Made by a program: the position numbers and the translations under genes
Notes under the pieces: model-generated
Told to the model about the DNA's origin: nothing
Database searches by the model: none
What the model saw: only the letters and a program-made list of their open reading frames with translations
Part shown: in pieces, positions 1 to 64,000 of the stretch
How the letters are laid out: the number at the start of each line of letters is the position of its first letter
Numbering within the stretch: the first letter of the stretch is position 1
NCBI GenBank assembly: GCA_963711565.1
Contig: CAVQEQ010000002.1
Location: 192,001 to 256,000, forward strand
DNA: 64,000 nucleotides
Reading direction: 5' to 3'
Source of the DNA: an uncultured delta proteobacterium
Lineage (GTDB): Bacteria > Desulfobacterota > Binatia > Binatales > Binataceae

Positions 1-528
1 CGAATAGACCGCGCCGCCGGCGCACGGTCCCATGATTGCGGAAATTTGCGGGATCACTCCCGACGACATCACGTTGCGCAGAAAAATATCCGCATAGCCC
101 GCCAGCGACACGACGCCTTCCTGGATTCGCGCGCCACTGCCGTCGTTGAGTCCGATCACGGGGCATCCGGTTTTGGTGGCGAGGTCCATCACCTTGCAGA
201 CCTTCTCCGCGAACGCGCCCGACAGGCTGCCGCCGAAGACCGTGAAGTCGTGGCTGAAGATGCAGACCTGGCGTCCGTCGATCGTGCCGTAACCGGTCAC
301 GACGCCGTCGCCGGGGACCTTTTTCTCGGCCATGTCGAAGTCGGTGATTCGATGCGTCTTGAACTTGTCGATCTCAACGAACGAGCCGCGATCGAGCAGA
401 AACTCGACCCGCTCGCGCGCAGTCATGCGACCCTGGCCGCGCTGCTTCTTGACGCGATCGGCGCCGCCGGCGGCCTCCGCTTCGCGCGTGAGCTGTTGAA
501 GTCGTTCGAGATTTTCTTTAAGGCCCAT
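1..528 (-). CDS. pccB: Acyl-CoA (propionyl-CoA-type) carboxylase carboxyltransferase beta subunit, 5' part (runs off window start)
   Basis: Manual translation from ATG at 528: [10 protein letters not shown]...[14 protein letters not shown]...[14 protein letters not shown]...[10 protein letters not shown]...[14 protein letters not shown]...[20 protein letters not shown]. Missing from the ORF track because the stop lies outside the window. Confidence 0.9.
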
Positions 529-635
529 TTTGTCACAACCGCGATAAAGCTTGGATAGACGGCAAACAAAAAGGCGCCCATCACGCGCCACGGCAAGATA
601 GATACCGCAAGTTGGCGGCGGGTTAAAGCGGGTCG

Positions 636-1240
636 TCAGGCGCGCTTGCGCGACATCAAGGAAGGCACCTGCTCTTGGGCAGACGACTGAGCCGCCAATA
701 CCAGCCACTTGAAAGCATGCGCCTCGAACAAGCTGTCGCCTTTTCTGCCTGATTTGAACTTCGATGCCGCCGCCTTTAAGTCGCGATAAATCGTTTCGAG
801 TTCGATGAAACTGGGACTTTTGGCGTTCCTGTAAAGAGCATTCGACAGAGCTTTGAGTACTCCTTCCGCGCGGCCGTGATGGATGAACGGGTCTGTACCG
901 TTCAGATCGCTCAACGATTTCGTCAGTCGATGAGGAACTTCTTCGAGGACAAACCACCGATGCGTGAACCTGCCAATTGTTGCCCATGCCACGACAAGTC
1001 CCAGCTCGAAGGGCATATTGAATCGCGGCGTCCGCGGCTTTTCCCGATCGACCTGGACTCGCGAAAGATCGTGAAATGAATATTGGCAACCGCGAATCAA
1101 CTTCACGATTCGATCGAGCCTGCGGTCGCTGGTCGGAATCTCGAGAGTCGCGCGAGGCACAAGGCCAAAACCGCACAGGCCGCAATGAAGGCGAGGTACA
1201 GGGATTCGTATCGTTCGTCGTAAGGGACGTTCAGAAACGC
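636..1240 (-). pseudogene. TIR/nucleoside-deoxyribosyltransferase-like protein ([10 protein letters not shown] family), frameshifted near 1181
   Basis: [19 protein letters not shown] (~1237-1181) is out of frame by one base with [16 protein letters not shown]...HDLSR...[11 protein letters not shown]. Start codon unclear. Confidence 0.55.
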
Positions 1241-1551
1241 GGAGGGTTTTGTCGTTGTTCGTTCCCCTCTTTTGGAATCCGGCTGGCCGACGTTTTTCGA
1301 TGACGAAGATAGTCTTTCAGACTTCCGTACCCGGTCCTCTCGAGCAGCGTCTTCAGCTTGGCGTCGCCGCGAACTTCTTGTCCAAAATCCTCACCGTAGG
1401 TTTTACGAAGCGTGTCAACGCGCGTTCTTCGAGCGATGATTTCTTTTACCAGGTTCTCGATCTTCTTCTGGCGTGACTTCGAGATGCCGAGTTCTCTTGC
1501 CACATCGTCTAGAGATGGGAAGGGCGTAGTAATTAAAACTCTCTTGTTCAC
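1231..1551 (-). CDS. Small hypothetical protein with N-terminal HTH-like segment
   Basis: PSLDDVARELGISKSRQKKIE is HTH-like, followed by RVDTLRKTYGEDF...RGDAKLKTLLER. Overlaps the start region of the downstream gene. Confidence 0.6.
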   Translation of the reverse strand: MNKRVLITTPFPSLDDVARELGISKSRQKKIENLVKEIIARRTRVDTLRKTYGEDFGQEVRGDAKLKTLLERTGYGSLKDYLRHRKTSASRIPKEGNEQRQNPPRF

Positions 1552-1618
1552 AACTTGAGGTTACCGAGGTTGAAGGCATTTTGTCAAAGTTGTCGGCGCA
1601 TCACGCTCGGTCTGGAGG

Positions 1619-2113
1619 CTATTGCGACGCGTGGTTTGAAAAGCCTGAGAAGTCCATCCTGTCGCCGGGCTTGATTCCCTTCCTGGCACAGAAGCCGGCG
1701 TTTACTTCGAGCACGTACTCGGAGTCGCCTTCGACGCCGAGGAGCTTGTCGGAATATGGTTCCGCATTCGCGACGATTCCGACGATCCGGCCCGTCGCAT
1801 CCGCGAAAATCATGTCGAGCGAAATCGGCGTGTTGTGCATCCAGAAATTCCGCGGCGCCGCATTAGGAAAGACAAAGATCATCCCCGCGTTGTCGTCGAG
1901 ATGCTTGCGATACATCAGGCCAAACTCGCGTTGCGGCTCTGTGCTCGCAACTTCGACCGCAAGTGTGGCGCGCGGCTTGCCGTCAGGTGCGACGATCGAG
2001 ACGCATGGACCGCGCGCGCATCCGAGCAGCGCTAGCAGGACGACCACGAACGCAAATGGGCCGACTCGGGTGCGTCCGCGGCGATGCAAAACTCCGTCCA
2101 TGCTCCGCCGCAA
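1619..2113 (-). CDS. DUF192 family protein, probably exported
   Basis: VEVAST..QREFGLMYR...GMIFVF...FWMHNTPISLDMIF...YVLEVNAG, with a hydrophobic N-terminus ending in LLGC. Confidence 0.9.
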   Translation of the reverse strand: MRRSMDGVLHRRGRTRVGPFAFVVVLLALLGCARGPCVSIVAPDGKPRATLAVEVASTEPQREFGLMYRKHLDDNAGMIFVFPNAAPRNFWMHNTPISLDMIFADATGRIVGIVANAEPYSDKLLGVEGDSEYVLEVNAGFCARKGIKPGDRMDFSGFSNHASQ

Positions 2114-2140
2114 TCTAGCGCGTCGATGAGGCGCGGGAAA

Positions 2141-3463
2141 TCAGATCGCGTTCGCTTCGGGCGATATCTCCTCGAGCTCGCGTCCCGAGGTCTCCGGGAA
2201 GAACCACAGGATAGCCGGCGCGATCATCCAGAAAACGGTCAGATAGCAGACCGCCCTCGAGAGAGAACCAGTAAGATTGTAGAGGACGCCCTCAAGGAAC
2301 AAGCCGAGTGCGCCGCCGGTGGTGCCCGCGATCGCTAGCGCGCTACTGGCGGTCGATCGATATGAGGTCGGAAACAGCTCGGCGCTGTAGGCACTGAGGA
2401 TCATCATTCCCGCAAAGTCGAAAAATGTCTCCAGTATCCATGCCGGCAGGATCAACCACCCCGACGCCGTGTACATCCAGATGGTCAGCAATGGCGCCAG
2501 GATCAGGAATGCGGTGCCCATCACGCGCCGTCCGAAGCGATCGCTCATTCGGCCGGCAATAATTGATCCGACGATTCCGAGCGCACCGCCGAAGAAAAAC
2601 AGCGATGAGACTTTGGCAGGGGACCAATTGTGCACGTCCTGCAAAAATTTCGGGAACAGGAAGCCCGCAGGGTTGCCGCCCATCGAGCTCAGGAACGAAA
2701 TCGACAGCATCATCGCCAGCCGTTTGGGATACGCAGTGTACAGGCGGGCAACAGGTTCCCAAACCTTCAGCGGCTTGAGTCCTTCGAGCTTCTCCTTCTC
2801 GAAGCGCGCGCTCTCCGGCAGCACGCGCCGCAGCGGAATAATGACCACCAGCGGAATCAGTGCGATCGCGTACATCCCGCGCCAGCCATAGGGAATCATA
2901 TTGACAAAGGCGAATACGATCGCGGCGAGGCCGTAGCCGATTGACGATACGGAGGCCAGCAGGCCAATGGCCCAACCTCGATAGGCCGCGTCAACTTCCT
3001 CCGCCACGATCACCATCGCGATCGCCGCTTCGGCGCCGGCGAACGCGCGCGCGATGATCTGGAATACGACGAAAGTCCTCTCGTTCGGTGCAATCGCGAT
3101 CAGGCCGGTGAAAACCGTGTAGCCGATAATCGTGTACAGCAGCAGGCGCCGGCGCCCGAACACGTCAGCGAATGGGGTCATGAGGAGCGAGAGGAGGTAC
3201 CCGAGCCGGATTACCGAGAGCATCGCGCCAAGTTGCGACTCGGCGATCTTGAGGCCGCTCTGGATTTGCTTGAGGGCGAGGCTCAGCAGCGCGCGATCAT
3301 ACTGATCGAAAAATCCCGCCGTCAACGCGATCCAAAACACGCGGCGCTGCCGCTTGGTAAAGGGCGGCGTCCTGCCCAGGAAGCCAAGATGGATGCTCTT
3401 GCGGTCCGCGTCCTCGGCCCCCGGACCGGCTTCGGGCTCGACTATGATTGCCGGATCGTTCAT
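2141..3463 (-). CDS. MFS transporter
   Basis: About 12 hydrophobic segments; motif A in ADVFGRRR and SDRFGRR; ELFPTSYRS; PETSG. Confidence 0.92.
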   Translation of the reverse strand: MNDPAIIVEPEAGPGAEDADRKSIHLGFLGRTPPFTKRQRRVFWIALTAGFFDQYDRALLSLALKQIQSGLKIAESQLGAMLSVIRLGYLLSLLMTPFADVFGRRRLLLYTIIGYTVFTGLIAIAPNERTFVVFQIIARAFAGAEAAIAMVIVAEEVDAAYRGWAIGLLASVSSIGYGLAAIVFAFVNMIPYGWRGMYAIALIPLVVIIPLRRVLPESARFEKEKLEGLKPLKVWEPVARLYTAYPKRLAMMLSISFLSSMGGNPAGFLFPKFLQDVHNWSPAKVSSLFFFGGALGIVGSIIAGRMSDRFGRRVMGTAFLILAPLLTIWMYTASGWLILPAWILETFFDFAGMMILSAYSAELFPTSYRSTASSALAIAGTTGGALGLFLEGVLYNLTGSLSRAVCYLTVFWMIAPAILWFFPETSGRELEEISPEANAI

Positions 3464-3469
3464 TGGGAT

Positions 3470-4663
3470 TTACTCGATTGCCAGCGGCAAGGATTCGAGT
3501 CCGCGCAAAAAGTACGATCCTTTGTAGGTCGGTTTCAATGCGGCATCTTTAAGTCTCAGCTGCGGGAACCGCTCCAGCATCGCCTCGAAGGCAACGCGAG
3601 CCTCCATTCGCGCGAGCGGCGCGCCGATGCAGAAATGAATCCCTTCGCCGAACGCGACGTGGTCATTAGGGTCGCGCGTGATATCGAATTTTTCGGGATC
3701 CTTGAATTGTGCGGGGTCGCGATTTGCTGCCGCCACGATCATCAACGCGAATGCGCCCGCGGGAATCTCGGTTCCTCCTAGCTGCACAGGTTCCTTGGTG
3801 AACCGCACGGTTGATTGCACGGGGCCGTCGTAGCGCAGCATCTCTTCGATCGCGCGCGGCAGCATCGCAGGGTTGCGCTTGAGCGCGTCGAGCTGATCCG
3901 GATGGCATCCGAGCGCGAGCATACCGTTGCCGATCAGATTGGTCGTCGTCTCGTTGCCCGCGATCAGCAGCAGCGTGATGAAGCTTAACAGATCCGCTGC
4001 GGACAACGCCTCGCTCTCGTCGTGTGCCGCGACCAGCGCGCTTACCAAATCGGGTCCCGGCTTGGCGCGGCGCTTTTCAATTTCGGCGGTAAAGTAGCCG
4101 CCCAACTCGTCGATTGCGCGAATTGTTTCAGGCGGCTGCGGAGCGCCGGGAACATTGTTGTCGCCGCCGACGAGCTTGTCCGACCAACGCTTGAACTTCG
4201 CGTTCCATTCCGGCGGCACACCGAGCATCTCCGCGATCACCGTGACCGGCAGCACGTTGGCGAGATCCGCCATCACGTCGAACTCGCCCTTCGCCTCGAC
4301 CTTGTCGAGCTGCTCCTTGGCGATTTCGCGGATGCGCGGCTCGAGCTCGCGGATTCGGCGCGGCGTGAAGTCGCGCGACACCAGCCGGCGCAGGCGCGAA
4401 TGCTGCGGCGGATCGGATCCCAACATGTTGCGCGAGCCGGCAAAGAGGCCTTGATACGCCTGCGGCGGGGGCGGCGGTCCGACGCTCGAAAAGTGTTCGT
4501 GATCGCGCAGCGCGGCGGTGACATCGGCATAGCGCGCCACCAGCGCAAACGTCATCGGACCCATCTCGAGGAGCGGCGGCGGCCCCGCCAGCAGCCGGGC
4601 ATAGTGCGGGTACGGATTCGCGCGAAATTCCGGATCCCAAATGTTGAAATAAACTTCCGCCAT
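3470..4663 (-). CDS. Cytochrome P450 (copy 3)
   Basis: AGNETTT I-helix, EEMLR ExxR, FGEGIHFCIG heme-Cys motif. Confidence 0.97.
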   Translation of the reverse strand: MAEVYFNIWDPEFRANPYPHYARLLAGPPPLLEMGPMTFALVARYADVTAALRDHEHFSSVGPPPPPQAYQGLFAGSRNMLGSDPPQHSRLRRLVSRDFTPRRIRELEPRIREIAKEQLDKVEAKGEFDVMADLANVLPVTVIAEMLGVPPEWNAKFKRWSDKLVGGDNNVPGAPQPPETIRAIDELGGYFTAEIEKRRAKPGPDLVSALVAAHDESEALSAADLLSFITLLLIAGNETTTNLIGNGMLALGCHPDQLDALKRNPAMLPRAIEEMLRYDGPVQSTVRFTKEPVQLGGTEIPAGAFALMIVAAANRDPAQFKDPEKFDITRDPNDHVAFGEGIHFCIGAPLARMEARVAFEAMLERFPQLRLKDAALKPTYKGSYFLRGLESLPLAIE

Positions 4664-4677
4664 GATGGGTCGCCCCC

Positions 4678-5883
4678 TCAGTCAGTCGCCATTGTGAGGG
4701 ACGCCAGGCCGCGAAGGAAGTAGGAACCTTTGTAGGTCACCGGCGCGGCGGGATCGGCCAGGCGCAGACGCGGGAAGCGCTCGAGCATCGCACCAATAGC
4801 GATTGCACCTTCCATCCGGGCCAGCGGCGCGCCGATACAGAAGTGGATGCCCTCGCCGAGCGCGACGTGGTCGCGAGGCGCGCGCGTGATGTCGAAACGA
4901 TCGGGATCATCGAACTGCGCCGGGTCGCGATTCGCCGCCGCGAGGATTATGAAGCAGCCCTGTTTGGCCGGAAGATCGGTACCGCCGAGGTTTATGTCTT
5001 CCTTGGTGAAGCGAATCGTCGATTGCACGGGTCCGTCGAAGCGCAGGATTTCCTCGATCGCGCGCGGCATCAGATCGGGAGTCTCGCGCAGCAGATTCAG
5101 CTGCGCGGGATTGCGTCCGAGCGCGAGCATCCCGTTGCCAATCAGGTTGGTCGTCGTTTCGTTGCCGGCGAGCAGCAGGAGCAGCACGAACGCGAGCAGT
5201 TCGTCGGCGTTCATCGCTTCGGCGTCGTCGTGCGCGGCGACGAGAGCGCTCACCAGGTCGGTGCCGGGATTTTTGCGGCGCCGTTCGATCTCGTCGGCGA
5301 AATAGGATCGCAGCGCATTTTTCGCGGTATGAAATTCCTCGGGCAGCGGAGTTCCCGGCAGAGTGTTGTCGCCCGAGACCACCGTGTCGGACCAGTGCTT
5401 GAACTGCTGGTAATGGTCGGGCGGCACGCCGAGCATCTCCGCAATAACCATCACCGGCAGCGCGTTCGCAATCCCGTGCATTACTTCGAGCTCGCCTTTG
5501 CCGACCGCAGCGTCGATAAGATTTTTCGCAATCTCGCGGATGCGCGGCTCCATGTCGCGGATGCGCCGCGGCGTGAAATCTCGCGAGACGAGGCGCCGCA
5601 GGCGAGTATGCAGCGGCGGATCGGAAAACAACATCGTGCGCGCACCGGCAAACGGTCCGTCGTCGTTAGTCTCATTGGGATCGCGCGGCCGCACGCTTGA
5701 AAAGTGCGCATGGTCGCGCAACGCAGCGGTGACATCGGCGTAGCGAGAGACCATCGCAGTCGGCCCGAACAGATCGAGAATCCGCGGCGGTCCGGCGAGC
5801 AGCGGTTTGTAGTGCGGATACGGATTGGCGCGAAACGCAGGATCCCATGGGTTGAAATAGATTTGCTCTGCGGCCTGGTTCAT
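4678..5883 (-). CDS. Cytochrome P450 (copy 2)
   Basis: AGNETTT, EEILR, LGEGIHFCIG. Start placed at MNQAAEQIYFNPWD by alignment with the paralogs. Confidence 0.96.
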   Translation of the reverse strand: MNQAAEQIYFNPWDPAFRANPYPHYKPLLAGPPRILDLFGPTAMVSRYADVTAALRDHAHFSSVRPRDPNETNDDGPFAGARTMLFSDPPLHTRLRRLVSRDFTPRRIRDMEPRIREIAKNLIDAAVGKGELEVMHGIANALPVMVIAEMLGVPPDHYQQFKHWSDTVVSGDNTLPGTPLPEEFHTAKNALRSYFADEIERRRKNPGTDLVSALVAAHDDAEAMNADELLAFVLLLLLAGNETTTNLIGNGMLALGRNPAQLNLLRETPDLMPRAIEEILRFDGPVQSTIRFTKEDINLGGTDLPAKQGCFIILAAANRDPAQFDDPDRFDITRAPRDHVALGEGIHFCIGAPLARMEGAIAIGAMLERFPRLRLADPAAPVTYKGSYFLRGLASLTMATD

Positions 5884-6060
5884 GGTGAGTCGTCCTTGTG
5901 GGTTAATTTCATTTTCATCGCGCCGCATCGATTGCACTGCACCTCTGCGGGCTGCGCGCACTACCAAGCAATGGCAATGCCACCGGTGCGGATCTATACA
6001 ATCGCGCGTGTTTTCATGCAGCCGACATGCATCAACGCGACTGCACGCAGTCCCGCCATG

Positions 6061-7281
6061 TCACTTGAGCGCCATCTCGAGACGGCTCAGCCCGCGCAGG
6101 AAATACGAGCCCTTGTAGGTCACAGGGGCGTCGGGATTTTTCAGCCGAAGATGCGGGAATCGTTCGAGCGCGCTGCCGATCGCGATCGCACCTTCCATCC
6201 GTGCGAGCGGCGCGCCGATACAGAAGTGGATTCCCTCGCCGAATGCCACGTGATCGTTTGGCGTGCGCGTGATGTCGAACTTCTCGGGATCCTTGAATTG
6301 CGCCGGGTCGCGATTCGCCGCCGCTGTGATCACGAACACCCCCATTCCCGATGCGATCGGCGTCCCGCCGACGGTAGTATCTCTCGTCGCGGTGCGGAAC
6401 GTTGATTGCACAGGCCCGTCGTAGCGCAGCATCTCCTCGATCGCGCCGCGCATCAGATCGGGCTTTGATTGCAGCGCCGCCATCGACGCGGGGTTGCGCC
6501 CCAGCGCGAGCATCCCGTTGCCAATCAGATTGGTCGTCGTCTCGTTGCCGGCGAGCAGCAAGAGCACGACGAACTGCAACAGCTCGTCGGCGCTCAGCGC
6601 TTCGGCCTCATCGTGCGCCGCGACGAGCGCGCTCACTAAGTCCGTCCCCGGATTCTTGCGCCGCCGCGCGATCTCGGCGAGGAAGTATGCCCTCAGTTCG
6701 GCGAAGGCGCTCTTGATTTCGTCGGGGATCGGCATTCCGGGGAGAGTGTTGTCCGCTTCGATTATCTTGTCCGACCAATGTTTGAATTGGCGGTATTCCT
6801 CGTGCGGCACGCCGAGCAAGTCGCTGATCACCATCACCGGCAGCGGGTTGGCGAGATCCGCCATCACGTCGAACTCGCCCTTGCGTTCGGCGGCGTCGAT
6901 TAGATTTTTGGCGATCTCGCGGATGCGCGGTTCCAGTTCGCGGATTCGGCGCGGGGTGAAGTCGCGCGAGACCAGCCGGCGCAGCCGCGTTTGCGTCGGG
7001 GGATCGGAGCCGAGCATCGTCGGGGCGTCACCGAATACTTTCGTCTGCTCGTCGAATCCCATCCCGGCCGGCTGGACACTCAAGAAGGTCGCATGGTCCA
7101 TCAGGATCGCGCGCACGTCGGCATAACGAGCGGCCAGCACGAATTTGAATCCCATGTCGATAATTCGGGGCGGTCCCGCCAGCAGCGGGCGGTAATGCGG
7201 ATACGGATTAGCGCGGAAGTTTTCGTCCCACGGATTAAAGTAGATGTCCTGTGCGGCCTGCGTCTCGATTGATCCGCTCAT
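6061..7281 (-). CDS. Cytochrome P450 (copy 1)
   Basis: AGNETTT, EEMLR, FGEGIHFCIG. Start MSGSIETQ, just after the TetR stop. Confidence 0.96.
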   Translation of the reverse strand: MSGSIETQAAQDIYFNPWDENFRANPYPHYRPLLAGPPRIIDMGFKFVLAARYADVRAILMDHATFLSVQPAGMGFDEQTKVFGDAPTMLGSDPPTQTRLRRLVSRDFTPRRIRELEPRIREIAKNLIDAAERKGEFDVMADLANPLPVMVISDLLGVPHEEYRQFKHWSDKIIEADNTLPGMPIPDEIKSAFAELRAYFLAEIARRRKNPGTDLVSALVAAHDEAEALSADELLQFVVLLLLAGNETTTNLIGNGMLALGRNPASMAALQSKPDLMRGAIEEMLRYDGPVQSTFRTATRDTTVGGTPIASGMGVFVITAAANRDPAQFKDPEKFDITRTPNDHVAFGEGIHFCIGAPLARMEGAIAIGSALERFPHLRLKNPDAPVTYKGSYFLRGLSRLEMALK

Positions 7282-7286
7282 TGCAC

Positions 7287-7925
7287 TCACCTTCCGTTTG
7301 TCGAATGGTTCGAATCCAGGTCGCGCACCATCGCGGCGCACACCCGCTTGGTCGTTTCCAACGCGCGCACAAACTCGGGCGTATCGATTTCGCCGTCAAG
7401 CAGGACGCGCTCAAGAGCCAATGACTCGAGTTGCCCGAAGACGATTCCCATCAAATCGTGCAGTTCGATTTCGCGGCCAGGCGGCCAGTCGAGAATCGCC
7501 CTGAGTCCCAGTTCAAAGCCATGTCCAAAGCGCTCGCTGGCGGCGCGCACCGCGTCGTTGAGCGCGGGATCGGTGCGGCTGGCGACGACCAGCTCCAGCC
7601 ATGCGTAGAAGGTCACTCCCTTGAACATCGGCCACATCGCATCGATAAGGACGGCGACGCGATGCTCGCGATTTCCGGGCGGCGGCTCGGCGATTGCGGC
7701 GCTCATTTCGGCGAGCCGCAGCTCGAACACATGCTCGAGCGCACTGACGACGAGCTCGTCTTTTTTCGGAAAATGATGCAGCTGCGCGCCGCGTGAGACT
7801 CCGGCGCGGCTGGCGATTTCGGTCGTCGTCGTGCCCGCGTATCCACGCTCGAACAGGCAGGCGACGGTAGCATCGAGCAGCCGTCGTCGAGTCTCAGCAC
7901 TGCGCTCTTCTTGTAGGGCAGACAT
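7287..7925 (-). CDS. TetR/AcrR family transcriptional regulator
   Basis: N-terminal HTH GYAGTTTTEIASRAGVSRGAQLHHFPKKDEL. Confidence 0.95.
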   Translation of the reverse strand: MSALQEERSAETRRRLLDATVACLFERGYAGTTTTEIASRAGVSRGAQLHHFPKKDELVVSALEHVFELRLAEMSAAIAEPPPGNREHRVAVLIDAMWPMFKGVTFYAWLELVVASRTDPALNDAVRAASERFGHGFELGLRAILDWPPGREIELHDLMGIVFGQLESLALERVLLDGEIDTPEFVRALETTKRVCAAMVRDLDSNHSTNGR

Positions 7926-7956
7926 TGATCACCTCTGGAATGGTGGTAGCTAACAT

Positions 7957-7989
7957 ACAGGCAAGATTGTTACAAGCAATCGAGACTGT
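7957..7989. promoter_or_regulatory. Two imperfect ACAgtC-N2-GacTGT palindromes, candidate TetR operators
   Basis: ACAGGCAAGATTGT (7957-7970) and GCAATCGAGACTGT (7976-7989) lie directly upstream of tetR. Confidence 0.4.
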
Positions 7990-8039
7990 TTCTCTCTGAT
8001 ATAGCCCTATCTTACGAGCTAATTCGCGATCTTATCGGG

Positions 8040-8840
8040 TCAGCGGCCCTTGAAATTGGGGCGGCGCTTCTCCAGGAATGCGCGCACACCTTCGCGATAG
8101 TCTTCGCTGTCGAAGCATCGCGCGACTATCGCGGAGACCGACTTCGGGTCGCGATCCTCGCGATCTTTCAGGCTCTCGCGAATCGCCAGCTTGGCGGCGG
8201 CCATCGTCAGCGGCGCGTTGGTCGCCATCTTGAGCACGTAATCGCGGACGTTCTCCTCGAGCTTTTCGGGATCGACGACGCGGTTGATCAATCCCATCTG
8301 CAGCGCCTCTTCCGCGTCGAACAGGCGCGCCGACAGCAGGATGTCGCGCGCGTTAGCGGGCCCGACAGTATGCGCGAGCATGTTGACGCCCTCCAGTGGA
8401 TACGCGAGACCCAGCCGCGCGGCGGGGACTCCGAAGCGGGTGCCACGCGCGGCAATCCGGATGTCGCATGAGAGCGCGACCTGCACGCCGCCGCCGATGC
8501 ATACGCCGGAGATCATCGCGATGACCGGCTTGCGGCATTCGACCAGCGCGGCGATCGCGCTGTTGGGGGCGTCGCGATACGCACGGGCCTGCGTCGCGTC
8601 GGCGCGCATCGCGGGGAACTCCGAGATATCTGCGCCCGCGATAAACGCCTGCGGTGTGCCGCCGCGCATGACGATCACGCGAATCGCGTCGTCGCTCGCG
8701 AGTTCGGCGACGCCTTCCGCAATCCGCTGCCAGGTCCTAAAATTGAGCGCGTTGCGGACTTGAGGCCGGTTGAGCACCAGCCATCCGATCGGCGCCTCGT
8801 GGGTTACTATCAACGGATCGACTGAACTTTCATCCTTCAC
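8040..8840 (-). CDS. Enoyl-CoA hydratase/isomerase family protein
   Basis: LNRPQVRNAL, AFIAGADISEF, CIGGG, DYREGVRAFLEKRRPNF. GTG start at 8840 chosen to avoid overlap with the divergent GNAT gene. Confidence 0.92.
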   Translation of the reverse strand: MKDESSVDPLIVTHEAPIGWLVLNRPQVRNALNFRTWQRIAEGVAELASDDAIRVIVMRGGTPQAFIAGADISEFPAMRADATQARAYRDAPNSAIAALVECRKPVIAMISGVCIGGGVQVALSCDIRIAARGTRFGVPAARLGLAYPLEGVNMLAHTVGPANARDILLSARLFDAEEALQMGLINRVVDPEKLEENVRDYVLKMATNAPLTMAAAKLAIRESLKDREDRDPKSVSAIVARCFDSEDYREGVRAFLEKRRPNFKGR

Positions 8841-8865
8841 GGATTTCGCACCTCTGGCGGGATTT

Positions 8866-9291
8866 ATGACGATAATCGAGCGGGCTTCAAGTGAGGATTT
8901 TGAGCACATTTGTGCGCTGGACGAAACTGCCCACAGACCTCCACGGTGCCGCCTTATCGGTGACTCGTGCGCCAACGGACGCGTCGCAGTCGCGCGCGTG
9001 GATGGCGTAATTCGTGGCTACGTCATCTTCGATGAGAGTTTCTTCGACCAGTTTTACGTGCGCCTGCTGATGGTTCATCCCGATTTTCGCCGCCACGGAC
9101 TCGCGACCGCGCTGATGCGCGCGGCCGAGCTCGAGTGTCAGACCGGCAAACTGTTCACCTCGACCAACCAGTCGAACCTTCCGATGCAGCGGCTGTGCGA
9201 TCGATTGGGATTTGTGAAAAGCGGCTACGTCGAGAATCTTGACGAGGGCGATCCGGAAGTAATCTATGTGAAGCTGCTCGCGCGAGGCTGA
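8866..9291 (+). CDS. GNAT family N-acetyltransferase
   Basis: Motif A VHPDFRRHGLATALM; TSTNQSNLPMQRLCDRLGF. Confidence 0.88.
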   Translation: MTIIERASSEDFEHICALDETAHRPPRCRLIGDSCANGRVAVARVDGVIRGYVIFDESFFDQFYVRLLMVHPDFRRHGLATALMRAAELECQTGKLFTSTNQSNLPMQRLCDRLGFVKSGYVENLDEGDPEVIYVKLLARG

Positions 9292-10031
9292 AAGACGAAG
9301 AAGTCCACCGGCTCGACCACGCGCTCATGCGGCGGCGCGGTCTTCGCATACTCGCGAATAGCTGTCAGTCCCGCTTCGAATTCCTGATCGGAAAGCTGCA
9401 CGAGAATCGAATCCGCGCGATAGACAAGCTTTTCCGCGTATGCGCTCCAGCTTTCTGCGACTTCGCTAGAAATCAGTTCATGGCGGATAAGCCTGAAGCC
9501 GGCGCTTGCGAAAGTTGATTCGATGAAAGCCTGCGATTGAAGCGCGCGGTTGAGAAGCGGCCGGCTGCTCGGGAAGAACTCGAGGTAGGCGTACCGATCG
9601 ATCCGCTCAATCGTACCTGCGCGCAGGCAAACGGCACCGTCCGGACGGAGCACGCGACGGCATTCGGCGGCGGCGCGGTCGGGATGATCGAAGTGATGGA
9701 ACGCCATCGAGATGAAAACCATGTCCGTCAACGCGTCGTGAAGCGGCAGGGATTCCGCGGATGCTCGCTCGCATCGAACGCGTGGTGAGGCTTTGCGGCG
9801 AGCCTCGGCGAGCATCTTCTCTGACGGGTCAATCGCGGTGACGGTCGCGTCGTAGTAGTCCGCCAGCGCATTCGAGTAGCGGCCGGTGCCGCATCCAAGG
9901 TCGAGAATTTCCGCAACCGAGCCCTTGGGCACGGACTGCGAAATTACATCGAGCCAGTACGCGAGCACGCCCGGCGAGTAGCCGCGGCCTGCGTCGTAGG
10001 CGGCGGGCATATCTGTTTTGTCGTAGTTCAA
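9264..10031 (-). CDS. Class I SAM-dependent methyltransferase
   Basis: ILDLGCGTG, IDPSEKML, RRVLRPDG. Confidence 0.92.
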   Translation of the reverse strand: MNYDKTDMPAAYDAGRGYSPGVLAYWLDVISQSVPKGSVAEILDLGCGTGRYSNALADYYDATVTAIDPSEKMLAEARRKASPRVRCERASAESLPLHDALTDMVFISMAFHHFDHPDRAAAECRRVLRPDGAVCLRAGTIERIDRYAYLEFFPSSRPLLNRALQSQAFIESTFASAGFRLIRHELISSEVAESWSAYAEKLVYRADSILVQLSDQEFEAGLTAIREYAKTAPPHERVVEPVDFFVFQPRASSFT

Positions 10032-10034
10032 TAC

Positions 10035-10895
10035 TTAAATCTTCGCGATTACGTCGTCGTGCAATTTCTCTAGGCCGCGCGTCAGGCCTTCCGCATCAAA
10101 CGCAGGCGGAGCGATCACCACTCGCGACACTCCTATCTCTGCGAGCGCCTTCAGATCGTCAACGCGCGAGCGGCCCATGCATGACAGCTCGATCTTCTTT
10201 GGGTCGCGTCCGGCTTTTTCGGCCTCCGACTTCATCAGCGCGAACAGTTCCTTGAGCTTGGGAATTTCCGCGAGCGCCGGGAAAAAGCCGTCGCCGTATC
10301 GCCCTGCGCGTTTCGCCGCGGCCGGCGAATGTCCGCCGACATGAATCGGCACGCCACCCTTTTGCACGGGCTTCGGAAAGCATTTCACCGGGCCGAAGTT
10401 GAAATATTTGCCGTGAAATGACGCGGCGTCGTCGCTCCACAACGCGCGCAACGATTTGATCGCCTCGTCGGTACGCGCGCCGCGCGTGTGAAAATCGATG
10501 CCGAGCGAGGTGAACTCCTCCTCGAGCCATCCGCTGCCGATGCCGAGGATCGCGCGGCCGCCCGACAGCACGTCGAGCGTGGCCACTTCCTTGGCGACGT
10601 ACAGCGGATGCCGCTGCGGAAGGATCAGCACGCCGGTCGCGAGCTTGATTTTTTTCGTCACGGCAGCCGCGAACGCGAGCGGCAGCAGCGGATCGGGAAT
10701 CGCGACATCTTCGCCGCCGGGAATCTTCCCAGTGGACGAGTACGGATAGGGCGATTTGTAGTCCTGCGGGATGACGACGTGCTCGACGGTCCAGAGCGAC
10801 TCGACACCGCATCGCTCGGCCGTGGTTGAGAGATGGGCGAGCAGGGCGGGATCGCTGAACGGTCCGGAGTTGACGAACATCAGGCCAAGTTTCAT
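10035..10895 (-). CDS. LLM-class (F420-dependent) oxidoreductase
   Basis: WTVEHVVIP, LATGVLILPQRHP, LDVLSGGR...GIGSGWLEEEF, PIHVGG. Confidence 0.92.
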   Translation of the reverse strand: MKLGLMFVNSGPFSDPALLAHLSTTAERCGVESLWTVEHVVIPQDYKSPYPYSSTGKIPGGEDVAIPDPLLPLAFAAAVTKKIKLATGVLILPQRHPLYVAKEVATLDVLSGGRAILGIGSGWLEEEFTSLGIDFHTRGARTDEAIKSLRALWSDDAASFHGKYFNFGPVKCFPKPVQKGGVPIHVGGHSPAAAKRAGRYGDGFFPALAEIPKLKELFALMKSEAEKAGRDPKKIELSCMGRSRVDDLKALAEIGVSRVVIAPPAFDAEGLTRGLEKLHDDVIAKI

Positions 10896-11098
10896 TTTTG
10901 GTACCTCGCTGCGGAATGCGGGCCTACTCTATCGTCGTTGGAATAGCGATGAAAAGGAGATCGTGCACGCACCGCAGAACCCTCACCGCCAGCCGCGTTG
11001 CAGCCGGCCGCCTCTCCCGTAGAAAAACGGGCGAGGTAAGAGTTCGACGTGCGCTGTTCCCTTGTTCAAATTTCGTGGGCGCGTTAGTTAGTTGAGTC

Positions 11099-11974
11099 AT
11101 GGATATTGGAAAAGTCGGAATATGGTTCTTCCTCGACGCGATGGCGGCGCCGGACAGCGCCGAGTTTGCCAAGCAGGTCGAGAAGAATGGCTACAAGGTG
11201 CTGTGGATACCCGAGGCCGTCGGCCGCGAACCCTTCGCGCACGCCGCGTATCTACTCAGCCATACTGAGCGGCTGTCGATTGCGACCGGCATCGCGAACA
11301 TCTGGGCGCGCGACGCGATTACGATGGGCGCCGCGTCGAAGACCGTCGCCGAACTTTCCGGCGGGCGCTTTTTGCTCGGTATCGGCGTCAGTCACAAGCC
11401 TCTCGTCAGCAACCTGCGCGGCCACAACTACGACAAGCCTTACAGCTTCATGAAAGAGTATCTGCCGAAGATGAAGGGTGCGCTCTACCTCGCGCCCGCG
11501 CCGAAGGAGCCGGTGCCCGTGGTGCTCGCGGCGTTGCATCCCAAGATGCTCGCGCTGTCGGCGGCCGAAGCAAATGGCACGCACACCTACTTCGTGCCGC
11601 CCGAGCATACCGCGAAAGCGCGCGCGCAAATCGGACCGAATGCGATGTTGTGTGCGGCGCAGGCCGTCATCCTGGAAACCGACGCGGCCAAGGCTCGCAA
11701 AGCGGCGCGCGATTACATGAAGACCTACGTGCCCCGCCTGCCTAACTATACGAACAACCTGAAAGCGCTCGGATGGGCTGACAGCGAATTCGAGAACGGA
11801 TGCTCCGACAAGCTGGTCAACGCAATCGTTGCGTGGGGCACCGAAGATAAGATTCGCGATCGCATCGACGCGCACCTGAAGGCCGGCGCCTCGCACGTCT
11901 GTATCTTGCCGCTGCGCGCCGACGGCGCACCGCAGCCCGACATGCGCACAGTCCAGGCGTTCGCACAGCGATGA
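11099..11974 (+). CDS. LLM-class F420-dependent oxidoreductase (TIGR03620-like)
   Basis: IATGIANIWARD, GRFLLGIGVSH, VLAALHPKML, HLKAGASHVCI. Confidence 0.9.
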   Translation: MDIGKVGIWFFLDAMAAPDSAEFAKQVEKNGYKVLWIPEAVGREPFAHAAYLLSHTERLSIATGIANIWARDAITMGAASKTVAELSGGRFLLGIGVSHKPLVSNLRGHNYDKPYSFMKEYLPKMKGALYLAPAPKEPVPVVLAALHPKMLALSAAEANGTHTYFVPPEHTAKARAQIGPNAMLCAAQAVILETDAAKARKAARDYMKTYVPRLPNYTNNLKALGWADSEFENGCSDKLVNAIVAWGTEDKIRDRIDAHLKAGASHVCILPLRADGAPQPDMRTVQAFAQR

Positions 11975-12375
11975 GGGCGTCGTCGATGCGCCGATTGTTT
12001 TTCGCGTTGCCCGTCGTCGTCCTTGCGATCGCTGTCGCCGGATGCTCATCGACTAGCGAGCAGCAAGCCCAGCAATCTGAAGCCGCGGCAGCCAAGGCAC
12101 AGCAGGCGGCAGAACAGGCGGAACAAGACGCCGCCAAGGCGCAAGCCGCCGCAGACAAAGCGACCGAGGCGGCGGATCGCGCGACCAAGGCAGTGCAGGA
12201 GGCGACCATTGAAATCAACCGCGTCGCCGATCATATCGATCAGATGCAACGCGATCGCGAAGCCGCGATGCATCGACACCGGCGCTCGCACGTGACGAAG
12301 TCCGCACGGAAAGCTGCGGCTGCGAAGACTGCCGCAGCCGCGCCCGCGGCGGCGCCGTCGTCATCGACGAAATAG
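11971..12375 (+). CDS. Alanine-rich coiled-coil lipoprotein
   Basis: Signal peptide with lipobox VAGC; Ala/Gln-rich heptads; overlaps the upstream stop (ATGA). Confidence 0.7.
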   Translation: MRASSMRRLFFALPVVVLAIAVAGCSSTSEQQAQQSEAAAAKAQQAAEQAEQDAAKAQAAADKATEAADRATKAVQEATIEINRVADHIDQMQRDREAAMHRHRRSHVTKSARKAAAAKTAAAAPAAAPSSSTK

Positions 12376-12394
12376 CACGCGCGCGCTCGAACAC

Positions 12395-13414
12395 ATGCCT
12401 GAGCCAATCAAATCGCAAGCAGCCCGCGCGCCCACCGAAGCGGACATTCGCGCCGAGAATCCATCCCCGCAACTCCGCCGGCATGCCTGGATCAATATCG
12501 CGGGGCCGATCGCCGCGGTCTTTCTTGGAATCTTCGCCGCTGCGATGTACCTGCGGCCCGTCGATGTTCTCCGCTGGATTCAGATCTCGCGCCTCGGATG
12601 GTCGGGGGTGACGCAGAACGACCTCGCGCTCAAGGACGGCCTCATCACGTACCTGATGACCGGCGGCTATTCGGGGATGGAGCCGGTGGTGATGATTCAC
12701 GGGCTCGGCCCGAACGCCGCGCTGGTGTGGCGCGGCATCATGCCGCCGGCAGCGGACGCGCACTACAAAGTCATCGCGCCCAACCTGCCCGGCTTTGCCT
12801 CATCCGATCACAAGCAGGTCCAGTATTCGATCGCGTACGAGGCCGATGCCGTCGCGCAGATGATCGACGAGTTGAAGCTCGATCACGTCAACCTGATCGG
12901 CAACGATCTCGGCGCCGACGTCGCGCTCTACTACGCCGTCGAGCATCCCGACAAAGTGGAGCGGATGGTGCTGGTGTCGGGCGGCTTGGTTGGCGCGCGC
13001 GGCGCTGAAAAGCTGCGGCAGGGCATGCTCCCGACGACGCCGGAGGCCGTCCGCGCGCAAGTCGAGGCGAGTTTTTTCGATTTGCCTCCGATGCCGGACT
13101 TCATCTATCAGCGCATGATGGGAGAGTTAAATGGCGACCTGCAGGCCGAGACCGACATGATTAATTCGGTGCCCCGCGACGAGGCGCACATCCGCTCGAA
13201 AATAGGCCAGGTCTTCAACACGCTCACGATCATAATGTGGGGCGCGAAAAATCCGTACTTCTCGAGCTTCGAAGCAGAGGCGTTGCACGCCGCGATGCCT
13301 GGTTCAGCGACGGTGGTCTTCAAAACCTCCGGCGTCTATCCGCAACTGGAACATCCCGACGATTTCGCCGAGTCCCTTATCTTCGTAATCAAGCAGGAAG
13401 AAGGCGGCCGCTAA
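12395..13414 (+). CDS. Membrane-anchored alpha/beta-hydrolase fold protein with atypical catalytic residues
   Basis: IHGLG oxyanion motif, APNLPGF, nucleophile elbow GNDLG, C-terminal SGVYPQLEHP; N-terminal TM helix. Confidence 0.85.
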   Translation: MPEPIKSQAARAPTEADIRAENPSPQLRRHAWINIAGPIAAVFLGIFAAAMYLRPVDVLRWIQISRLGWSGVTQNDLALKDGLITYLMTGGYSGMEPVVMIHGLGPNAALVWRGIMPPAADAHYKVIAPNLPGFASSDHKQVQYSIAYEADAVAQMIDELKLDHVNLIGNDLGADVALYYAVEHPDKVERMVLVSGGLVGARGAEKLRQGMLPTTPEAVRAQVEASFFDLPPMPDFIYQRMMGELNGDLQAETDMINSVPRDEAHIRSKIGQVFNTLTIIMWGAKNPYFSSFEAEALHAAMPGSATVVFKTSGVYPQLEHPDDFAESLIFVIKQEEGGR

Positions 13415-13530
13415 CTACCTTCTTATCTCAATATCACAGCATCGTATGCGATCGATTCAGATGTAGGTTTCGAACGGGCGTTGAGCAAAATTGTAAGGCA
13501 CTCCGGCCGAAGGTCGCGAGAACCAAATCA

Positions 13531-14190
13531 ATGCTGAAAGGGATTCTATGGGACAACGATGGAGTGCTGATCGATACGGAAGGTTTGTACTTCCGGGCGA
13601 CGCGCGATGTGCTGGGAAGCGCAGGGGTTGAACTAAGTCGCGAACGGTACGTGGAGTGGTCTTTGCGCCAGGGGCGAAGCTCCTTCGATCTCCTGCGGGA
13701 GCAAGGCTGCACTCCGGCGCAGATCGAGGAGCTTCGTTTTCAGCGCAATCAAGCGTATTCACGGATGCTCGCAAACGGACCAGGTATGATGGATGGAATT
13801 GTGGAGATCCTCACCTTGTTGCGCCCGAAATTCCGAATGGCGATAGTTACCACTTCACGGCGCGAGCACTTTGAGGTGATGCATCAGCGTTCGAATCTGT
13901 CTCAATTCTTCGAGTTCGCGCTAACGCGAGAGGACTATGGGCGTTCGAAGCCTCACCCGGAACCCTACCTCACCGCGCTGGAGCGGTTACAGCTAAGCGC
14001 AAAAGAGTGCATTGCAATCGAAGACTCTCAGCGCGGGCTGGCGGCAGCGAACGCGGCCGGACTGCGTTGTATTGTGATTCCGAACAGCATGACTATCGGG
14101 AGCGCCTTTAGCGACGCCGCGATGGTTATCTCTGATGCCGCAGCGCTGCCGGGCGCGCTTTTTCGTTTTGCAAGTACTCCCTCTTCCTGA
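13531..14190 (+). CDS. HAD family phosphatase
   Basis: Motif I WDNDGVLIDTE, SKPHPEPY, IEDSQRG. Confidence 0.92.
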   Translation: MLKGILWDNDGVLIDTEGLYFRATRDVLGSAGVELSRERYVEWSLRQGRSSFDLLREQGCTPAQIEELRFQRNQAYSRMLANGPGMMDGIVEILTLLRPKFRMAIVTTSRREHFEVMHQRSNLSQFFEFALTREDYGRSKPHPEPYLTALERLQLSAKECIAIEDSQRGLAAANAAGLRCIVIPNSMTIGSAFSDAAMVISDAAALPGALFRFASTPSS

Positions 14191-14198
14191 GGAAAGCC

Positions 14199-14400
14199 AT
14201 GGAATTACTGACGCAGAGCCGTCTCGACCATCGTGGCGCGCGCGATGTTGTGCAGACTCTTGCAAATGATACCCATCGAATGTGTAGTGCGTGGATACCC
14301 GTCCGGGTCGGCGTGGAAGGAGTACCGTGCGCTGGGGACGCTCGCAGGCGAACCATTGCCGGCTGGGCTGCGACAGAGCGAGCGTCTGAATCGCCCAGAT
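14199..14400 (+). pseudogene. purC: SAICAR synthetase (purC) remnant
   Basis: RAMLCRLLQMIPIECVVRGYPSGSAWKEYRALGTLAGEPLPAGLRQSERL matches the PurC ECVVRGYxxGSxWKEY core. Both ends are missing. Confidence 0.75.
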
Positions 14401-14439
14401 GAATTTGGACTTATTTGTTTTACTATCGCCGACTCTCGA

Positions 14440-16080
14440 TCAAAAGGTGTTCCAGAACGAGTCACAGTTGTGAAAGGTGTTAAAGTTGGTCTCGGGCATC
14501 GGCGTTGGCGGCACCAACGACTGGAATTGATCGACTGACGCGCGATAGGACGACCATTCAGGTTGGCCGGACGAGTTAGGGTTAAGTTTCTTGGCGAACT
14601 CGCTCCAGTAGCTGATCATGGCCTCGGAGAGCGCCTGCTGGTCGGCCGTAAATGGGAAGACATCGCCTGTTACGAGCATCAGGTACTGGATCTCGGCACC
14701 GTGATAAGCTCCCAGCGGAAAGCTTAGCCCTGGGATAGTGCCCGGAGGGGCGTTCTCATCATTGAACTCGTACGCATAGGTGGTCGTGAATTTCGACAAT
14801 AGCTTGTCCGCGTTTCGCGCAGGACAGCTAAAGACTCCGTCGGTACCCGAGGCGCTCAAGGCCAATCCGCCGTTCGGGTAACTGGCATAGGGATAGAGGC
14901 CCTCTACCGCGGACGCCAATGCTGAAGTCCATAGAGCGGTTACTGCGGCGTCGTATTCCTCCAATGTATCGATAGGATTGCCGGTTCCGTCGTACTCCTC
15001 AGCGACGAAGGCCCTGTATTCATCGTGATTGGTACCCGCGATGACGGGCACTTTGTTGAATTTGCCCGCGGCAAAGGCCGCGGCGGGAGTCTGCGTGAGC
15101 AGTTCCCGGTCGACGAAGGGATACAGCACCGATGCTTCCGCTGCGACAAGGGTATCAGCCGATACAGCTCGCAGGCACTCAGCGGATTGATCGCCGCATC
15201 CGACTGCTGTCGCGACGGAATTGCCCGATGGGGCAAAGCCGTCAACAGTCTCGGCAGTCAGGAGGGGCTCAATAGCACTAAAGTAGTCCTGGAATTCAAC
15301 GTAGGATCCGCTTTCCGCTATCGCTCCACGGAACAGTCCTTTGGCAAGGGGAGACGCGAGCTGGCAGTATATGCTCTGACCTCCGGCGGACTCACCGAAG
15401 ATAGTAACTTGCTTGGGATTGCCACCAAAGGCCTTGATGTTGGCCTTAACCCACTTGAGCGCGAATTGCTGATCCATCAACCCGTAGTTGCCGCTTTCAT
15501 GTCCTTCGGAGTCGAGCGCCGTCTGCGCCAGGAATCCCAACACACCCAGACGGTAGTTGATCGTGACAACTATAACTCTTCCTCCCTTCACGAGTGGCGT
15601 TGGATCGTATAGGTCGCCGCCGCCGGCGGTAAGTCCGCCGCCATGAATCCAAACCATCACGGGCAGAGCTTTCTTTTTAGCGGCATCCGCGGTTGCATCG
15701 CCGACTGGGTCTGTCGCGTCGGCAGGCGCCGCCTGCGCGGGAGTATAAACATTGAGGAACAGGCAATCCTCGCTGCCGGTCGGTCCGGGTTGAGTACATT
15801 CACTGCCGAATTGGGTCGCCTCGAGCGGCATCGCAAACTTCCCGAAGGCTTGCGGTGGCATCCAGCGCAGAGCGCCAACCGGAGCCGCGGCGTAAGGGAT
15901 ACCGAGAAATTCGTTGACGCCATTAACCGTCATGCCGAGAACGGGACCGCTTTTCGTAATAGCGAACGGCGGCGGATACGATGGCTTCTTCTTTGCCGAT
16001 GCGGTCGCCGCAGGACCTAGTAGAATCGCGCAGATAGCGGTCAATGCGAGGACCAGTTTGGAAGTCTTTCCGTTCTTCAT
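14440..16080 (-). CDS. Secreted type-B carboxylesterase/lipase
   Basis: FLGIPYAA, SEDCLFLNVY, WIHGGG, GESAG nucleophile, GAYHGAEI; signal peptide. Confidence 0.95.
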   Translation of the reverse strand: MKNGKTSKLVLALTAICAILLGPAATASAKKKPSYPPPFAITKSGPVLGMTVNGVNEFLGIPYAAAPVGALRWMPPQAFGKFAMPLEATQFGSECTQPGPTGSEDCLFLNVYTPAQAAPADATDPVGDATADAAKKKALPVMVWIHGGGLTAGGGDLYDPTPLVKGGRVIVVTINYRLGVLGFLAQTALDSEGHESGNYGLMDQQFALKWVKANIKAFGGNPKQVTIFGESAGGQSIYCQLASPLAKGLFRGAIAESGSYVEFQDYFSAIEPLLTAETVDGFAPSGNSVATAVGCGDQSAECLRAVSADTLVAAEASVLYPFVDRELLTQTPAAAFAAGKFNKVPVIAGTNHDEYRAFVAEEYDGTGNPIDTLEEYDAAVTALWTSALASAVEGLYPYASYPNGGLALSASGTDGVFSCPARNADKLLSKFTTTYAYEFNDENAPPGTIPGLSFPLGAYHGAEIQYLMLVTGDVFPFTADQQALSEAMISYWSEFAKKLNPNSSGQPEWSSYRASVDQFQSLVPPTPMPETNFNTFHNCDSFWNTF

Positions 16081-16171
16081 CGATTCCGAGTCTCCAATGT
16101 GAGTTCTCACCTATGCACGGACGGCCCGCGCCCTGCAAGAAACATTTTCACATGCTGGAGTTCCGCTCAGT

Positions 16172-17170
16172 TCATGGCAGGTTTGCGCGCGAGACGCAGT
16201 GACCGTCATCCGGATCGAGCTTGCCGACGTTCCATACGCGATCCCACCGCAGCAGACTCGTATCCCGCTTGTTGTAGGGGCGCACTCGGACACATCGGCA
16301 GTCGGCATCTTTCAGCGGTACATTCATCACCAGATATTCGGTGACCACGGACTGTTCGAGCGACTGGGCGGCGGTGAGAGGAACGTTTCCTCCCTCGCTC
16401 ACGAGGAAACTGTTTTCGACTGAGTAGCCCAAGCCGGAAAAGCCCCATCCGATCCCATACAGATCAGAAAGTACGCCCCAGCCGGTCGTTCTCCTCGGGT
16501 CGGCCTCGAAGGGGGTTCCGGTGTATTGGAAGATGGTTGCACCGGTATCCACCGCGTTCTGCAACACCAATGGGACCATAACGTTGGCCTGGTCGGAAAA
16601 ACTTTGGGCCTTGCAGTATACCCGCTGGTCAACCGGATAGCCGGGATCGAGATCGGGCGTGGGACAGTCGGCGGGCGTATATACCATCAGGTCCGCGAGA
16701 TCCGAAGTCGCAAAGGTGAATACATTCGGCCAGCTGGCCACCCTCGGCTGGAGCTCGCCGGGGTCAGCAGCTTTGCAGCGCATCGCCACCAAGTCGTTAG
16801 TACTCGGATCGGGATCATCGCTGCCCACAAAGTGCGCGTTGTCTATTGCCCGCAGCGCGGGCTGGAACAGTATGGTGGCGCTCATGAACGCGCGCGCCTG
16901 TATGAGCTTGCCCTGGTAGACCAGGTCCGTTCTCCCGATGTTGAGCACCGGCGCGACGCTGCCAGGGAGGAAGAACACTCGCGTGAAATCGCCGTTAACA
17001 GCAACACCGCTATCGGGATCTGAGACGCGAGTGTTGTCGACCACCGTCGCCGGTGCCGGCGGAGCTGCCTGCACCGGGGTAGCAAGCGCGACGATGAAAA
17101 GTATCGCCACCAGCGCGGCCGCACGCCCGGCTCCGACGTGAGCCCTTAGAGACCTACAAGCACCGCCCAT
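16172..17170 (-). CDS. Secreted hypothetical protein
   Basis: Signal-like N-terminus (ALVAILFIVALATPVQA), RBS GGGAGG, several Cys. No recognised domain. Confidence 0.65.
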   Translation of the reverse strand: MGGACRSLRAHVGAGRAAALVAILFIVALATPVQAAPPAPATVVDNTRVSDPDSGVAVNGDFTRVFFLPGSVAPVLNIGRTDLVYQGKLIQARAFMSATILFQPALRAIDNAHFVGSDDPDPSTNDLVAMRCKAADPGELQPRVASWPNVFTFATSDLADLMVYTPADCPTPDLDPGYPVDQRVYCKAQSFSDQANVMVPLVLQNAVDTGATIFQYTGTPFEADPRRTTGWGVLSDLYGIGWGFSGLGYSVENSFLVSEGGNVPLTAAQSLEQSVVTEYLVMNVPLKDADCRCVRVRPYNKRDTSLLRWDRVWNVGKLDPDDGHCVSRANLP

Positions 17171-17362
17171 CTTCCTCCCCAGGTGCCTTCACGGATTCCC
17201 CCTTTTAGAACTGTCCAACTGGTTAAGCAACCGCTGGACTACAGAATCGCACTTGGCCGCTCAGCTCGGATCGATCTTCGGCAGGGATGCACGCCTTGCG
17301 CGGAACGCAGTCGTCTGCGATAAGCGAGTTTGAAATTTCCAGCAAGCGAGGAATCGACAACG

Positions 17363-18010
17363 ATGAAGCTCTACAACATGAATCTCTCCAACTTCGCCAC
17401 CAAGTCGCGGCTCGTCATCTACGAGAAGGGACTCAATATCGAGATGGCGCCGATTCCCGGCGGCGATCTCCACTCGCCCGAATACGCCAAGGTCAATCCG
17501 CTCGGCAAAACTCCCGCGCTCGACGCCGACGGCCTGCTCATCCCCGAGTCCGAGGTCATCAACGAGTACCTCGAGGACAAGTACCCCACTCCGCCGCTGC
17601 TGCCCAAGAGTCCGGAGGGCCGCGCCAAGGTGCGAATCTTCACCCGATTTCACGACCTGTACCTCGAGCCTCCGCTGCGCGCGCTGTTCGGCCAGATGAA
17701 TCCGAAAACTCGCGACGAAAAAGTCGTCGGTGAGAAAGTGACCGACCTCAAAAATCGCCTCGACCACCTCGAAAAGATGCTCGCCGATGGCGGCTACGCG
17801 TGCGGCTCCGATTTCACGCTCGCCGATTGCGCGCTGGCGCCCACGATATTTTTCGTGACCAACCTGGGGCCGGCATTCGGCATCAAGGCGTTCGACGGCC
17901 GTCCGAAACTCGCGGCATGGTGGACTCACGTCCAGACTCGCCCGTCGGTGAAGAAGGCGCTGGGCGAGATGACCGAAGCCTTGGCCGCGATGCAGCGCGG
18001 CGGCCGCTAA
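17363..18010 (+). CDS. Glutathione S-transferase family protein
   Basis: VNPLGKTPAL, ESEVINEYLEDKYP, FTLADC. Confidence 0.93.
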   Translation: MKLYNMNLSNFATKSRLVIYEKGLNIEMAPIPGGDLHSPEYAKVNPLGKTPALDADGLLIPESEVINEYLEDKYPTPPLLPKSPEGRAKVRIFTRFHDLYLEPPLRALFGQMNPKTRDEKVVGEKVTDLKNRLDHLEKMLADGGYACGSDFTLADCALAPTIFFVTNLGPAFGIKAFDGRPKLAAWWTHVQTRPSVKKALGEMTEALAAMQRGGR

Positions 18011-18040
18011 AGACTCGTCGCGCGATTTCTGTTCGCTCGG

Positions 18041-18078
18041 AAAAAAGGCGGGAGCATGCACTACGATGCTCCCGCTTT
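18041..18078. terminator. Probable bidirectional intrinsic terminator
   Basis: AAAAAAG-GCGGGAGCAT...ATGCTCCCGC-TTT hairpin between convergent genes. Confidence 0.65.
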
Positions 18079-18084
18079 CGCTGA

Positions 18085-18317
18085 TTACCGGCGACCGCGC
18101 ACCATCGCGGCGACTGCGGCCGCGCACCAGATCGCCTCGAGCACGACGAATGGCGCGAATCCAATCAGGTACGACGCGTAGCAGGAGACGGGGCGCCGGC
18201 GACGTTCCTTGCCTGGTACGAACGCGAATCGGAACTCAGCATCCCGAACGAATTCATAAAGAACGCGGCCAGCAGCAGCGCGACTCCGAGCGATCCGATG
18301 ACTTGGGACGCCGACAT
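18085..18317 (-). pseudogene. Small membrane protein (CBU_0592-like), frameshifted near 18192
   Basis: MSASQVIGSLGVALLLAAFFMNSFGMLSSDSRSYQARNVAGA, then a one-base shift to VSCYASYLIGFAPFVVLEAIWCAAAVAAMVRGRR*. Not in the ORF track. Confidence 0.6.
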
Positions 18318-18384
18318 TTCACTTCTCCTGCGCCATTCGATCCATTGCGATTAACCGCGACTCACACTACTAAGATGATTGACC

Positions 18385-19146
18385 ATGTCTTATCTCGATC
18401 GCGACGGCGTCATCATTTACTACGAACAACGCGGAGCGGGACCCGCCGTTCTGCTCTCGCACGGCTACAGCGCCAGCGCGCGCATGTGGCAGGGTCAGAT
18501 GGACGCGCTGTCGGACAGCTACCACGTGATCGCGTGGGATATGCGCGGCCACGACCGCTCCGACTCGCCCGACGATCCCGCGCTCTACTCGCACGAGGCA
18601 ACCGTCGCGGACATGGCGGCGGTGCTCGACGCTTGCGGCGTCGGTCGCGCTATCATCGCTGGCTTGTCGCTCGGAGGGTTCATGTCGCTGGCGTTTCATT
18701 TGGCGCATCCGGCGCGCACCGAGGCGCTGATGCTGTTCGATACCGGCCCCGGCTACAAGAAAGACGACGGGCGCGAGGGATGGAACCGGCTCGCGGACAG
18801 CATGGCGGCTGCGTACGAGAAGAAGGGTCTTGCGGCGGCGGGCGTCAGCGCTGAAGTGAGCGTCGCGAAGCATCGCAGTGCGCAGGGCCTGGCGCATGCG
18901 GCGCGCGGGATGCTGGCGCAGAGAGATGGCCGCGTGATCGAGTCGCTGCCGGCAATCGCGGTGCCGACGCTCGTGCTGGTCGGCGAAAACGATAATCAGT
19001 TCCGGCCGTCGGCGGATTACATGGCGGCGAAAATCCCCGGTGCCGAAAAAGTGATCCTCGAGCATGCCGGACACGCCGCAAATATCGATCAGCCCGCCGC
19101 GTTCAATGCCGCCGTGCGCGCGTTCCTCGACCGCGCGACCTCGTAG
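18385..19146 (+). CDS. Alpha/beta hydrolase
   Basis: SHGY, WDMRGH, GLSLGG nucleophile, AGHAANIDQP. Confidence 0.92.
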   Translation: MSYLDRDGVIIYYEQRGAGPAVLLSHGYSASARMWQGQMDALSDSYHVIAWDMRGHDRSDSPDDPALYSHEATVADMAAVLDACGVGRAIIAGLSLGGFMSLAFHLAHPARTEALMLFDTGPGYKKDDGREGWNRLADSMAAAYEKKGLAAAGVSAEVSVAKHRSAQGLAHAARGMLAQRDGRVIESLPAIAVPTLVLVGENDNQFRPSADYMAAKIPGAEKVILEHAGHAANIDQPAAFNAAVRAFLDRATS

Positions 19147-19280
19147 CACCTTCTGGAGAACGGTCCCGCGAATCGGCATTATGTAGATGTCGCCGATTTC
19201 GGCTCGTTGAGCTGATTGGCGACAAGTCTGCAAACCTGATTGATCAGGAGATCCGAAATTTTCTCAGGACCGACGCTAGA

Positions 19281-21728
19281 ATGGCTGTTCCTCCACTATC
19301 CGAAATCAATCGCAACCTGTTCAACAAGCTTATCGATCATCACATCCGCTTCTCGCTGGCGAAGGTGCGGATCGACTTGACGAAGCACGACTGGTATCGC
19401 GCGACGGCACTGGTCGTTCGCGACATGCTGGTCGAAAAAATGCTCGCGACGCGGCTGCGTTTCGATCGCAACAATTCCAAGAAGCTTTACTACCTGTCGC
19501 TCGAATTTCTGATCGGCCGCTCGCTCGAGAATAATCTCTTCAACCTCGGCATCATCGACACCTGCCGGGATTTCCTGGCCGAGAACGGTATCGACCTGCA
19601 GATCCTGTTCGATGAGGAGCCCGACGCGGCGCTGGGCAACGGCGGCCTCGGCCGGCTGGCCGCGTGTTTCCTCGATTCGCTGGCGACGCTCGATTTGCCG
19701 GGCTACGCGTATGGAATCAACTACGAGTACGGTCTCTTCCGCCAGGAAATTCGCGCCGGCTACCAGGTCGAACGGCCCGACGCGTGGCAGCGCGAGACCT
19801 CGCCATGGCTGGTGCCGCGCCCCGAGCAGTCGTGCAGGATTCCGGTTTACGGCCGAATCGAGCACCGCATCGACAAAAAGGGTGAATACAATCCAATCTG
19901 GGTGGATTGGCGCGTGCTCGTCGGCGTGCCATCCGATCTGCCGATCGCGGGCTTCGGCGGCCGCACGGTGAACTTCGTGCGCCTGTATTCGGCCGGCGCG
20001 TCCGATGAATTCGACATGCAGATCTTCAACGCCGGCGACTACATGAAGGCCGTCGAGCAGAAGATGCTGTCCGAGACCATCTCGAAAGTGCTGTATCCGT
20101 CCGACGCGGTAGCGGCCGGCCGCGAACTCCGGCTGCTCCAGGAATATTTCTTCGTCGCTTGCGCGGTGCACGACATAGTACAGGGCTTCGTCGCGCGCGG
20201 CGAAGACTTCGCCGATTTTTCGTCGCAAGTGGCTATTCAGCTGAACGACACGCATCCCGCACTGACTATTGCGGAGTTGATGCGCGTTTTTATCGATGAG
20301 TACGATCTGGAGTGGCCGCTGGCGTGGGAAATCACCCGCGCCACCATCGGATATACTAATCACACGCTATTGCCCGAAGCGCTGGAAAAGTGGCCGGTGA
20401 GCCTGCTCGAACGAGTTGTGCCGCGGCATCTGCAGATCATCTACGAGATCAATCGGCGCTTTATGGCGGACGCAGCGCTGGTCTGGAAGGACGATCCGGA
20501 ACGGCTCAAGCGCGTGTCGATCGTACAGGAGGGTTACGAGGGTCAGATCCGGATGGCAAATCTGGCGATTGTCGGCAGTCACTCCGTGAATGGCGTGTCG
20601 AAGCTGCACTCCGAGCTCGTCAAGACGCGACTGGTGCCCGACTTCTATGAACTCTGGCCCGAGAAGTTCAGCAACAAGACCAACGGCGTCACGCAACGGC
20701 GATGGCTGTTGATGGCGAATCCGGGGCTGGCCAGCCTGCTCGACGCGACGATCGGCGTGGGCTGGGCGACGGACCTCGAGCAGTTGCGCGCGGTCGAGAA
20801 ATTCGCGGACGACCTCGAGTTTCAGCGCCGCTTCAGGACAATCAAGCGCGTCAACAAGGAGCGCCTGGCGCGAATCGTCAATCGCCTCGCCGCCGTCGAC
20901 ATCGATCCGGCTGCGATGTTCGACATACAGGCCAAGCGTATTCACGAATACAAACGCCAGCTCCTGATGGCGTTGGGGATCGTGCATGAGTACCTGCGGC
21001 TCGTGGACGACGGCGTCGAGCCGCCCGTTCCGCGCACGTACCTGCTCGCGGGCAAGGCGGCGCCGGGCTACTGGGCAGCCAAGATGATCATCAAGCTGAT
21101 CAACAGCCTCGGCGACGTGATTAACAACGACCCGAAGACGCGCGAATTGATCAAGGTTGCGTTCCTACCGGACTACCGCGTCTCGCTCGCGGAAAAAATA
21201 ATTCCCGCCGCCGACGTTTCCGAACAGATTTCGACCGCCGGCCGCGAAGCCTCGGGCACCGGCAACATGAAATTCGCGATGAACGGCGCGCTCACGGTGG
21301 GAACTCTCGATGGCGCGAACATCGAGATTCAGGAAGCCGTCGGCGCGGAAAATATTTTCATCTTCGGCCTGACCTCGGAGCAAATAGAAGATCTGACATT
21401 GAAGGGTGCGTACCGGCCGCGCGAATATTACGAGGCCGACGCCCGACTAAAGCGCGTGCTCGACGAGCTGGCGTCCGATCGCTTTTGTCCGGGCGAGCCG
21501 GGGTTGTTCAGATGGGTTCGCGACGTGCTGGTCAATCGCGATGACTATTTTCTGATGGCGGATTTCGGATCGTATGTGGATATCCAGTCAAAGATATTGA
21601 CTGAGTACCAACATCCGGAAGTCTGGACGCGAAAGGCTATACTCAATCTGGCGCGAATTGGCTATTTCTCGAGCGATCGTGCAGTAGCTGAATACTCACG
21701 CGAGATCTGGCAGCTCGGCCAATCGTGA
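19281..21728 (+). CDS. glgP: Glycogen/alpha-glucan phosphorylase
   Basis: GNGGLGRLAACF, QLNDTHP, KRIHEYKRQ, PLP-lysine EASGTGNMKF. Confidence 0.97.
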   Translation: MAVPPLSEINRNLFNKLIDHHIRFSLAKVRIDLTKHDWYRATALVVRDMLVEKMLATRLRFDRNNSKKLYYLSLEFLIGRSLENNLFNLGIIDTCRDFLAENGIDLQILFDEEPDAALGNGGLGRLAACFLDSLATLDLPGYAYGINYEYGLFRQEIRAGYQVERPDAWQRETSPWLVPRPEQSCRIPVYGRIEHRIDKKGEYNPIWVDWRVLVGVPSDLPIAGFGGRTVNFVRLYSAGASDEFDMQIFNAGDYMKAVEQKMLSETISKVLYPSDAVAAGRELRLLQEYFFVACAVHDIVQGFVARGEDFADFSSQVAIQLNDTHPALTIAELMRVFIDEYDLEWPLAWEITRATIGYTNHTLLPEALEKWPVSLLERVVPRHLQIIYEINRRFMADAALVWKDDPERLKRVSIVQEGYEGQIRMANLAIVGSHSVNGVSKLHSELVKTRLVPDFYELWPEKFSNKTNGVTQRRWLLMANPGLASLLDATIGVGWATDLEQLRAVEKFADDLEFQRRFRTIKRVNKERLARIVNRLAAVDIDPAAMFDIQAKRIHEYKRQLLMALGIVHEYLRLVDDGVEPPVPRTYLLAGKAAPGYWAAKMIIKLINSLGDVINNDPKTRELIKVAFLPDYRVSLAEKIIPAADVSEQISTAGREASGTGNMKFAMNGALTVGTLDGANIEIQEAVGAENIFIFGLTSEQIEDLTLKGAYRPREYYEADARLKRVLDELASDRFCPGEPGLFRWVRDVLVNRDDYFLMADFGSYVDIQSKILTEYQHPEVWTRKAILNLARIGYFSSDRAVAEYSREIWQLGQS

Positions 21729-21733
21729 ATTGA

Positions 21734-22168
21734 CTATTTGGCGTCTGCGATTAGCATAAAGCCCAGCCTCGCAGCGGCGCGATTGAGCGCATCGTCAAAA
21801 CAGGCAAACCTAATCGAAGATCGAACCGTCACCTCCATCAGATCAACCGTCGCGAGATGTATGGCATCGTAGGCCTTCAGGCGATATTGCTCCGCCAAAT
21901 CCCCCGCGCGACGTATCGTCGTCACGTCCACCGGCAGGCGATCCAGCCGGTTCCAGCCTTGTTCGAATTCATCCTTGTGGCGTTTCAGCGCGGCTTCGTC
22001 GATGTCAGCCAGCCGATATTTTCTCGCGAAGGCCGACCTGGCTTCGACGTATGCGACAAGGCTCGTGGCAACCAGATCAGCACGAGCGACCGCCCGTTTC
22101 ACTTCGGAGCTGCCAACTTCTTGCGCGTAGAGCTTTACCAGGGCGGAGGTATCCAGGTAGAGGATCAC
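21734..22168 (-). CDS. vapC: VapC/PIN-domain toxin
   Basis: YLDTSALVKLY, LKAYDAIHLA, FACFD. Confidence 0.9.
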   Translation of the reverse strand: MILYLDTSALVKLYAQEVGSSEVKRAVARADLVATSLVAYVEARSAFARKYRLADIDEAALKRHKDEFEQGWNRLDRLPVDVTTIRRAGDLAEQYRLKAYDAIHLATVDLMEVTVRSSIRFACFDDALNRAAARLGFMLIADAK

Positions 22169-22455
22169 CTTCGATTCTCGAGCACCATCTCTGAAAGCGT
22201 TTTCTCGCCTGGACCGATCACGATCGGACGCGCCGCCCCGCGAATTTTGCCCCCTCTAGCCGGGAGCATTCCTGGAATCCGCCGGAGACGCCGCGCGAGT
22301 TCCGAAGCATCAGGTTTCGTATTGGCTTCTGGAGCCAACGGTAACAATCGCGCAATCGGCCGGCCGCGGGAAGTGATTATCACGTCTTCGCCGTTACCAG
22401 CCCTTCGAAGATACAGCGATAGCCGCGCCTTGAACTCGCGCACAGAGGCTTTCAT
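22165..22455 (-). CDS. Phd/YefM family antitoxin
   Basis: ASVREFKARLSLYLRRAGNGEDVIITSRGRPIARL; 4-nt overlap with vapC. Confidence 0.9.
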   Translation of the reverse strand: MKASVREFKARLSLYLRRAGNGEDVIITSRGRPIARLLPLAPEANTKPDASELARRLRRIPGMLPARGGKIRGAARPIVIGPGEKTLSEMVLENRR

Positions 22456-22485
22456 GGGACCACATTATAGACGATGTGGTCACAT
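22454..22485 (-). promoter_or_regulatory. TA operon promoter/operator
   Basis: Minus strand reads ATGTGACCACAT-cgtc-TATAATGTGGTCCC-ATG: two near-palindromes flank a perfect TATAAT that lies 8 nt before the ATG. Confidence 0.6.
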
Positions 22486-22740
22486 TGCGCGAGGGCGCCG
22501 GGTCTGCTCCGCAAGAAGTGCCGAGCCGCGTGACGTCACTCTGACGACGATGCGCCCGTTCACGTGATGCTTTGCGACCAGCCCGCGTTCGTTCGCATTC
22601 TCCCAGACCGGGAATCTGGGGCATGACGTCCGCCACGCATCCATCACCTCGTCGTAGCTCCGCTCGCTATTCGCAAGCCATTCAACGAGATCGAGTACCA
22701 GGGATTCGACCGGATCGAACATGGATTCGTCTGCCTGCAT
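22480..22740 (-). CDS. Conserved small hypothetical protein
   Basis: LVLDLVEWL...YDEVMDAWRTSCPRFPVWENA...GLV; looks like a winged helix. Confidence 0.7.
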   Translation of the reverse strand: MQADESMFDPVESLVLDLVEWLANSERSYDEVMDAWRTSCPRFPVWENANERGLVAKHHVNGRIVVRVTSRGSALLAEQTRRPRAM

Positions 22741-22840
22741 GGCTCGAGAATATCAGATTCGACTTTCCCAATCACGCCGTTTTAGACCGCTACCTATCTC
22801 ATCTACATAAGACGATAGTCCTGTAAGCTGGAAGTGGCAG

Positions 22841-23293
22841 TCAAACCGGCGTCGAGCTCGAAGCCATGTGGTGTAGTACGAGCACGGGACAAGGAGCTTC
22901 GCGAATGACATGTTCCGTGACGCTACCTAAGAGTAAGTGTTCGAGTCCGGTGCGCCCATGCGTAACCATTACGATCAAGTCCACTCCGAGATCATGGGCC
23001 GCCCGCACGATATCTATATCAGGGACTCCGCTTCTGACATCAATAACACAATTCACTTCAGCCTTGAGGGTGTTCTGGACTATTAGTTCGAGCTTGGCTC
23101 TGGCTTCCTTCTCCCAGCGAGGATCGGCATCAAAAGGAAGCGGAACGTCCATATCATACGTAGGCACCCTGGCAATGTGCAGGATGTAGAGCGTGGCGTC
23201 ACTCTCCTTTGCCAAAGTGCTTGATAAAAGCAATGCGGCCGTCGAATCTCCATCGAACTCAAACGCACACATTATCTTATTGTATTTCAGCAT
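22841..23293 (-). CDS. Universal stress protein
   Basis: DLIVMVTHGRTGLEHLLLGSVTEHVIREAPCPVLV. Confidence 0.92.
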   Translation of the reverse strand: MLKYNKIMCAFEFDGDSTAALLLSSTLAKESDATLYILHIARVPTYDMDVPLPFDADPRWEKEARAKLELIVQNTLKAEVNCVIDVRSGVPDIDIVRAAHDLGVDLIVMVTHGRTGLEHLLLGSVTEHVIREAPCPVLVLHHMASSSTPV

Positions 23294-23339
23294 GGCTCTC
23301 CCTGAAATGTTGAGCCTTGTTGCAAATTGGCTATTGCCC

Positions 23340-24770
23340 CTAGAAACTCGCAAGCGACCGACCGGTCGCTCTATCAACCGCTGCTTTGGTGACGGAGAAC
23401 CCATAAAGGGCGTCCGCATACGCGGCATCGTCCTCGGTATAGCTGCGTTGCGCATCTTCCAGCTCGATAATACTGGTTAAGCCCGCTTCGTAGCGCTTCT
23501 CCGCGAGTTCCAGTTCTGCGCGCGAAGCGGCTAGCGTCTTCTCGGCGCGGGAGATTCGCTGAAGAGAAGCCTGCCAGTTGAGAAGCGCAGTATGAACCTG
23601 CAAGATTACTTCCTGCCGAAGGTCTTCGATCGCGCGAAGGATCGCGTGTTGCCGAAACCTGGTCTCCGCAATTTGATCGGTGGTGAGAAAGCTGTTGAAG
23701 ATTGGCCACGTTATTACTATTCCGGCGTTGAAATTGTTTGCCGCGGGAGTTCCAGTCCCCAGCGCCGAGTATCCGCCCACAGCGTTAACAGTAGGATAGT
23801 AGTCACTATTGTACTGTACTATTCTCGCTCCCATAGCCTTTGCCTGATCCTGCAATGCCGTCAAATCAGGTCTGCTACGGAACGCTGTATCCAACAAAGT
23901 GTTCAAGGAATCGTTAACCGCATAGTAGGTTAGGATGTCCACAGGCTCGTACGCAGGCGCCGAGTCACTCAGACCCAAGGCGTTGTCGAGCGCAACTTTT
24001 GCATCTTCGTCATCATTGCGCGCGTCGACGAGATGCAATTGAGCGCGCTCGACCTCGGCTTCCGTAACATAGGTATCGAGCTGCGGCCGCAGACCAGCGT
24101 TAGCCTTAACCTGGGCCTCGTGCAGGTGATACTGGCGCTGCTCCACTGCTTTCTCGTAAACCGTGACGAGTCGTTTCGCCTCCAGCAACGCAAAGTACCG
24201 TTGAGAGACTTCAAAAATCAGATCGAGCTCGGTGAGCTGTTGATCGGCAGCCGCAGCAGCTGCCTCAAACTGGCGCTCCGAAACGAGTCCATGCCGACGG
24301 CCGAAATCTACAAGGAACTGGGAGAGCATCACGCCTCCCATGTAGTTATTGCTGGTGTCCCAACTTTGCGAAAAGTCATTTGAAGGCAGGTTGTGATTTG
24401 TTCCCGTTAGTCGCGGGAACGCTCCCTCGGGATTGTAGTAACTTGCATTGCCGATGCCATTGTCGGTGCTCCGCAAATATTGTGCAGCGCCAAACAGCTG
24501 TGGTCCAAGATATGATCGCGCCTGCCCGATCTGCTGCTGCGCGGCGCTGGTGTTGTCCGCGGCCTCCTGGAGTCTCGGATGATATTTCAGCGCGATCGCG
24601 ATCGCATCCTTGAGCGTCAATTGGGAGCCCGACGGAATTGGACTTCCGGGAGCCGGCGCTGCAACCTGCGTATCGCCGGGCAATGCCACCGCAGGACCCG
24701 CCGCGTTGACGACTCCGTGCGCCAGGAGAAGTACCGATGCGGAGACCATAAAGACTCTCGAAGATTTCAT
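23340..24770 (-). CDS. TolC family outer membrane efflux protein
   Basis: Signal peptide, LTLKDAIAIALKYHP, RYEAGLTSIIELEDAQ. Confidence 0.9.
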   Translation of the reverse strand: MKSSRVFMVSASVLLLAHGVVNAAGPAVALPGDTQVAAPAPGSPIPSGSQLTLKDAIAIALKYHPRLQEAADNTSAAQQQIGQARSYLGPQLFGAAQYLRSTDNGIGNASYYNPEGAFPRLTGTNHNLPSNDFSQSWDTSNNYMGGVMLSQFLVDFGRRHGLVSERQFEAAAAAADQQLTELDLIFEVSQRYFALLEAKRLVTVYEKAVEQRQYHLHEAQVKANAGLRPQLDTYVTEAEVERAQLHLVDARNDDEDAKVALDNALGLSDSAPAYEPVDILTYYAVNDSLNTLLDTAFRSRPDLTALQDQAKAMGARIVQYNSDYYPTVNAVGGYSALGTGTPAANNFNAGIVITWPIFNSFLTTDQIAETRFRQHAILRAIEDLRQEVILQVHTALLNWQASLQRISRAEKTLAASRAELELAEKRYEAGLTSIIELEDAQRSYTEDDAAYADALYGFSVTKAAVDRATGRSLASF

Positions 24771-24820
24771 TATCAGCCTACCCAACTGTTCGTTGATTTG
24801 GCGTTGACAGTTTGTTCGAT

Positions 24821-25999
24821 TCAGTCGGAACCTTGAGCCGAGGCCGATGTAGCCTGGCCATCGACATTCTGAATTCGACAATCCACCTGCTGTCCCGGAG
24901 TTAGGTTGTTGCTGTAGGTCGTCACTACCAGCGATCGCGGTGACAAGCCCGACGTTACTTCGACATAGGCGCCAGTGTTGATCCCGGTTTTCACCGGAGC
25001 TTCGACCAGCCGCCCGTCTTTAACGACCAGCAGGCGCGCCGAATCTCCCGAACCTTGAATGGCAGAGGCCGGGACGCTAAGAGCGTCAGGATGGCGTACC
25101 AGCTCGATCGTGACGTGAGCATAGCTGCGCGGGTAGACCAACCGCTTCGGATTATCTATGTCGACCTCGGTCAGCATCGTCCGGGTTGCCAGATCGAGCG
25201 ACGACGCATACCTGGCGACGGTGCCGTTGAATACTCGATCCGGAAACTCGTCGAAGTGCAGACTCGCCGGCGTACCGACATGAATAAAAGGATATGAAGC
25301 TTCCGGGACGTAGATATAGACACGTAATTTATCTATATCGGCCAGCGTGAGGATCGGACCGCCGCCCTCGCGGTGCCCTCCGGCTCCTTCGGTAGCTCCC
25401 GGAGAAATCAACCCCGAAGTTTCGTCCACTCCAATGTCGCCGCCGCCGGCGCGGATCAACGCCCCAGGATCGGCGAATCGGCCCGTGATTACTCCATCAA
25501 AAGGGGCGATGATCCTGGTATATCCGACCATAGTTTGCAGCGTTGCAACCGCGGCTTGGGCCTCACGATACTTGGCGTAGGCCATATCGACATCTTGCTG
25601 TGCAATTAACCGCGGATCGCTCTGCTGAACCTTCCTCAGACGATCGTAAGTTATGCGCTCGATTTCGAGGCTCGCCTGCGATCGTACCAGGTTCGATTGC
25701 AATTCCGGCACTTCGATTTCGGCTAGCACCTGGCCCGTCTTGACCGAGTCGCCTTTGTTGACGCTGATGCTCTTCAGGTATCCCGTAACCTTCGCGTGAA
25801 GTGCGGCCTCATAGAAACCTACGACATCGCCCGGTATCTCAATCGACTTGTCTATCTCTCCCTGGCGCGGATGGAGCACGTCCACTACTGCTCGCTGAGG
25901 AGTAATCATGGGAATGACCGGCGCATCGCAGCCGCCAAGCAAAACAGCGATCCACAGAACAGCTGCCAGTCGGATTTGTAATCTAAACATCAGCATCAT
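24821..25999 (-). CDS. RND efflux periplasmic adaptor subunit
   Basis: Lipobox LGGC, lipoyl half-motifs AKVTGY...GDSVKTGQVLAEI and APFDGVIT, TRTMLTEVDI. Confidence 0.92.
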   Translation of the reverse strand: MMLMFRLQIRLAAVLWIAVLLGGCDAPVIPMITPQRAVVDVLHPRQGEIDKSIEIPGDVVGFYEAALHAKVTGYLKSISVNKGDSVKTGQVLAEIEVPELQSNLVRSQASLEIERITYDRLRKVQQSDPRLIAQQDVDMAYAKYREAQAAVATLQTMVGYTRIIAPFDGVITGRFADPGALIRAGGGDIGVDETSGLISPGATEGAGGHREGGGPILTLADIDKLRVYIYVPEASYPFIHVGTPASLHFDEFPDRVFNGTVARYASSLDLATRTMLTEVDIDNPKRLVYPRSYAHVTIELVRHPDALSVPASAIQGSGDSARLLVVKDGRLVEAPVKTGINTGAYVEVTSGLSPRSLVVTTYSNNLTPGQQVDCRIQNVDGQATSASAQGSD

Positions 26000-28900
26000 C
26001 AATTCTCGATGAGCGCTGGCGCAGTCGGTTCGCTCTGGATCCGCCGATAGAAGAACTCGTAAACGCAGGGCACCAGGAAAAGCGTGAGTCCGGTGGAAAC
26101 GATAAGACCGCCGACAGCCGCCCTCGCCAAAGGAGCTGAAGCTTCGGATCCCTCGCCCAGTTTCATCGCGATTGGCATAAGTCCCGCAACAGTCGCCAAC
26201 GCGGTCATCAGGATTGGCCTCATTCTTATCCGCGCCGACTCGATCGCCGCGCGTCTTAACTCCTGTCCCTGGCGACGTCGTTCATTGGCGAAATCGACGA
26301 GCAATATCGAGTTCGACACCACGATGCCGACCATCACGATGATCCCCATGAAGGACTCGATGTTAAGCGTAGTCCCGGTTAGCCATAGAGTCCAAATGAC
26401 TCCTATCAATCCCATAGGAACGGCGAACATGATGATTAGCGGATCGAGGAACGACCGAAATTGAGCCACCATCACCAGGTAGAGCAGAACCACTGCCAGC
26501 GAAAGCCCGAAGCCGAAGCTCGCGAACGATTTCTGCATCGAGGCTACCGCGCCGCGATACCTCACGGAGACTCCCGCAGGCAGAGTCATCTTGCTCACTT
26601 CGCTTTGGATCTTCGCCTGCGTGCCACCTTGATCGGAGGTGCTGGGCGCGACCAGCAGATCGACGACACGTTGAATGCTGTAATGATCGGCTTCGGAAGG
26701 GTGGAACTCGGGAGAAATCGTCGCCACATCTCTTAGCAACAGGCTTGACGCGTGCCCGGTTTCCCTGTTCACGGTCTCGATTGGAATGTTCTGCAGTACT
26801 TCAAGCGAATCGAAGCCGTTCTCGGCGCCTGGATACTGCGCCGTTAGAAAGTAGTCGTCGTTGTCGGCGTGGTCGATCCAAATCGACGGCTTGATGTAGA
26901 GGTTTGAATCGAGCGCGGTGATAACGTTCTGTATAACCTGCTGTTGCGCGACGCCCAAACGCGCTGCTCTTACCCGGTCAACCTTTATATTCAATGTCGG
27001 ATAGTCCAACTCCTGCGCGATGAAACTCTGCGAGACCTCGGGCAGACTGTTGATTTTTTCCTGAAGTTCCTTTGCCGCCTTATTCAGATCGCTGAAGCTG
27101 CGGCCCGCAAACTGCACATCGATCGAGGCCATCATTCCCAGATTTAGAACAGAGTCGATTATGCTGCCCGAGGAAAACAGGGTCCGCGCGTCCGGTATTT
27201 GTACAGGCAGAATTTGTTTCAACTGGGCTACGTAGTACTCGGTCGGATGCCGATGTCCGGCCTTGAGCGCGACCTGCATGAAAGCTGAATCCTGGGCTGC
27301 GTTGGGCGAGTAAATCGCCGAAATGCTGGGGGCAATTCCGATATTCGATACGACCATGTCGAGCTGGTCCGGCGGAATCACTTTACGAATGATGGCCTCG
27401 ATTTGACGCGCCATGTCCGTGGTCTTTTCGATGCGGGTACCGGCGGGCGCGCGAAAATTGATCGTGAAGGTTCCCGCATCGGTTTCGGGAAACAACTCAG
27501 TGCCAAGCCGTGGATACATCGCGAGGCTGACGACGAACAGAATCGCGACTCCGATGATCACCACCGACTTGTGGTTCAGCGCATTTTCAAGCAGACGTTC
27601 GTAGCCTGAGGCAAAACGCTCATACACGCGATTGAACGCTGCGAATATCCCGGATGATTCTCCGTGTTCCGCCGCGAGCGCCTGTTCGGTGGTCAGAAAG
27701 CGAGCGCAGTAGAGCGGTATTATGCTCATCGAGACCAGATACGACGCCCCCATCGACAGCACCACCGCCAGCGCCAGCGCACTGAACAGATACTTGGCGA
27801 CTCCGAACAGAAACATGACTGGGAAGAAAACGACGCAGGTAGTTATGGTCGACGCGAGAACTGGAAGTGCTACTTCCTCGGCTCCTTCTCGTGCGGCGAT
27901 GTGCGGTTCCTTGCCCTCCGCCAGGTGGCGATTGATGTTCTCGAGCACCACCACGGAGTCGTTGACCAGCCGGCCTATCGCCAGCGCGAATCCGCCGAGG
28001 GTCATGATGTTGATGGTCGAGCCGTTCATGAAAAGACCGAATCCACCGGCCAGAATGGAAAGCGGAATGGAGAGAAAAATCGCAAAGGTCGATCGGAAAC
28101 TGCCGAGAAATATCAGAATTACCAGCGATGCCAGCACCGAGCCGGATATCGCCTCATGTTCCAGACTGGCCACCGCCTGCCTGACGTAAATGGACTGGTC
28201 GAGGATGGTTTTCAGTTTCATCCCTGCAGGCAGGCCGAAAACTTTCGGCAGAAGGTCCTTGATCCCATCGACCACCGAGATTGTATTTGCGCCGGCCTGC
28301 CGCAGAATCGGGACGTATACCGAAGGTTGTCCGTTGATGAGCACTTTGTTGTATTGAATCTGAGCTGAGTCATCGACCTTCGCGACATCGTCCATCAGCA
28401 CCGGCGCCTGACCGCGTCCTATCTTCACCGGCACCTGGCCGATGTCAGGCACCTTTTCAATCATGCTGTTCGAGTAGATGTAATAATCCTTGGACCCGAT
28501 CTTAACGTCGCCCGCGGGCAGGATGAGGTTGGACGTGTCGAGCGCATGGACAACGTCCATTAGCGAAAGGCCACGCGCTTGCAGCGCTTGCGAATTCGCA
28601 TAAGCCATCACTTGGCGAAACTTGCCGCCGAAGGGGATAGGTATTGACGCCCCCGGCACGGTCGCGAGCTGATTGCGAACGTTGTAGCGGGCTTGATCCT
28701 CGAGTTGAGTCTCGTCGAAGCCCTTACCCTCGAGCGTGACCAACACCACCGGCAGCGAGGACACGTCATATTGCAACACCAGCGGCGGGAGAGTGCCTGG
28801 AGGCATGATGCCCAGATCAGCCATCGCCAGGGTTCCCATCTGCGCAGCCGCAGACGCGACGTCGGTGCCCGGCTGAAAGAATACTTTGATGATGCTCACG

Positions 28901-29169
28901 CCCGACAGCGAACGTGACTCTATATGATCGATGTTGCTGCCTAGCGTAAAAAACCGCTCGTAGCGAAAGGTTATGTTGTCTTCCATGTCCAGCGGCGGCA
29001 TACCTTGGTAGAAGGTAGCGACGACAACCGCCGGGATTTTGATGTCCGGAAAAACGTCCGTTGGCATCCGCGTAAACGCAGTTGCACCCAGAATGACGGT
29101 CATCAGCGCTCCGACAATGATTAGGTACGGATTGCGCAGTGAAAAACTTGGCACGGTGCAAACTCCCAT
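25999..29169 (-). CDS. RND efflux permease subunit (AcrB/CusA family)
   Basis: 1056 aa; GRLVNDSVVVLENI, NSILLVDF, RMRPILMT. Confidence 0.95.
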   Translation of the reverse strand: MGVCTVPSFSLRNPYLIIVGALMTVILGATAFTRMPTDVFPDIKIPAVVVATFYQGMPPLDMEDNITFRYERFFTLGSNIDHIESRSLSGVSIIKVFFQPGTDVASAAAQMGTLAMADLGIMPPGTLPPLVLQYDVSSLPVVLVTLEGKGFDETQLEDQARYNVRNQLATVPGASIPIPFGGKFRQVMAYANSQALQARGLSLMDVVHALDTSNLILPAGDVKIGSKDYYIYSNSMIEKVPDIGQVPVKIGRGQAPVLMDDVAKVDDSAQIQYNKVLINGQPSVYVPILRQAGANTISVVDGIKDLLPKVFGLPAGMKLKTILDQSIYVRQAVASLEHEAISGSVLASLVILIFLGSFRSTFAIFLSIPLSILAGGFGLFMNGSTINIMTLGGFALAIGRLVNDSVVVLENINRHLAEGKEPHIAAREGAEEVALPVLASTITTCVVFFPVMFLFGVAKYLFSALALAVVLSMGASYLVSMSIIPLYCARFLTTEQALAAEHGESSGIFAAFNRVYERFASGYERLLENALNHKSVVIIGVAILFVVSLAMYPRLGTELFPETDAGTFTINFRAPAGTRIEKTTDMARQIEAIIRKVIPPDQLDMVVSNIGIAPSISAIYSPNAAQDSAFMQVALKAGHRHPTEYYVAQLKQILPVQIPDARTLFSSGSIIDSVLNLGMMASIDVQFAGRSFSDLNKAAKELQEKINSLPEVSQSFIAQELDYPTLNIKVDRVRAARLGVAQQQVIQNVITALDSNLYIKPSIWIDHADNDDYFLTAQYPGAENGFDSLEVLQNIPIETVNRETGHASSLLLRDVATISPEFHPSEADHYSIQRVVDLLVAPSTSDQGGTQAKIQSEVSKMTLPAGVSVRYRGAVASMQKSFASFGFGLSLAVVLLYLVMVAQFRSFLDPLIIMFAVPMGLIGVIWTLWLTGTTLNIESFMGIIVMVGIVVSNSILLVDFANERRRQGQELRRAAIESARIRMRPILMTALATVAGLMPIAMKLGEGSEASAPLARAAVGGLIVSTGLTLFLVPCVYEFFYRRIQSEPTAPALIEN

Positions 29170-29266
29170 TCCCGGCTAAGTGCTTAGGCCGGTGGTTTTC
29201 AAACTCGACCACGAACGCCCGCGAACACTTGCTCGCGTGCTGGCGAATCACGAGTGAAAAGTTTGC

Positions 29267-29629
29267 TTAGAGCGGGTCTTGGCTTTCCGCGCGCGAGGGG
29301 AGCAACTTGTATCGTCTTACTATCGGTCTTACAAAAGATGTCTCAGATCTGAAACTCAACAACGGTTCGGCGGACTGATCGTCCGCAACAAGCTTCAGAT
29401 TCTGCTGCAATGGCACGCCATTCGCCGCGTAGCCAGCCTCTAGATCGGGCAGCCGCGACGAATTATCGGTGAACCGCTGCGCCCCACTCAGAGTTGCGCC
29501 CTCCAGCGATGCGCACGAGAGCTGTACGTGTGGATGCTGCAATCGAGGCGCAAACGCCACAGCGCTTATCGCGACAAGAATCAAGGCAACGAGCTGTAGA
29601 TGTCGGCGAGAAAGCATTGTGCAACGCAC
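29267..29629 (-). CDS. Hypothetical exported protein upstream of the RND operon
   Basis: Signal-like N-terminus; co-oriented with the RND genes. Confidence 0.4.
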   Translation of the reverse strand: MRCTMLSRRHLQLVALILVAISAVAFAPRLQHPHVQLSCASLEGATLSGAQRFTDNSSRLPDLEAGYAANGVPLQQNLKLVADDQSAEPLLSFRSETSFVRPIVRRYKLLPSRAESQDPL

Positions 29630-29802
29630 ATTTTATCCTACCTCGTTTTGAATGCAAGCGAAGCCGATCTTCTCGCGCGCGTGAGGCTTCCAGCTTCGGC
29701 ACCCGACCGCTCGCGCAAATAACAAGATTGGAGTACGAATCAACAGACGCTGTTCGCAACAGCGATGAAAATAACAATCTCGCTGCGGCCACCGAGCCCG
29801 TC

Positions 29803-30366
29803 ATGACCGCCGAACACTGGATCGACCTCAGCTGCCACCCATCGACGCGCAATGGGGCGGTGCGCGCCATTCAAGTGCTTGTACACCGCTCGGCCAACGC
29901 TGAACTCCAACTGACCTACCGACTCGACGGAGACCTTCCGCGTATCCGCATTCCTTCTCCGGGCGCGCCGCGCATCGGCACCGAGCTATGGCGCCACACC
30001 TGCTTCGAGGCCTTCATCGCGCTGCAAGGGCAACCTGCCTATCACGAGTTCAACTTCTCGCCGTCGGGTGAGTGGTGCGCCTACACCTTATCAGGCTATC
30101 GCAACGGCACTCCCGCTGCGGACGAAATGATGCGCCCTCACATCGCCGTGAACTCGACCAGCAGTCGCCTCGAGCTCGACGCTCTCATCCGCCTCGATCG
30201 CCTGTCTGTCGTCCACCCGCGCGCTGTTCTCCGCATCGGACTCTCTGCCGTCATCGAGGCGGGCGACAGGACGCTCTCGTACTGGGCGCTACGCCATCCC
30301 ACCGACAAGCCGGATTTTCACAACGCCGATAGCTTCGCCCTCCTGCTCGACCCGCCAGCCGTGTAG
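29803..30366 (+). CDS. DOMON-like domain protein
   Basis: LWRHTCFEAFI, YHEFNFSPSGEWCAY, LSAVIE..LSYWALRHP..KPDFH. Confidence 0.85.
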   Translation: MTAEHWIDLSCHPSTRNGAVRAIQVLVHRSANAELQLTYRLDGDLPRIRIPSPGAPRIGTELWRHTCFEAFIALQGQPAYHEFNFSPSGEWCAYTLSGYRNGTPAADEMMRPHIAVNSTSSRLELDALIRLDRLSVVHPRAVLRIGLSAVIEAGDRTLSYWALRHPTDKPDFHNADSFALLLDPPAV

Positions 30367-30404
30367 GCCTTGATTCCGAATCAACAGAGTCTCGGCGGAT
30401 TGTT

Positions 30405-30438
30405 CCCCTTCCCTCGAGGGAAGGGGTTAGGGGTTAGG
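30405..30438. repeat. REP-like intergenic palindrome
   Basis: Perfect 22-bp palindrome CCCCTTCCCTCGAGGGAAGGGG followed by TTAGGGGTTAGG. Confidence 0.55.
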
Positions 30439-30443
30439 TTCCT

Positions 30444-31172
30444 ATGAAGCGCTCACAACCAGGAGCTCTTAACCGCCACCACGTGGACCGTCTTCTATCA
30501 AAAATGAATGATGATCGTTCCAGCGCCGGCCGAATCGACGTTATCTCCCGCCACTTCCTTGGACGTCCCTACAAATCAAATCCGCTGATTGGAACCGCCG
30601 ACACGCCGGAAGTGTTCACGGCTTCCCTCGACGGATTCGACTGCGTCACCTACATCGAAACAGTAGTGGCGCTCTATCGCTCTTCCAACGTTGACGACTT
30701 CACCAACTGGCTGCGAAAGATTCGCTACGACCGCGGCCTCATTCAATGGGCACGGCGCAATCACTACATGACGTCCTGGATTCGTAACAACGTCCGCGAA
30801 GGTATAATCAGTCCGCTTTCGATGCCGGCCGTCCCTATGGTTAGCAGGGAACGCATTCTGAATGTTGTGCCCGGACTCTCTCCGCGGCGGACTCGTCTGA
30901 AATGTGTACCGAAGCGATCAGTGCTGCGCCTCCAACAATTTCTGCAAACCGGTGATCTGATTTTCTTCGCGTCAACGCGCAAGCATCTCGACGTGTTTCA
31001 TGCTGGAATCATCGTGCGCGATGGCAAAAGAGTTCTTATGCGTCACGCGTCGCGGAGCAAGGGCTTTGTCGTGGAACAGGAATTGAGCGAGTTCCTCAAG
31101 TCAAACCGGATGGCCGGCGTCATCGTGATGCGCCCGCGACCGCTGACGCGGCGCATCGGAGTTGGTACCTAA
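30444..31172 (+). CDS. DUF1460 / AmiA-like NlpC/P60 amidase
   Basis: FLGRPY, FDCVTYIETV (catalytic Cys), RNHY, LDVFHAGI, MRHAS. Confidence 0.88.
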   Translation: MKRSQPGALNRHHVDRLLSKMNDDRSSAGRIDVISRHFLGRPYKSNPLIGTADTPEVFTASLDGFDCVTYIETVVALYRSSNVDDFTNWLRKIRYDRGLIQWARRNHYMTSWIRNNVREGIISPLSMPAVPMVSRERILNVVPGLSPRRTRLKCVPKRSVLRLQQFLQTGDLIFFASTRKHLDVFHAGIIVRDGKRVLMRHASRSKGFVVEQELSEFLKSNRMAGVIVMRPRPLTRRIGVGT

Positions 31173-31181
31173 GTCTAATAC

Positions 31182-31907
31182 ATGACTACCGTCACTCCCG
31201 AACTTCAGAGAGCCTGGTTCTTGCTGCGGCCTCTCGCACGCCAGTTGATGGACTCACATCGGCTCTCGGCGACTCCTGAACTGAACGCCCGTCCGGCCCC
31301 TCTCTTCGTGCTGATTCGTGGCACGTCCAACGTTACCTGGGGCGTGCGGAACGACGTCCCCGTGGAAATTGCCGCCCAACTCGATCGGCTGGCCGGCGAC
31401 GAATCGCCCGTCAGAGATTTTCAGGCGCCGCCGCTGCACGCCGACGCATACCAATCGCTCGTAGGCGGCCAGATCTTGTCAGGTCCCGCGTTCGGATTTC
31501 CTGACGAGATTGCGCACTCCACCAACGTCGTACTCGTTGACCGGCTGGATCTGCTTGAGCGGAATTTTCGCGGATGGATCGCCGAGGAGATTTCATGGTG
31601 TTCGCCGATCGTTGCGGTCATGGACGGCGGTTACCCTGTCAGCGTTTGCTTTTGCGCGACGAGGAATTCCGCGCCGGCGATCGAGGCGGGAGTTGAAACT
31701 GCTGCCGCTTTCCGCGGACGCGGACTCGCCCCGCGCGTGACTGCCGCATGGGCTTGCGCAATCCGAGCATCCGGACGAATCCCGCTCTACAGCACCTCGT
31801 GGAACAACGCCGGCTCGCGCGCCGTGGCCCGCAAGCTGGGTCTCATACAATACGCCAGCGATTGGAGTTTGGTTGAGAACGACAAAACACCCGGTAACCC
31901 CTCATGA
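31182..31907 (+). CDS. GNAT family acetyltransferase
   Basis: EAGVETAAAFRGRGLA, PLYSTSWNNAGSRAVARKLG. Confidence 0.85.
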   Translation: MTTVTPELQRAWFLLRPLARQLMDSHRLSATPELNARPAPLFVLIRGTSNVTWGVRNDVPVEIAAQLDRLAGDESPVRDFQAPPLHADAYQSLVGGQILSGPAFGFPDEIAHSTNVVLVDRLDLLERNFRGWIAEEISWCSPIVAVMDGGYPVSVCFCATRNSAPAIEAGVETAAAFRGRGLAPRVTAAWACAIRASGRIPLYSTSWNNAGSRAVARKLGLIQYASDWSLVENDKTPGNPS

Positions 31908-32821
31908 ACGAAGAGTTTCAACGGGCTCTGAAAGCCGGAGACCTCGACGCGGTCCGTGGATTCCCAAAGGCCGATCTACACAACCATGGATGGGCCGGCG
32001 CAGATCCCGCTTCAGTCGGGAAGATCCTCGGTAAGAAGATTGCTCCCCTAGACCACAGGCTGACCTCGATGGCCGAGATGCATGCATGGGCCGGCGAACA
32101 CTTCGGGAATCCCGATCCCAAGCTGAGACCTGGGTTGTTCGAGGCGGCGTTTGCTCGCGCCGCTCGCGACGGTCTAGCGCGTTTCGAAATCGGCGACGAC
32201 GTATGGGCGATTACGCTCGATGGTTCCGCGCACAATGTGACCAACATCCTCAAGCGCGCCCACGATCGCGGCGCGCCCGCCGTCGAATGGATTCCGCAAC
32301 TCGGGATGTCGCGTCATTGTCGCATCGAGGATATCCGCCGATGGATGGAACCGTTCCTCGAGCTTCGCTTCTACCGGATTGTTGATCTGTCGGGTGACGA
32401 GTTCGCGCAGCCGATCGAGAACTTCAAGCCGCTTTATCGCCTCGCGAAGAAAAACGAGCTCCAGCTCAAGGCCCATGTCGGCGAGTGGGGTGACGCAGAT
32501 TCTGTCCGCCGCGCGGTCGAGGAACTCGAGCTCGACGAGGTGCAGCACGGCATCGCGGCCGCCGACTCGCAGTCCGTGATGCGCTTTCTCGCCAGCCATC
32601 GCATCCGCCTCAACATCTGTCCCACATCCAATCTGATGCTCAGTAGGGTCGAGTCGCTCGCCTCACATCCGATCCGAAAGCTCTTCGATGCGGGCGTGCG
32701 CGTGACCATCAACACCGATGACATGGCGATGTTCGGTCAGAGCGTTTCGCACGAGTTCCTCAACTTGTACAAAGCGGGATGCCTCGATGAAAAAGAACTC
32801 GAGAACGGCCTTTCGGACTAA
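31904..32821 (+). CDS. Adenosine deaminase-like metallohydrolase
   Basis: DLHNH, AHVGE, VQHG, ICPTSN, INTDD. Confidence 0.88.
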   Translation: MNEEFQRALKAGDLDAVRGFPKADLHNHGWAGADPASVGKILGKKIAPLDHRLTSMAEMHAWAGEHFGNPDPKLRPGLFEAAFARAARDGLARFEIGDDVWAITLDGSAHNVTNILKRAHDRGAPAVEWIPQLGMSRHCRIEDIRRWMEPFLELRFYRIVDLSGDEFAQPIENFKPLYRLAKKNELQLKAHVGEWGDADSVRRAVEELELDEVQHGIAAADSQSVMRFLASHRIRLNICPTSNLMLSRVESLASHPIRKLFDAGVRVTINTDDMAMFGQSVSHEFLNLYKAGCLDEKELENGLSD

Positions 32822-33076
32822 CCAGCCCATCATCATCGCGGGACGTTCGGTTTTAGATTCAGCTCGGGTAGGGGGGATGAACTTTTCAGCCTGATGCAAA
32901 CCCTCTTGCCGTGCTAAGTTCACGATATGGACAACCATCAGGATGCCCGCGACTCTCGTGAACCCTTCATAGTCGCGCCGCTCCCGCTTCGTGCCGAAAC
33001 AACTTTTTACGGAACGGAACTACCGGTGGTAGTACGCGGCTTAGAACCACAACATATGGTATAGAATCAGCTTTAA

Positions 33077-34351
33077 GTGAAAATTGTCCATCCAAGCGAC
33101 CACTCATCCGCGAGCATTCAGCGACTGCTCGACGCTGCCGATTCCGACGTTCTCTTTCTCGGCGACCCGCGGGTGACCGTCGAGCCGGGAGCGCGCATGT
33201 TCGATCGAATGACGGATGTCATCCACGATACCGGCGCTGGATGGGTCTATGCTGACGCGGTCGGCCATCCCCGTATCGACTATCAACGCGGCAGCATCCG
33301 CGACGGTTTCGACTTCGGCCCGGTCATCGCCCTGTCGGTTGATGCTGCGCGAGAGTCCGGAATCGACAGCACTTGGAAGTGGGAAGGACTCTACGATCTG
33401 CGGCTGAGGATTTCGGAAAAACACCCCGTCATGCGGATTCCCGAACCGATGTACACCGCGTCAACCACTGATGCGCGTCCGACGGGTCAAAAACAATTCG
33501 ACTATGTCGATCCGCGCAATCGCGAGTACCAAATCGAAATGGAGCGCATCGCGACGGCGCATCTCAAACGAATCGGCGCATGGTTGCAGTCACAGTTCGA
33601 GAACGTTCCAACCGCGGCCGAAAAATTTCCGGTAAAGGCCAGCGTAGTCATCCCGGTCCGCAATCGCGAGCGCACAATTCTCGACGCCGTCCGCAGCGCC
33701 CTCGTCCAAACCGCCGATTTCGATTTGAACGTGATCGTCGTCGATAACCATTCGACCGATCGCACGTCAGAAATCCTGCGCGCTATCAACGATTCGCGCG
33801 TCAAGCACATCATTCCCGAACGCCGCGACCTGGGAATTGGCGGATGCTGGAACGAGGCGATTTACTCCACGCACTGCGGACAATACGCCGTCCAGCTTGA
33901 TTCCGACGACCTGTACCTCAACGACAGTGTCCTTCGCCGTATCGTTGCGGAACTTGAAACCGGACCTTATGCGATGGTCATAGGCTCCTATACGATGGTC
34001 GATTTTTCGTTGAAGGAGATTCCGCCCGGCCTTATCGACCATCGCGAATGGACTCGCGACAACGGCAGAAACAACGCGCTCCGCATCAACGGTCTCGGCG
34101 CGCCGCGCGCATTCAACACGTCGGTTCTGCGCCGCATAGGATTTCCAAATGTCAGCTATGGCGAGGACTACGCCGTAGCCCTGCGCATCAGCCGTGACTA
34201 CGAAATCGGCCGCATCTACGAGTCCGTCTATCTATGCCGCCGATGGGAAGGCAACAGCGACAGCGCGCTGCCGCTCGAAGTTGCGAACCGCTACGATCAA
34301 TACAAGGACTGGCTCCGAACGATCGAGATTCAGGCTCGAACGCGCCGATGA
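33077..34351 (+). CDS. Glycosyltransferase family 2 protein
   Basis: SVVIPVRNRE, VVDNHSTD, QLDSDD, SYGEDY. Confidence 0.9.
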   Translation: MKIVHPSDHSSASIQRLLDAADSDVLFLGDPRVTVEPGARMFDRMTDVIHDTGAGWVYADAVGHPRIDYQRGSIRDGFDFGPVIALSVDAARESGIDSTWKWEGLYDLRLRISEKHPVMRIPEPMYTASTTDARPTGQKQFDYVDPRNREYQIEMERIATAHLKRIGAWLQSQFENVPTAAEKFPVKASVVIPVRNRERTILDAVRSALVQTADFDLNVIVVDNHSTDRTSEILRAINDSRVKHIIPERRDLGIGGCWNEAIYSTHCGQYAVQLDSDDLYLNDSVLRRIVAELETGPYAMVIGSYTMVDFSLKEIPPGLIDHREWTRDNGRNNALRINGLGAPRAFNTSVLRRIGFPNVSYGEDYAVALRISRDYEIGRIYESVYLCRRWEGNSDSALPLEVANRYDQYKDWLRTIEIQARTRR

Positions 34352-35241
34352 TCAACGAAATAGAAGACCTGTTCGAGCGGCAGACGCGAGCATGGCCGCA
34401 ACTCGCGCAGGGCATCGAAGGCCTCGCGCGCGCGCAGACCCGGCCGGTGCGCATCGATTGGTTCAACGTCTTCATCCGACATCTCCCGCATCGCATGACT
34501 AGCACGACCGCATCTGTCGCCCTGGAGTCGGTTGCGAAGCGCCCGTGCTTCCTATGCGCGGCGAACCTCCCTCCTGAGGAAGAGGGCCTGCAGTTAGATG
34601 ACGACTTCACGATCTACTGCAATCCATTTCCGATCGTTGACCGTCACCTGACGATCGCGCACCGGGAACACCGCTCGCAGCGTATTGCAAACCAGTTCGG
34701 CAGCATGCTCGACATTGCGTCACGCCTCCCAGGATATTTCGTCATCTACAACGGTCCCGAATGCGGCGCATCCGCACCCGACCATATGCACTTCCAGGCC
34801 GGCTCGCGCGCCTTGTTTCCGATCGAAAAAGACACCGCTGGTCTGACCGGCATCACCGTCCCAAACTACGGAAGAAACGTGCTCCTACTCCGTGAACACG
34901 ATCGATCCGCTCTGATTGATAGGATGGATCGCGCCATCGATCTGCTTGCGGAAGCGACGGGCAAACGGCCCGAGCCGATGGTCAACCTCGCGGTCTTTTG
35001 TGAGAGCGGCGAGTGGGTCGCGTATCTGTTCCCGCGAGGAAAGCATCGCCCACAGGTCTTTCACACCGGTGAACTGACAGTCAGTCCGGCATCGATCGAT
35101 CTGTGCGGAATATTTGTCGTACCGCTGGCAAAGGACTTCGAGAGAATCACGGGTGAGGACATCGCCGCAGTCTTTCGAGAAGTCACTTTGCCTGACGACC
35201 AGTTTCAGGAAGTGGCCCGCAAGCTGGAGAGTAAGCCTTGA
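34348..35241 (+). CDS. DUF4922 protein (HxHxQ nucleotidyltransferase/phosphorylase-like)
   Basis: RPCFLC, CNPFPI, YNGPECGASAPDHMHFQAG; translationally coupled to GT2. Confidence 0.85.
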   Translation: MINEIEDLFERQTRAWPQLAQGIEGLARAQTRPVRIDWFNVFIRHLPHRMTSTTASVALESVAKRPCFLCAANLPPEEEGLQLDDDFTIYCNPFPIVDRHLTIAHREHRSQRIANQFGSMLDIASRLPGYFVIYNGPECGASAPDHMHFQAGSRALFPIEKDTAGLTGITVPNYGRNVLLLREHDRSALIDRMDRAIDLLAEATGKRPEPMVNLAVFCESGEWVAYLFPRGKHRPQVFHTGELTVSPASIDLCGIFVVPLAKDFERITGEDIAAVFREVTLPDDQFQEVARKLESKP

Positions 35242-36458
35242 ACGTCTCGGTAGGACTGCTCGAAGGACGATCTGCTGTCGAAGTCGAATTGACGGGCACC
35301 TTCACCGATACTCGCGGCAAGTCCTACAACGCCGGACGCCATAAACTTATTTCTGAAGTCACGCTCACTCCGTCGGACTCGGCGTCGTGCGCCTTTGCGC
35401 TCGACGACATCACGATCGGAATCGGATTTCATTGGGAACGCAAGGAGCGCCAGGTGTTTCGCGGCGCACTTCGCCTCGTGAAACGAACGACCGGGCTGAC
35501 AGTGATCAACGATGTCCCGCTCGAAGACTACGTCACCAGCGTGATTTCATCCGAGATGAGTGCAAGCTGTCCGCTCGAGATGCTGAAAGCTCACGCCGTG
35601 ATCTCGCGCAGTTGGCTGTGGTTTCCCAAAGCAAATCCCCCTCGCTCAGTGAAATCGCAAAGTGAGAGTCCCGATTCCCACGAGATCCTTCGCTGGTACG
35701 GCCGCGAAGCGCATCCGGATTTCGACGTTTGCGCCGACGACCACTGCCAGCGCTATCAGGGCATCACGAAAGCGTTCTCTCCTGCAGCCGCCGAAGCGGG
35801 TCGCGCGACGGCCGGCGAGTTTCTCCGTTACAACGGCGCTATCTGCGACGCGCGGTTTTCCAAATGCTGCGGCGGAATAACCGAGCGCTACGCGACCGCA
35901 TGGGAGGACCAACAAATTTCCTACCTCGAGTCTATCTACGACGGTCCGGCGCAATCCCACTCTTATACTCCAAAGACATGGATAGGTTCCGCACCACCGG
36001 CTTACTGCAATACGCACGATTCGGAACTCCTCGCACGCGTTCTCCCCGGGTTCGATCAGGAAACTCGCGACTTCTATCGATGGGAGGTCGCGTACACCCC
36101 GGAAGAACTGGCTGCTCTGATCAAATCAAGGCTCGGCGCGGACCTTGGTCCTATCTGCGACATGAAAGCGCTCGCACGCGGACCTTCCGGCCGAATATAT
36201 CGCCTGAAGATCGTCGGCGAACGCGATTACATCATCATCGGCAAAGAACTGGAAATTCGCCGTGCGTTATCGCCCACGCATCTCTACAGCTCTGCATTCG
36301 TCGTAAGCAAGAAATCCGATCGCTTCGTCCTAAGGGGAGCCGGCTGGGGACACGGCGTAGGCCTATGTCAGCTGGGCGCGGCAGTCATGGCAAATGAAGG
36401 CAAGACCTACACAGAAATCTTGCAACACTACTATAGTGGCACCACTGTCAGCACTTAG
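35238..36458 (+). CDS. SpoIID/LytB domain protein (lytic transglycosylase-like)
   Basis: LEDYVTSVISSEM, LKAHAVISRS, CADDHCQRYQG, GWGHGVGLCQLGA, ILQHYY. Confidence 0.92.
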   Translation: MNVSVGLLEGRSAVEVELTGTFTDTRGKSYNAGRHKLISEVTLTPSDSASCAFALDDITIGIGFHWERKERQVFRGALRLVKRTTGLTVINDVPLEDYVTSVISSEMSASCPLEMLKAHAVISRSWLWFPKANPPRSVKSQSESPDSHEILRWYGREAHPDFDVCADDHCQRYQGITKAFSPAAAEAGRATAGEFLRYNGAICDARFSKCCGGITERYATAWEDQQISYLESIYDGPAQSHSYTPKTWIGSAPPAYCNTHDSELLARVLPGFDQETRDFYRWEVAYTPEELAALIKSRLGADLGPICDMKALARGPSGRIYRLKIVGERDYIIIGKELEIRRALSPTHLYSSAFVVSKKSDRFVLRGAGWGHGVGLCQLGAAVMANEGKTYTEILQHYYSGTTVST

Positions 36459-36468
36459 ACATTCAACG

Positions 36469-37356
36469 TTATCCGTCGTATTCGCTCTTGCAAAACTCCT
36501 GATAGTCTCGCCGGTTCTGCGCCAGCAGTTTCGCGCGGACCTCATCGGTCAGACCAGCGAGCATAGCTACCTCCTCGTAGCCTCCGGGGACATAGCTGAG
36601 ATGCGAAATCAGTCCGTAACCATTGTCCCACACATGAAGCTGCACCGCCCGCGGCTCCATCGTGAATTCAAATCCGTTTTGCGCCGTCAGATTCAGCGAG
36701 ACCTGATGACAAGTGCTAGGTGATGTGGACGCAATCGTGCCCGCCCAGGCGACATGGATTGGCCGATGAATATGACCGCATGCGACTCGCACGACCTGCC
36801 GATGCCGCCGCACAACGTTCTCCATCATCCGGCCGCCATGCAGCCCTGCCGCGTCCATCCATTGGATCCCGGTGCGGAACGGCGGGTGATGCATGAAAAT
36901 CAGCGTCGGACAGTCCGGCCGCGCGCTCAGCGTAGCGTCGAGCCATCGCAGCCGTTCCTCGCACATCATCCCGTGATGGTGTTCCGGCACGGTGGTATCG
37001 AGTCCAATCAGCCGGACGGGAAACCTGTCGATCGCATAGTTCACGTACGGTGCATCGGGCGGCGGCATGTAGTCCTCGCCGGCAAACGCCTTCAACAGGA
37101 CATCGCGCCGGTCGTGATTTCCCGGGATCACGAACACGGGAGGAATCAAGTCTGACAAAATCTCGCGCAGCAAATCGTATTCTTCCGGGCGCCCGTGGTC
37201 CGTCAGATCGCCCGATGCGATCACCGCGTCCGGCCTGGGATCGAGACTGTTGATGTGAGCGATGGCCTGCGCGAGCTGCGCGTTGGTCGGCACCTTGCGA
37301 TAGCACAGACGATCTTTCGCCACCACGTGAAGATCGGTGATTTGCGCGATGATCAT
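36469..37356 (-). CDS. Metallophosphoesterase (CpdA/GpdQ-like phosphodiesterase)
   Basis: DLH, GDL, GNHD, HHPP, GHIH. Confidence 0.92.
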   Translation of the reverse strand: MIIAQITDLHVVAKDRLCYRKVPTNAQLAQAIAHINSLDPRPDAVIASGDLTDHGRPEEYDLLREILSDLIPPVFVIPGNHDRRDVLLKAFAGEDYMPPPDAPYVNYAIDRFPVRLIGLDTTVPEHHHGMMCEERLRWLDATLSARPDCPTLIFMHHPPFRTGIQWMDAAGLHGGRMMENVVRRHRQVVRVACGHIHRPIHVAWAGTIASTSPSTCHQVSLNLTAQNGFEFTMEPRAVQLHVWDNGYGLISHLSYVPGGYEEVAMLAGLTDEVRAKLLAQNRRDYQEFCKSEYDG

Positions 37357-37395
37357 ATTCACCTCTCTCAGAAATGCTTCGCGAGGTCGGCGGCT

Positions 37396-38499
37396 CTATT
37401 CGAGCTCGCCCAACACCCATGCCGCGGTATCCTCGGGCAAGTCGGGAATCCATTGCATGAACTCGTCGAGGCTGTTCCCTACCACCTGGCTGCCGAGATT
37501 TCCCTGCAGCACTTCGTGAAAGCGGCCGGCGACTCGCCGGCTGAGCAAGCCACAGCGGCGCAACGTCGGGAGCACGAACCCCGACACTGGTCCGCGCCGG
37601 CGCCCCGCTGGACGTGGCGGGCGAATCAACTGGTCGCGCTCGCGTTGCGCGCAGGCCAGCAGCTCGACGGTGTCGATGCCCGCCTCGGCCCAGCTTTGCA
37701 GCAGCGCCGCCATGAATCCGGCCTGATTGCGGCCGCCGATAATTGCGATAGCGGCCTCGAAGGCGAAGTCTTCGAGATCCTCGCGCTCGGCCGCCGAAAG
37801 GCATGGCACACAGCGCTCAACGTACTGCACGCCGTAGGCATGATGACGCGCCTCGTCGCGCCCCACATAGGTGAGAATCTCTTTCAGCAGCGGTTCCTCG
37901 GTGAGATTGCGCATCTCGCGGAAGCTGTAGAGCGCGAGCCCCTCGACCACGATCTGCATGCCGACGAGCTTCTTGGCCCAGTCGCCGGTCTCCAGTGTGC
38001 TGTCGAGCAGACCTTTGAGGTTAGGCGCGATCGGCCGGACCATATCGAGCTTTTGGATGTAGCGCGCGAATACCTCGACATGTCGCGCCTCATCGACGGT
38101 CTGAGTCGCCGCGTAGAACTTGGCGTCGGTATGCGGCACCGCATTCACGAGTTGCGCGGCGACCATCAGGGCGCCCTGCTCGCCATGCAGAAAGTTGCTC
38201 AGGCGAAAGCTCGCCATCCGTTTCTTCAGCTCCCATACGGTCTCGGCACTGAGCGAGCGCCAGTACGAGGTCTGTTCAACCGGAAAGCCGATTCCGAGCG
38301 GCGTAGCAGCCAGCGCGGCGTGATCGAGCGGCCGCTCCCAGTCGAGCTGGCGTTCAGCGATCCACTGCGCCTCCAATGCTTTGACGTACAAGCTGCGCAG
38401 CTCCTCGACCTCGGAACCGTAGTTCCACTGATAGACCACCTTCATCGCGGTCGACAGGCCACGCTCCTGCGTGGCGGAGATAATGTCGAATTGACTCAT
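37396..38499 (-). CDS. Ferritin-like diiron protein (AurF-like oxygenase)
   Basis: LHGEQGAL, DEARH, VVEGLA, second DEARH. Confidence 0.85.
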   Translation of the reverse strand: MSQFDIISATQERGLSTAMKVVYQWNYGSEVEELRSLYVKALEAQWIAERQLDWERPLDHAALAATPLGIGFPVEQTSYWRSLSAETVWELKKRMASFRLSNFLHGEQGALMVAAQLVNAVPHTDAKFYAATQTVDEARHVEVFARYIQKLDMVRPIAPNLKGLLDSTLETGDWAKKLVGMQIVVEGLALYSFREMRNLTEEPLLKEILTYVGRDEARHHAYGVQYVERCVPCLSAAEREDLEDFAFEAAIAIIGGRNQAGFMAALLQSWAEAGIDTVELLACAQRERDQLIRPPRPAGRRRGPVSGFVLPTLRRCGLLSRRVAGRFHEVLQGNLGSQVVGNSLDEFMQWIPDLPEDTAAWVLGELE

Positions 38500-38646
38500 C
38501 TGGATGTTGGGTTCTCCCGCTGCAATGGCGCTGCTCGAAGTTAGCCCCAAGACCTCTGACGGGACAAGTGAGCCGCATCTCGCCGCTCGCCGCGCTCGTG
38601 CAGGTAGTCCTTTACGATCGCTCCGATGCGCGCTGCGACAATACGC

Positions 38647-40197
38647 CTACTCGGCGATTCGCTTCGAGTGTCCGATCCAGTAGCGATCCTTGATTAGCCG
38701 CTTATAGAGCTTGCCGGTCGGATGGCGCGGCAGCTCCGAATCGAAGTCAATTGTCCGCGGGCACTTGATCGCGGACAGATGCGCGCGGCAAAAACCGATC
38801 AGCTCCGCCTCGAGCGCCGGCCCGGCCTGCTTGATGTCAACCGGCTGCACAACGGCTTTGACTTCCTCGCCGAAATCCTCGTTGGGCACGCCGAACACAG
38901 CGACGTCCTCGACCTTCGGATGAGTCGCGAGCAGGTTCTCAGCCTCTTGCGGATAGATGTTCACACCGCCGCTGATGATCATGTTGGCCTTGCGATCGGT
39001 CAGGTAGAGATAGCCGTCGCGATCGAGATAGCCGATATCGCCGAGCGTCGACCATCCCTTGTCGTTGCGCGAGCTTTTCGTTTTCTCAGGATCGTTGTGA
39101 TACTCGAATGTGCCGCCGCCTTCGAAAAAGATCGTCCCCGCTTCGCCAGTCGGAAGCTCAACTCCGTCATCGCCAACGATATACACCTTTCCCATCAGCG
39201 GCTTGCCGACCGAGCCCTTATGCTGCAGCCACTGCACGCTGTCGATGGCGCAAAACCCGTTGCCTTCGGTCCCTGCATAGTATTCGTAGATTTTCGGCCC
39301 CCACCAAGCAATCATCTGTTCCTTGATCGCGATTGGACAGGGCGCGGACGCGTGGATGACCACCCTCAGCGTTGAGTGATCGTATTTGCGGCGGATCGGC
39401 TCGGGCAACTTGAGCATCCGGATGAACATCGTCGGCACCATCTGCGTATGCGTCACTCGGTACTTCTCGATAAGCACGAGCGACTGTTCCGCGTCGAAGT
39501 GCTCCATGACGATTACGGTGCCACCGATCCGATGTATCGCCATTGTGAACTGCAGCGGCGCCGAATGATAAAGCGGTGCCGGCGATAGGTAAATCATCTC
39601 GGGAGTCGCCTGGTAGAGCCCAGCCAGCAGCATGCCGATAGGATTCGACGCGCCCAGCGGTTGTCCGCTCAGCCGATGCTTCACGCCCTTGGGCTTGCCG
39701 GTGGTGCCCGACGAGTAGAGCATCGCGGCGCCTTCGGTCTCGTCGGGAATCGGAGTCGTCGGTTGCGAGCCAACCGCGTCCTCCCATGATTCATAATTCG
39801 CGATCGTGCCGTCCATCATGTAGCGCTTGATGCGGCCGGGAATCATATTGGCTGTGTCCATCTGGCTTGCGACATCGGCCATCGCGTGCGTTGTGATGAA
39901 AACCTTCGCGCCGGAGTCATTTACGATGTAGGCGACTTCCTCCGCCGTCAGGCGTGAGCTGATTGCGGTGTAGTACAGTCCGGAACGCTGCGCCGCCCAG
40001 AGAACCTGGTGATAGCGGGGATGATTCTCAGCGAACAATGCGATTGTGTCGCCCGGCTTGAGTCCCAGCGAACGCAATAGATTCGCGGCGCGATTCGACT
40101 CATCGTCAAGCTCGCGATAGGTGATAGCCTTGCCGCTCGCTGCCATAATGTAAGCGGCCTTGTCAGGATTGCTCTGCGCGTGAATTCCGGGATGCAT
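38647..40197 (-). CDS. Acyl-CoA synthetase
   Basis: YSSGTTGKPKG, EYYAGTEG, TLGDIG, PTGKL. Confidence 0.95.
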   Translation of the reverse strand: MHPGIHAQSNPDKAAYIMAASGKAITYRELDDESNRAANLLRSLGLKPGDTIALFAENHPRYHQVLWAAQRSGLYYTAISSRLTAEEVAYIVNDSGAKVFITTHAMADVASQMDTANMIPGRIKRYMMDGTIANYESWEDAVGSQPTTPIPDETEGAAMLYSSGTTGKPKGVKHRLSGQPLGASNPIGMLLAGLYQATPEMIYLSPAPLYHSAPLQFTMAIHRIGGTVIVMEHFDAEQSLVLIEKYRVTHTQMVPTMFIRMLKLPEPIRRKYDHSTLRVVIHASAPCPIAIKEQMIAWWGPKIYEYYAGTEGNGFCAIDSVQWLQHKGSVGKPLMGKVYIVGDDGVELPTGEAGTIFFEGGGTFEYHNDPEKTKSSRNDKGWSTLGDIGYLDRDGYLYLTDRKANMIISGGVNIYPQEAENLLATHPKVEDVAVFGVPNEDFGEEVKAVVQPVDIKQAGPALEAELIGFCRAHLSAIKCPRTIDFDSELPRHPTGKLYKRLIKDRYWIGHSKRIAE

Positions 40198-40386
40198 CAG
40201 TTGTCGAATCGTCCCTTCGTGACCTCGTAAATCACTGTCCGTGGCTCACCTAGTATCATACGAACCGATGTGATCGGAAAGGAGATCCGATTTGCCGCGC
40301 GCCTCCCATTTGATTTTGATCAGAGCGCGGCCGATGTTCTCTATGGTTCGTAGGTAGTTGACCAGCGGCGAATGCATGCATATACA

Positions 40387-40839
40387 ATGAGTATGATCCT
40401 GAATGCCGGAAACTTGGATACCAAGAGTATCGAAGGCGTATGCGTCGGTGGTTGCGTGCGCAAGCTGAATCGGATGGTCAGCGCGATCTATGACGGCGCA
40501 CTGGCAAACGCCGGATTGAAGACCAGCCAGTTCAGCGTGCTCGTTTCGGTCGCCAATCGAAAACAGGCTCGGCCAGCGGAGCTTATAAAGCATCTCGAGT
40601 TGGATGAATCGACGGTCAGCCGAAACGTCGAGCGGATGTGCGCCAGGGGCTGGCTGCGGCTCGTACCGGACGCCGATCGACGCAGCCATTTGATCGAAGT
40701 GACCGACAAGGGTCAGGCTCTGATTCGCAAATGCCTTCCAGCCTGGCAGAAGGCTCAGACAGAAGTCAGTCGGCGCCTCGGCACAGATTCTGTCGCAGAG
40801 TTGAGGTCCGCCCTTCGCAAACTAAGCGCCCGAAGTTAG
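40387..40839 (+). CDS. MarR family transcriptional regulator
   Basis: CVGGCVRKLNR...YD, STVSRNVERM, DADRRSHLIEVTDKG. Confidence 0.92.
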   Translation: MSMILNAGNLDTKSIEGVCVGGCVRKLNRMVSAIYDGALANAGLKTSQFSVLVSVANRKQARPAELIKHLELDESTVSRNVERMCARGWLRLVPDADRRSHLIEVTDKGQALIRKCLPAWQKAQTEVSRRLGTDSVAELRSALRKLSARS

Positions 40840-40905
40840 TCGCGTCTTACGATGTGAAAATCGCCCGTCGAGGATTTATCTGTTCCCCCGCGCGATAGCG
40901 AAACG

Positions 40906-41421
40906 CTATTTGGGGAAGAGCGCGCGGAGTATCGACGGCAGGACTTCACCGTCATAGCGCTCGACGTGTGAGTCGAGCGCCCGAGCGAAAGCCAGCAGGG
41001 CTTGCGCGAAGGCACCGCGGTCTCCTGTTGTTAGCTTGCGATCCACGCCCGACGACAGCTCGTGCAGTGTTGCGATCAGCTTGCGCATTTCCTGACGTTC
41101 GTTCTTCAACGTGTCGAGCAGTGCGCCCGAAATCGCGTGATGCGCCTCGCCCCACGAGATCAGCCCGTCTTCGATTTGCAGGTGCGACCATAGATCGTGC
41201 CGTATCTGGTCCCACACCTGCAGGGCATGCTGACCCGCTGCAATCGCGGCGGGGTCACCGGCAAGCCTGCTGGCGGCGAAAGCCAATCGCACACCAAGAC
41301 CGTTCAACTTTCTGTGTTCGGCTCCGAGACACGCCACCATCGTGTTGATCATTGGTATCTCAAGCTCGGGCAGCGGACTGCTGCATGGCGTATTCCGAAT
41401 TGTAAAATCCTTCGCTTCCAT
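40906..41421 (-). CDS. Hemerythrin-like protein
   Basis: EHRKL, HLQIED, HVERYD (degenerate HHE-type motifs). Confidence 0.55.
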   Translation of the reverse strand: MEAKDFTIRNTPCSSPLPELEIPMINTMVACLGAEHRKLNGLGVRLAFAASRLAGDPAAIAAGQHALQVWDQIRHDLWSHLQIEDGLISWGEAHHAISGALLDTLKNERQEMRKLIATLHELSSGVDRKLTTGDRGAFAQALLAFARALDSHVERYDGEVLPSILRALFPK

Positions 41422-41500
41422 GTTTGTGGCCTCGGCTACTTGAGCAATCCGGATGCCAACAGCAGAACGGTCTGAATGCAGAGAAGTTTCTTGGTCCGAA

Positions 41501-41526
41501 CCTTGTATATACAAGGTATATACAAG
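41501..41526. promoter_or_regulatory. Palindromic operator CCTTGTATATACAAGG plus overlapping second site
   Basis: Perfect 16-bp palindrome between divergent genes; same core at 44568 and a near match at 40376. Confidence 0.7.
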
Positions 41527-41542
41527 CACGAGGGACCGAAGA

Positions 41543-42769
41543 ATGGACAACATCATTGGAAATAACGGCGAAGTGCAATTCGCGAACGGCCAAAGCAGTC
41601 GCGATTTGCGAGTTGGCTCAGACGCCAACGAGTCGGAAACTCAGCTCCATGTGCGAGATCTGTTCGAGCCCACACCTTCGAGCGATCCACTGGAAGCCTT
41701 GCGCAGAGATTCCGACGAAGTTCTCGAGCGCCGGATCGAATTGCCCGATGGGCCTGGAGGAGAGTCCAGCATTTCGGGTGGAAGTCCACGGTACCGCCGC
41801 ATAACCAAACGAGTTGTATTGCTGGCGCTGCTTTTTCTCGCCGCTGGAGCGCTCTCCCCCTTCGCCTGGAACTATCTTCAATCGTACGAATCCACCGATG
41901 ACGCGCAAATAGACGGCCATATCGATCCGCTGAGCTCGCGCATCAACGGGACTGTTATTCGGGTCCACGCCGAGGACGACGACCGGGTCAAGGCGGGCGA
42001 ACTACTGGTCGAGATCGATCCGCGCGACTACCAGGTCGCGGTCGAGAACGCCGCGGCGAATCTGGCCATGGTTGAGCAGGTCGTGAAAGCGGCGCAGCAG
42101 AACTATGACCTCAGCGCCGCCAATCTCGCAGCGGCAGTAGCCACGAATAACAAGGCGCAAATGGACGTGAAGCGATATCGCGAACTGCTCGACCAGGGCG
42201 TGATCGCGCGCGAGACCAACGACCAAATCGTCATGACCGGCAAGGTCGATGCGGCCGCGGTGAACTCGGACAGCGCGGCGCAAGCTGCCGCGGCGAGGGT
42301 GATTGGCCAGGCCGAAGCCGCAGTGCAGGCCGCTCAGGCTTCATTGGATCAGGCGAGGCTCAACCTCAGCTACACAAAAATCTACGCACCCGCCAACGGC
42401 ATCGTCGGCAGACGCACCGTCGAGCTTGGCTCCCGGATCGAGCCGGGACAGACGCTGATGTTCGTGACCGAGACCGACGAGATTTGGGTGACCGCGGATT
42501 TCAAGGAGACGCAACTCGCGCGGATGCATCGCGGCGAGAGAGTCAGCGTCCACGTCGATACCTTCGGTCGCGACTACCGTGGCTACGTCAGGAACCTGCC
42601 CGGTGCGAGCGGCGATCGCTTCAGCCTGCTCCCGGCCGAGAATGCCACCGGCAACTATGTGAAGGTGGTGCAACGCCTGCCGGTGCGAATCGAGTTCGAC
42701 CCCGGACAGGATCCCGACCACCTGCTGCATCCCGGAATGTCGGTGGAGCCCAAAGTATGGCTGCGTTAG
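41543..42769 (+). CDS. EmrA/HlyD family efflux adaptor
   Basis: STDDAQIDG, ADFKETQL, FSLLPAENATGNYVKVVQRLPVRI. Confidence 0.92.
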   Translation: MDNIIGNNGEVQFANGQSSRDLRVGSDANESETQLHVRDLFEPTPSSDPLEALRRDSDEVLERRIELPDGPGGESSISGGSPRYRRITKRVVLLALLFLAAGALSPFAWNYLQSYESTDDAQIDGHIDPLSSRINGTVIRVHAEDDDRVKAGELLVEIDPRDYQVAVENAAANLAMVEQVVKAAQQNYDLSAANLAAAVATNNKAQMDVKRYRELLDQGVIARETNDQIVMTGKVDAAAVNSDSAAQAAAARVIGQAEAAVQAAQASLDQARLNLSYTKIYAPANGIVGRRTVELGSRIEPGQTLMFVTETDEIWVTADFKETQLARMHRGERVSVHVDTFGRDYRGYVRNLPGASGDRFSLLPAENATGNYVKVVQRLPVRIEFDPGQDPDHLLHPGMSVEPKVWLR

Positions 42770-44376
42770 CCGCACCGCGGATAGTCGCTATCGCCGAGGC
42801 GCCCGCCGAAGGGCCGGCGCACAATCCGTGGGCGATCGCGCTTGTGGTGACGATGGCAACGTTCATGGAGCTGCTCGATACCAGCATCTCCAACGTCTCG
42901 CTGCCACACATCGCGGGCGGTCTCGGTACCAGTTACGACGAAAGCACCTGGGTGCTGACCAGCTACCTGGTCGCCAACGCGATCATCCTGCCGATGAGCG
43001 CGTGGCTCAGCCGCGCCTTCGGCCGCAAGCGATATTACATGATGTGCGTCGCGCTCTTCACAGTGAGCTCGTTTCTATGCGGCGTCGCACCGAGCCTGGC
43101 AATGCTGATCGTGTTCCGCGTGATGCAGGGAGTCGGCGGCGGCGGCCTCGCGCCGGTCGAGCAAGCGATCCTGGTCGATACGTTTCCCAATGAAAAACTC
43201 GGTGGCGCATTCGCGCTCTACAGCATGGCGATGGTCACGGCTCCGGCGATCGGGCCGCCGCTCGGCGGATGGATTACCGACAACTTCTCGTGGCGATGGG
43301 TTTTCTTCATCAACGTTCCGATCGGAATCCTGTCGCTGTTGCTTTCGAGCCGGCTGGTGCACGACCCGCTCGAATTCACCGAGGAACGCAAGCAAGCGCG
43401 GCGCAGCGGCCAGCTTCGAATTGACTACGTCGGGATCACCCTGATCGCAGTCGGATTCGCCTGCCTTGAAGTGGTGCTGGATCGCGGCGAGCGCGACGAC
43501 TGGCTCGAAAGCCACTTCATCGCGACCTTCCTGGCGATTGCCGTCATCGCGATCGCGATCGCGATCTGGTGGGAGTGGCGCCACGACGATCCGGTGGTCG
43601 AGCTGACCCTGCTCCGCGAGCGCAACTTCGCCATCGCCAACGTATACTACTTCCTCTTCGCCTTCGGGCTCTTCGGCAGCACCGTGTTGATTCCCGAGAT
43701 GCTGCAGACGCTGTACGGATACACGGCCACGGACGCGGGCCTGGTGCTGGGACCCGGCGCCGCGGTTGTCACGCTAATGGCGCCGTTGGTCGTGCGGATC
43801 CTCCCGCGAATCGGCGCGAAACGCATGCTCGCCTTCAGCTTCACTATCGCCGCGCTTTCCTTCTTCTACTACAGCGGGATGACGCCCGAGACTGACTATT
43901 TCCACTTCGCGCTGGCGCGGGCCTTTCAGGGCTTCGGCTATGCCTTCATGTTCGTTCCAGTGACCCAGCTTGCGTATTCCTATTTGCCAAAAAACAAGAA
44001 CAACAAAGGATCGAGCCTAACCAACCTCTGCCGCAACTGGGGCGCCAGCTTCGGGATCTCGTTCGTCACCACGATGCTCGAGCGGCGCACGCAGTATCAC
44101 CAGAGCGTGCTGGTCGGCAACCTCACTTCTGCCGACGCAAGCGTGCAGCAGTTCGTCAAGACCTCGAGTCATTTCCTGGTAACCCGCGGAGCGACCACTC
44201 CGGATGCGATCCATCAGGCATACGGAATGGTTGAAAGCATGATGACCCAGCAGGCGGCGATGCTCGCGTTCATGGATTGTTTCCACCTGCTCGCGATCGT
44301 CGTGCTGGCCGGCCTGCCGCTGGCGTTACTGATCAAGCGTTTCGATATAGGCAAAGCGGCGAGCGCTGGGCACTGA
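42757..44376 (+). CDS. EmrB/QacA (DHA2) MFS efflux permease
   Basis: MELLDTSISNVSLPHI, WVLTSYLVA, APAIGPPLGGWI, WRWVFFINVPIG. Confidence 0.94.
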   Translation: MAALAAPRIVAIAEAPAEGPAHNPWAIALVVTMATFMELLDTSISNVSLPHIAGGLGTSYDESTWVLTSYLVANAIILPMSAWLSRAFGRKRYYMMCVALFTVSSFLCGVAPSLAMLIVFRVMQGVGGGGLAPVEQAILVDTFPNEKLGGAFALYSMAMVTAPAIGPPLGGWITDNFSWRWVFFINVPIGILSLLLSSRLVHDPLEFTEERKQARRSGQLRIDYVGITLIAVGFACLEVVLDRGERDDWLESHFIATFLAIAVIAIAIAIWWEWRHDDPVVELTLLRERNFAIANVYYFLFAFGLFGSTVLIPEMLQTLYGYTATDAGLVLGPGAAVVTLMAPLVVRILPRIGAKRMLAFSFTIAALSFFYYSGMTPETDYFHFALARAFQGFGYAFMFVPVTQLAYSYLPKNKNNKGSSLTNLCRNWGASFGISFVTTMLERRTQYHQSVLVGNLTSADASVQQFVKTSSHFLVTRGATTPDAIHQAYGMVESMMTQQAAMLAFMDCFHLLAIVVLAGLPLALLIKRFDIGKAASAGH

Positions 44377-44423
44377 ACCTGGGAGATCGCGTCGAGCATT
44401 CTCGACAAACAAGGATGGTCATC

Positions 44424-44531
44424 ATGGAAAACGAAATCAGCCAGTTGTTGTTGCTCACGATATTCTGCGTGGTGGCGATAGTCATCGCGGATTGGGCGAT
44501 GCGGCCAAGGAATCGCGACGACGACGATTGA
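44424..44531 (+). CDS. Putative single-TM small protein
   Basis: MENEISQLLLLTIFCVVAIVIADWAMRPRNRDDDD, with an AAGGA RBS-like motif upstream. Confidence 0.35.
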   Translation: MENEISQLLLLTIFCVVAIVIADWAMRPRNRDDDD

Positions 44532-44555
44532 ACTTGCATCAGCCCGAAACTTTAT

Positions 44556-44666
44556 CTTGGTCCGAGTCTTGTATATACAAGCACCATGGCCTGAAAGATG
44601 TGCAACATCATTGAAGATCACGGCAAAAATCAATTCGCAAACGGCCAACGCCGTCGCGATTTGCGA
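44556..44666 (+). repeat. Diverged direct copy of 41490-41611 (operator + leader)
   Basis: Shared blocks CTTGGTCCGA, CTTGTATATACAAG, CAACATCATTG, CAATTCGC-AACGGCCAA, GTCGCGATTTGCGA. Confidence 0.8.
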
Positions 44667-44735
44667 TTTGCGTCTCCAGTTCCGCAGCGTCTTAGCTGAC
44701 TCGTATCGACACAACCACGTAAGGAGCAATTCACA

Positions 44736-45488
44736 ATGAGCGGGAAACTAGAAGGCAAAGTGGCAGTAGTCACCGGCGGAAATAGTGGCATCGGTCTGGC
44801 CACGGCGAAGCGATTCGTCGCGGAAGGCGCGTATGTCTTCATCACCGGGCGCCGTCCAGCAGAACTAGATGCGGCGAAGAAAGAGATCGGCAGCAACGTA
44901 ACCGGCGTTCAAGGGGATGTCGCCAAGCTCGCAGACCTTGATCGCCTGTTCGCGCAGATCAAGCGGGAGAAGGGCAAGCTCGATATCGTGTTCGCGAATG
45001 CCGGCGTCGCGGAACTCGCGCCCTTGGGAGAAATCACTGAAGAGCAGTTCGATCGAATCTTCGACATCAACGTAAAAGGACTGTTGTTCACCGTCCAGAA
45101 GGCTCTGCCTCTGATTCCCGACGGCGGATCGATCATCCTGAATGCCTCGATCGTGGCGTCCAAAGGCAATCCGGCGTCGAGCGTCTACAGCGCGACCAAG
45201 GCCGCGGTGCGGTCCTTCGCGCGCACGTGGACGATGGATTTGAAGGAACGGAAAATCCGCGTGAACGCGCTCAGTCCGGGTCCGATCAACACTCCCGCCT
45301 ATGACCGACTGGCGCAGTCCGGGCCGGCGGGCAGGCAGATGTTGGAGAGTATCGTGAACCGGGTCCCGATGGGCCGCTTCGGCACACCGGATGAAATCGC
45401 CAGAGCCGCGGTATTCCTCGCCTCGGACGACAGCACATTCGTCACCGGCACCGAGCTGTTCGTCAACGGCGGCGCCGCCCAAGTCTGA
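44736..45488 (+). CDS. SDR family oxidoreductase
   Basis: [16 protein letters not shown]. Confidence 0.95.
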
Positions 45489-45566
45489 GTCCCCGATGCG
45501 GTGTGCAGTTGCGATCGGGCTTAAGCCTCAAACTAACCCATAAAATTGCTCTCATAGGAGTTCACG

Positions 45567-46313
45567 ATGAGTACCCCCGTTGTTTTGATCACTGGCGCCC
45601 TCACCGGCATCGGACGAGCCACCGCGATCGCTTTCGCGCGCGAAGGCGCGCGCGTCGTCGTCTCCGGCCGACGCGACGAAGTCGGCCAGAAATTAGCCGT
45701 TGAACTCCGCGAGATCGGCGTTGAGGCGGAGTACTGGCGCGCCGACGTACGCCACGAGGACGATGTGCGCGACCTGATCGATAAGACCGTCAAGCGCTTC
45801 GGCCGCCTCGACGTGGCCGTCAACAACGCCGGTACGGAAGGCAAGACTGGCCCTGTCACTGAGCAGACCGCCGAAAGCTATGCGGCCACCTTCGACACCA
45901 ACGTGCTAGGCACGCTGCTGAGCATGAAGCATGAGCTGCGCGTGATGCTGCCCCAAGGCAGCGGTAGCATAGTCAATGTTTCATCGGCCTACGGAAGCGT
46001 CGGCGCTCCCGGAGCGTCTGTTTACGTGGCGAGTAAACATGCGGTGGAAGGAATGACCAAGTCCGCCGCACTGGAAGTCGCCGGTACGGGCGTTCGGGTA
46101 AACGTAGTGGCTCCGGGCGCTACGGACACGGGCATGCTCACACGCTTCACTAACACAGATGAAAATAAGGCCGCACTTGTCTCGACCGTGCCGATGAAGC
46201 GTCTCGCAACGCCGGAGGAGATCGCTGATGTGATCGTCTTTGTAGGCTCCGCCAAAGCCTCATACATGACCGGTGCGTCGATCCCGGTGGATGGAGGAAT
46301 TCTCGCCAACTAA
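45567..46313 (+). CDS. SDR family oxidoreductase
   Basis: TGALTGIG, NNAG, YVASK. Confidence 0.95.
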   Translation: MSTPVVLITGALTGIGRATAIAFAREGARVVVSGRRDEVGQKLAVELREIGVEAEYWRADVRHEDDVRDLIDKTVKRFGRLDVAVNNAGTEGKTGPVTEQTAESYAATFDTNVLGTLLSMKHELRVMLPQGSGSIVNVSSAYGSVGAPGASVYVASKHAVEGMTKSAALEVAGTGVRVNVVAPGATDTGMLTRFTNTDENKAALVSTVPMKRLATPEEIADVIVFVGSAKASYMTGASIPVDGGILAN

Positions 46314-46550
46314 ATGCTACGAGGTGCCCGATCTCGGGGCGTTCCATAGCCGAAGCTTATTCAAGCTGCCCCTTGATCGCCGCCTGCAGGAAGAGAAGAT
46401 CAAAGGTCAGCTCCGTCACGAAAATGAATCGTTCTGTGCGGATGGCGGCGCGGCGCTCGTAACGTCGGTATCACAGGCACCGGCTCGAAAATCCAACCAA
46501 TAGCAATCTCTTGCCTGCCGAGGGCCTCCGGGAGCACCTTTGGAGGCACG

Positions 46551-47723
46551 ATGAACACGTCTCACCAATCGACATCTGCGCCCGCCCGCAGAATCCAGTT
46601 CGCCTTCACCGACGAGCAGGAGCAATTCCGCTCGGCGGTTCGGCGATTTCTAAACGACAAATCTCCTACCACTGAGGTTCGGCGGCTGATGGCGACTGCC
46701 GAGGGGTACGATTCCACGGTGTGGCGTCAGTTGAGCGAGGATCTCGCGCTGCCCGGCATCCACGTACCGGAGCAATATGGCGGCGCAGGGTTCGGCATGG
46801 TGGAGCTCTGTATCGTCACGGAGGAGCTTGGCCGCGCACTACTTTGTGCCCCTTATTTTTCATCAGCCGTGCTCGCTGCCAATGCGATTCTAAGCGCAGG
46901 TACCGAGGAGCAGAAATCCGCCTTGTTGCCCGATATCGCAAAAGGGGTTCGCCTGGCGACGCTTGCGGTCGCCGAGCCCGATGGCAATTGGGATCCAGCC
47001 GGTATCAAGGTTGTCGCCACTCCTGATTCGGACGGCTTCCGTCTCGATGGAGTGAAAAGTTTCGTCGTGGACGGCCACGTCGCGGAGCGGTTGATCGTCG
47101 CCGCACGCGCGCCGAAGACTACCGGCCTCGAGGGGCTGGCGCTGTTCACGCTCGATGCGAATGGCGCCGGCGTGGAGCGACGCCTTCTGGAATCTATGGA
47201 TCCTACCCGCAAGATCGCGCGCATTGAGTTTCGCGGCGCTCATGCGAAATTGCTCGGCAACCACGATGATGGTGCAGAGCCGATTCTCCGTACTCTCGAT
47301 CGGGCGGCGATCGCGCTTGCCAACGAGATGGTGGGCGGTGCCCAGGCCCTGCTCGACTCGGCGTTAAATTATGCGAAGCTGCGGGTGCAGTTCGGGCGAA
47401 CCATAGGATCGTTCCAGGCCATCAAGCACAAGCTCGCCGATATGCTGCTGGACGTGGAGCTGGCCAAGTCGGCGGCCTACTACGCAGCTCAAGCCGTCGC
47501 GGCGCACGATCCCGAGTGGCCGGCACTCGCCAGTCTCGCCAAAGCTGCCGCGTCAGAAACGTACCTGCATACTGCCGTCGAATGTATTCAGATTCACGGC
47601 GGCATCGGCTTTACGTGGGACAACGACACGCATCTGTGGTTCAAGCGAGCAAAAAGCTCGGAAGTGTTCCTCGGTCAACCGAGTTATCACCGGGAACTCC
47701 TGATGCAACGCTGGGGAGTTTGA
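46551..47723 (+). CDS. Acyl-CoA dehydrogenase family protein (alpha-type subunit)
   Basis: RVQFGRTIGSFQAIKHKLADM, IQIHGGIGFTW. Confidence 0.93.
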   Translation: MNTSHQSTSAPARRIQFAFTDEQEQFRSAVRRFLNDKSPTTEVRRLMATAEGYDSTVWRQLSEDLALPGIHVPEQYGGAGFGMVELCIVTEELGRALLCAPYFSSAVLAANAILSAGTEEQKSALLPDIAKGVRLATLAVAEPDGNWDPAGIKVVATPDSDGFRLDGVKSFVVDGHVAERLIVAARAPKTTGLEGLALFTLDANGAGVERRLLESMDPTRKIARIEFRGAHAKLLGNHDDGAEPILRTLDRAAIALANEMVGGAQALLDSALNYAKLRVQFGRTIGSFQAIKHKLADMLLDVELAKSAAYYAAQAVAAHDPEWPALASLAKAAASETYLHTAVECIQIHGGIGFTWDNDTHLWFKRAKSSEVFLGQPSYHRELLMQRWGV

Positions 47724-47726
47724 ACG

Positions 47727-48971
47727 ATGAGCAACGTCAGCGAAGCCGAGGTGCGTGCCGAAGTGCGCGAGTGGCTGGCGGCCAACTGGGATCCCGATAT
47801 GCCACTGGTGGAGTGGCGCCGCAAGCTCGCGGACTCTGGCTGGGGAATGCCGCAATGGCCGAAGGAATGGTACGGCCGCGGGCTTACGCACGCGCTGGCG
47901 CGAGTGGTGGAGGAGGAGTTCGCCAACGTCGGCGCTGTCCGCGCCGCTAACTCCGGAGTTCGATTGCTGGCCGCGGCAACCCTACTGGAGCACGGATCTG
48001 ATCAGCAAAAAAAGAAGTTCCTTCGACGTATTCTCACCGGGGAGGATACCTGGTGCCAGTTCTTCAGCGAGCCGGGCAGCGGTTCCGATCTCGCCGGCGC
48101 CACTACCCGCGCGGATTTGAAGGGCGACTTTTGGATCGTCAACGGACAGAAGGTGTGGACTACCAGTGCGCATCATGCCGACCACGGTCTGTTGCTCGCC
48201 CGTACCGATTGGGACGCGCCTAAGCACGAGGGCCTCTCGTATTTCGTGATCGACGTGAAGCAGCCCGGCGTTGACGTGCAACCGCTCAGGCAGATGAATG
48301 GCCATGCGTCGTTTAACCAGGTGTTCTTCACCGACGCGAAAATCCCGAAGGAGAATCTGGTGGGGCGCGTCGGCGATGGATGGAAGGTGGCGATGACGAC
48401 GCTCGCGCACGAGCGCCGCGGCGCCGACGGACTGCCGGCGCCGTCAAAGCACGGAACGCGGGTTGGAAAGATACACGCCGAAGAGCGGGCCGAAACCGAA
48501 AAGGCGAATCAGCCCTACAAGTGGTATCCGCAGCGCGCCGGCCGCGTGGACCTCATCATCGAGCGCGCGAAGGAGACGGGCGCGAACAAGGATCCTTACG
48601 TCCGTCAGGAGATCGCCAGGCTGATGACCCTCGCCAAATGCGCCGAATGGACCGCGCGCCGCGCGCGCGCCGCTCAGCAACAGGGACGGCCGCAAGGTCC
48701 GGAAGGCTCGCTCGGAAAGCTCGCAGCCAGTCACGTCGCGCGATCTTGCTCCCGCGTACATACGCTGATTACGGGCACTGAAGCGATGCTCACTGGACGC
48801 GAAAGCCCGCGGGAAGGAATCATCGCCGAAATTCTGGTCTCGGTGCCCGCCGTTTCGATCGCCGGGGGCACCGACGAAATCCAGCGCAACATCATCGCCG
48901 AGCGTGTGCTCGAGCTACCCAAGGAACCCCGGTTCGACACCGGCCCATTCCGCGACGTGCGAAAGAACTAG
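47727..48971 (+). CDS. Acyl-CoA dehydrogenase family protein (partner subunit)
   Basis: WCQFFSEPGSGSDLA, NGQKVWT, LAHER, IAGGTDEIQRNIIAERVL. Confidence 0.93.
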   Translation: MSNVSEAEVRAEVREWLAANWDPDMPLVEWRRKLADSGWGMPQWPKEWYGRGLTHALARVVEEEFANVGAVRAANSGVRLLAAATLLEHGSDQQKKKFLRRILTGEDTWCQFFSEPGSGSDLAGATTRADLKGDFWIVNGQKVWTTSAHHADHGLLLARTDWDAPKHEGLSYFVIDVKQPGVDVQPLRQMNGHASFNQVFFTDAKIPKENLVGRVGDGWKVAMTTLAHERRGADGLPAPSKHGTRVGKIHAEERAETEKANQPYKWYPQRAGRVDLIIERAKETGANKDPYVRQEIARLMTLAKCAEWTARRARAAQQQGRPQGPEGSLGKLAASHVARSCSRVHTLITGTEAMLTGRESPREGIIAEILVSVPAVSIAGGTDEIQRNIIAERVLELPKEPRFDTGPFRDVRKN

Positions 48972-48975
48972 GTCG

Positions 48976-49428
48976 TTACTCGTCGCTGGAAGTCAGCGTC
49001 AGTACCGGGCACGCAGCCCGGCGCACGATCTGTTCAGCCACGCTGCCCAGGAGGAACTGGGTAAGCCCGTGGTGCCCGTGAGTATTTAGAACTATTAGAT
49101 CGGTGTGCAGGTCGGTCGCCACCTCTAACACGACCTTGGAAGTCTCGCCTCCAACGTCGAAGACTCGCGTGATGGCTTCGAATTTGAGTCCGGCCAGCTT
49201 TTCGGCGGCCATAGCCTGGAGCTTGAGACACGCGTCGGCCTCGGCGCGATTCTTCGCGGAGGCGACTACAGTTTCGGGCGCGTCAACCGCCTCTATCAAC
49301 GCCACGACATGCAGCAGGTAGATCGTTGCGTCCATGTCCCTGGCGATCTTCGAGGCCAGCGTCAGCGCTGCCTGCTCAGAATCTTCGAACTGTATGGGAC
49401 AGAGAATTTTCTTGAACGGATAAGACAC
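48976..49428 (-). CDS. Universal stress protein
   Basis: [17 protein letters not shown]...[18 protein letters not shown]. Confidence 0.92.
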
Positions 49429-49564
49429 TAGCCAAATATATCAGTTTCGCGGAGAACCCTGAATTAAATCTGCGAGCCGAAGTGGTGGCGAGTGAATCTG
49501 TTGCATCGACTGGCGAATTTCCTTGACGGCAGTGGGGCTATGCTGGGACTATAGATTCGCAAAT

Positions 49565-49619
49565 GGTGATGGGGTTCACCGATTAACCGCTCTCTGTTTC
49601 AGAGGCTGATGACCCCTGC
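49565..49619 (+). ncRNA. Fluoride (crcB) riboswitch 1
   Basis: GGTGATGGGGTTCACC-gattAACCGC-tctctg/cagag-GCTGATGACCCCTGC: P1, pseudoknot GGGGT/ACCCC and the conserved core. Confidence 0.93.
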
Positions 49620-49644
49620 GGAAAAAGCCGTAGGGGTTTATTTT
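49612..49644 (+). terminator. Expression-platform terminator of riboswitch 1
   Basis: ACCCCTGCGG-aaaaag-CCGTAGGGGT followed by TTATTTTT; overlaps the aptamer 3' end. Confidence 0.85.
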
Positions 49645-49686
49645 TGGAAGAGCGCCAGGGTTTCTTCAATAAGAGGATACGATACC

Positions 49687-51360
49687 ATGCCTGAAAATCT
49701 TAGAAGTAAGACGATTACCGAGGGCGTCCAACGTTCACCGAATCGGTCAATGCTGCGCGCCGTTGGCTTCACCGACAGTGATTTTCAGAAGCCAATTATC
49801 GGTATCGCCAACGCGTACAGCACGATCACCCCATGCAACATAAGTCTGAACGTACTCGCGCAGCGCGCAGAGTCCGCACTCAAGACGTCGGGTGCGATGC
49901 CGCAGGTATTCGGCACCATCACGGTTAGCGATGGCATAGCGATGGGAACCGAGGGCATGAAGTACTCGCTGGTATCGCGCGAGGTGATCGCGGATTCCAT
50001 CGAGACGGCGTGCAGCGCTCAGTCGATGGACGGCGTAGTTGCGATCGGCGGTTGCGACAAGAACATGCCGGGCTCGATGATGGCGATCGCGCGGATGAAT
50101 ATTCCAGCGATCTTCGTTTACGGTGGAACGATCAAGCCGGGACACTACAACGGCCGCGATCTGACGATCGTGAGCGCCTTCGAAGCAGTCGGGGAATTCA
50201 GCGCTCACAAGATCGGCGAGAAAGAATTGCTCGAGGTCGAGCGCCGCGCGTGTCCTGGGGCGGGTTCGTGCGGCGGGATGTATACCGCCAACACAATGTC
50301 GTCGGCGATCGAGGCGATGGGCATGAGCCTGCCGTATTCGTCAACGATGGCGGCCGAAGATTCCGAGAAGGCCGACAGTGCCGCGAAATCGGCGCAAGCC
50401 GTTGTCCAGGCGGTGCGCACGCAATTGCTGCCGCGACAAATCATGACGCGCAAGGCGTTCGAGAATGCGATCTCAGTCGTGATGGCGGTGGGAGGATCGA
50501 CCAACGCCGTACTCCATCTGCTCGCGATGGCTCACACGGCTGAAGTGCCGCTGACTATCGACGACTTCGAGACGATTCGTCAGCGCGTACCGGTCCTGTG
50601 CGACATGAAGCCGTCGGGGCCTTACGCCACGACTGACTTGCACCGCGCGGGCGGGATCCCGCAGGTGATGAAAATGCTCCTGAACCGAGGGCTGCTGCAC
50701 GGTGACGCGATCACCATCACCGGAAAAACGATTGCGGAGAATCTGGCCGAAGTCCCCGATGCGCCGGGTACGGATCAGGCGGTCATTCATCAGTGGAATA
50801 AGCCGGTCTATCCGCAGGGTCATCTGGCAATCATGCGGGGGAACCTGGCAACTGAAGGCGCCGTCGCAAAGATCACCGGGATAAAGAGCCATCACATTAC
50901 GGGACCGGCACGAGTGTTCGAAAGCGAGGAAGACTGCCTGAGTTCGATCCTCGCGGGCAAGATCAAAGCCGGTGACGTGGTCGTGATTCGCTACGAAGGG
51001 CCGAAGGGCGGACCTGGGATGCGCGAGATGCTGTCACCGACCTCGGCGATCATCGGCGCCGGGCTCGGCGATGCGGTCGGACTCATAACCGACGGCCGTT
51101 TCTCGGGCGGTACCTATGGTTTGGTTGTGGGACACGTCGCCCCGGAAGCACAGGTGGGCGGACTGATCGCGCTGGTGCACGAAGGGGACTCGATCACGAT
51201 CGATGCGAACAAACATCTGCTTACGCTGAATGTGCCCGAAGCCGAGATCGCGCGGCGCCGGTCCGAATGGCGAGCGCCTAAGCCCCGATACACCCGAGGC
51301 GTGCTGGCGAAGTACGCGGCTCAAGTGTCATCGAGTAGCATCGGGGCCGTGACGGACTAA
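49687..51360 (+). CDS. ilvD: Dihydroxy-acid dehydratase
   Basis: [52 protein letters not shown]. Confidence 0.96.
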
Positions 51361-51412
51361 CGGGGTCGCCGCACATAGCCCTCTAACCGCGTGGGCATAG
51401 AAGTGTCCTTGG

Positions 51413-52946
51413 ATGACCTTCCACAGCATACTCTTCGAAGGTGCTAGCAACGGTGTCTCGGCGGTACGACCAGCCGCGCCCGATTCTTTTGTCGATCTCA
51501 ATCTCGATCAGGTCGTGGCCGCTATCACCGCCGGCAAGGAAGAATATGACCTGAAACCTTTTTTCTATGCCTCCCTGCATGACGCCGACGCGATCAACTA
51601 CCGGCAGGAGGTCATGCAAGCGCTCGAAGAATGTTCCTCTCGCCGATAGCATCAGGGCCTTCGCCGCGCAGATGCATTCGATGCGGCAGTATCTGGCTCA
51701 ATCCGAGGAACTCGCGGGTCGCCAGAAAGAGCGATGGTTCCTCGATGCTGTCGATATCTATTGCGACGGGGTGACAGAACTGGTCAACAACCTATCGACT
51801 ACAGACCTGACGTCGCGTGGGCTCCTGGCTTTTCGGGAGTACGCGACCCAGTATGCTGCATCCGATCCCTTCGCGCGGCTCTTGAAGGAAACGAAAGAGC
51901 TTAAGTCCGCTCTCGCTTCAATCGAGTACTGCGTCCTTATCAACAGTCCCAACGTCCAGGTCCGCAAATACGAGGGCGAGCCCGACTACAGTGCGGATGT
52001 CCAGTCAACCTTCGAAAGGTTCAAGCAGGGTACGGTCACGGACTACAACTTCAAGTTTTTCGATTCACCTAAAATGGACCACATCGAGGAGAAGATTTTC
52101 GACCTGGTCACCCGGCTCTATCCCGAAATATTCAGTCGACTGCAATCTTACTGCGCGAGCCACAAAGATTATCCAGACTATGCGATCTTCACGTTCGACA
52201 AGGAGATCCAGTTCTATGTCGCCTACCTGGAGCATATCGCGCGATTCAAAAACGCCGGGTTGGATTTCTGTTATCCGCGAATGGACAGGACCTGCAAGGA
52301 AGTTTACAGTTCTGCGGGCTTCGATCTCGCGTTGGCCGGCGCTCTTATAAGTGAACGGGCCATCCCTGTGAGCAATGACTTTCATCTCAAGGATCGCGAG
52401 CGGATGATCGTCGTCTCCGGTCCGAATCAAGGTGGCAAGACGACCTTTGCCCGTACCTTCGGGCAGTTGCACTATCTGGCGAGCCTCGGCTGTCCGGTGC
52501 CGGGAAAAGAAGCGCGCCTGTTTCTCTTCGACCAGATCTTTACGCATTTTGAACGAGAGGAAAATGCAAACAACCTGCGCGGCAAGCTACAGGACGATCT
52601 CCTTAGAGTGCATCAAATTCTCGAGCGCGCAACCCCTGACAGCATCATCATCATGAATGAGATTTTCACCTCCACTACACTGCAAGACGCCGTCGTTCTC
52701 AGCAAGAAGATTGCCGCCAGGATAATGAAATTGGACCTCCTGTGCGTATGGGTGACGTTCGTCGAAGAGTTGGCGTCATTGAGCGAGCAGACCCTGAGCA
52801 TGGTCAGTACTGTAGTGCCCGAGAGTCCGGCGCTGCGGACTTATAAGATTGTCAGGCGCCCCGCCGACGGGCTTTCCTACGCAATGTCGATCGCGGAGAA
52901 ATATCGGGTCACATACAAGACGCTCAAGGAACGACTCGGCTCGTGA
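51413..52946 (+). CDS. MutS domain V-only ATPase A (frameshift near 51628)
   Basis: MTFHSILF...DLNLDQ...YRQEVMQALE joins NVPLADSIR after a one-base shift. Walker A GPNQGGKT, THFERE, GKLQDDL, IIMNE. Confidence 0.85.
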
Positions 52947-54439
52947 AGGCGCATCTCCTGTACAGGGATCATGATTTCGATTTGGAGCGGCCGTTGCCCT
53001 GGAATGAAGTCGCACTGGTTAAGGATCTGTCGCTGAGCACTCTGTTCGCCGCGATGGCGCGGGGCGACCAGTTGGTCTCTGAAGTCAGCAAGCGAGTTAT
53101 CCTGCTGGGCTTCGATAACGGCCTCGAGACGATTCGCTATCGCCAGAGCGTTTTGCGGGACTGCCTCAACCAACCGTTCGTTGTCCGCGAGCTTTACGCG
53201 GTCGCAGTCGATGCGATGGAGAAGCAGAAGAGGCACTATCTTGGAATCTTCGCCCGCTACCCCGACTCGGTCCTTCGCCATTCGATCGAACTGATGGAAA
53301 CCTTCCTCAGCATGCTGAAGACCCTGCGGAAGATCACGGATTCGCACGCTGACAAGTTCGTTTCAGAGGGATGGACGGCGTTTTACGCGATGTTGCGGCG
53401 TGAGCTTGATGACGACTATTTTGCTCTCGTCGAGAATCACCTGGAACGATTGAAATTCCGCGGTGGGGTATTACTCAGCGCCAGGCTGGGTAAGGGGAAC
53501 AAGGGCGATCCCTATGTCCTCCGTGAACCGCCCTATCGAAAAGAAACGTTCCTGACGCGGCTCTTCCGACAACAATCGTCTGCTTACAGCTTCACGCTCC
53601 ATCCACGCGAAGAAAGTGGATTCAGGGCGCTATCAGAGTTACGAGACCGAGGGATAGGACTTGTCGCCAATGCGCTGGCCCGATCTACCGGACACGTGCG
53701 CAGTTTTTTCGACATGCTGCGGACGGAGCTAGCCTATTATGTGGGTTGCGTGAACCTGCACGAGGAGCTTAACCGAAAGAGAGTTTCGATGTCTTTTCCG
53801 TCGCTCGCAACCGCGGATGAGCGCAGGCTGTCCTTTCAGGGATTGTGCGATGCCTGCCTGGCGCTGAACATGGAGCAGCGGATAGTCGCCAACGACGCCG
53901 ACGCTGACAAGCGAACCGTTGTGTTCGTCACCGGCGCCAACCAGGGCGGCAAATCGACTTTTCTACGAAGCATAGGATTGGCCCAGTTGATGACGCAGTG
54001 CGGAATGTTCGTGTCCGCCGAGTCGTTATGCTCCAGCATCCGCGATGGACTCTTCACCCATTACAAAAGGGAGGAAGATACCGCCATGAAAAGCGGCAAG
54101 CTCGACGAGGAGCTCAGCCGCATGAGTGACATCGTTGACCATATCACTCCGCATTCCATGATCCTGTTCAATGAGTCCTTTGCGGCGACCAACGAGCGCG
54201 AAGGCTCGGAGATTGCCGGCCAGATCATATCCGCGCTCCTGGAAAAGCGGGTCAAGATTGTTTTCGTGACCCACCTTCATGAGTTAGCCCGCGCCTTCTA
54301 TGAGAGAGACAAGGCCGAGGTCTTGTTCTTACGGGCGGAAAGGCAGACCGACGGTGTCCGAACTTACAAGTTGCTCGAAGGAGAGCCGCTCCAGACCAGC
54401 TTCGGTGACGACTTGTACCAAAGCATTTTTGATGGCTAA
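52943..54439 (+). CDS. MutS domain V-only ATPase B
   Basis: GANQGGKST, THYKREED, SGKLDEEL, ILFNESF, FVTH; overlaps the stop of the partner gene. Confidence 0.9.
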   Translation: MKAHLLYRDHDFDLERPLPWNEVALVKDLSLSTLFAAMARGDQLVSEVSKRVILLGFDNGLETIRYRQSVLRDCLNQPFVVRELYAVAVDAMEKQKRHYLGIFARYPDSVLRHSIELMETFLSMLKTLRKITDSHADKFVSEGWTAFYAMLRRELDDDYFALVENHLERLKFRGGVLLSARLGKGNKGDPYVLREPPYRKETFLTRLFRQQSSAYSFTLHPREESGFRALSELRDRGIGLVANALARSTGHVRSFFDMLRTELAYYVGCVNLHEELNRKRVSMSFPSLATADERRLSFQGLCDACLALNMEQRIVANDADADKRTVVFVTGANQGGKSTFLRSIGLAQLMTQCGMFVSAESLCSSIRDGLFTHYKREEDTAMKSGKLDEELSRMSDIVDHITPHSMILFNESFAATNEREGSEIAGQIISALLEKRVKIVFVTHLHELARAFYERDKAEVLFLRAERQTDGVRTYKLLEGEPLQTSFGDDLYQSIFDG

Positions 54440-56190
54440 CCTTCGAGCGTTGAAGGATGGTCCGACGCCGGCTTGACCTTTGCGCGAAGACGCTCCAGAC
54501 GTTCGAGACTCGATTTGACGGCCTCGGTTCCGGCAGCGCGCGTGGCCTCGGCGCGAGCCAGTGTGCTTTCGGCGGTGGTGCGCAATTCATTGAGCATGCC
54601 GCGGATCTCCGCCTCCAGGCGGCGCCCGCTCTCACGAACGATCACGTCGAAATCGTTCAGAATTCTTGTGCTGTTGAGCGACAGCAACGTGACCAGATAT
54701 CGCGCGACTTTCTTTTCGACGATTTCCAGCTGGCTGCGCCGGGTCCTGAAGATTCCGATGATCCGCTCCGCGACCGTCTGCCGCGGAAAACCGAAATGCT
54801 CGCCGAAGTAGAGCTTGCCCTTCACACGGAACCCGGACTCCTCGCTCACCGCCGACGGCAAATCAGACAGAAGCGAATCGCCGGACTCGGCAACCCGCTT
54901 CAGAAAATCGTTGGCGAGCTGCACGAAGCGGTGGGCGGACTCGCGGTACATCGCCTCGGCGGCGGGACGCTCCTCTTCGAGCCATTGATTGAGCAGCCGG
55001 CGTGAAATGGATTGCGCGATCTCCGTCGCGCAGTCATAAAGTGGCGACCCGCGCCCTTCGGTCGCTTGAGCGATTGCCTCGTGAAACTCTTGGCGGGCAG
55101 CCGGGATTGTGCGAGCAAGAAAGCTGTCGCGACGCTCGGTGCATCGGCGACTGACCCGTTCTTGCTCGGCCTTGAACAAATGGCTCAGATCGCCAAGCGA
55201 ACGTTCGGCGTCGGCGATCACCTCCCGCAGGCGTGACGCGATACGCTGCGACTCTTCAGCCGGCGCAATCAGCGCGTCGTGGAGGTTGTCGATTTCGCGG
55301 AGCAGGTTGCCGGTGAGCCGCTGGATGCCGCGGTTCTCCGCCGCTTCCACGAGGGCCGGGCCGGATTCGCGCGCGAGCCGTTCAAGCTCTGCCAACAGGG
55401 CCGGACCGTCGCGCGATGGACCCGCGGCGTTCAGCCATTCGGCTGCGCTGACCTGGAACACGCGTCCCACCTCGCGCTTGATCTTCTGGGCCAAAGTACG
55501 TCGCGCAAATTCAATCGCCTCGCTACACTCACTGGCGGTGAGGCGGTCCGCCTTGCTGAGCACGAACACTATCTCCTGCAGCTGGGATGCGAGCTCTTCA
55601 AGAAGAATTAGTTCCTCACCCGATATCGGCGGATCGGCGCCAAGCACGATCAGGGCGGCGTCGATGTGAGGAACGAAAGCCCTGGTGACCGCAGTATTGC
55701 CGGCGAAGACTGAGCCGATACCGGGCGTGTCCACGAGGCACATGCCGGAAGCAAGCAGCGCAGCGGGCACAAAAACTTCGACGGCGGCGACACCTCGAGA
55801 GTTTTCCGGGTTGCGCTCCTCGGAGACGTAGTCGGAGGTAGATTGCACCGAGACCTGCTGGCGCGATCCGTTTTCGAAGTGAACTTCAGCGTGAAGAATA
55901 GGCCCATACCGAACGATGGTTACGATCGCAGTGACGGGCACGACGCCGGTGGGCAGGACGGAGGTTCCGATCAACGCATTGAGGAGGCTCGACTTGCCGC
56001 GTTTGAACTGGCCGAGACAGGCGACAAAGAAGCGCTTATCGGCAACGCGCTCGGCCAGCGCGCGGGCCTCGCGCTCGACGCGCTGGCTATCCAGCTCGCT
56101 CGCGACGTCAATTAACGATAGGAGCGGAAGATGGCGCGAGATTCGTGCGTTACCCGCGAACTTCCCGGATGTATATTGCTCTTCGGGCAA
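54436..56190 (-). CDS. Dynamin-like GTPase
   Basis: G1 GQFKRGKS, G2 PVT, G3 DTPG, G4 SKAD; long helical C-terminus. Confidence 0.9.
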   Translation of the reverse strand: MPEEQYTSGKFAGNARISRHLPLLSLIDVASELDSQRVEREARALAERVADKRFFVACLGQFKRGKSSLLNALIGTSVLPTGVVPVTAIVTIVRYGPILHAEVHFENGSRQQVSVQSTSDYVSEERNPENSRGVAAVEVFVPAALLASGMCLVDTPGIGSVFAGNTAVTRAFVPHIDAALIVLGADPPISGEELILLEELASQLQEIVFVLSKADRLTASECSEAIEFARRTLAQKIKREVGRVFQVSAAEWLNAAGPSRDGPALLAELERLARESGPALVEAAENRGIQRLTGNLLREIDNLHDALIAPAEESQRIASRLREVIADAERSLGDLSHLFKAEQERVSRRCTERRDSFLARTIPAARQEFHEAIAQATEGRGSPLYDCATEIAQSISRRLLNQWLEEERPAAEAMYRESAHRFVQLANDFLKRVAESGDSLLSDLPSAVSEESGFRVKGKLYFGEHFGFPRQTVAERIIGIFRTRRSQLEIVEKKVARYLVTLLSLNSTRILNDFDVIVRESGRRLEAEIRGMLNELRTTAESTLARAEATRAAGTEAVKSSLERLERLRAKVKPASDHPSTLEG

Positions 56191-56199
56191 GGGATTTTC

Positions 56200-56730
56200 T
56201 TACCTGTCAGACTTGCGCGATGCTCGGGCGATTGCATCGCTGATGTACTCGAAGGTCTCGTCGAGTTCCATCCAGTGAGAGATTTTCTTCCGATCGCCTT
56301 CTTCAAGGTCCTTGTAGTGATTGAAGAAATGGCTGATCTGCTCATATAGAATGGCCGGGAGATCGGCCAGGGTGCGAACATTTATGTAGTAGGGGTTCAA
56401 TCTGTCCACGGGGACGGCGATGATCCTCTGGTCGTCGTCTTCCATCGCAAGCCCACCGATCGGGCGGGATCGAACGACCGCGAGCGGGACAATTGGGACC
56501 TGCGAGACGACCAGCACGTCGCACGGATCCCCATCGCGACACACAGTGTGCGGAATGAATCCGTAATTGGCGGGATAGTGCATCGGGGTATGCAGGAACC
56601 TGTCCACGAACAGCGAACCTGAAGCCGGATCGAACTCGTACTTGATCGGCGCGCCCTCTTGAGGAATCTCGATTATCACGTTGACCTCGGACGGAGGGTT
56701 GTCGCCGATTGAAATTTTGCGGATATCCAT
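56200..56730 (-). CDS. ppa: Family I inorganic pyrophosphatase (divergent)
   Basis: IEIP, KYE, VDRFL, YPANYGFIPHT, DGDPCD, YKDLE. Start MDIRKI preceded by GGGAG. Confidence 0.9.
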   Translation of the reverse strand: MDIRKISIGDNPPSEVNVIIEIPQEGAPIKYEFDPASGSLFVDRFLHTPMHYPANYGFIPHTVCRDGDPCDVLVVSQVPIVPLAVVRSRPIGGLAMEDDDQRIIAVPVDRLNPYYINVRTLADLPAILYEQISHFFNHYKDLEEGDRKKISHWMELDETFEYISDAIARASRKSDR

Positions 56731-56763
56731 AAAAAAACTCCCACGGCGCCGCGCCGCAGGAGT
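56731..56763 (-). terminator. Expression-platform terminator of riboswitch 2
   Basis: ACTCCTGCGGCG-cgg-CGCCGTGGGAGT followed by a T run; the stem also contains the ppa RBS. Confidence 0.85.
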
Positions 56764-56809
56764 CATCGGCCGCTCGACGAGAGCGGCAATTTTGGTGGAC
56801 TCCACCACC
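56756..56809 (-). ncRNA. Fluoride (crcB) riboswitch 2, G-C variant
   Basis: GGTGGTGGAGTCCACC-aaaattGCCGC-tctcgtcgagcg-GCCGATGACTCCTGC; pseudoknot GGAGTC/GACTCC. Confidence 0.85.
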
Positions 56810-56856
56810 TTCGAGATCAAACTAGCAGAGCGATCGGTGCGCAGCCAAGCTTTCAC

Positions 56857-57183
56857 TCACTCCAGAAGATTGGGCAGAAGACCGCGGCGAAAAGCAGTGG
56901 CGAAGTCATAAAGGGCATCGGGCATAATAACGGACATCAGAAGAGAATCGGCGAATGAGACTCCCCAGAGTTTGGTAGCGGCTGAGGCGTGCCACGGATA
57001 GCAGAACACGATGCGACGCTCTCGGAGAATGACCAACGCGGTCATAGCCTTCGCGAGCGGGCATCGGCTGTCGGCGTCTTCCAGCGAACCGGGCGGAAAC
57101 GATTCGAGCGGCGGTTCGCCGATTTCGCGTCTTACGGCGTTGACGAGACGCAGCGCCGAGGTAACCAGTTCCGTATATTCCAT
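56857..57183 (-). CDS. Hypothetical protein (108 aa) under riboswitch 3
   Basis: MEYTELVTSALRLVNAVRREIG...RCPLAKA...FATAFRRGLLPNLLE; GGAG directly upstream of the ATG. Confidence 0.7.
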   Translation of the reverse strand: MEYTELVTSALRLVNAVRREIGEPPLESFPPGSLEDADSRCPLAKAMTALVILRERRIVFCYPWHASAATKLWGVSFADSLLMSVIMPDALYDFATAFRRGLLPNLLE

Positions 57184-57205
57184 GACTCCGCGATCAATCG
57201 CGATC

Positions 57206-57260
57206 CAGGAGTCATTGGCCCGGCCCGGCGGCCTAAGCGGGTTCGGCGGACTCCACCGCC
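57206..57260 (-). ncRNA. Fluoride (crcB) riboswitch 3, G-C variant, translational
   Basis: GGCGGTGGAGTCCGCC-gaacccgcttagGCCGCC...GGGCCAATGACTCCTG; a TATTGT -10-like hexamer lies 4 nt upstream. Confidence 0.78.
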
Positions 57261-57365
57261 GTCTACAATAGAGATATCCGGTTTGGCGTGACGGTGAATT
57301 GGTCTTAACCGTATTGACCATCACCTTTGGTGATCTTACCTCAATCTCTGGCAAACTGGATGCCG

Positions 57366-57983
57366 ATGACGAAAATTATCTTGATCCGCCACGGTAACGT
57401 GGAAGGTCTTAAGCCCGAGCGCTTTCGCGGACGCGCCGATCTCGAGCTGACGCCATTTGGTGTGGCCCAAGCCACCGCTACTGCTCAGAGGATCGCGGCG
57501 GCGTGGCACCCCTGCGCCATCTTTACAAGCCCTCTACGCCGATGCGTTTCGACCAGCAGGCCGATTGCCGACGCTTGCGGAGTACCCAGTGAGACGATCG
57601 ACGGACTTGTCGACCTCGACTACGGCGCTTGGCAGTGGAAAACTCACGACGAAGCGCGGCGCGAATCGCCGCAGCTATTCGACGCATGGCGCAGTGCGCC
57701 GCAGCTGGTCCGTTTTCCAGAGGGTGAATCATTGCAAGATCTGGTCGCGCGAACGTCAGACGCGTTGCGGTTCGTGCTGAACAAATACGCCGGGAACACC
57801 GTCGTTCTCGTCGGACATGACAGTGTCAACAAGGCTCTGCTCCTGCAGCTCATAGACCAGCCCCTCTCCGCCTATTGGCGCCTCGCGCAGGACTGTTGCG
57901 CAATCAACGAAATCGACATCGAGGAGACCACGATACGGGTGTCCCGGATCAACGAAACGCATCACCTCATTGGCGTGACCTGA
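57366..57983 (+). CDS. Histidine phosphatase (phosphoglycerate mutase) family protein
   Basis: LIRHG, SPLRRC, DYGAWQ, FPEGES, VGH. Confidence 0.92.
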   Translation: MTKIILIRHGNVEGLKPERFRGRADLELTPFGVAQATATAQRIAAAWHPCAIFTSPLRRCVSTSRPIADACGVPSETIDGLVDLDYGAWQWKTHDEARRESPQLFDAWRSAPQLVRFPEGESLQDLVARTSDALRFVLNKYAGNTVVLVGHDSVNKALLLQLIDQPLSAYWRLAQDCCAINEIDIEETTIRVSRINETHHLIGVT

Positions 57984-58057
57984 ATCGCAAACGCGAGCCC
58001 CAATGCTTCGCGGCGTTGACTCCCGAGCCAGATAGGTTATTTGATATAGTCGCAGAC

Positions 58058-58112
58058 GGTGATGGGGTTCCGCCGCTAACCGCTCCCGCTTGAGTGAGCT
58101 AATGACCCCTAC
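58058..58112 (+). ncRNA. Fluoride (crcB) riboswitch 4
   Basis: GGTGATGGGGTTCCGCC-gctAACCGC-tc...gaGCTAATGACCCCTAC, upstream of DUF190-crcB. Confidence 0.93.
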
Positions 58113-58181
58113 TCTGGTGTTGAGCACAGGTAGGGGCTTTTCTTTTGAAAGGGCTCTGCCGAAAGGTAGAGGGCCTTTTTT
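58106..58181 (+). terminator. Two tandem terminator-like hairpins after riboswitch 4
   Basis: CCCCTAC...GTAGGGG-CTTTTCTTTT, then CTCTGCC-GAAA-GGTAGAG...CCTTTTTT. Confidence 0.75.
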
Positions 58182-58272
58182 GATCGCAGCAGCTTGCAAT
58201 TTGCTACGCTCTCGGAAGAACCGTTCGCAGGGGCGGGCCTGCGCTTTCACAACGCCAGGAGGGCAGTGATCG

Positions 58273-59553
58273 ATGTTCACCGGAAGGGCCAAGCAGGTGA
58301 CGATCTTCATCGGCGAAACGGACCAATATCATCACCAGGCGCTGTACATGACGATCATCGAGATGCTCCGGCGTGAGGGATGCAGCGGTGCGACCGCCAC
58401 TCGGGGCGTTGCCGGGTTTGGGGCTTCATCGATGATTCACACGGCGGCTATCCTTCGGCTGTCCTTCGATCAGCCAATCGTGATCACGGTCGTGGATCGC
58501 CCCGAGCGGATCGATCGCATTCTCGGTCCGCTGCGCGAAATGGCTCCCAGCGCCCTCATCACGGTTCAGGAGGTTGAAGTCGTCCAATCGGGTGCTCCCT
58601 TCAAAGAGGGTCTACCCGACCTGAAGGTCTCGGAAGTGATGCGCCGAGAGGTCGCGACAGTGCATGCCGACAGTCCAATCACCCAGGTTATTGAGCTGCT
58701 GCTCGATAAGGACTTCACTGCGGTGCCTGTCGTCGACGACCAGGGCAAGGTGGTCGGGATGGTGAGCGACAACGATCTGCTCTTGCGCGGTGGGATGAAC
58801 GTCACGATTAGCTTGAAAAAGGCCACCGATTTGGACTACGTGCGCGAGCTTCACGAGTCGCTCGAGAACCCGAACCGTAAAGTGTCTGAGGTGATGACGC
58901 GCGAGGTCGTGACGACTGCTCCGGATACCATTCTCGCCCGAGCGGCCAGAGTGATGGTCGATAAACATCTCAAGCGCCTGCCGGTCGTGGACGGCGACGG
59001 AAAGTTGGTGGGTATCCTTGGACGCCTGGACGTGTTGAACACGATCGCGGCGGTCCATCTGCCTGAGTGGCATCCCGAGGCGCATGCCGTCGGGGCGCAG
59101 GCTACGGTGGCCGAGGTGATGAGCCGTGACGTTCCCACCGTCCATGAAAATGCCACGGTGGAACAAATTTTCGATCTGCTCGTTTCGTCAACGCACAAGC
59201 GCGTGATCGTCGTGGACGACAAGCGGCATGTAGTCGGGATCGTCGCCGACTCGGATCTCATTTCCAAAGTGAGCCGTGAGAGCTGGCCGGGGGTAATGGA
59301 AATCCTCATCTCGAAGGTCCCGCTCGGCCGGGCCAGCGTGGAGGCGCGCAAGCACATTCAGAAGTTGCGCGCCCGTTTCGCAAAAGACCTGATGACGCGT
59401 GATGTGGTTACGGTTCGCGAGAAGATGCCGGTCGCCAGCGCCTTGGCGCTCTCTGCGGAAAAGCGGGTTAAGCGGCTGCCTGTGGTCGACGGCGACGGTG
59501 AGTTGGTTGGAATCGTCGGCCGCACCGAGATGTTGAGGGCGTTGCTCGCCTGA
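58273..59553 (+). CDS. DUF190 (PII-like) + 4xCBS domain protein
   Basis: N-terminal IFIGETD...GATATRGVAGFG...LSFDQPIVITVVD (DUF190), then two CBS pairs (VPVVD, KRLPVVD). Confidence 0.9.
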   Translation: MFTGRAKQVTIFIGETDQYHHQALYMTIIEMLRREGCSGATATRGVAGFGASSMIHTAAILRLSFDQPIVITVVDRPERIDRILGPLREMAPSALITVQEVEVVQSGAPFKEGLPDLKVSEVMRREVATVHADSPITQVIELLLDKDFTAVPVVDDQGKVVGMVSDNDLLLRGGMNVTISLKKATDLDYVRELHESLENPNRKVSEVMTREVVTTAPDTILARAARVMVDKHLKRLPVVDGDGKLVGILGRLDVLNTIAAVHLPEWHPEAHAVGAQATVAEVMSRDVPTVHENATVEQIFDLLVSSTHKRVIVVDDKRHVVGIVADSDLISKVSRESWPGVMEILISKVPLGRASVEARKHIQKLRARFAKDLMTRDVVTVREKMPVASALALSAEKRVKRLPVVDGDGELVGIVGRTEMLRALLA

Positions 59554-59580
59554 AGAAGAGGAGGAGGGATTCGGCGGCTG

Positions 59581-59952
59581 ATGGGAGTGTTGTTTGTCGC
59601 GGTAGGCGGAGCCATCGGATCCGTCACTCGCTATCTGGTCGGTGGATGGATTGCCGCTCGTTTTGGCAGTGCTTTTCCATACGGGACGCTGGTAATCAAT
59701 GTCACCGCGAGTTTCATCATCGGCTTTTTCCTGGCGTTCGCTCAGGAGCGAGTGAGCTTGAATCCGAACTGGCGCCTTTTTGTCGCGGTCGGATTCGTTG
59801 GCGGTTACTCGACGTTCTCGACCTTCGAGTATGAGGGGATTCGATTATTGCAGGAGCGGGAGATGCTGGTCGGTTCGGTCTATCTCATTGGGAGTGTGAT
59901 CGCGGGCGGCGTAGCCGCGATAGGCGGGATAGCACTCGGCAGTTGGGTTTGA
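59581..59952 (+). CDS. crcB: Fluoride channel Fluc/CrcB
   Basis: GGAIGSVTRY, FPYGTLVINV, GFVGGYSTFSTF. Confidence 0.95.
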   Translation: MGVLFVAVGGAIGSVTRYLVGGWIAARFGSAFPYGTLVINVTASFIIGFFLAFAQERVSLNPNWRLFVAVGFVGGYSTFSTFEYEGIRLLQEREMLVGSVYLIGSVIAGGVAAIGGIALGSWV

Positions 59953-59972
59953 TTTCGGCGAGCGGGCTTGAG

Positions 59973-60000
59973 TTGACTGTGATAAAAGCACTGCTAAACT
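59973..60000 (+). promoter_or_regulatory. Sigma70-type promoter
   Basis: TTGACT-N16-TAAACT with an extended TG, 15 nt upstream of riboswitch 5. Confidence 0.55.
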
Positions 60001-60015
60001 TCTGTTGACAGAGTT

Positions 60016-60072
60016 GGTGATGGGGTTCACCGCCGCAACCGCCCTTTCCTGAGCAGGGCTGATGACCCCTAC
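60016..60072 (+). ncRNA. Fluoride (crcB) riboswitch 5
   Basis: GGTGATGGGGTTCACC-gccgcAACCGCCCT...AGGGCTGATGACCCCTAC, followed by the hairpin ACCCCTACC...GGTAGGGGT-TTGATT (60065-60100). Confidence 0.93.
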
Positions 60073-60205
60073 CGAGGCGTAAGCTGGTAGGGGTTTGATT
60101 AGTTCGGATTCCCTACCTGGTCATTGGAACTCTCGCGCGCGGGTCGCGCCTGCCGGAGATCATCGCGCGAGAAATAACGCCGCGCAGGAAAGAGCGTAGC
60201 GGACG

Positions 60206-61156
60206 ATGGCGCGTTCGATCGGGTTCAACCTGCTTCAGGTGCTGTTCGTGGTGGCGCTCGCCCCGCTGGTGGCGGGGGTGTTGTCGCGTCTGAAAGAGAT
60301 CGTGCAATCGCGGCGCGGTCCCAGCGTTTTCCAGCCGTATCGCGACCTTCGCAAGCTATTCAATAAAGACGAAGTCGTCTCGGAGCAGGCTTCCTGGATT
60401 TTCCGCGTGACGCCTCACGTCGTCTTTGTCGCGCCGATCTTCGTCGCCACGCTGATTCCCGTTCTAACCAGCTATCCGCTCTTCTTCGCGTTCATGGGCG
60501 ACATGCTGGGCGGAGGGTTTGTGCTGGCATTGGGCGGCTTCTTCGCGACGCTCGCGGCTGTGGATACAGCCAATCCTTACGGTCCGATGGGCGCGAGCCG
60601 CACGCGCATGGTCGGCTTCCTGGCTGAGCCGGTCTTCATGATCGTTTTTTTCACCGTCTCGTTCGTTGCGGGCTCCACCATTCCCTACATCGTTCAGCAG
60701 CATTGGGTCACTCCGCTGTCGAACTTCTTCGCGCCGTCGCATGTGCTGCTGGTGATCGCCTTCGTGATGCTCATTCTTGCTGAAGCCGGGCGGATCCCAG
60801 TTGACAATCCAACCGGTCATTTCGAGCTCGCGATGATCGACGAATCGAAAAGTCTCGAGTACTCGGGCACCGGCATGGCGCTGATGAAATGGGGCGGTCA
60901 GATGAAGCTGCTGGTGCTGATGTGCATTCTGCTCAACGTACTGGTTACCCCGTGGGGACTGGCAAGCGACAAGAGCACTCTTGAGGTCCTTTTGGCGGGA
61001 CCGCTCGTGTTGTTCAAAATCGGGCTCTTCCTATTGGTGTTGGTGGTGATTGAATCCTCGCTGTCCAAACTGCGGCTCTTTCGGGTCAGCGAGTTCCTGG
61101 GGGCTGCGTTCGTAACCTCGGTGGTCGCGATGATCACCGGACTCCTGAACTTCTAG
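60206..61156 (+). CDS. hyfC: HyfC/HycD (NuoH-like) membrane subunit
   Basis: SRRGPSVFQPYRDLRKLF, GASR, EAGRIPVDNP..HFELAMI. Confidence 0.88.
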   Translation: MARSIGFNLLQVLFVVALAPLVAGVLSRLKEIVQSRRGPSVFQPYRDLRKLFNKDEVVSEQASWIFRVTPHVVFVAPIFVATLIPVLTSYPLFFAFMGDMLGGGFVLALGGFFATLAAVDTANPYGPMGASRTRMVGFLAEPVFMIVFFTVSFVAGSTIPYIVQQHWVTPLSNFFAPSHVLLVIAFVMLILAEAGRIPVDNPTGHFELAMIDESKSLEYSGTGMALMKWGGQMKLLVLMCILLNVLVTPWGLASDKSTLEVLLAGPLVLFKIGLFLLVLVVIESSLSKLRLFRVSEFLGAAFVTSVVAMITGLLNF

Positions 61157-61164
61157 GGGCTGAG

Positions 61165-61845
61165 ATGGCGAACTCCTACGCGCTCCTGACTTCGCTGAAC
61201 GGACTGGCTGCGGGGCTGTTTCTGATGAGTTCGTTCGGGCTTGCGGCGACGCGGCAGATGCAGGGGTGCCAGCGATTCTATATCACTGAGTCGATCTGCC
61301 TCGTGGTGTCCGCGCTATTGCTCGGCATTGGCTTGCACGCGCCCGACCTGCTGGCGGTCGCCGCGCTCGACGCGATAATGAAGCCCATCGTGATTCCGTA
61401 TCTGCTTAAGCGCACGGTGCCTGAGGAGATTTTCAGAAGACGTGAGATCGATCAGGTCCTGAACATTCCCAGTTCGCTGCTGATTGCGCTTGCCCTGACC
61501 TTGCTTGCCTTCTACCTGAGCGGATTTCTCCCGCCCGCAGCCGGAAGCATTGCGGCAATCAATTTGCCCGTCGGGCTCGCCGGACTGTTTATCGGAGTCT
61601 ACACGCTCACGGTGCGGCGCGAGGCCGTCCCGCAACTGATTGGCATCTTCGGCATCGAGAATGGCGCTCTGCTTTGCGGCTTCGCCATCGCGCCCACTTT
61701 GCCACTGGTCATTGAGATGGCTTTCCCGTTCGACATGCTGATCATCGCGCTCGTGATCGGAATCTTGACGCGGATAACGCAGGAACGAGTGGGAACGACC
61801 GAAGTCGGCGCGTTCGCAGCGCTCAAGGAAGGCGCCAGCAAATGA
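61165..61845 (+). CDS. hyfE: HyfE-like membrane subunit
   Basis: KPIVIPYLL, QLIGIFGIENG, IEMAFPFD. Confidence 0.85.
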   Translation: MANSYALLTSLNGLAAGLFLMSSFGLAATRQMQGCQRFYITESICLVVSALLLGIGLHAPDLLAVAALDAIMKPIVIPYLLKRTVPEEIFRRREIDQVLNIPSSLLIALALTLLAFYLSGFLPPAAGSIAAINLPVGLAGLFIGVYTLTVRREAVPQLIGIFGIENGALLCGFAIAPTLPLVIEMAFPFDMLIIALVIGILTRITQERVGTTEVGAFAALKEGASK

Positions 61846-63290
61846 TACTGCTTGCCATCCTTGCCGTGCCGCTGATTGCCGCGCTGCTCTCGTGCTTGCC
61901 AGTCGGACGCCGGGTAGCGCCGGCGGTCACACTGACATCCTGCACGGTCGTGCTCGCGATGGTGATAGCAGCGGCGATGGGCGTGGTCGCTCGGGGCTCA
62001 GTTGTCGCAATTGCCAATTGGGTCTCTATCGACGGCCTGAGTGCGTTGATTCTGCTGCTGGTCGCGACGATCGGGAGCACCGCCGCACTTTTCTCGTGGG
62101 GTTACATGGCGCACGAACCGAGCACGCCGCATCTGCGCCGTTACTACGCGAATTACAATCTGTTCGTCTTCGCGATGCTCTCGGTGCCCATGCTGGCGGA
62201 GCCGAACCTGGTTTGGACGGGAGTGGAAATGACGACCATCCTCTCCGTTTACCTTATAGCGTTCGAGAATACGCGCGAGGCACTGGAAGCCGCGTGGAAG
62301 TACTCGGTGTTGACGATCATGGGAGGAGCGATAGCACTCCTCGGGTTTCTGGCGCTGTTCGCCGCGACACGGGGTCAGTACCCCGGCGGCGCCTATACAT
62401 GGCAGACGCTGATCGAGTTGGCGCCGCGAGTTTCGCCGGGCGTGCTCGCGACCGCCTTTGTTCTGATCCTTGTGGGGTTCGGTGCAAAGGCCGGGTTGGT
62501 TCCATTGCACACCTGGCTACCCGACGCGCACAGTCAGGCGCCGAGTCCAATCTGCGCGCTGCTCTCCGGCATCAAGACCACCGTCATCCTGTACGTAATA
62601 TTGCGCCTGGTGCCGGTGCTTAACGCCTCGGGAAAGGTCGACGTCGATGGATGGGCAATGGTCGTTGGGCTGTTTTCGGTAGGTATCGCGGCGTTTCTCA
62701 TCATCCAGGTAACCGACTATAAGCGCCTGTTCGCATTCTCCACGGTCGAACACATGGGCATTATCCTTACCGCCGCCGGCATCGGCGGCGCCGCCGGGCA
62801 CTACGGCGCGGTGTATCAAATACTCAATCACGCACTGACAAAGTCATTCTGTTTCTTCGCGGCCGGAGCAACTCTGCTCGTCGTCGATACACGACAGATA
62901 GCTGAAGTGCGGGGTTTGATACGAACCTCACCGTCGGCCGGCGCTGCCCTGCTATTCGGAGGAATCGCGATCGCCGGGGCGCCACCGCTCGCAGTGTTCC
63001 TGAGCGAATTCTCGATTCTGCGCTCCGGAATGGCGGAGCAACACTACCTTGCAAGCGGCTTGCTCGCCGCGTTCGTTATCGTCGCCTTTTTCGGAATTCT
63101 CTATCACCTTAATCTTATGGTCTTCGGACAAGCCTCGTCGCCCACCGTCGATAGCATTCCGGTAAGACTGCCGCGAAGCTGCGTGCTGACCCTTATTCTG
63201 GCCGCAGCGCCAATCATCATACTCGGGGTCTATATGCCGGAGCCGCTTCACAGGCTGCTCGAGATGGCGGCCGACGGCCTGTCGAGGTGA
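61842..63290 (+). CDS. hyfF: HyfF-like proton-translocating antiporter subunit
   Basis: EALEAAWKY, GFGAKAGLVPLHTWLPDAHSQAPSP, KRLFAFSTVEHMG. Confidence 0.9.
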   Translation: MILLAILAVPLIAALLSCLPVGRRVAPAVTLTSCTVVLAMVIAAAMGVVARGSVVAIANWVSIDGLSALILLLVATIGSTAALFSWGYMAHEPSTPHLRRYYANYNLFVFAMLSVPMLAEPNLVWTGVEMTTILSVYLIAFENTREALEAAWKYSVLTIMGGAIALLGFLALFAATRGQYPGGAYTWQTLIELAPRVSPGVLATAFVLILVGFGAKAGLVPLHTWLPDAHSQAPSPICALLSGIKTTVILYVILRLVPVLNASGKVDVDGWAMVVGLFSVGIAAFLIIQVTDYKRLFAFSTVEHMGIILTAAGIGGAAGHYGAVYQILNHALTKSFCFFAAGATLLVVDTRQIAEVRGLIRTSPSAGAALLFGGIAIAGAPPLAVFLSEFSILRSGMAEQHYLASGLLAAFVIVAFFGILYHLNLMVFGQASSPTVDSIPVRLPRSCVLTLILAAAPIIILGVYMPEPLHRLLEMAADGLSR

Positions 63291-63293
63291 ACG

Positions 63294-64000
63294 ATGCCCG
63301 TCGTACTGACTCAAGTGGTCGAGGAGGCCAGGGCACGCTGGGCCGGCAGAGTTAGCGCGACTATCAATGATCGCGTCGATTCCGCGTGTCAGCTTGAATG
63401 TGAACCGGCAGCTCTACCAGAGATTTGCGAGTGGTTGTTTTCAAGTCTGCGCTACAGTTTCGGCAGTCTTATCGTCGAGCAGCGAGCGCGATGGGACCTG
63501 CGATACGTCTTCTACGGCGAACATGACGCTGGTTGGGTGCACGCGCTTACTCATTCGTCCAGTTCCGAAAATCGTGTACCCAGCATCAGCAAACAGATTC
63601 ACGCCGCCGATTGGCACGAACGCGAGGTTGAGGACCTGTTTGGACTGGACTTCGAGGGACATCCGCGTCTCGGCGATTTCGTCCTTCACAATGACGCCTG
63701 GCAAGAGGGCGTCAATCCGATGCGCAAGAGCTTTGATGCGGCTCAGCCTGTACTGCATCGTGAGCCCGACCTGAATTGGAAGCCTCGCCAGATCGTCGAG
63801 GAGACCGGCTCTTTCCTCATGCCGGTAGGACCGGTCTTTTCCGCCGCAACCGGACCGGTACACTTTCAGCTCGAGACGGTCGGCGAGGATGTCATCCGCG
63901 CGTGGCCGCGCCTCTTCTACGCATACCGCGGTCTCGAGAAGATCGCCGAGGGCCGGCGGGCTGACGATGTCGTGCTTATAGCGGAGCGTATCAGCGGAAC
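63294..64000 (+). CDS. HyfG/HycE-like NuoC-NuoD fusion, Ehr large subunit (partial)
   Basis: Manual translation: MPVVLTQ...AADWHEREVEDLFGLDFEGHP...MPVGPVF...HFQLETVGE...LFYAYRGLEKIAEG...AERISG. Runs off the window end. Confidence 0.85.
   Translation, partial: MPVVLTQVVEEARARWAGRVSATINDRVDSACQLECEPAALPEICEWLFSSLRYSFGSLIVEQRARWDLRYVFYGEHDAGWVHALTHSSSSENRVPSISKQIHAADWHEREVEDLFGLDFEGHPRLGDFVLHNDAWQEGVNPMRKSFDAAQPVLHREPDLNWKPRQIVEETGSFLMPVGPVFSAATGPVHFQLETVGEDVIRAWPRLFYAYRGLEKIAEGRRADDVVLIAERISG

Follow-up and report, generated by a model that had tools for sequence, protein, structure and literature searches.

Why several fluoride-riboswitch elements should stand so close together, each ahead of different genes, is the question raised by this locus. 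Six such elements are distributed across 18 kb in the genome of a soil bacterium and each heads its own gene unit. Their cargo includes two dynamin-like GTPases and a complex of the ion-pumping type, besides a fluoride channel and magnesium enzymes present as spares. The cluster probably switches on a layered fluoride defence consisting of export, spare Mg enzymes, likely ion pumping and likely dynamin membrane repair. Five aptamers are located in the window, i.e., the whole analysed stretch of 64,000 nucleotides, and the sixth follows 3.8 kb past its end:

49556..49645, + strand: aptamer 1 with overlapping terminator (called); RF01734 match 49556-49625, 48.5 bits; hairpin z -5.0
56728..56818, - strand: aptamer 2, with a G-C tertiary pair and a terminator that extends to the start codon of ppa; match 56750-56818, 36.9 bits
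57180..57269, - strand: aptamer 3, G-C variant, hairpin over the ribosome-binding site; match 57199-57269, 23.6 bits; hairpin z -4.3
58049..58180, + strand: aptamer 4, overlapping hairpin and second terminator-like hairpin; match 58049-58118, 49.7 bits
60007..60105, + strand: aptamer 5 with overlapping hairpin; match 60007-60078, 49.9 bits; hairpin z -4.4
G000:C2:259816-259876 (window-equivalent 67816-67876), + strand: aptamer 6, 34.4 bits

No further RF01734 match emerged from the 4.84-Mb genome when 150 of the 720 candidates of a first look were scored, and the gathering cut-off of 34 bits is reached by five of the six. A preliminary description of this DNA had placed five switches in the window, giving each position as that of the opening G of P1, 9 nt into the Rfam match; all of them are present there, and the total has to be raised to six by the element beyond the window. 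The same description had expected five Rfam matches, four of which reach the cut-off, whereas aptamer 3 (57269-) remains below it with an E-value of 0.007. The latter has P1, the pseudoknot, A37 and U45 all intact, its orthologues score 26.6-39.3, and it is treated as a compensated variant which, judged from its sequence, should work like a fluoride riboswitch; snoRNA matches beside the weak aptamer match were regarded as chance.

The pairs named for the fluoride riboswitch, i.e., the pseudoknot, A5-U35 and the A37/U45 linchpin (PMC8004769), are found in the aptamers, with the long-range A5-U35 pair changed to G-C in the three lowest-scoring ones of the island. Across 40 aligned aptamers this position is A-U in 31, G-C in nine and mismatched in none, the nine G-C rows all deriving from the source genome and the Binataceae-type loci L017-L024 and thus representing few events. 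All alignment cells (100%) show the pseudoknot paired, with double changes in three of its five pairs. An RNA model (R1) trained on these aptamers recovered seven of ten Rfam matches in L150, so that counts made with R1 are minimum values; scores obtained with it for the training rows are no evidence.

A recognisable expression platform had been proposed for each element, and indeed every aptamer overlaps a terminator-like or ribosome-site hairpin. In every leader, the 3' strand of the pseudoknot doubles as the 5' arm of the hairpin, making the platform and the pseudoknot mutually exclusive; the isolated hairpins of the six leaders reach z-scores of -2.5 to -5.0. Terminators were called by the scanner at 49611+, 56764- and 58154+, and the hairpins after aptamers 5 and 6 have weak U-runs and no terminator call, aptamer 6 lying beyond the scan range. 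The hairpin of aptamer 3 has no U-run and masks a GGAG right ahead of the ATG. By analogy with the known class, fluoride, which would enter the cell as HF at low pH, is expected to stabilise the pseudoknot and thereby to block the terminators or, ahead of the orphan gene, to release the ribosome site; since this stabilisation would apply to every leader, all units should switch on together. The units and their neighbours comprise the following genes:

48976..49428, - strand: usp (PF00582), divergent from aptamer 1
49687..51360, + strand: ilvD, Synechocystis-like [2Fe-2S] dihydroxy-acid dehydratase, second genome copy; TIGR00110, 789.6 versus 618 bits
51413..52946, + strand: MutS4A-type ATPase, MutS_V only, interrupted by a frameshift of one base near 51627-51629
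52943..54439, + strand: MutS4B-type ATPase, start overlapping the MutS4A stop (GTGA)
54436..56190, - strand: dyn1, dynamin-like GTPase (PF00350) of BDLP/IniA fold, model pLDDT 84.7, 10 nt behind ppa
56200..56730, - strand: ppa, family I inorganic pyrophosphatase, second copy; NF002317 over cut-off
56857..57183, - strand: orphan protein of 108 aa; its family is tight (58 homologs)
57366..57983, + strand: histidine phosphatase (PF00300), no aptamer directly ahead
58273..59553, + strand: DUF190 (PII-like) fused to four CBS domains
59581..59952, + strand: crcB / Fluc fluoride channel, sole genome match; TIGR00494 and PF02537 over cut-off
60206..64000, + strand: first four of six Ehr-type operon genes (HyfC/NuoH, HyfE, HyfF, large subunit)
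beyond the window: end of the Ehr operon with NuoB/HycG-like and HyfB-like genes
G000:C2:259816-266655 (L007 5817-12656), after the Ehr operon: aptamer 6 and its unit with DUF6062-like, metallophosphoesterase, HEAT protein, dyn2, MFS transporter and 138-aa protein genes

Among these, crcB, ppa, "mutS" and "formate hydrogen lyase" are already known riboswitch partners. The preliminary description also listed USP as a partner; here, no minus-strand aptamer lies ahead of usp, which is not riboswitch-headed and is found outside the conserved regulon of the 10 closest loci. Relatives of the histidine phosphatase occur in fluoride units of two genomes (G189, G363) and on a Burkholderia plasmid. The inclusion of ilvD, the dynamin and the orphan in a fluoride regulon was borne out, each link being found again in other genomes, where the gene has a dedicated aptamer. 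In contrast, the emphasis on the density of the switches was overstated: Binataceae relatives possess up to 12 aptamers per genome, eight of ten genomes with close dynamin relatives have 5-12, a Burkholderia multivorans plasmid with a very similar gene set carries ten over-cut-off aptamers in 31 kb, and at least ten fluoride riboswitches were reported for Methylobacterium extorquens DM4 (PMC6785547). Homology of the left flank within the genus ends at about position 48972, with usp as the left edge of a block that relatives lack here; the block is absent at this site in six of six relatives fetched, though the flanks are not adjacent there. No tRNA was seen near the island, and GC and tetramers are ordinary, so a recent foreign origin is unsupported by composition (GC 0.593 versus 0.610; 32% of 97 windows equally tetramer-deviant).

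Export would form the first layer of the defence, with Fluc removing fluoride and the DUF190-CBS partner as a possible regulator. The second would consist of second copies of PPase and IlvD outrunning inhibition by dosage, and enolase and MetK are also found among the spare Mg-dependent enzymes of relatives. Both export and spare enzymes have a tested precedent (PMC5533749). A replacement of sensitive enzymes, as originally suggested, is better read as extra dosage. An IlvD of the island type is what other genera of the family commonly have as their ilvD. The [2Fe-2S]-type cysteine is present in both copies of this genome, and a switch of cluster type between them was rejected on this ground. 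The assignment of the island enzyme to the [2Fe-2S] type is given by its TIGR00110 score and a Cys48-equivalent (PCN motif); its best PDB match is 6NTE (E 6e-286), and the other copy, on contig C3, is 49% identical. In a quick tree, the respective ilvD clade (SH-aLRT 98) features an aptamer in seven of nine rows (six distinct sequences), the members of G005 and G371 having none, compared to 0 of 17 loci outside the clade (Rfam). The aptamer-ilvD gene of G069 and G380 immediately precedes DUF190-CBS and crcB. DHAD requires Mg2+ for carbanion stabilisation (PMC9543379), and a literature search for fluoride inhibition of DHAD yielded no passage; following the dosage reading, IlvD is a predicted fluoride target. 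In the island PPase, three residues are deleted between the equivalents of D97 and D102, and four of four clade members share this deletion (three of three without G066). A fluoride-resistant PPase is not thereby established, as two other PPases in aptamer-led units do not have the deletion.

A third layer would be provided by the Ehr complex. Formate hydrogenlyase and group 4 NiFe hydrogenase were rejected as the large subunit has no CxxC Ni-binding motifs; Hyf-like membrane subunits combined with a large subunit free of Ni/Fe ligands correspond to the definition of Ehr (PMC6349859). With its Mrp-type antiporter subunits and no NiFe site, the complex likely pumps ions and could offset acidification and loss of proton-motive force. 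In other relatives, a Na+/H+ antiporter is found behind the same switch.

The two MutS4 genes lie in tandem and encode the ATPase domain only, the stop of the first overlapping the start of the second. The frameshift in mutS4A is probably an assembly error: a 510-aa protein of a relative matches both frames, and the frameshift base is absent from the contigs of three of four runs, the fourth having no coverage there. MutS1 and MutS2 were rejected (MutS_V only, 58-85 bits versus equivalog cut-offs of 400-642; no mismatch-binding or Smr domains). The HMM matches to a KamC-like reactivase are weak (43 and 70 bits versus a cut-off of 300), and the literature search gave nothing relevant. Mismatch-binding domains are absent from the pair, and a protein-remodelling ATPase is weakly favoured over a repair enzyme. 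An aptamer was located 1.6-1.8 kb upstream of MutS4B in six of eight phylum genomes, two of these six aptamers scoring below the cut-off and one further gene lying at a contig edge. The orphan gave no match to Pfam, NCBIfam or PADLOC profiles, no usable match in the Atlas search and none in Foldseek at E <= 0.001 (best VIA Z 4.2); its model (pLDDT 93.9) has no clear fold match, and such model-based searches point to neither a new fold nor a function. Its orthologue is preceded by an aptamer in seven of eight loci.

Within the window, dyn1 lacks a dedicated aptamer and follows ppa, and the second dynamin, dyn2 (827 aa), belongs to the aptamer 6 unit; tblastn of the source genome found no dynamin outside the island. 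A Dynamin_N GTPase domain followed by a long helical neck/trunk places dyn1 among the bacterial dynamin-like proteins, and no TM helix is predicted in the trunk. Its best Foldseek matches are BDLP (2j69) and IniA (6j72) with E 2e-18, at TM-scores of 0.33-0.34 between open and folded forms. Orthology to DynA (56 versus 1600 bits) and CrfC (27 versus 1146 bits) was rejected on the curated equivalog cut-offs. Relatives of dyn1, chosen by protein alone (E <= 1e-40, 26-43% identity), are present in 37 of 300 phylum genomes, 36 of which hold an aptamer compared to 52 of 140 unselected, partly overlapping phylum genomes. A same-strand aptamer is situated <=350 nt upstream of the dynamin in 28 and <=3 kb upstream in 32 of the 37; four dynamins are unlinked and one is unjudgeable. 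In close loci, dyn1 is headed by its own aptamer in eight of ten cases (seven of nine without G066). The best 80 metagenome loci showed an aptamer in 38, crcB in 32 and either in 56 (flank up to 3 kb), with an aptamer directly ahead of the dynamin in seven and all tested fluoride markers absent in 11. In several plasmid cases from Alpha- and Betaproteobacteria, a dynamin gene adjoins crcB or follows an aptamer. As the genomes are related, fewer independent cases lie behind all such counts than the numbers suggest; G064 and G068 appear almost identical, and at the island locus G522 does not differ from G068.

Since this family stands right behind aptamers in many lineages, fluoride defence likely includes a layer of membrane remodelling that has been overlooked, the membrane role being suggested by the likeness of the modelled fold. 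In this fourth and least certain layer, for which the chances appear somewhat below even, IniA/BDLP-like GTPases would bind the membrane by their trunk tip and, by remodelling it, limit proton or HF leak. Similarly tentative is the wider proposal that the dynamin family is a core dedicated fluoride effector remodelling the membrane, that IlvD is a fluoride target in vivo and that the MutS4 pair and the orphan rescue fluoride-poisoned enzymes.

The crcB genes flanking dynamins in the metagenome loci, often with crcB, DUF190/CBS and dynamin on one strand, and likewise in G056 and G263, would also fit dynamins that serve the exporter, by inserting, clustering or turning over Fluc or by shedding vesicles loaded with fluoride or metal-fluoride, instead of general membrane repair. 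This is unlikely, as 18 of 20 distant phylum loci fetched gave no crcB match and several were followed by unrelated genes. Metal-fluoride complexes inhibit P-loop NTPases, and the accessory genes including dynamins and MutS4 might be extra copies of inhibited NTP/Mg enzymes, with no membrane layer at all. PPase and IlvD are indeed second copies, and dosage logic is accepted for enolase and PPase (PMC11139923, PMC5533749); nevertheless, we judge this rather improbable, since the source genome has its dynamins on the island only and the family occurs in few phylum genomes, leaving no housekeeping copy to back up. That fluoride is a proxy for acid stress, with Ehr, antiporters and dynamins mainly countering low pH, would agree with the pH-dependent entry of HF and the Na+/H+ antiporters common as riboswitch partners (PMC11139923) as well as with the runs containing at least half of the stretch, all labelled soil metagenomes (7 rows; no RNA runs holding the stretch were listed), yet crcB and fluoride-sensitive enzymes share the cluster and the idea, highly improbable as a separate explanation, largely overlaps with the layered defence. 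That the dynamin, MutS-like and orphan genes are passengers or an anti-phage module, in line with PADLOC matches to LeoA/LeoBC that are weak (E 1e-14 to 8e-6) and with the limitation of phage spread reported for DynA (PMC8844932), has hardly any chance against dedicated aptamers directly ahead of the dynamin in 28 of 37 genomes (22 families searched).

The layered fluoride defence remains the preferred reading, and the interpretation given in the preliminary description is partly supported. In the searchable papers, no description was found of an aptamer-led BDLP/IniA-like dynamin, a riboswitch-linked ilvD clade or a switch dedicated to an orphan family of 108-aa proteins. A small-ion switch directly ahead of bacterial dynamins, MutS4 and Ehr complexes points to a condition in which they would act in vivo, and their roles become testable with NaF at low pH. 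If the wider proposal holds, bacterial dynamins and MutS4 would gain a defined inducer and assay. Moreover, fluoride toxicity limits organofluorine degradation and synthesis (PMC11139923), for which extra tolerance layers would be useful.

With the RF01734 class as described by Weinberg 2010 (PMC2864571), the island shares the aptamer, pseudoknot and overlapping terminators as well as the common partners crcB, "mutS", "formate hydrogen lyase" and ion transport genes; it differs by six units in 18 kb and the G-C variant of A5-U35, and the part consulted does not name dynamin, ilvD or orphan cargo. Two long-cited partners are re-read here, "mutS" as non-mismatch-repair and "formate hydrogen lyase" as a complex without hydrogenase site. 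The adjacent, ATPase-only MutS4A/MutS4B pair with the A stop overlapping the B start was described by Lin, Nei and Ma 2007 (PMC2190696), the assignment made here following domain content and arrangement; that study guessed at DNA metabolism, whereas the island pair tracks fluoride switches. Ehr complexes (PMC6349859) likewise combine group 4 hydrogenase-like and Mrp-like membrane subunits without Ni/Fe ligands, but the island operon has no formate dehydrogenase gene, sits under a fluoride switch and reads GNPP or GDPP at the fourth small-subunit cysteine motif. BDLP of Nostoc and IniA of Mycobacterium, the latter stress-induced (PMC6715688), have the G1, G3 and G4 motifs and the neck-trunk helical fold in common with dyn1 at 16-18% identity, a trunk-tip loop replacing the TM anchor in all of them; fluoride-switch control of BDLP or IniA was not found in the literature examined. 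Methylobacterium extorquens DM4 also possesses many fluoride riboswitches per genome, according to PMC6785547 and PMC11139923. Finally, the operon on genomic island GI3 of Enterobacter cloacae FRM (ppaC-uspA-eno-gpmA-crcB-orf5249; PMC5533749) combines island-borne, riboswitch-induced export with spare enzymes in the same manner and also contains a USP and a histidine-phosphatase-family gene. Unlike the present island, around which no transposases were seen, GI3 is flanked by them; its operon has one riboswitch, the six genes given for it include no Ehr, MutS4 or ilvD, and dynamin is unmentioned there.

The island is a real, conserved multi-switch predicted fluoride regulon, and regulons of this kind are already known. 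All five fluoride riboswitches (aptamers; Rfam RF01734) of the preliminary description were located at their places, although only four reached the cut-off of 34 bits and the fifth scored 23.6 bits (E 0.007). A whole-genome search, in which 150 of 720 first-look candidates were scored, revealed a sixth aptamer 3.8 kb past the window end and no further one anywhere else in the 4.84 Mb genome. Together, the six span 18.3 kb. Pseudoknot pairing holds in every cell of a 40-aptamer alignment, and three of the five pairs show double changes. The long-range A5-U35 pair, named in PMC8004769, is replaced by G-C in the three weakest island aptamers; among the 40 rows, this position features A-U in 31, G-C in 9, these being relatives, and no mismatch. 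The expected expression platforms were recognisable insofar as the 3' strand of every aptamer forms an overlapping hairpin (six of six); of the five window aptamers, three are followed by a terminator call from the scanner. The hairpin ahead of the orphan gene covers its ribosome site. For the class, stabilisation of the pseudoknot by fluoride, which blocks termination, is established (PMC11139923, PMC2864571, PMC5533749). The assignment of each aptamer to a separate unit holds for six units, with ilvD, a dynamin and an orphan protein among the cargo:

Unit 1: ilvD, mutS4A, mutS4B (tandem MutS-like ATPase pair, 51413..54439, plus strand)
Unit 2: ppa, dyn1 (dynamin-like GTPase, 54436..56190, minus strand, 10 nt behind ppa)
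Unit 3: orphan (108-aa protein, 56857..57183, minus strand; aptamer 57180..57269, minus strand)
Unit 4: DUF190-CBS, crcB
Unit 5: six-gene hydrogenase-like Ehr operon (from 60206, plus strand)
Unit 6: DUF6062-like, metallophosphoesterase, HEAT protein, dyn2 (second dynamin, 827 aa, beyond the window), MFS, 138-aa protein

The island search found no aptamer ahead of a usp or histidine phosphatase gene, and the genome search no match to crcB or the two dynamins outside the island. A DUF1329 gene lies at the right edge (L007:12841-14178, in the locus extending beyond the window), with several paralogous matches in 47 of 47 genus genomes searched.

No description of this cargo was found in the literature searched, and the dynamin link is its strongest new element. 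Among the hits listed, no paper linked the fluoride riboswitch or crcB to dynamin, or DHAD/ilvD to fluoride; "dynamin" and "ilvD" are absent from eight supplements of Weinberg 2010, while its additional files 1 and 3, or Baker 2012, may list both. Chosen by protein alone, dyn1 relatives occur in 37 of 300 phylum genomes, 36 of which contain an aptamer. In 28 of the 37 a same-strand aptamer lies no more than 350 nt upstream of the dynamin, and in 32 no more than 3 kb; four dynamins are unlinked and one gene is at a contig edge. An aptamer of its own heads dyn1 in eight of ten close loci, the window, with dyn1 behind ppa, being an exception. Among the best 80 of at least 587 confirmed metagenome dynamin loci, 38 feature an aptamer, 32 crcB and 56 either, with none of the tested fluoride markers at 11. 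The aptamer is directly ahead in only seven of these best 80, because the dynamin often follows crcB and DUF190/CBS. Labels of the closest dynamin loci are mostly Candidatus Binataceae or Deltaproteobacteria. Three distant genomes encode, 3' of the dynamin, a conserved protein of 94-95 aa that lacks a Pfam match (L054:6514-6795, L057:6852-7133, L059:6218-6502), twice preceding a histidine phosphatase. In dyn1 itself, the G1, G3, and G4 motifs are intact, and its structure model (pLDDT 84.7) best matches BDLP and IniA. No TM helix is predicted in the trunk, the tip of which is an aromatic, amphipathic-looking stretch situated where IniA bears its lipid loop (PMC6715688).

Aptamer-headed ilvD genes fall into one clade (SH-aLRT 98) in a quick tree of 37 rows, which leaves out a frameshifted copy (G061) and a split match (L098). 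Rfam placed an aptamer at seven of nine rows inside the clade versus none of 17 loci outside; it was run on 20 of 30 loci and our own RNA model on all 30, with the same outcome. In two genomes (G069, G380) such an ilvD directly precedes DUF190-CBS and crcB. Like ppa, ilvD is a second copy in the genome. Since other genera of the family commonly carry this ilvD type, the proposed replacement of a fluoride-sensitive IlvD is more probably a gain in dosage than the supply of a resistant isozyme. The enzyme, DHAD, which requires Mg2+ (carbanion stabilisation; PMC9543379), would be sensitive to fluoride. Two genomes carry island-type ilvD without aptamer, adjoining a tyrosine-integrase-like gene (G005, L009:14266-17584) or a tRNA (G371, L152:1351-3171), possibly re-used after an integration event. 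Two unrelated loci (L064:3349-5016, L098:4841 onward) carry a different ilvD type (~46% identical) directly 3' of a dynamin gene headed by an aptamer, which reflects either independent recruitment or chance adjacency.

The island PPase clade features a 3-residue deletion within a metal-binding loop (E. coli numbering). A total of 58 homologs share 47-99% identity with the orphan; the three names among them that give an organism are all Binataceae. The orphan gene is preceded by its own aptamer in seven of eight loci. The MutS pair resembles MutS4, as described in PMC2190696, in containing the ATPase domain alone and in the stop of A overlapping the start of B. The mutS4A frame is broken near 51628, probably by an assembly error, since contigs of three of four independent soil runs lack the extra base, the fourth having no coverage there. 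Of the 300 phylum genomes, 8 contain a MutS4B relative, six of them with an aptamer 1.6-1.8 kb upstream. In the Ehr small subunit (L007:2894-3637), GNPP or GDPP, kept in the seven full-length relatives aligned, occupies the position of the usual cysteine ligand motif. The large subunit contains no CxxC motif; therefore, a NiFe formate hydrogenlyase is ruled out for unit 5, and the Ehr definition of PMC6349859 fits. Export, enzyme dosage and pH homeostasis are established layers of fluoride defence (PMC11139923, PMC2864571, PMC5533749); Ehr would fill the pH or proton-motive-force layer, and the dynamins would add one of membrane remodelling.

The aptamer density, initially regarded as unusual, is so against unselected kin but not against island carriers. 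At least one aptamer occurs in 15 of 60 unselected relatives (maximum 3 per genome) and 52 of 140 unselected phylum genomes (maximum 4), whereas all ten genomes with a close dyn1 contain aptamers and eight hold 5-12 (E <= 0.01; seven of nine without the unpublished G066, with G064 and G068 looking near-identical). Carrier units are island modules in new order, with enolase, YkoP-MetK, AAA ATPase or Na+/H+ antiporter-USP added. In G064, G067, and G068, an aptamer precedes a gene with a YkoP domain and metK, whose SAM synthetase is a further Mg-dependent enzyme candidate (L032:4990-7104, L034:4215-6558), and a 586-aa zinc-ribbon-like and AAA_16 ATPase occurs in aptamer-led units adjoining enolase or dyn1 (L032:3023-4780, L044:3063-4823). 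As to mobility, the island block is absent from this site in six of six relatives fetched, but no integrase or tRNA was seen near this copy, and its composition is ordinary. A B. cenocepacia plasmid (L149) bears a cluster related to that of a Burkholderia multivorans plasmid (L150, NZ_CP143553.1 185800-216500). On the latter, 10 aptamers score over cut-off within 31 kb, and the cargo comprises crcB, CLC, gpmA, cfa, two ppa, two eno, NUDIX, dynamin, a MutS pair and Ehr-type operons; at least 10 fluoride riboswitches are reported for Methylobacterium extorquens DM4 (PMC6785547).

Follow-up and report, generated by a model that had tools for sequence, protein, structure and literature searches.

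In a soil bacterium of an uncultured family, the gene for a 108-aa orphan protein directly follows a G-C variant of the crcB aptamer. On balance, this variant is best explained as a translational ON switch for fluoride, and the protein as a non-enzymatic accessory in the fluoride response of the island. The gene (protein P0001) occupies 57183-56857 on the minus strand, with its TGA stop codon at 56859-56857, of the window, by which we mean the whole stretch of 64,000 nucleotides analyzed here. The fluoride riboswitch class, translational control within it and fluoride islands are already known. What appears to be new is the G10-C38 aptamer variant, together with an uncharacterised protein family behind a fluoride-type switch. 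Fluoride riboswitches are a guide to resistance genes, and the one described here points to a small soluble protein without a family or a solved fold, which offers direct and inexpensive access to an uncharted part of the response. The findings are mostly confined to one uncultured family and are all computational.

The aptamer in front of the orphan ORF (core 57260-57207, minus strand) was identified from its sequence, from Rfam and with R1, a covariance model built from 26 G-C aptamers, none of which precedes the orphan. It has the 4-bp P1 of RF01734 (GGCG/CGCC, 57260-57257 with 57248-57245). The loop GGAGUC can form six Watson-Crick pairs with GACUCC (57254-57249 with 57213-57208), which gives the potential to pair as a pseudoknot. 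The A40-U48 linchpin (57215 and 57207) is retained, as it is in 15/15 orphan leaders and in 26/26 other G-C aptamers. The reversed Watson-Crick A10-U38 pair is replaced by G10 (57256) and C38 (57217), which covary, and the aptamer is therefore filed as a variant rather than as a canonical member of RF01734. The initial annotation had called a crcB-type fluoride switch at this position; the aptamer core is indeed there, but it is not the canonical A-U form, and the G10-C38 subtype had been overlooked.

Some copies of the fluoride aptamer escape default Rfam scans. The orphan-leader aptamer scores 23.6 bits against RF01734 (E 4e-4) and is missed because this falls below the gathering score of 34; a scan of the window at that score reports four fluoride riboswitches, this one not among them. 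Other G-C copies in the same island exceed the cut-off (36.9 and 34.4 bits). With R1, the window's orphan leader scores 48.6 bits, its relatives 48.8-49.6 bits and the second aptamer, before ppa, 68.5 bits. Across 15 orphan leaders, 93% of core cells are paired (P1 85%, pseudoknot 95.6%) and the bottom two P3 base pairs are always kept, while covariation within these leaders alone is no higher than in shuffles (325/500 reach it). In the window, mismatches interrupt P3 in its middle part, which is less paired than in the closest relatives (L010, L011, L002). A weak promoter-like element can be proposed at 57265-57292 (minus strand), with a -10-like TATTGT at 57270-57265 and a poor -35; it reaches an ad hoc score of 9, as do 1.85% of background positions, and is absent from a consensus promoter scan. 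One metatranscriptome holds a 169-nt contig, 100% identical and spanning 57141-57309 at depth 3, which could be DNA and is not taken as evidence. The subtype is found upstream of fluoride-mitigation genes, namely ppa and Na+/H+ antiporters, and the orphan itself lies within a crcB island. Judged from its sequence, the aptamer is likely an RF01734 variant predicted to work like the class, and the leader is very probably a functional riboswitch of the fluoride family.

The distribution of the variant was determined with one degenerate pattern run over 165 family genomes and tallied by hand. The pattern gave 101 matches in 34 genomes, of which 56 carry G-C at positions 10 and 38, 44 A-U, one A-C and none G-U; without four unpublished family genomes, the counts are 51 G-C, 39 A-U and one A-C. 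In a phylum sample from which the window's own genome (G000) was removed, 104 matches in 81 of 400 genomes comprised 101 A-U, two G-C and one A-C. G-C aptamers occur in 20 of the 165 family genomes, and these include all 13 genomes that encode a close homologue of the orphan. The 26 other G-C aptamers, none of them in front of the orphan, have 99.5% of cells paired and two-sided changes in four pairs; their covariation exceeds that of all 500 shuffles, in sequences that are kin. No G-C aptamers were found in viral contigs. Among plasmids, 42 records matched, and of the six that were opened four held canonical A-U aptamers and two were not riboswitches. A natural G-C form of the fluoride riboswitch was not found among literature titles, and a set of 1901 assayed sequences may already include G-C variants. 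The literature search likewise found no link of the fluoride riboswitch to Binatota or to dynamin.

In the B. cereus fluoride riboswitch, the reversed Watson-Crick A10-U38 pair and the A40-U48 linchpin are described as forming upon fluoride binding (PMC10687018; PMC8004769). Pyrophosphatase, Na+/H+ antiporters and formate hydrogen lyase are listed among the commonest fluoride-riboswitch genes (PMC11139923) and, with enolase, appear as standard ones in several accounts (PMC11139923; PMC5533749; PMC2864571). G-C aptamers precede genes for pyrophosphatase (ppa), dynamin-like proteins, DUF6062-like proteins, an AAA ATPase and a proton-antiporter-type hydrogenase subunit and, outside the family, Na+/H+ antiporters (L069, L070). 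Since they stand before ppa and Na+/H+ antiporters, their putative ligand is probably still fluoride. In the Levitt pair of tRNA, a trans G-C can stand in for a trans A-U; by this analogy, the exchange of A10-U38 for G10-C38 is probably structurally conservative.

Alternatively, the G10-C38 aptamers could be a subclass that binds another ligand or responds at a markedly different fluoride threshold. That would make the island a two-tier regulon: the exporter, hydrogenase and ilvD would answer to A-U switches, and the orphan, ppa, dynamin and DUF6062-like genes to G-C switches. We consider this unlikely, though several observations point toward it: the covariation of positions 10 and 38 is near-perfect, both forms stand side by side in G000 (three of each), the downstream genes are mostly split by subtype, and the altered pair borders the ligand pocket as described for the known structure (PMC10687018). 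However, the two gene sets overlap, given that G-C aptamers precede Na+/H+ antiporters and a hydrogenase-type subunit and that an A-U aptamer precedes an antiporter in L071. The split may also just reflect descent by duplication within one island. Furthermore, fluoride is reportedly bound via Mg2+ and backbone phosphates, not bases, in the structure that Ren described in 2012. An extended version, which we would likewise not expect to hold, makes the G10-C38 form an undescribed subclass of shifted sensitivity or different anion as the second tier and the orphan a new-fold effector, with Arg99 possibly binding the anion or an acidic partner. A fluoride ligand for both forms remains the preferred reading. 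The G-C subtype amounts to a naturally occurring compensatory exchange in a tertiary pair that adjoins the ligand pocket, and its presence beside the canonical form in the same genome permits a clean comparison of affinity, selectivity and switching.

The arrangement downstream of the aptamer argues that the switch acts on translation, which we hold with good confidence. On the minus strand, the aptamer 3' strand ATGACTCC (57215-57208) is followed by an 18-nt spacer, by GGAGTCAT (57189-57182) and by the ATG (57183-57181). The complementarity of the two octamers had been pointed out in the initial annotation and is upheld by folding, in which their pairing is the helix of both the minimum free energy and the centroid structure; in a dinucleotide model, 0.044% of random 40-mers contain the 8-nt complement. 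The resulting OFF hairpin (57182-57215, minus strand), recognized from sequence and folding, buries GGAG and the AU of the start codon. The reported lack of a U tract is also confirmed: a terminator scan finds nothing after the first aptamer, its sole minus-strand match (56764-56736) lying past the second. None of 18 parsed orphan leaders has a U tract after the aptamer, and one is present for most aptamers situated just 3' of the ORF.

Platform geometry was compared over the 20 distinct close-homologue loci. Two layouts of the start region recur: eight loci are arranged as in the window, and in six others the hairpin is shorter and a GGAG or GGGG stands 6-7 nt ahead of the start. Because two different layouts both cover the initiation region, translational control is supported, and the earlier proposal of a translational platform holds in form. 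The optimal Shine-Dalgarno position is 5-9 nt before the start codon, and GGAG at 2 nt is a poor ribosome-binding site. In the window and seven similar loci, no more than 2 nt separate GGAG from the AUG, and what the stem blocks is therefore likely the start codon itself; the statement that pairing covers both elements thus stands, with the start codon now the likely target. In the free fold of the window leader, the unpaired fraction of GGAGUCAUG does not exceed 13%; withholding the aptamer strands raises that of the AUG to 67-99%. The OFF hairpin (-18.4 kcal/mol) is the strongest among the loci folded, and freeing the start costs 15.6 kcal/mol, a figure that leaves pseudoknot energy out of account. 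Given this strength, switching would have to be kinetic. An aptamer strand predicted to sequester the initiation region, with no U tract behind it, is the form expected of a translational platform. Without fluoride, the aptamer 3' strand is predicted to pair with GGAGUCAU and keep the start codon buried. With fluoride, a Mg2+/F- pocket would fix the pseudoknot in place by means of the A40-U48 linchpin and of G10-C38 as a substitute for A10-U38; the AUG would then be free and the orphan protein could be made.

The association between orphan and aptamer extends across the close relatives of the gene. De-duplication of 33 rows left 20 distinct close-homologue loci, or 18 without the two from unpublished genomes (L027, L032); these loci are kin in one family, probably representing one mobile island, and do not count as independent events. 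An aptamer-like leader is located just before the start in all 20, detected by pattern in 18 and by eye in two. Four leaders are degenerate (L026, L013, L017, L027), and the ORF is nevertheless intact there. Of 19 orphan loci searched with R1, 16 have an upstream match, the exceptions being L005, L013 and L017, and it finds aptamers at none of 13 distant-homologue loci. In the close clade, homologues thus do follow crcB-type riboswitches, which is the check that the initial annotation had proposed. The orphan gene keeps its position even in homologues that have diverged to about 52% identity.

The pyrophosphatase gene ppa (56200-56730, minus strand; PF00719, NF002317) is likely controlled separately, by a second, transcriptional switch from its own promoter. 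That switch has a G10-C38 fluoride-type aptamer (56750-56818, minus strand), which accounts for the 36.9 bits above the Rfam cut-off, and an intrinsic terminator that overlaps it (56731-56764 from scan and sequence, minus strand). The 3' arm of the terminator contains GGGAG 7 nt before the ppa ATG. A putative promoter-like element at 56819-56848 (minus strand) consists of TTGGCT, 18 nt and TAGTTT with an upstream TG, and relatives have TTGCGC-16-TAAAAT or similar. On the ad hoc score, devised after the alignment was in view, 13 of 16 loci reach at least 9 at this place, compared with 4 of 15 for the first leaders and with a background rate of 1.85% of positions; the consensus promoter scan gave no match. 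The suggestion that ppa sits behind two riboswitches in series is not supported by these observations, given the separate terminator and the conserved promoter-like element that go with the second aptamer. Nor are the two aptamers a tandem riboswitch, since an ORF and the promoter-like element separate them. Transcription from the orphan promoter may read through into ppa. The orphan switch would reach ppa only indirectly, via polarity, because a translational switch does not gate transcription directly. The ppa of the window is an extra copy; another, 56% identical, is encoded on contig C3.

The orphan ORF is almost certainly a real protein-coding gene, as had been assumed. Its homologues number 24 by single-sequence search and 42 by profile, most of them 108-117 aa in length. 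When the window's gene is compared pairwise with 15 others, dN/dS falls within 0.08-0.28 for 14 of them, the remaining one being saturated. An AF2 model from 24 sequences is a compact alpha/beta structure with a pLDDT of 94.6. The stop-to-stop frame permits upstream starts that would give 155-165 aa (database entry P0002); the conserved in-frame ATG after the aptamer and the lengths of the homologues argue against these longer forms. The protein carries the motifs CPLAKA (residues 41-46) and FATAFRRG (residues 94-101). It is soluble and acidic (pI 5.4), with no transmembrane segment (maximum 19-residue hydropathy 1.19) and no obvious set of catalytic residues.

No known family claims this protein, in agreement with the initial annotation. 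Profile searches of Pfam, NCBIfam, PHROG and PADLOC match no family, the best PHROG hit being E 0.027 in 4 of 24 members. Foldseek against the PDB returned nothing at E<=0.001, and there is no PDB sequence match either. The best result of a VIA-wide fold comparison has Z 4.0 and rmsd 4.5 over 72 aligned residues, that among viral models is an uncharacterised Streptomyces phage protein (E 0.62, TM 0.43), and the ESM Atlas gave no usable match. This absence of fold matches does not prove a new fold. The lack of transmembrane helices and the compact alpha/beta model do not fit a Fluc/CrcB or CLC-F exporter. Fluc pore residues are Asn, Arg and Phe. The invariant N15, R18, F94 and F98 of the orphan were considered as Fluc-like pore residues and rejected, as distant homologues without aptamers keep them too.

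Close homologues are present in 13 of 165 family genomes, two of which (G416, G553) are unpublished, and in one of 401 genomes of the phylum sample, G000 itself. Named homologue records belong to Candidatus Binataceae or an uncultured deltaproteobacterium. No relatives were found in the viral contigs, phage records or plasmids searched. A divergent wider family comprises 13 further loci in the family that keep N15, R18, P30, G32, P88 and the C-terminal F-x3-F. Residue 99 is R in 36/36 close rows and D in 7/9 distant rows. In the tree, a long branch parts the close rows from eight distant ones, but the long-branch row P0043 falls inside; for this reason, and as some rows counted as close lack genomic context, monophyly of the close clade is not claimed. 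Two distant members are fusions: in one, the orphan domain is joined to an HTH_17 domain (L091:1453-1995), and in the other a weakly matching domain is N-terminal to a RuvB-type ATPase and an Mrr nuclease (L097:1-1791).

We favour, with some reserve, a contribution of the orphan to fluoride tolerance. A role as a non-enzymatic partner is suggested by the small size and solubility of the protein, by invariant residues of seemingly structural character, by relatives that occur as modules in fusions, and by a gene position that is always next to dynamin or enolase genes where the flanks allow. Judged from gene order, the best guess is that it binds the dynamin-like GTPase or the enolase encoded beside it, as a partner or adaptor, an idea to be held only tentatively. 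It cannot be an obligate partner of either, because the window, L009 and L020 have no enolase upstream and because close homologues occur in a single one of the 401 sampled genomes. The orphan could instead be a passenger derived from a phage or mobile element, captured with a duplicated riboswitch and induced by fluoride while useless against it. In keeping with such an origin, the distant homologues are scattered in unrelated contexts without aptamers, one of them resembles unnamed phage-rich clusters (TM 0.52-0.62), and the gene is patchy in the family (13/165 genomes). This is nonetheless improbable in view of the purifying selection, of a position conserved to about 52% identity, of a platform rebuilt in two geometries that each cover the start region, and of the invariant R99 of the close clade against D in most distant homologues. 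It is still less credible that the family switch is real and that of the window decaying, its hairpin keeping the gene mostly off at any fluoride level: the P3 mismatches relative to L010, L011 and L002, the exceptional strength of the hairpin and the loss of the upstream enolase would fit, but P1, the 6-bp pseudoknot, G10-C38, A40-U48 and the ORF are all intact and the R1 score is like that of the relatives.

The orphan gene is part of a larger fluoride island. Contig C2 has six fluoride-type aptamers within 18 kb, three A-U and three G-C (window 49556-64000, G000:C2:241556-266236). They precede ilvD, the orphan, ppa, a CBS-crcB pair, a hydrogenase-4-like operon and an operon of DUF6062-like, metallophosphoesterase, HEAT, dynamin and MFS genes; ilvD and ppa are second copies. 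The three canonical A-U aptamers, assigned by Rfam and profiles, are all on the plus strand of the window: one is followed by ilvD and two MutS_V-domain genes (49556-51360), one by a DUF190-CBS gene and crcB (58049-59952), and one by the first gene, of the NADHdh family, of an operon that we take, from its gene order, to be hydrogenase-4-like (60007-61156). A dynamin-like GTPase gene (PF00350) is at 54436-56190 on the minus strand. Divergent from the orphan, a histidine-phosphatase gene (57360-57983, plus strand; PF00300) takes the place that enolase has in most relatives.

Gene order at the orphan loci runs from enolase through the orphan and, where present, ppa to a dynamin-like GTPase. Enolase is directly upstream of the orphan in 16 of 20 loci; it is absent in the window, L009 and L020, and L005 stops at a contig end. 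The dynamin-like GTPase is the most constant neighbour, encoded downstream in 17 of 20, the other three having short flanks, and ppa adjoins the orphan in eight of 20. The enolase of L010 is internally deleted.

Comparison with known systems places the window's switch within an established framework. With RF01734 as first described (PMC2864571; Weinberg 2010), it shares P1, the pseudoknot, the base of P3, A40-U48, the location in a 5' leader, the ON logic via an overlapping platform and an island with crcB, ppa, enolase, MutS-like and hydrogenase genes. It differs in the G10-C38 pair, the sub-threshold score, a platform that buries the AUG and a downstream gene of no known family. Translational fluoride riboswitches are known from Burkholderia pseudomallei and Pseudomonas syringae, where, as described (PMC12667848), there is no intrinsic termination and control is exerted at translation initiation, as proposed here. 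Compared by description, the window's switch is set apart by its G-C subtype and by GGAG at 2 nt from the AUG. A known fluoride-induced island resembles that of the window in combining, by its published description, an exporter with spare fluoride-sensitive enzymes (pyrophosphatase, enolase and a phosphoglycerate-mutase-like enzyme). That island is described with one riboswitch, whereas the present one has six in 18 kb, of two subtypes, as well as dynamin-like, MutS_V and orphan genes. A recent preprint describes a cluster of aptamers that, like the window's, fall below the Rfam cut-off and have a putative Shine-Dalgarno platform. According to that description, its members precede crcB and 0/307 pass the cut-off, whereas several G-C aptamers of the present island do so; the two groups are set apart on this basis and may overlap.

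The island and its relatives contain further poorly characterized genes. Directly behind G-C aptamers, there are a Cys/His-rich DUF6062-like protein of about 275 aa and a protein of about 250 aa without a Pfam match (coordinates for these two types: L001:7957-8781; L076:3060-3821; L077:3460-4215; L075:2767-3507). The second dynamin-like GTPase of the island (L001:10497-12980) bears a C-terminal DUF6062-like part. A protein of about 587 aa, which combines a cluster of Cys residues at its N terminus with an AAA_16 ATPase domain, is encoded at L071:7060-8823 and L073:14268-16028, the latter copy having its own G-C aptamer. L073 (G477:C61:128265-154352) has eight aptamers in 26 kb, six G-C and two A-U, including one back-to-back divergent pair and one aptamer before a YkoP-domain gene. 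At L041:1501-2482, a G-C aptamer and terminator precede a SAICAR synthetase gene, the usual dynamin gene probably having been lost. A search near the island revealed neither a tRNA nor an integration site. Just beyond it in L012 (7075-8295), genes resembling a phage-type regulator and a conjugative pilin, noted by eye, hint at mobility. Elsewhere in the window, three tandem cytochrome P450-like genes lie beside a TetR-like regulator at 3470-7341 on the minus strand, as judged by eye from the ORF list.
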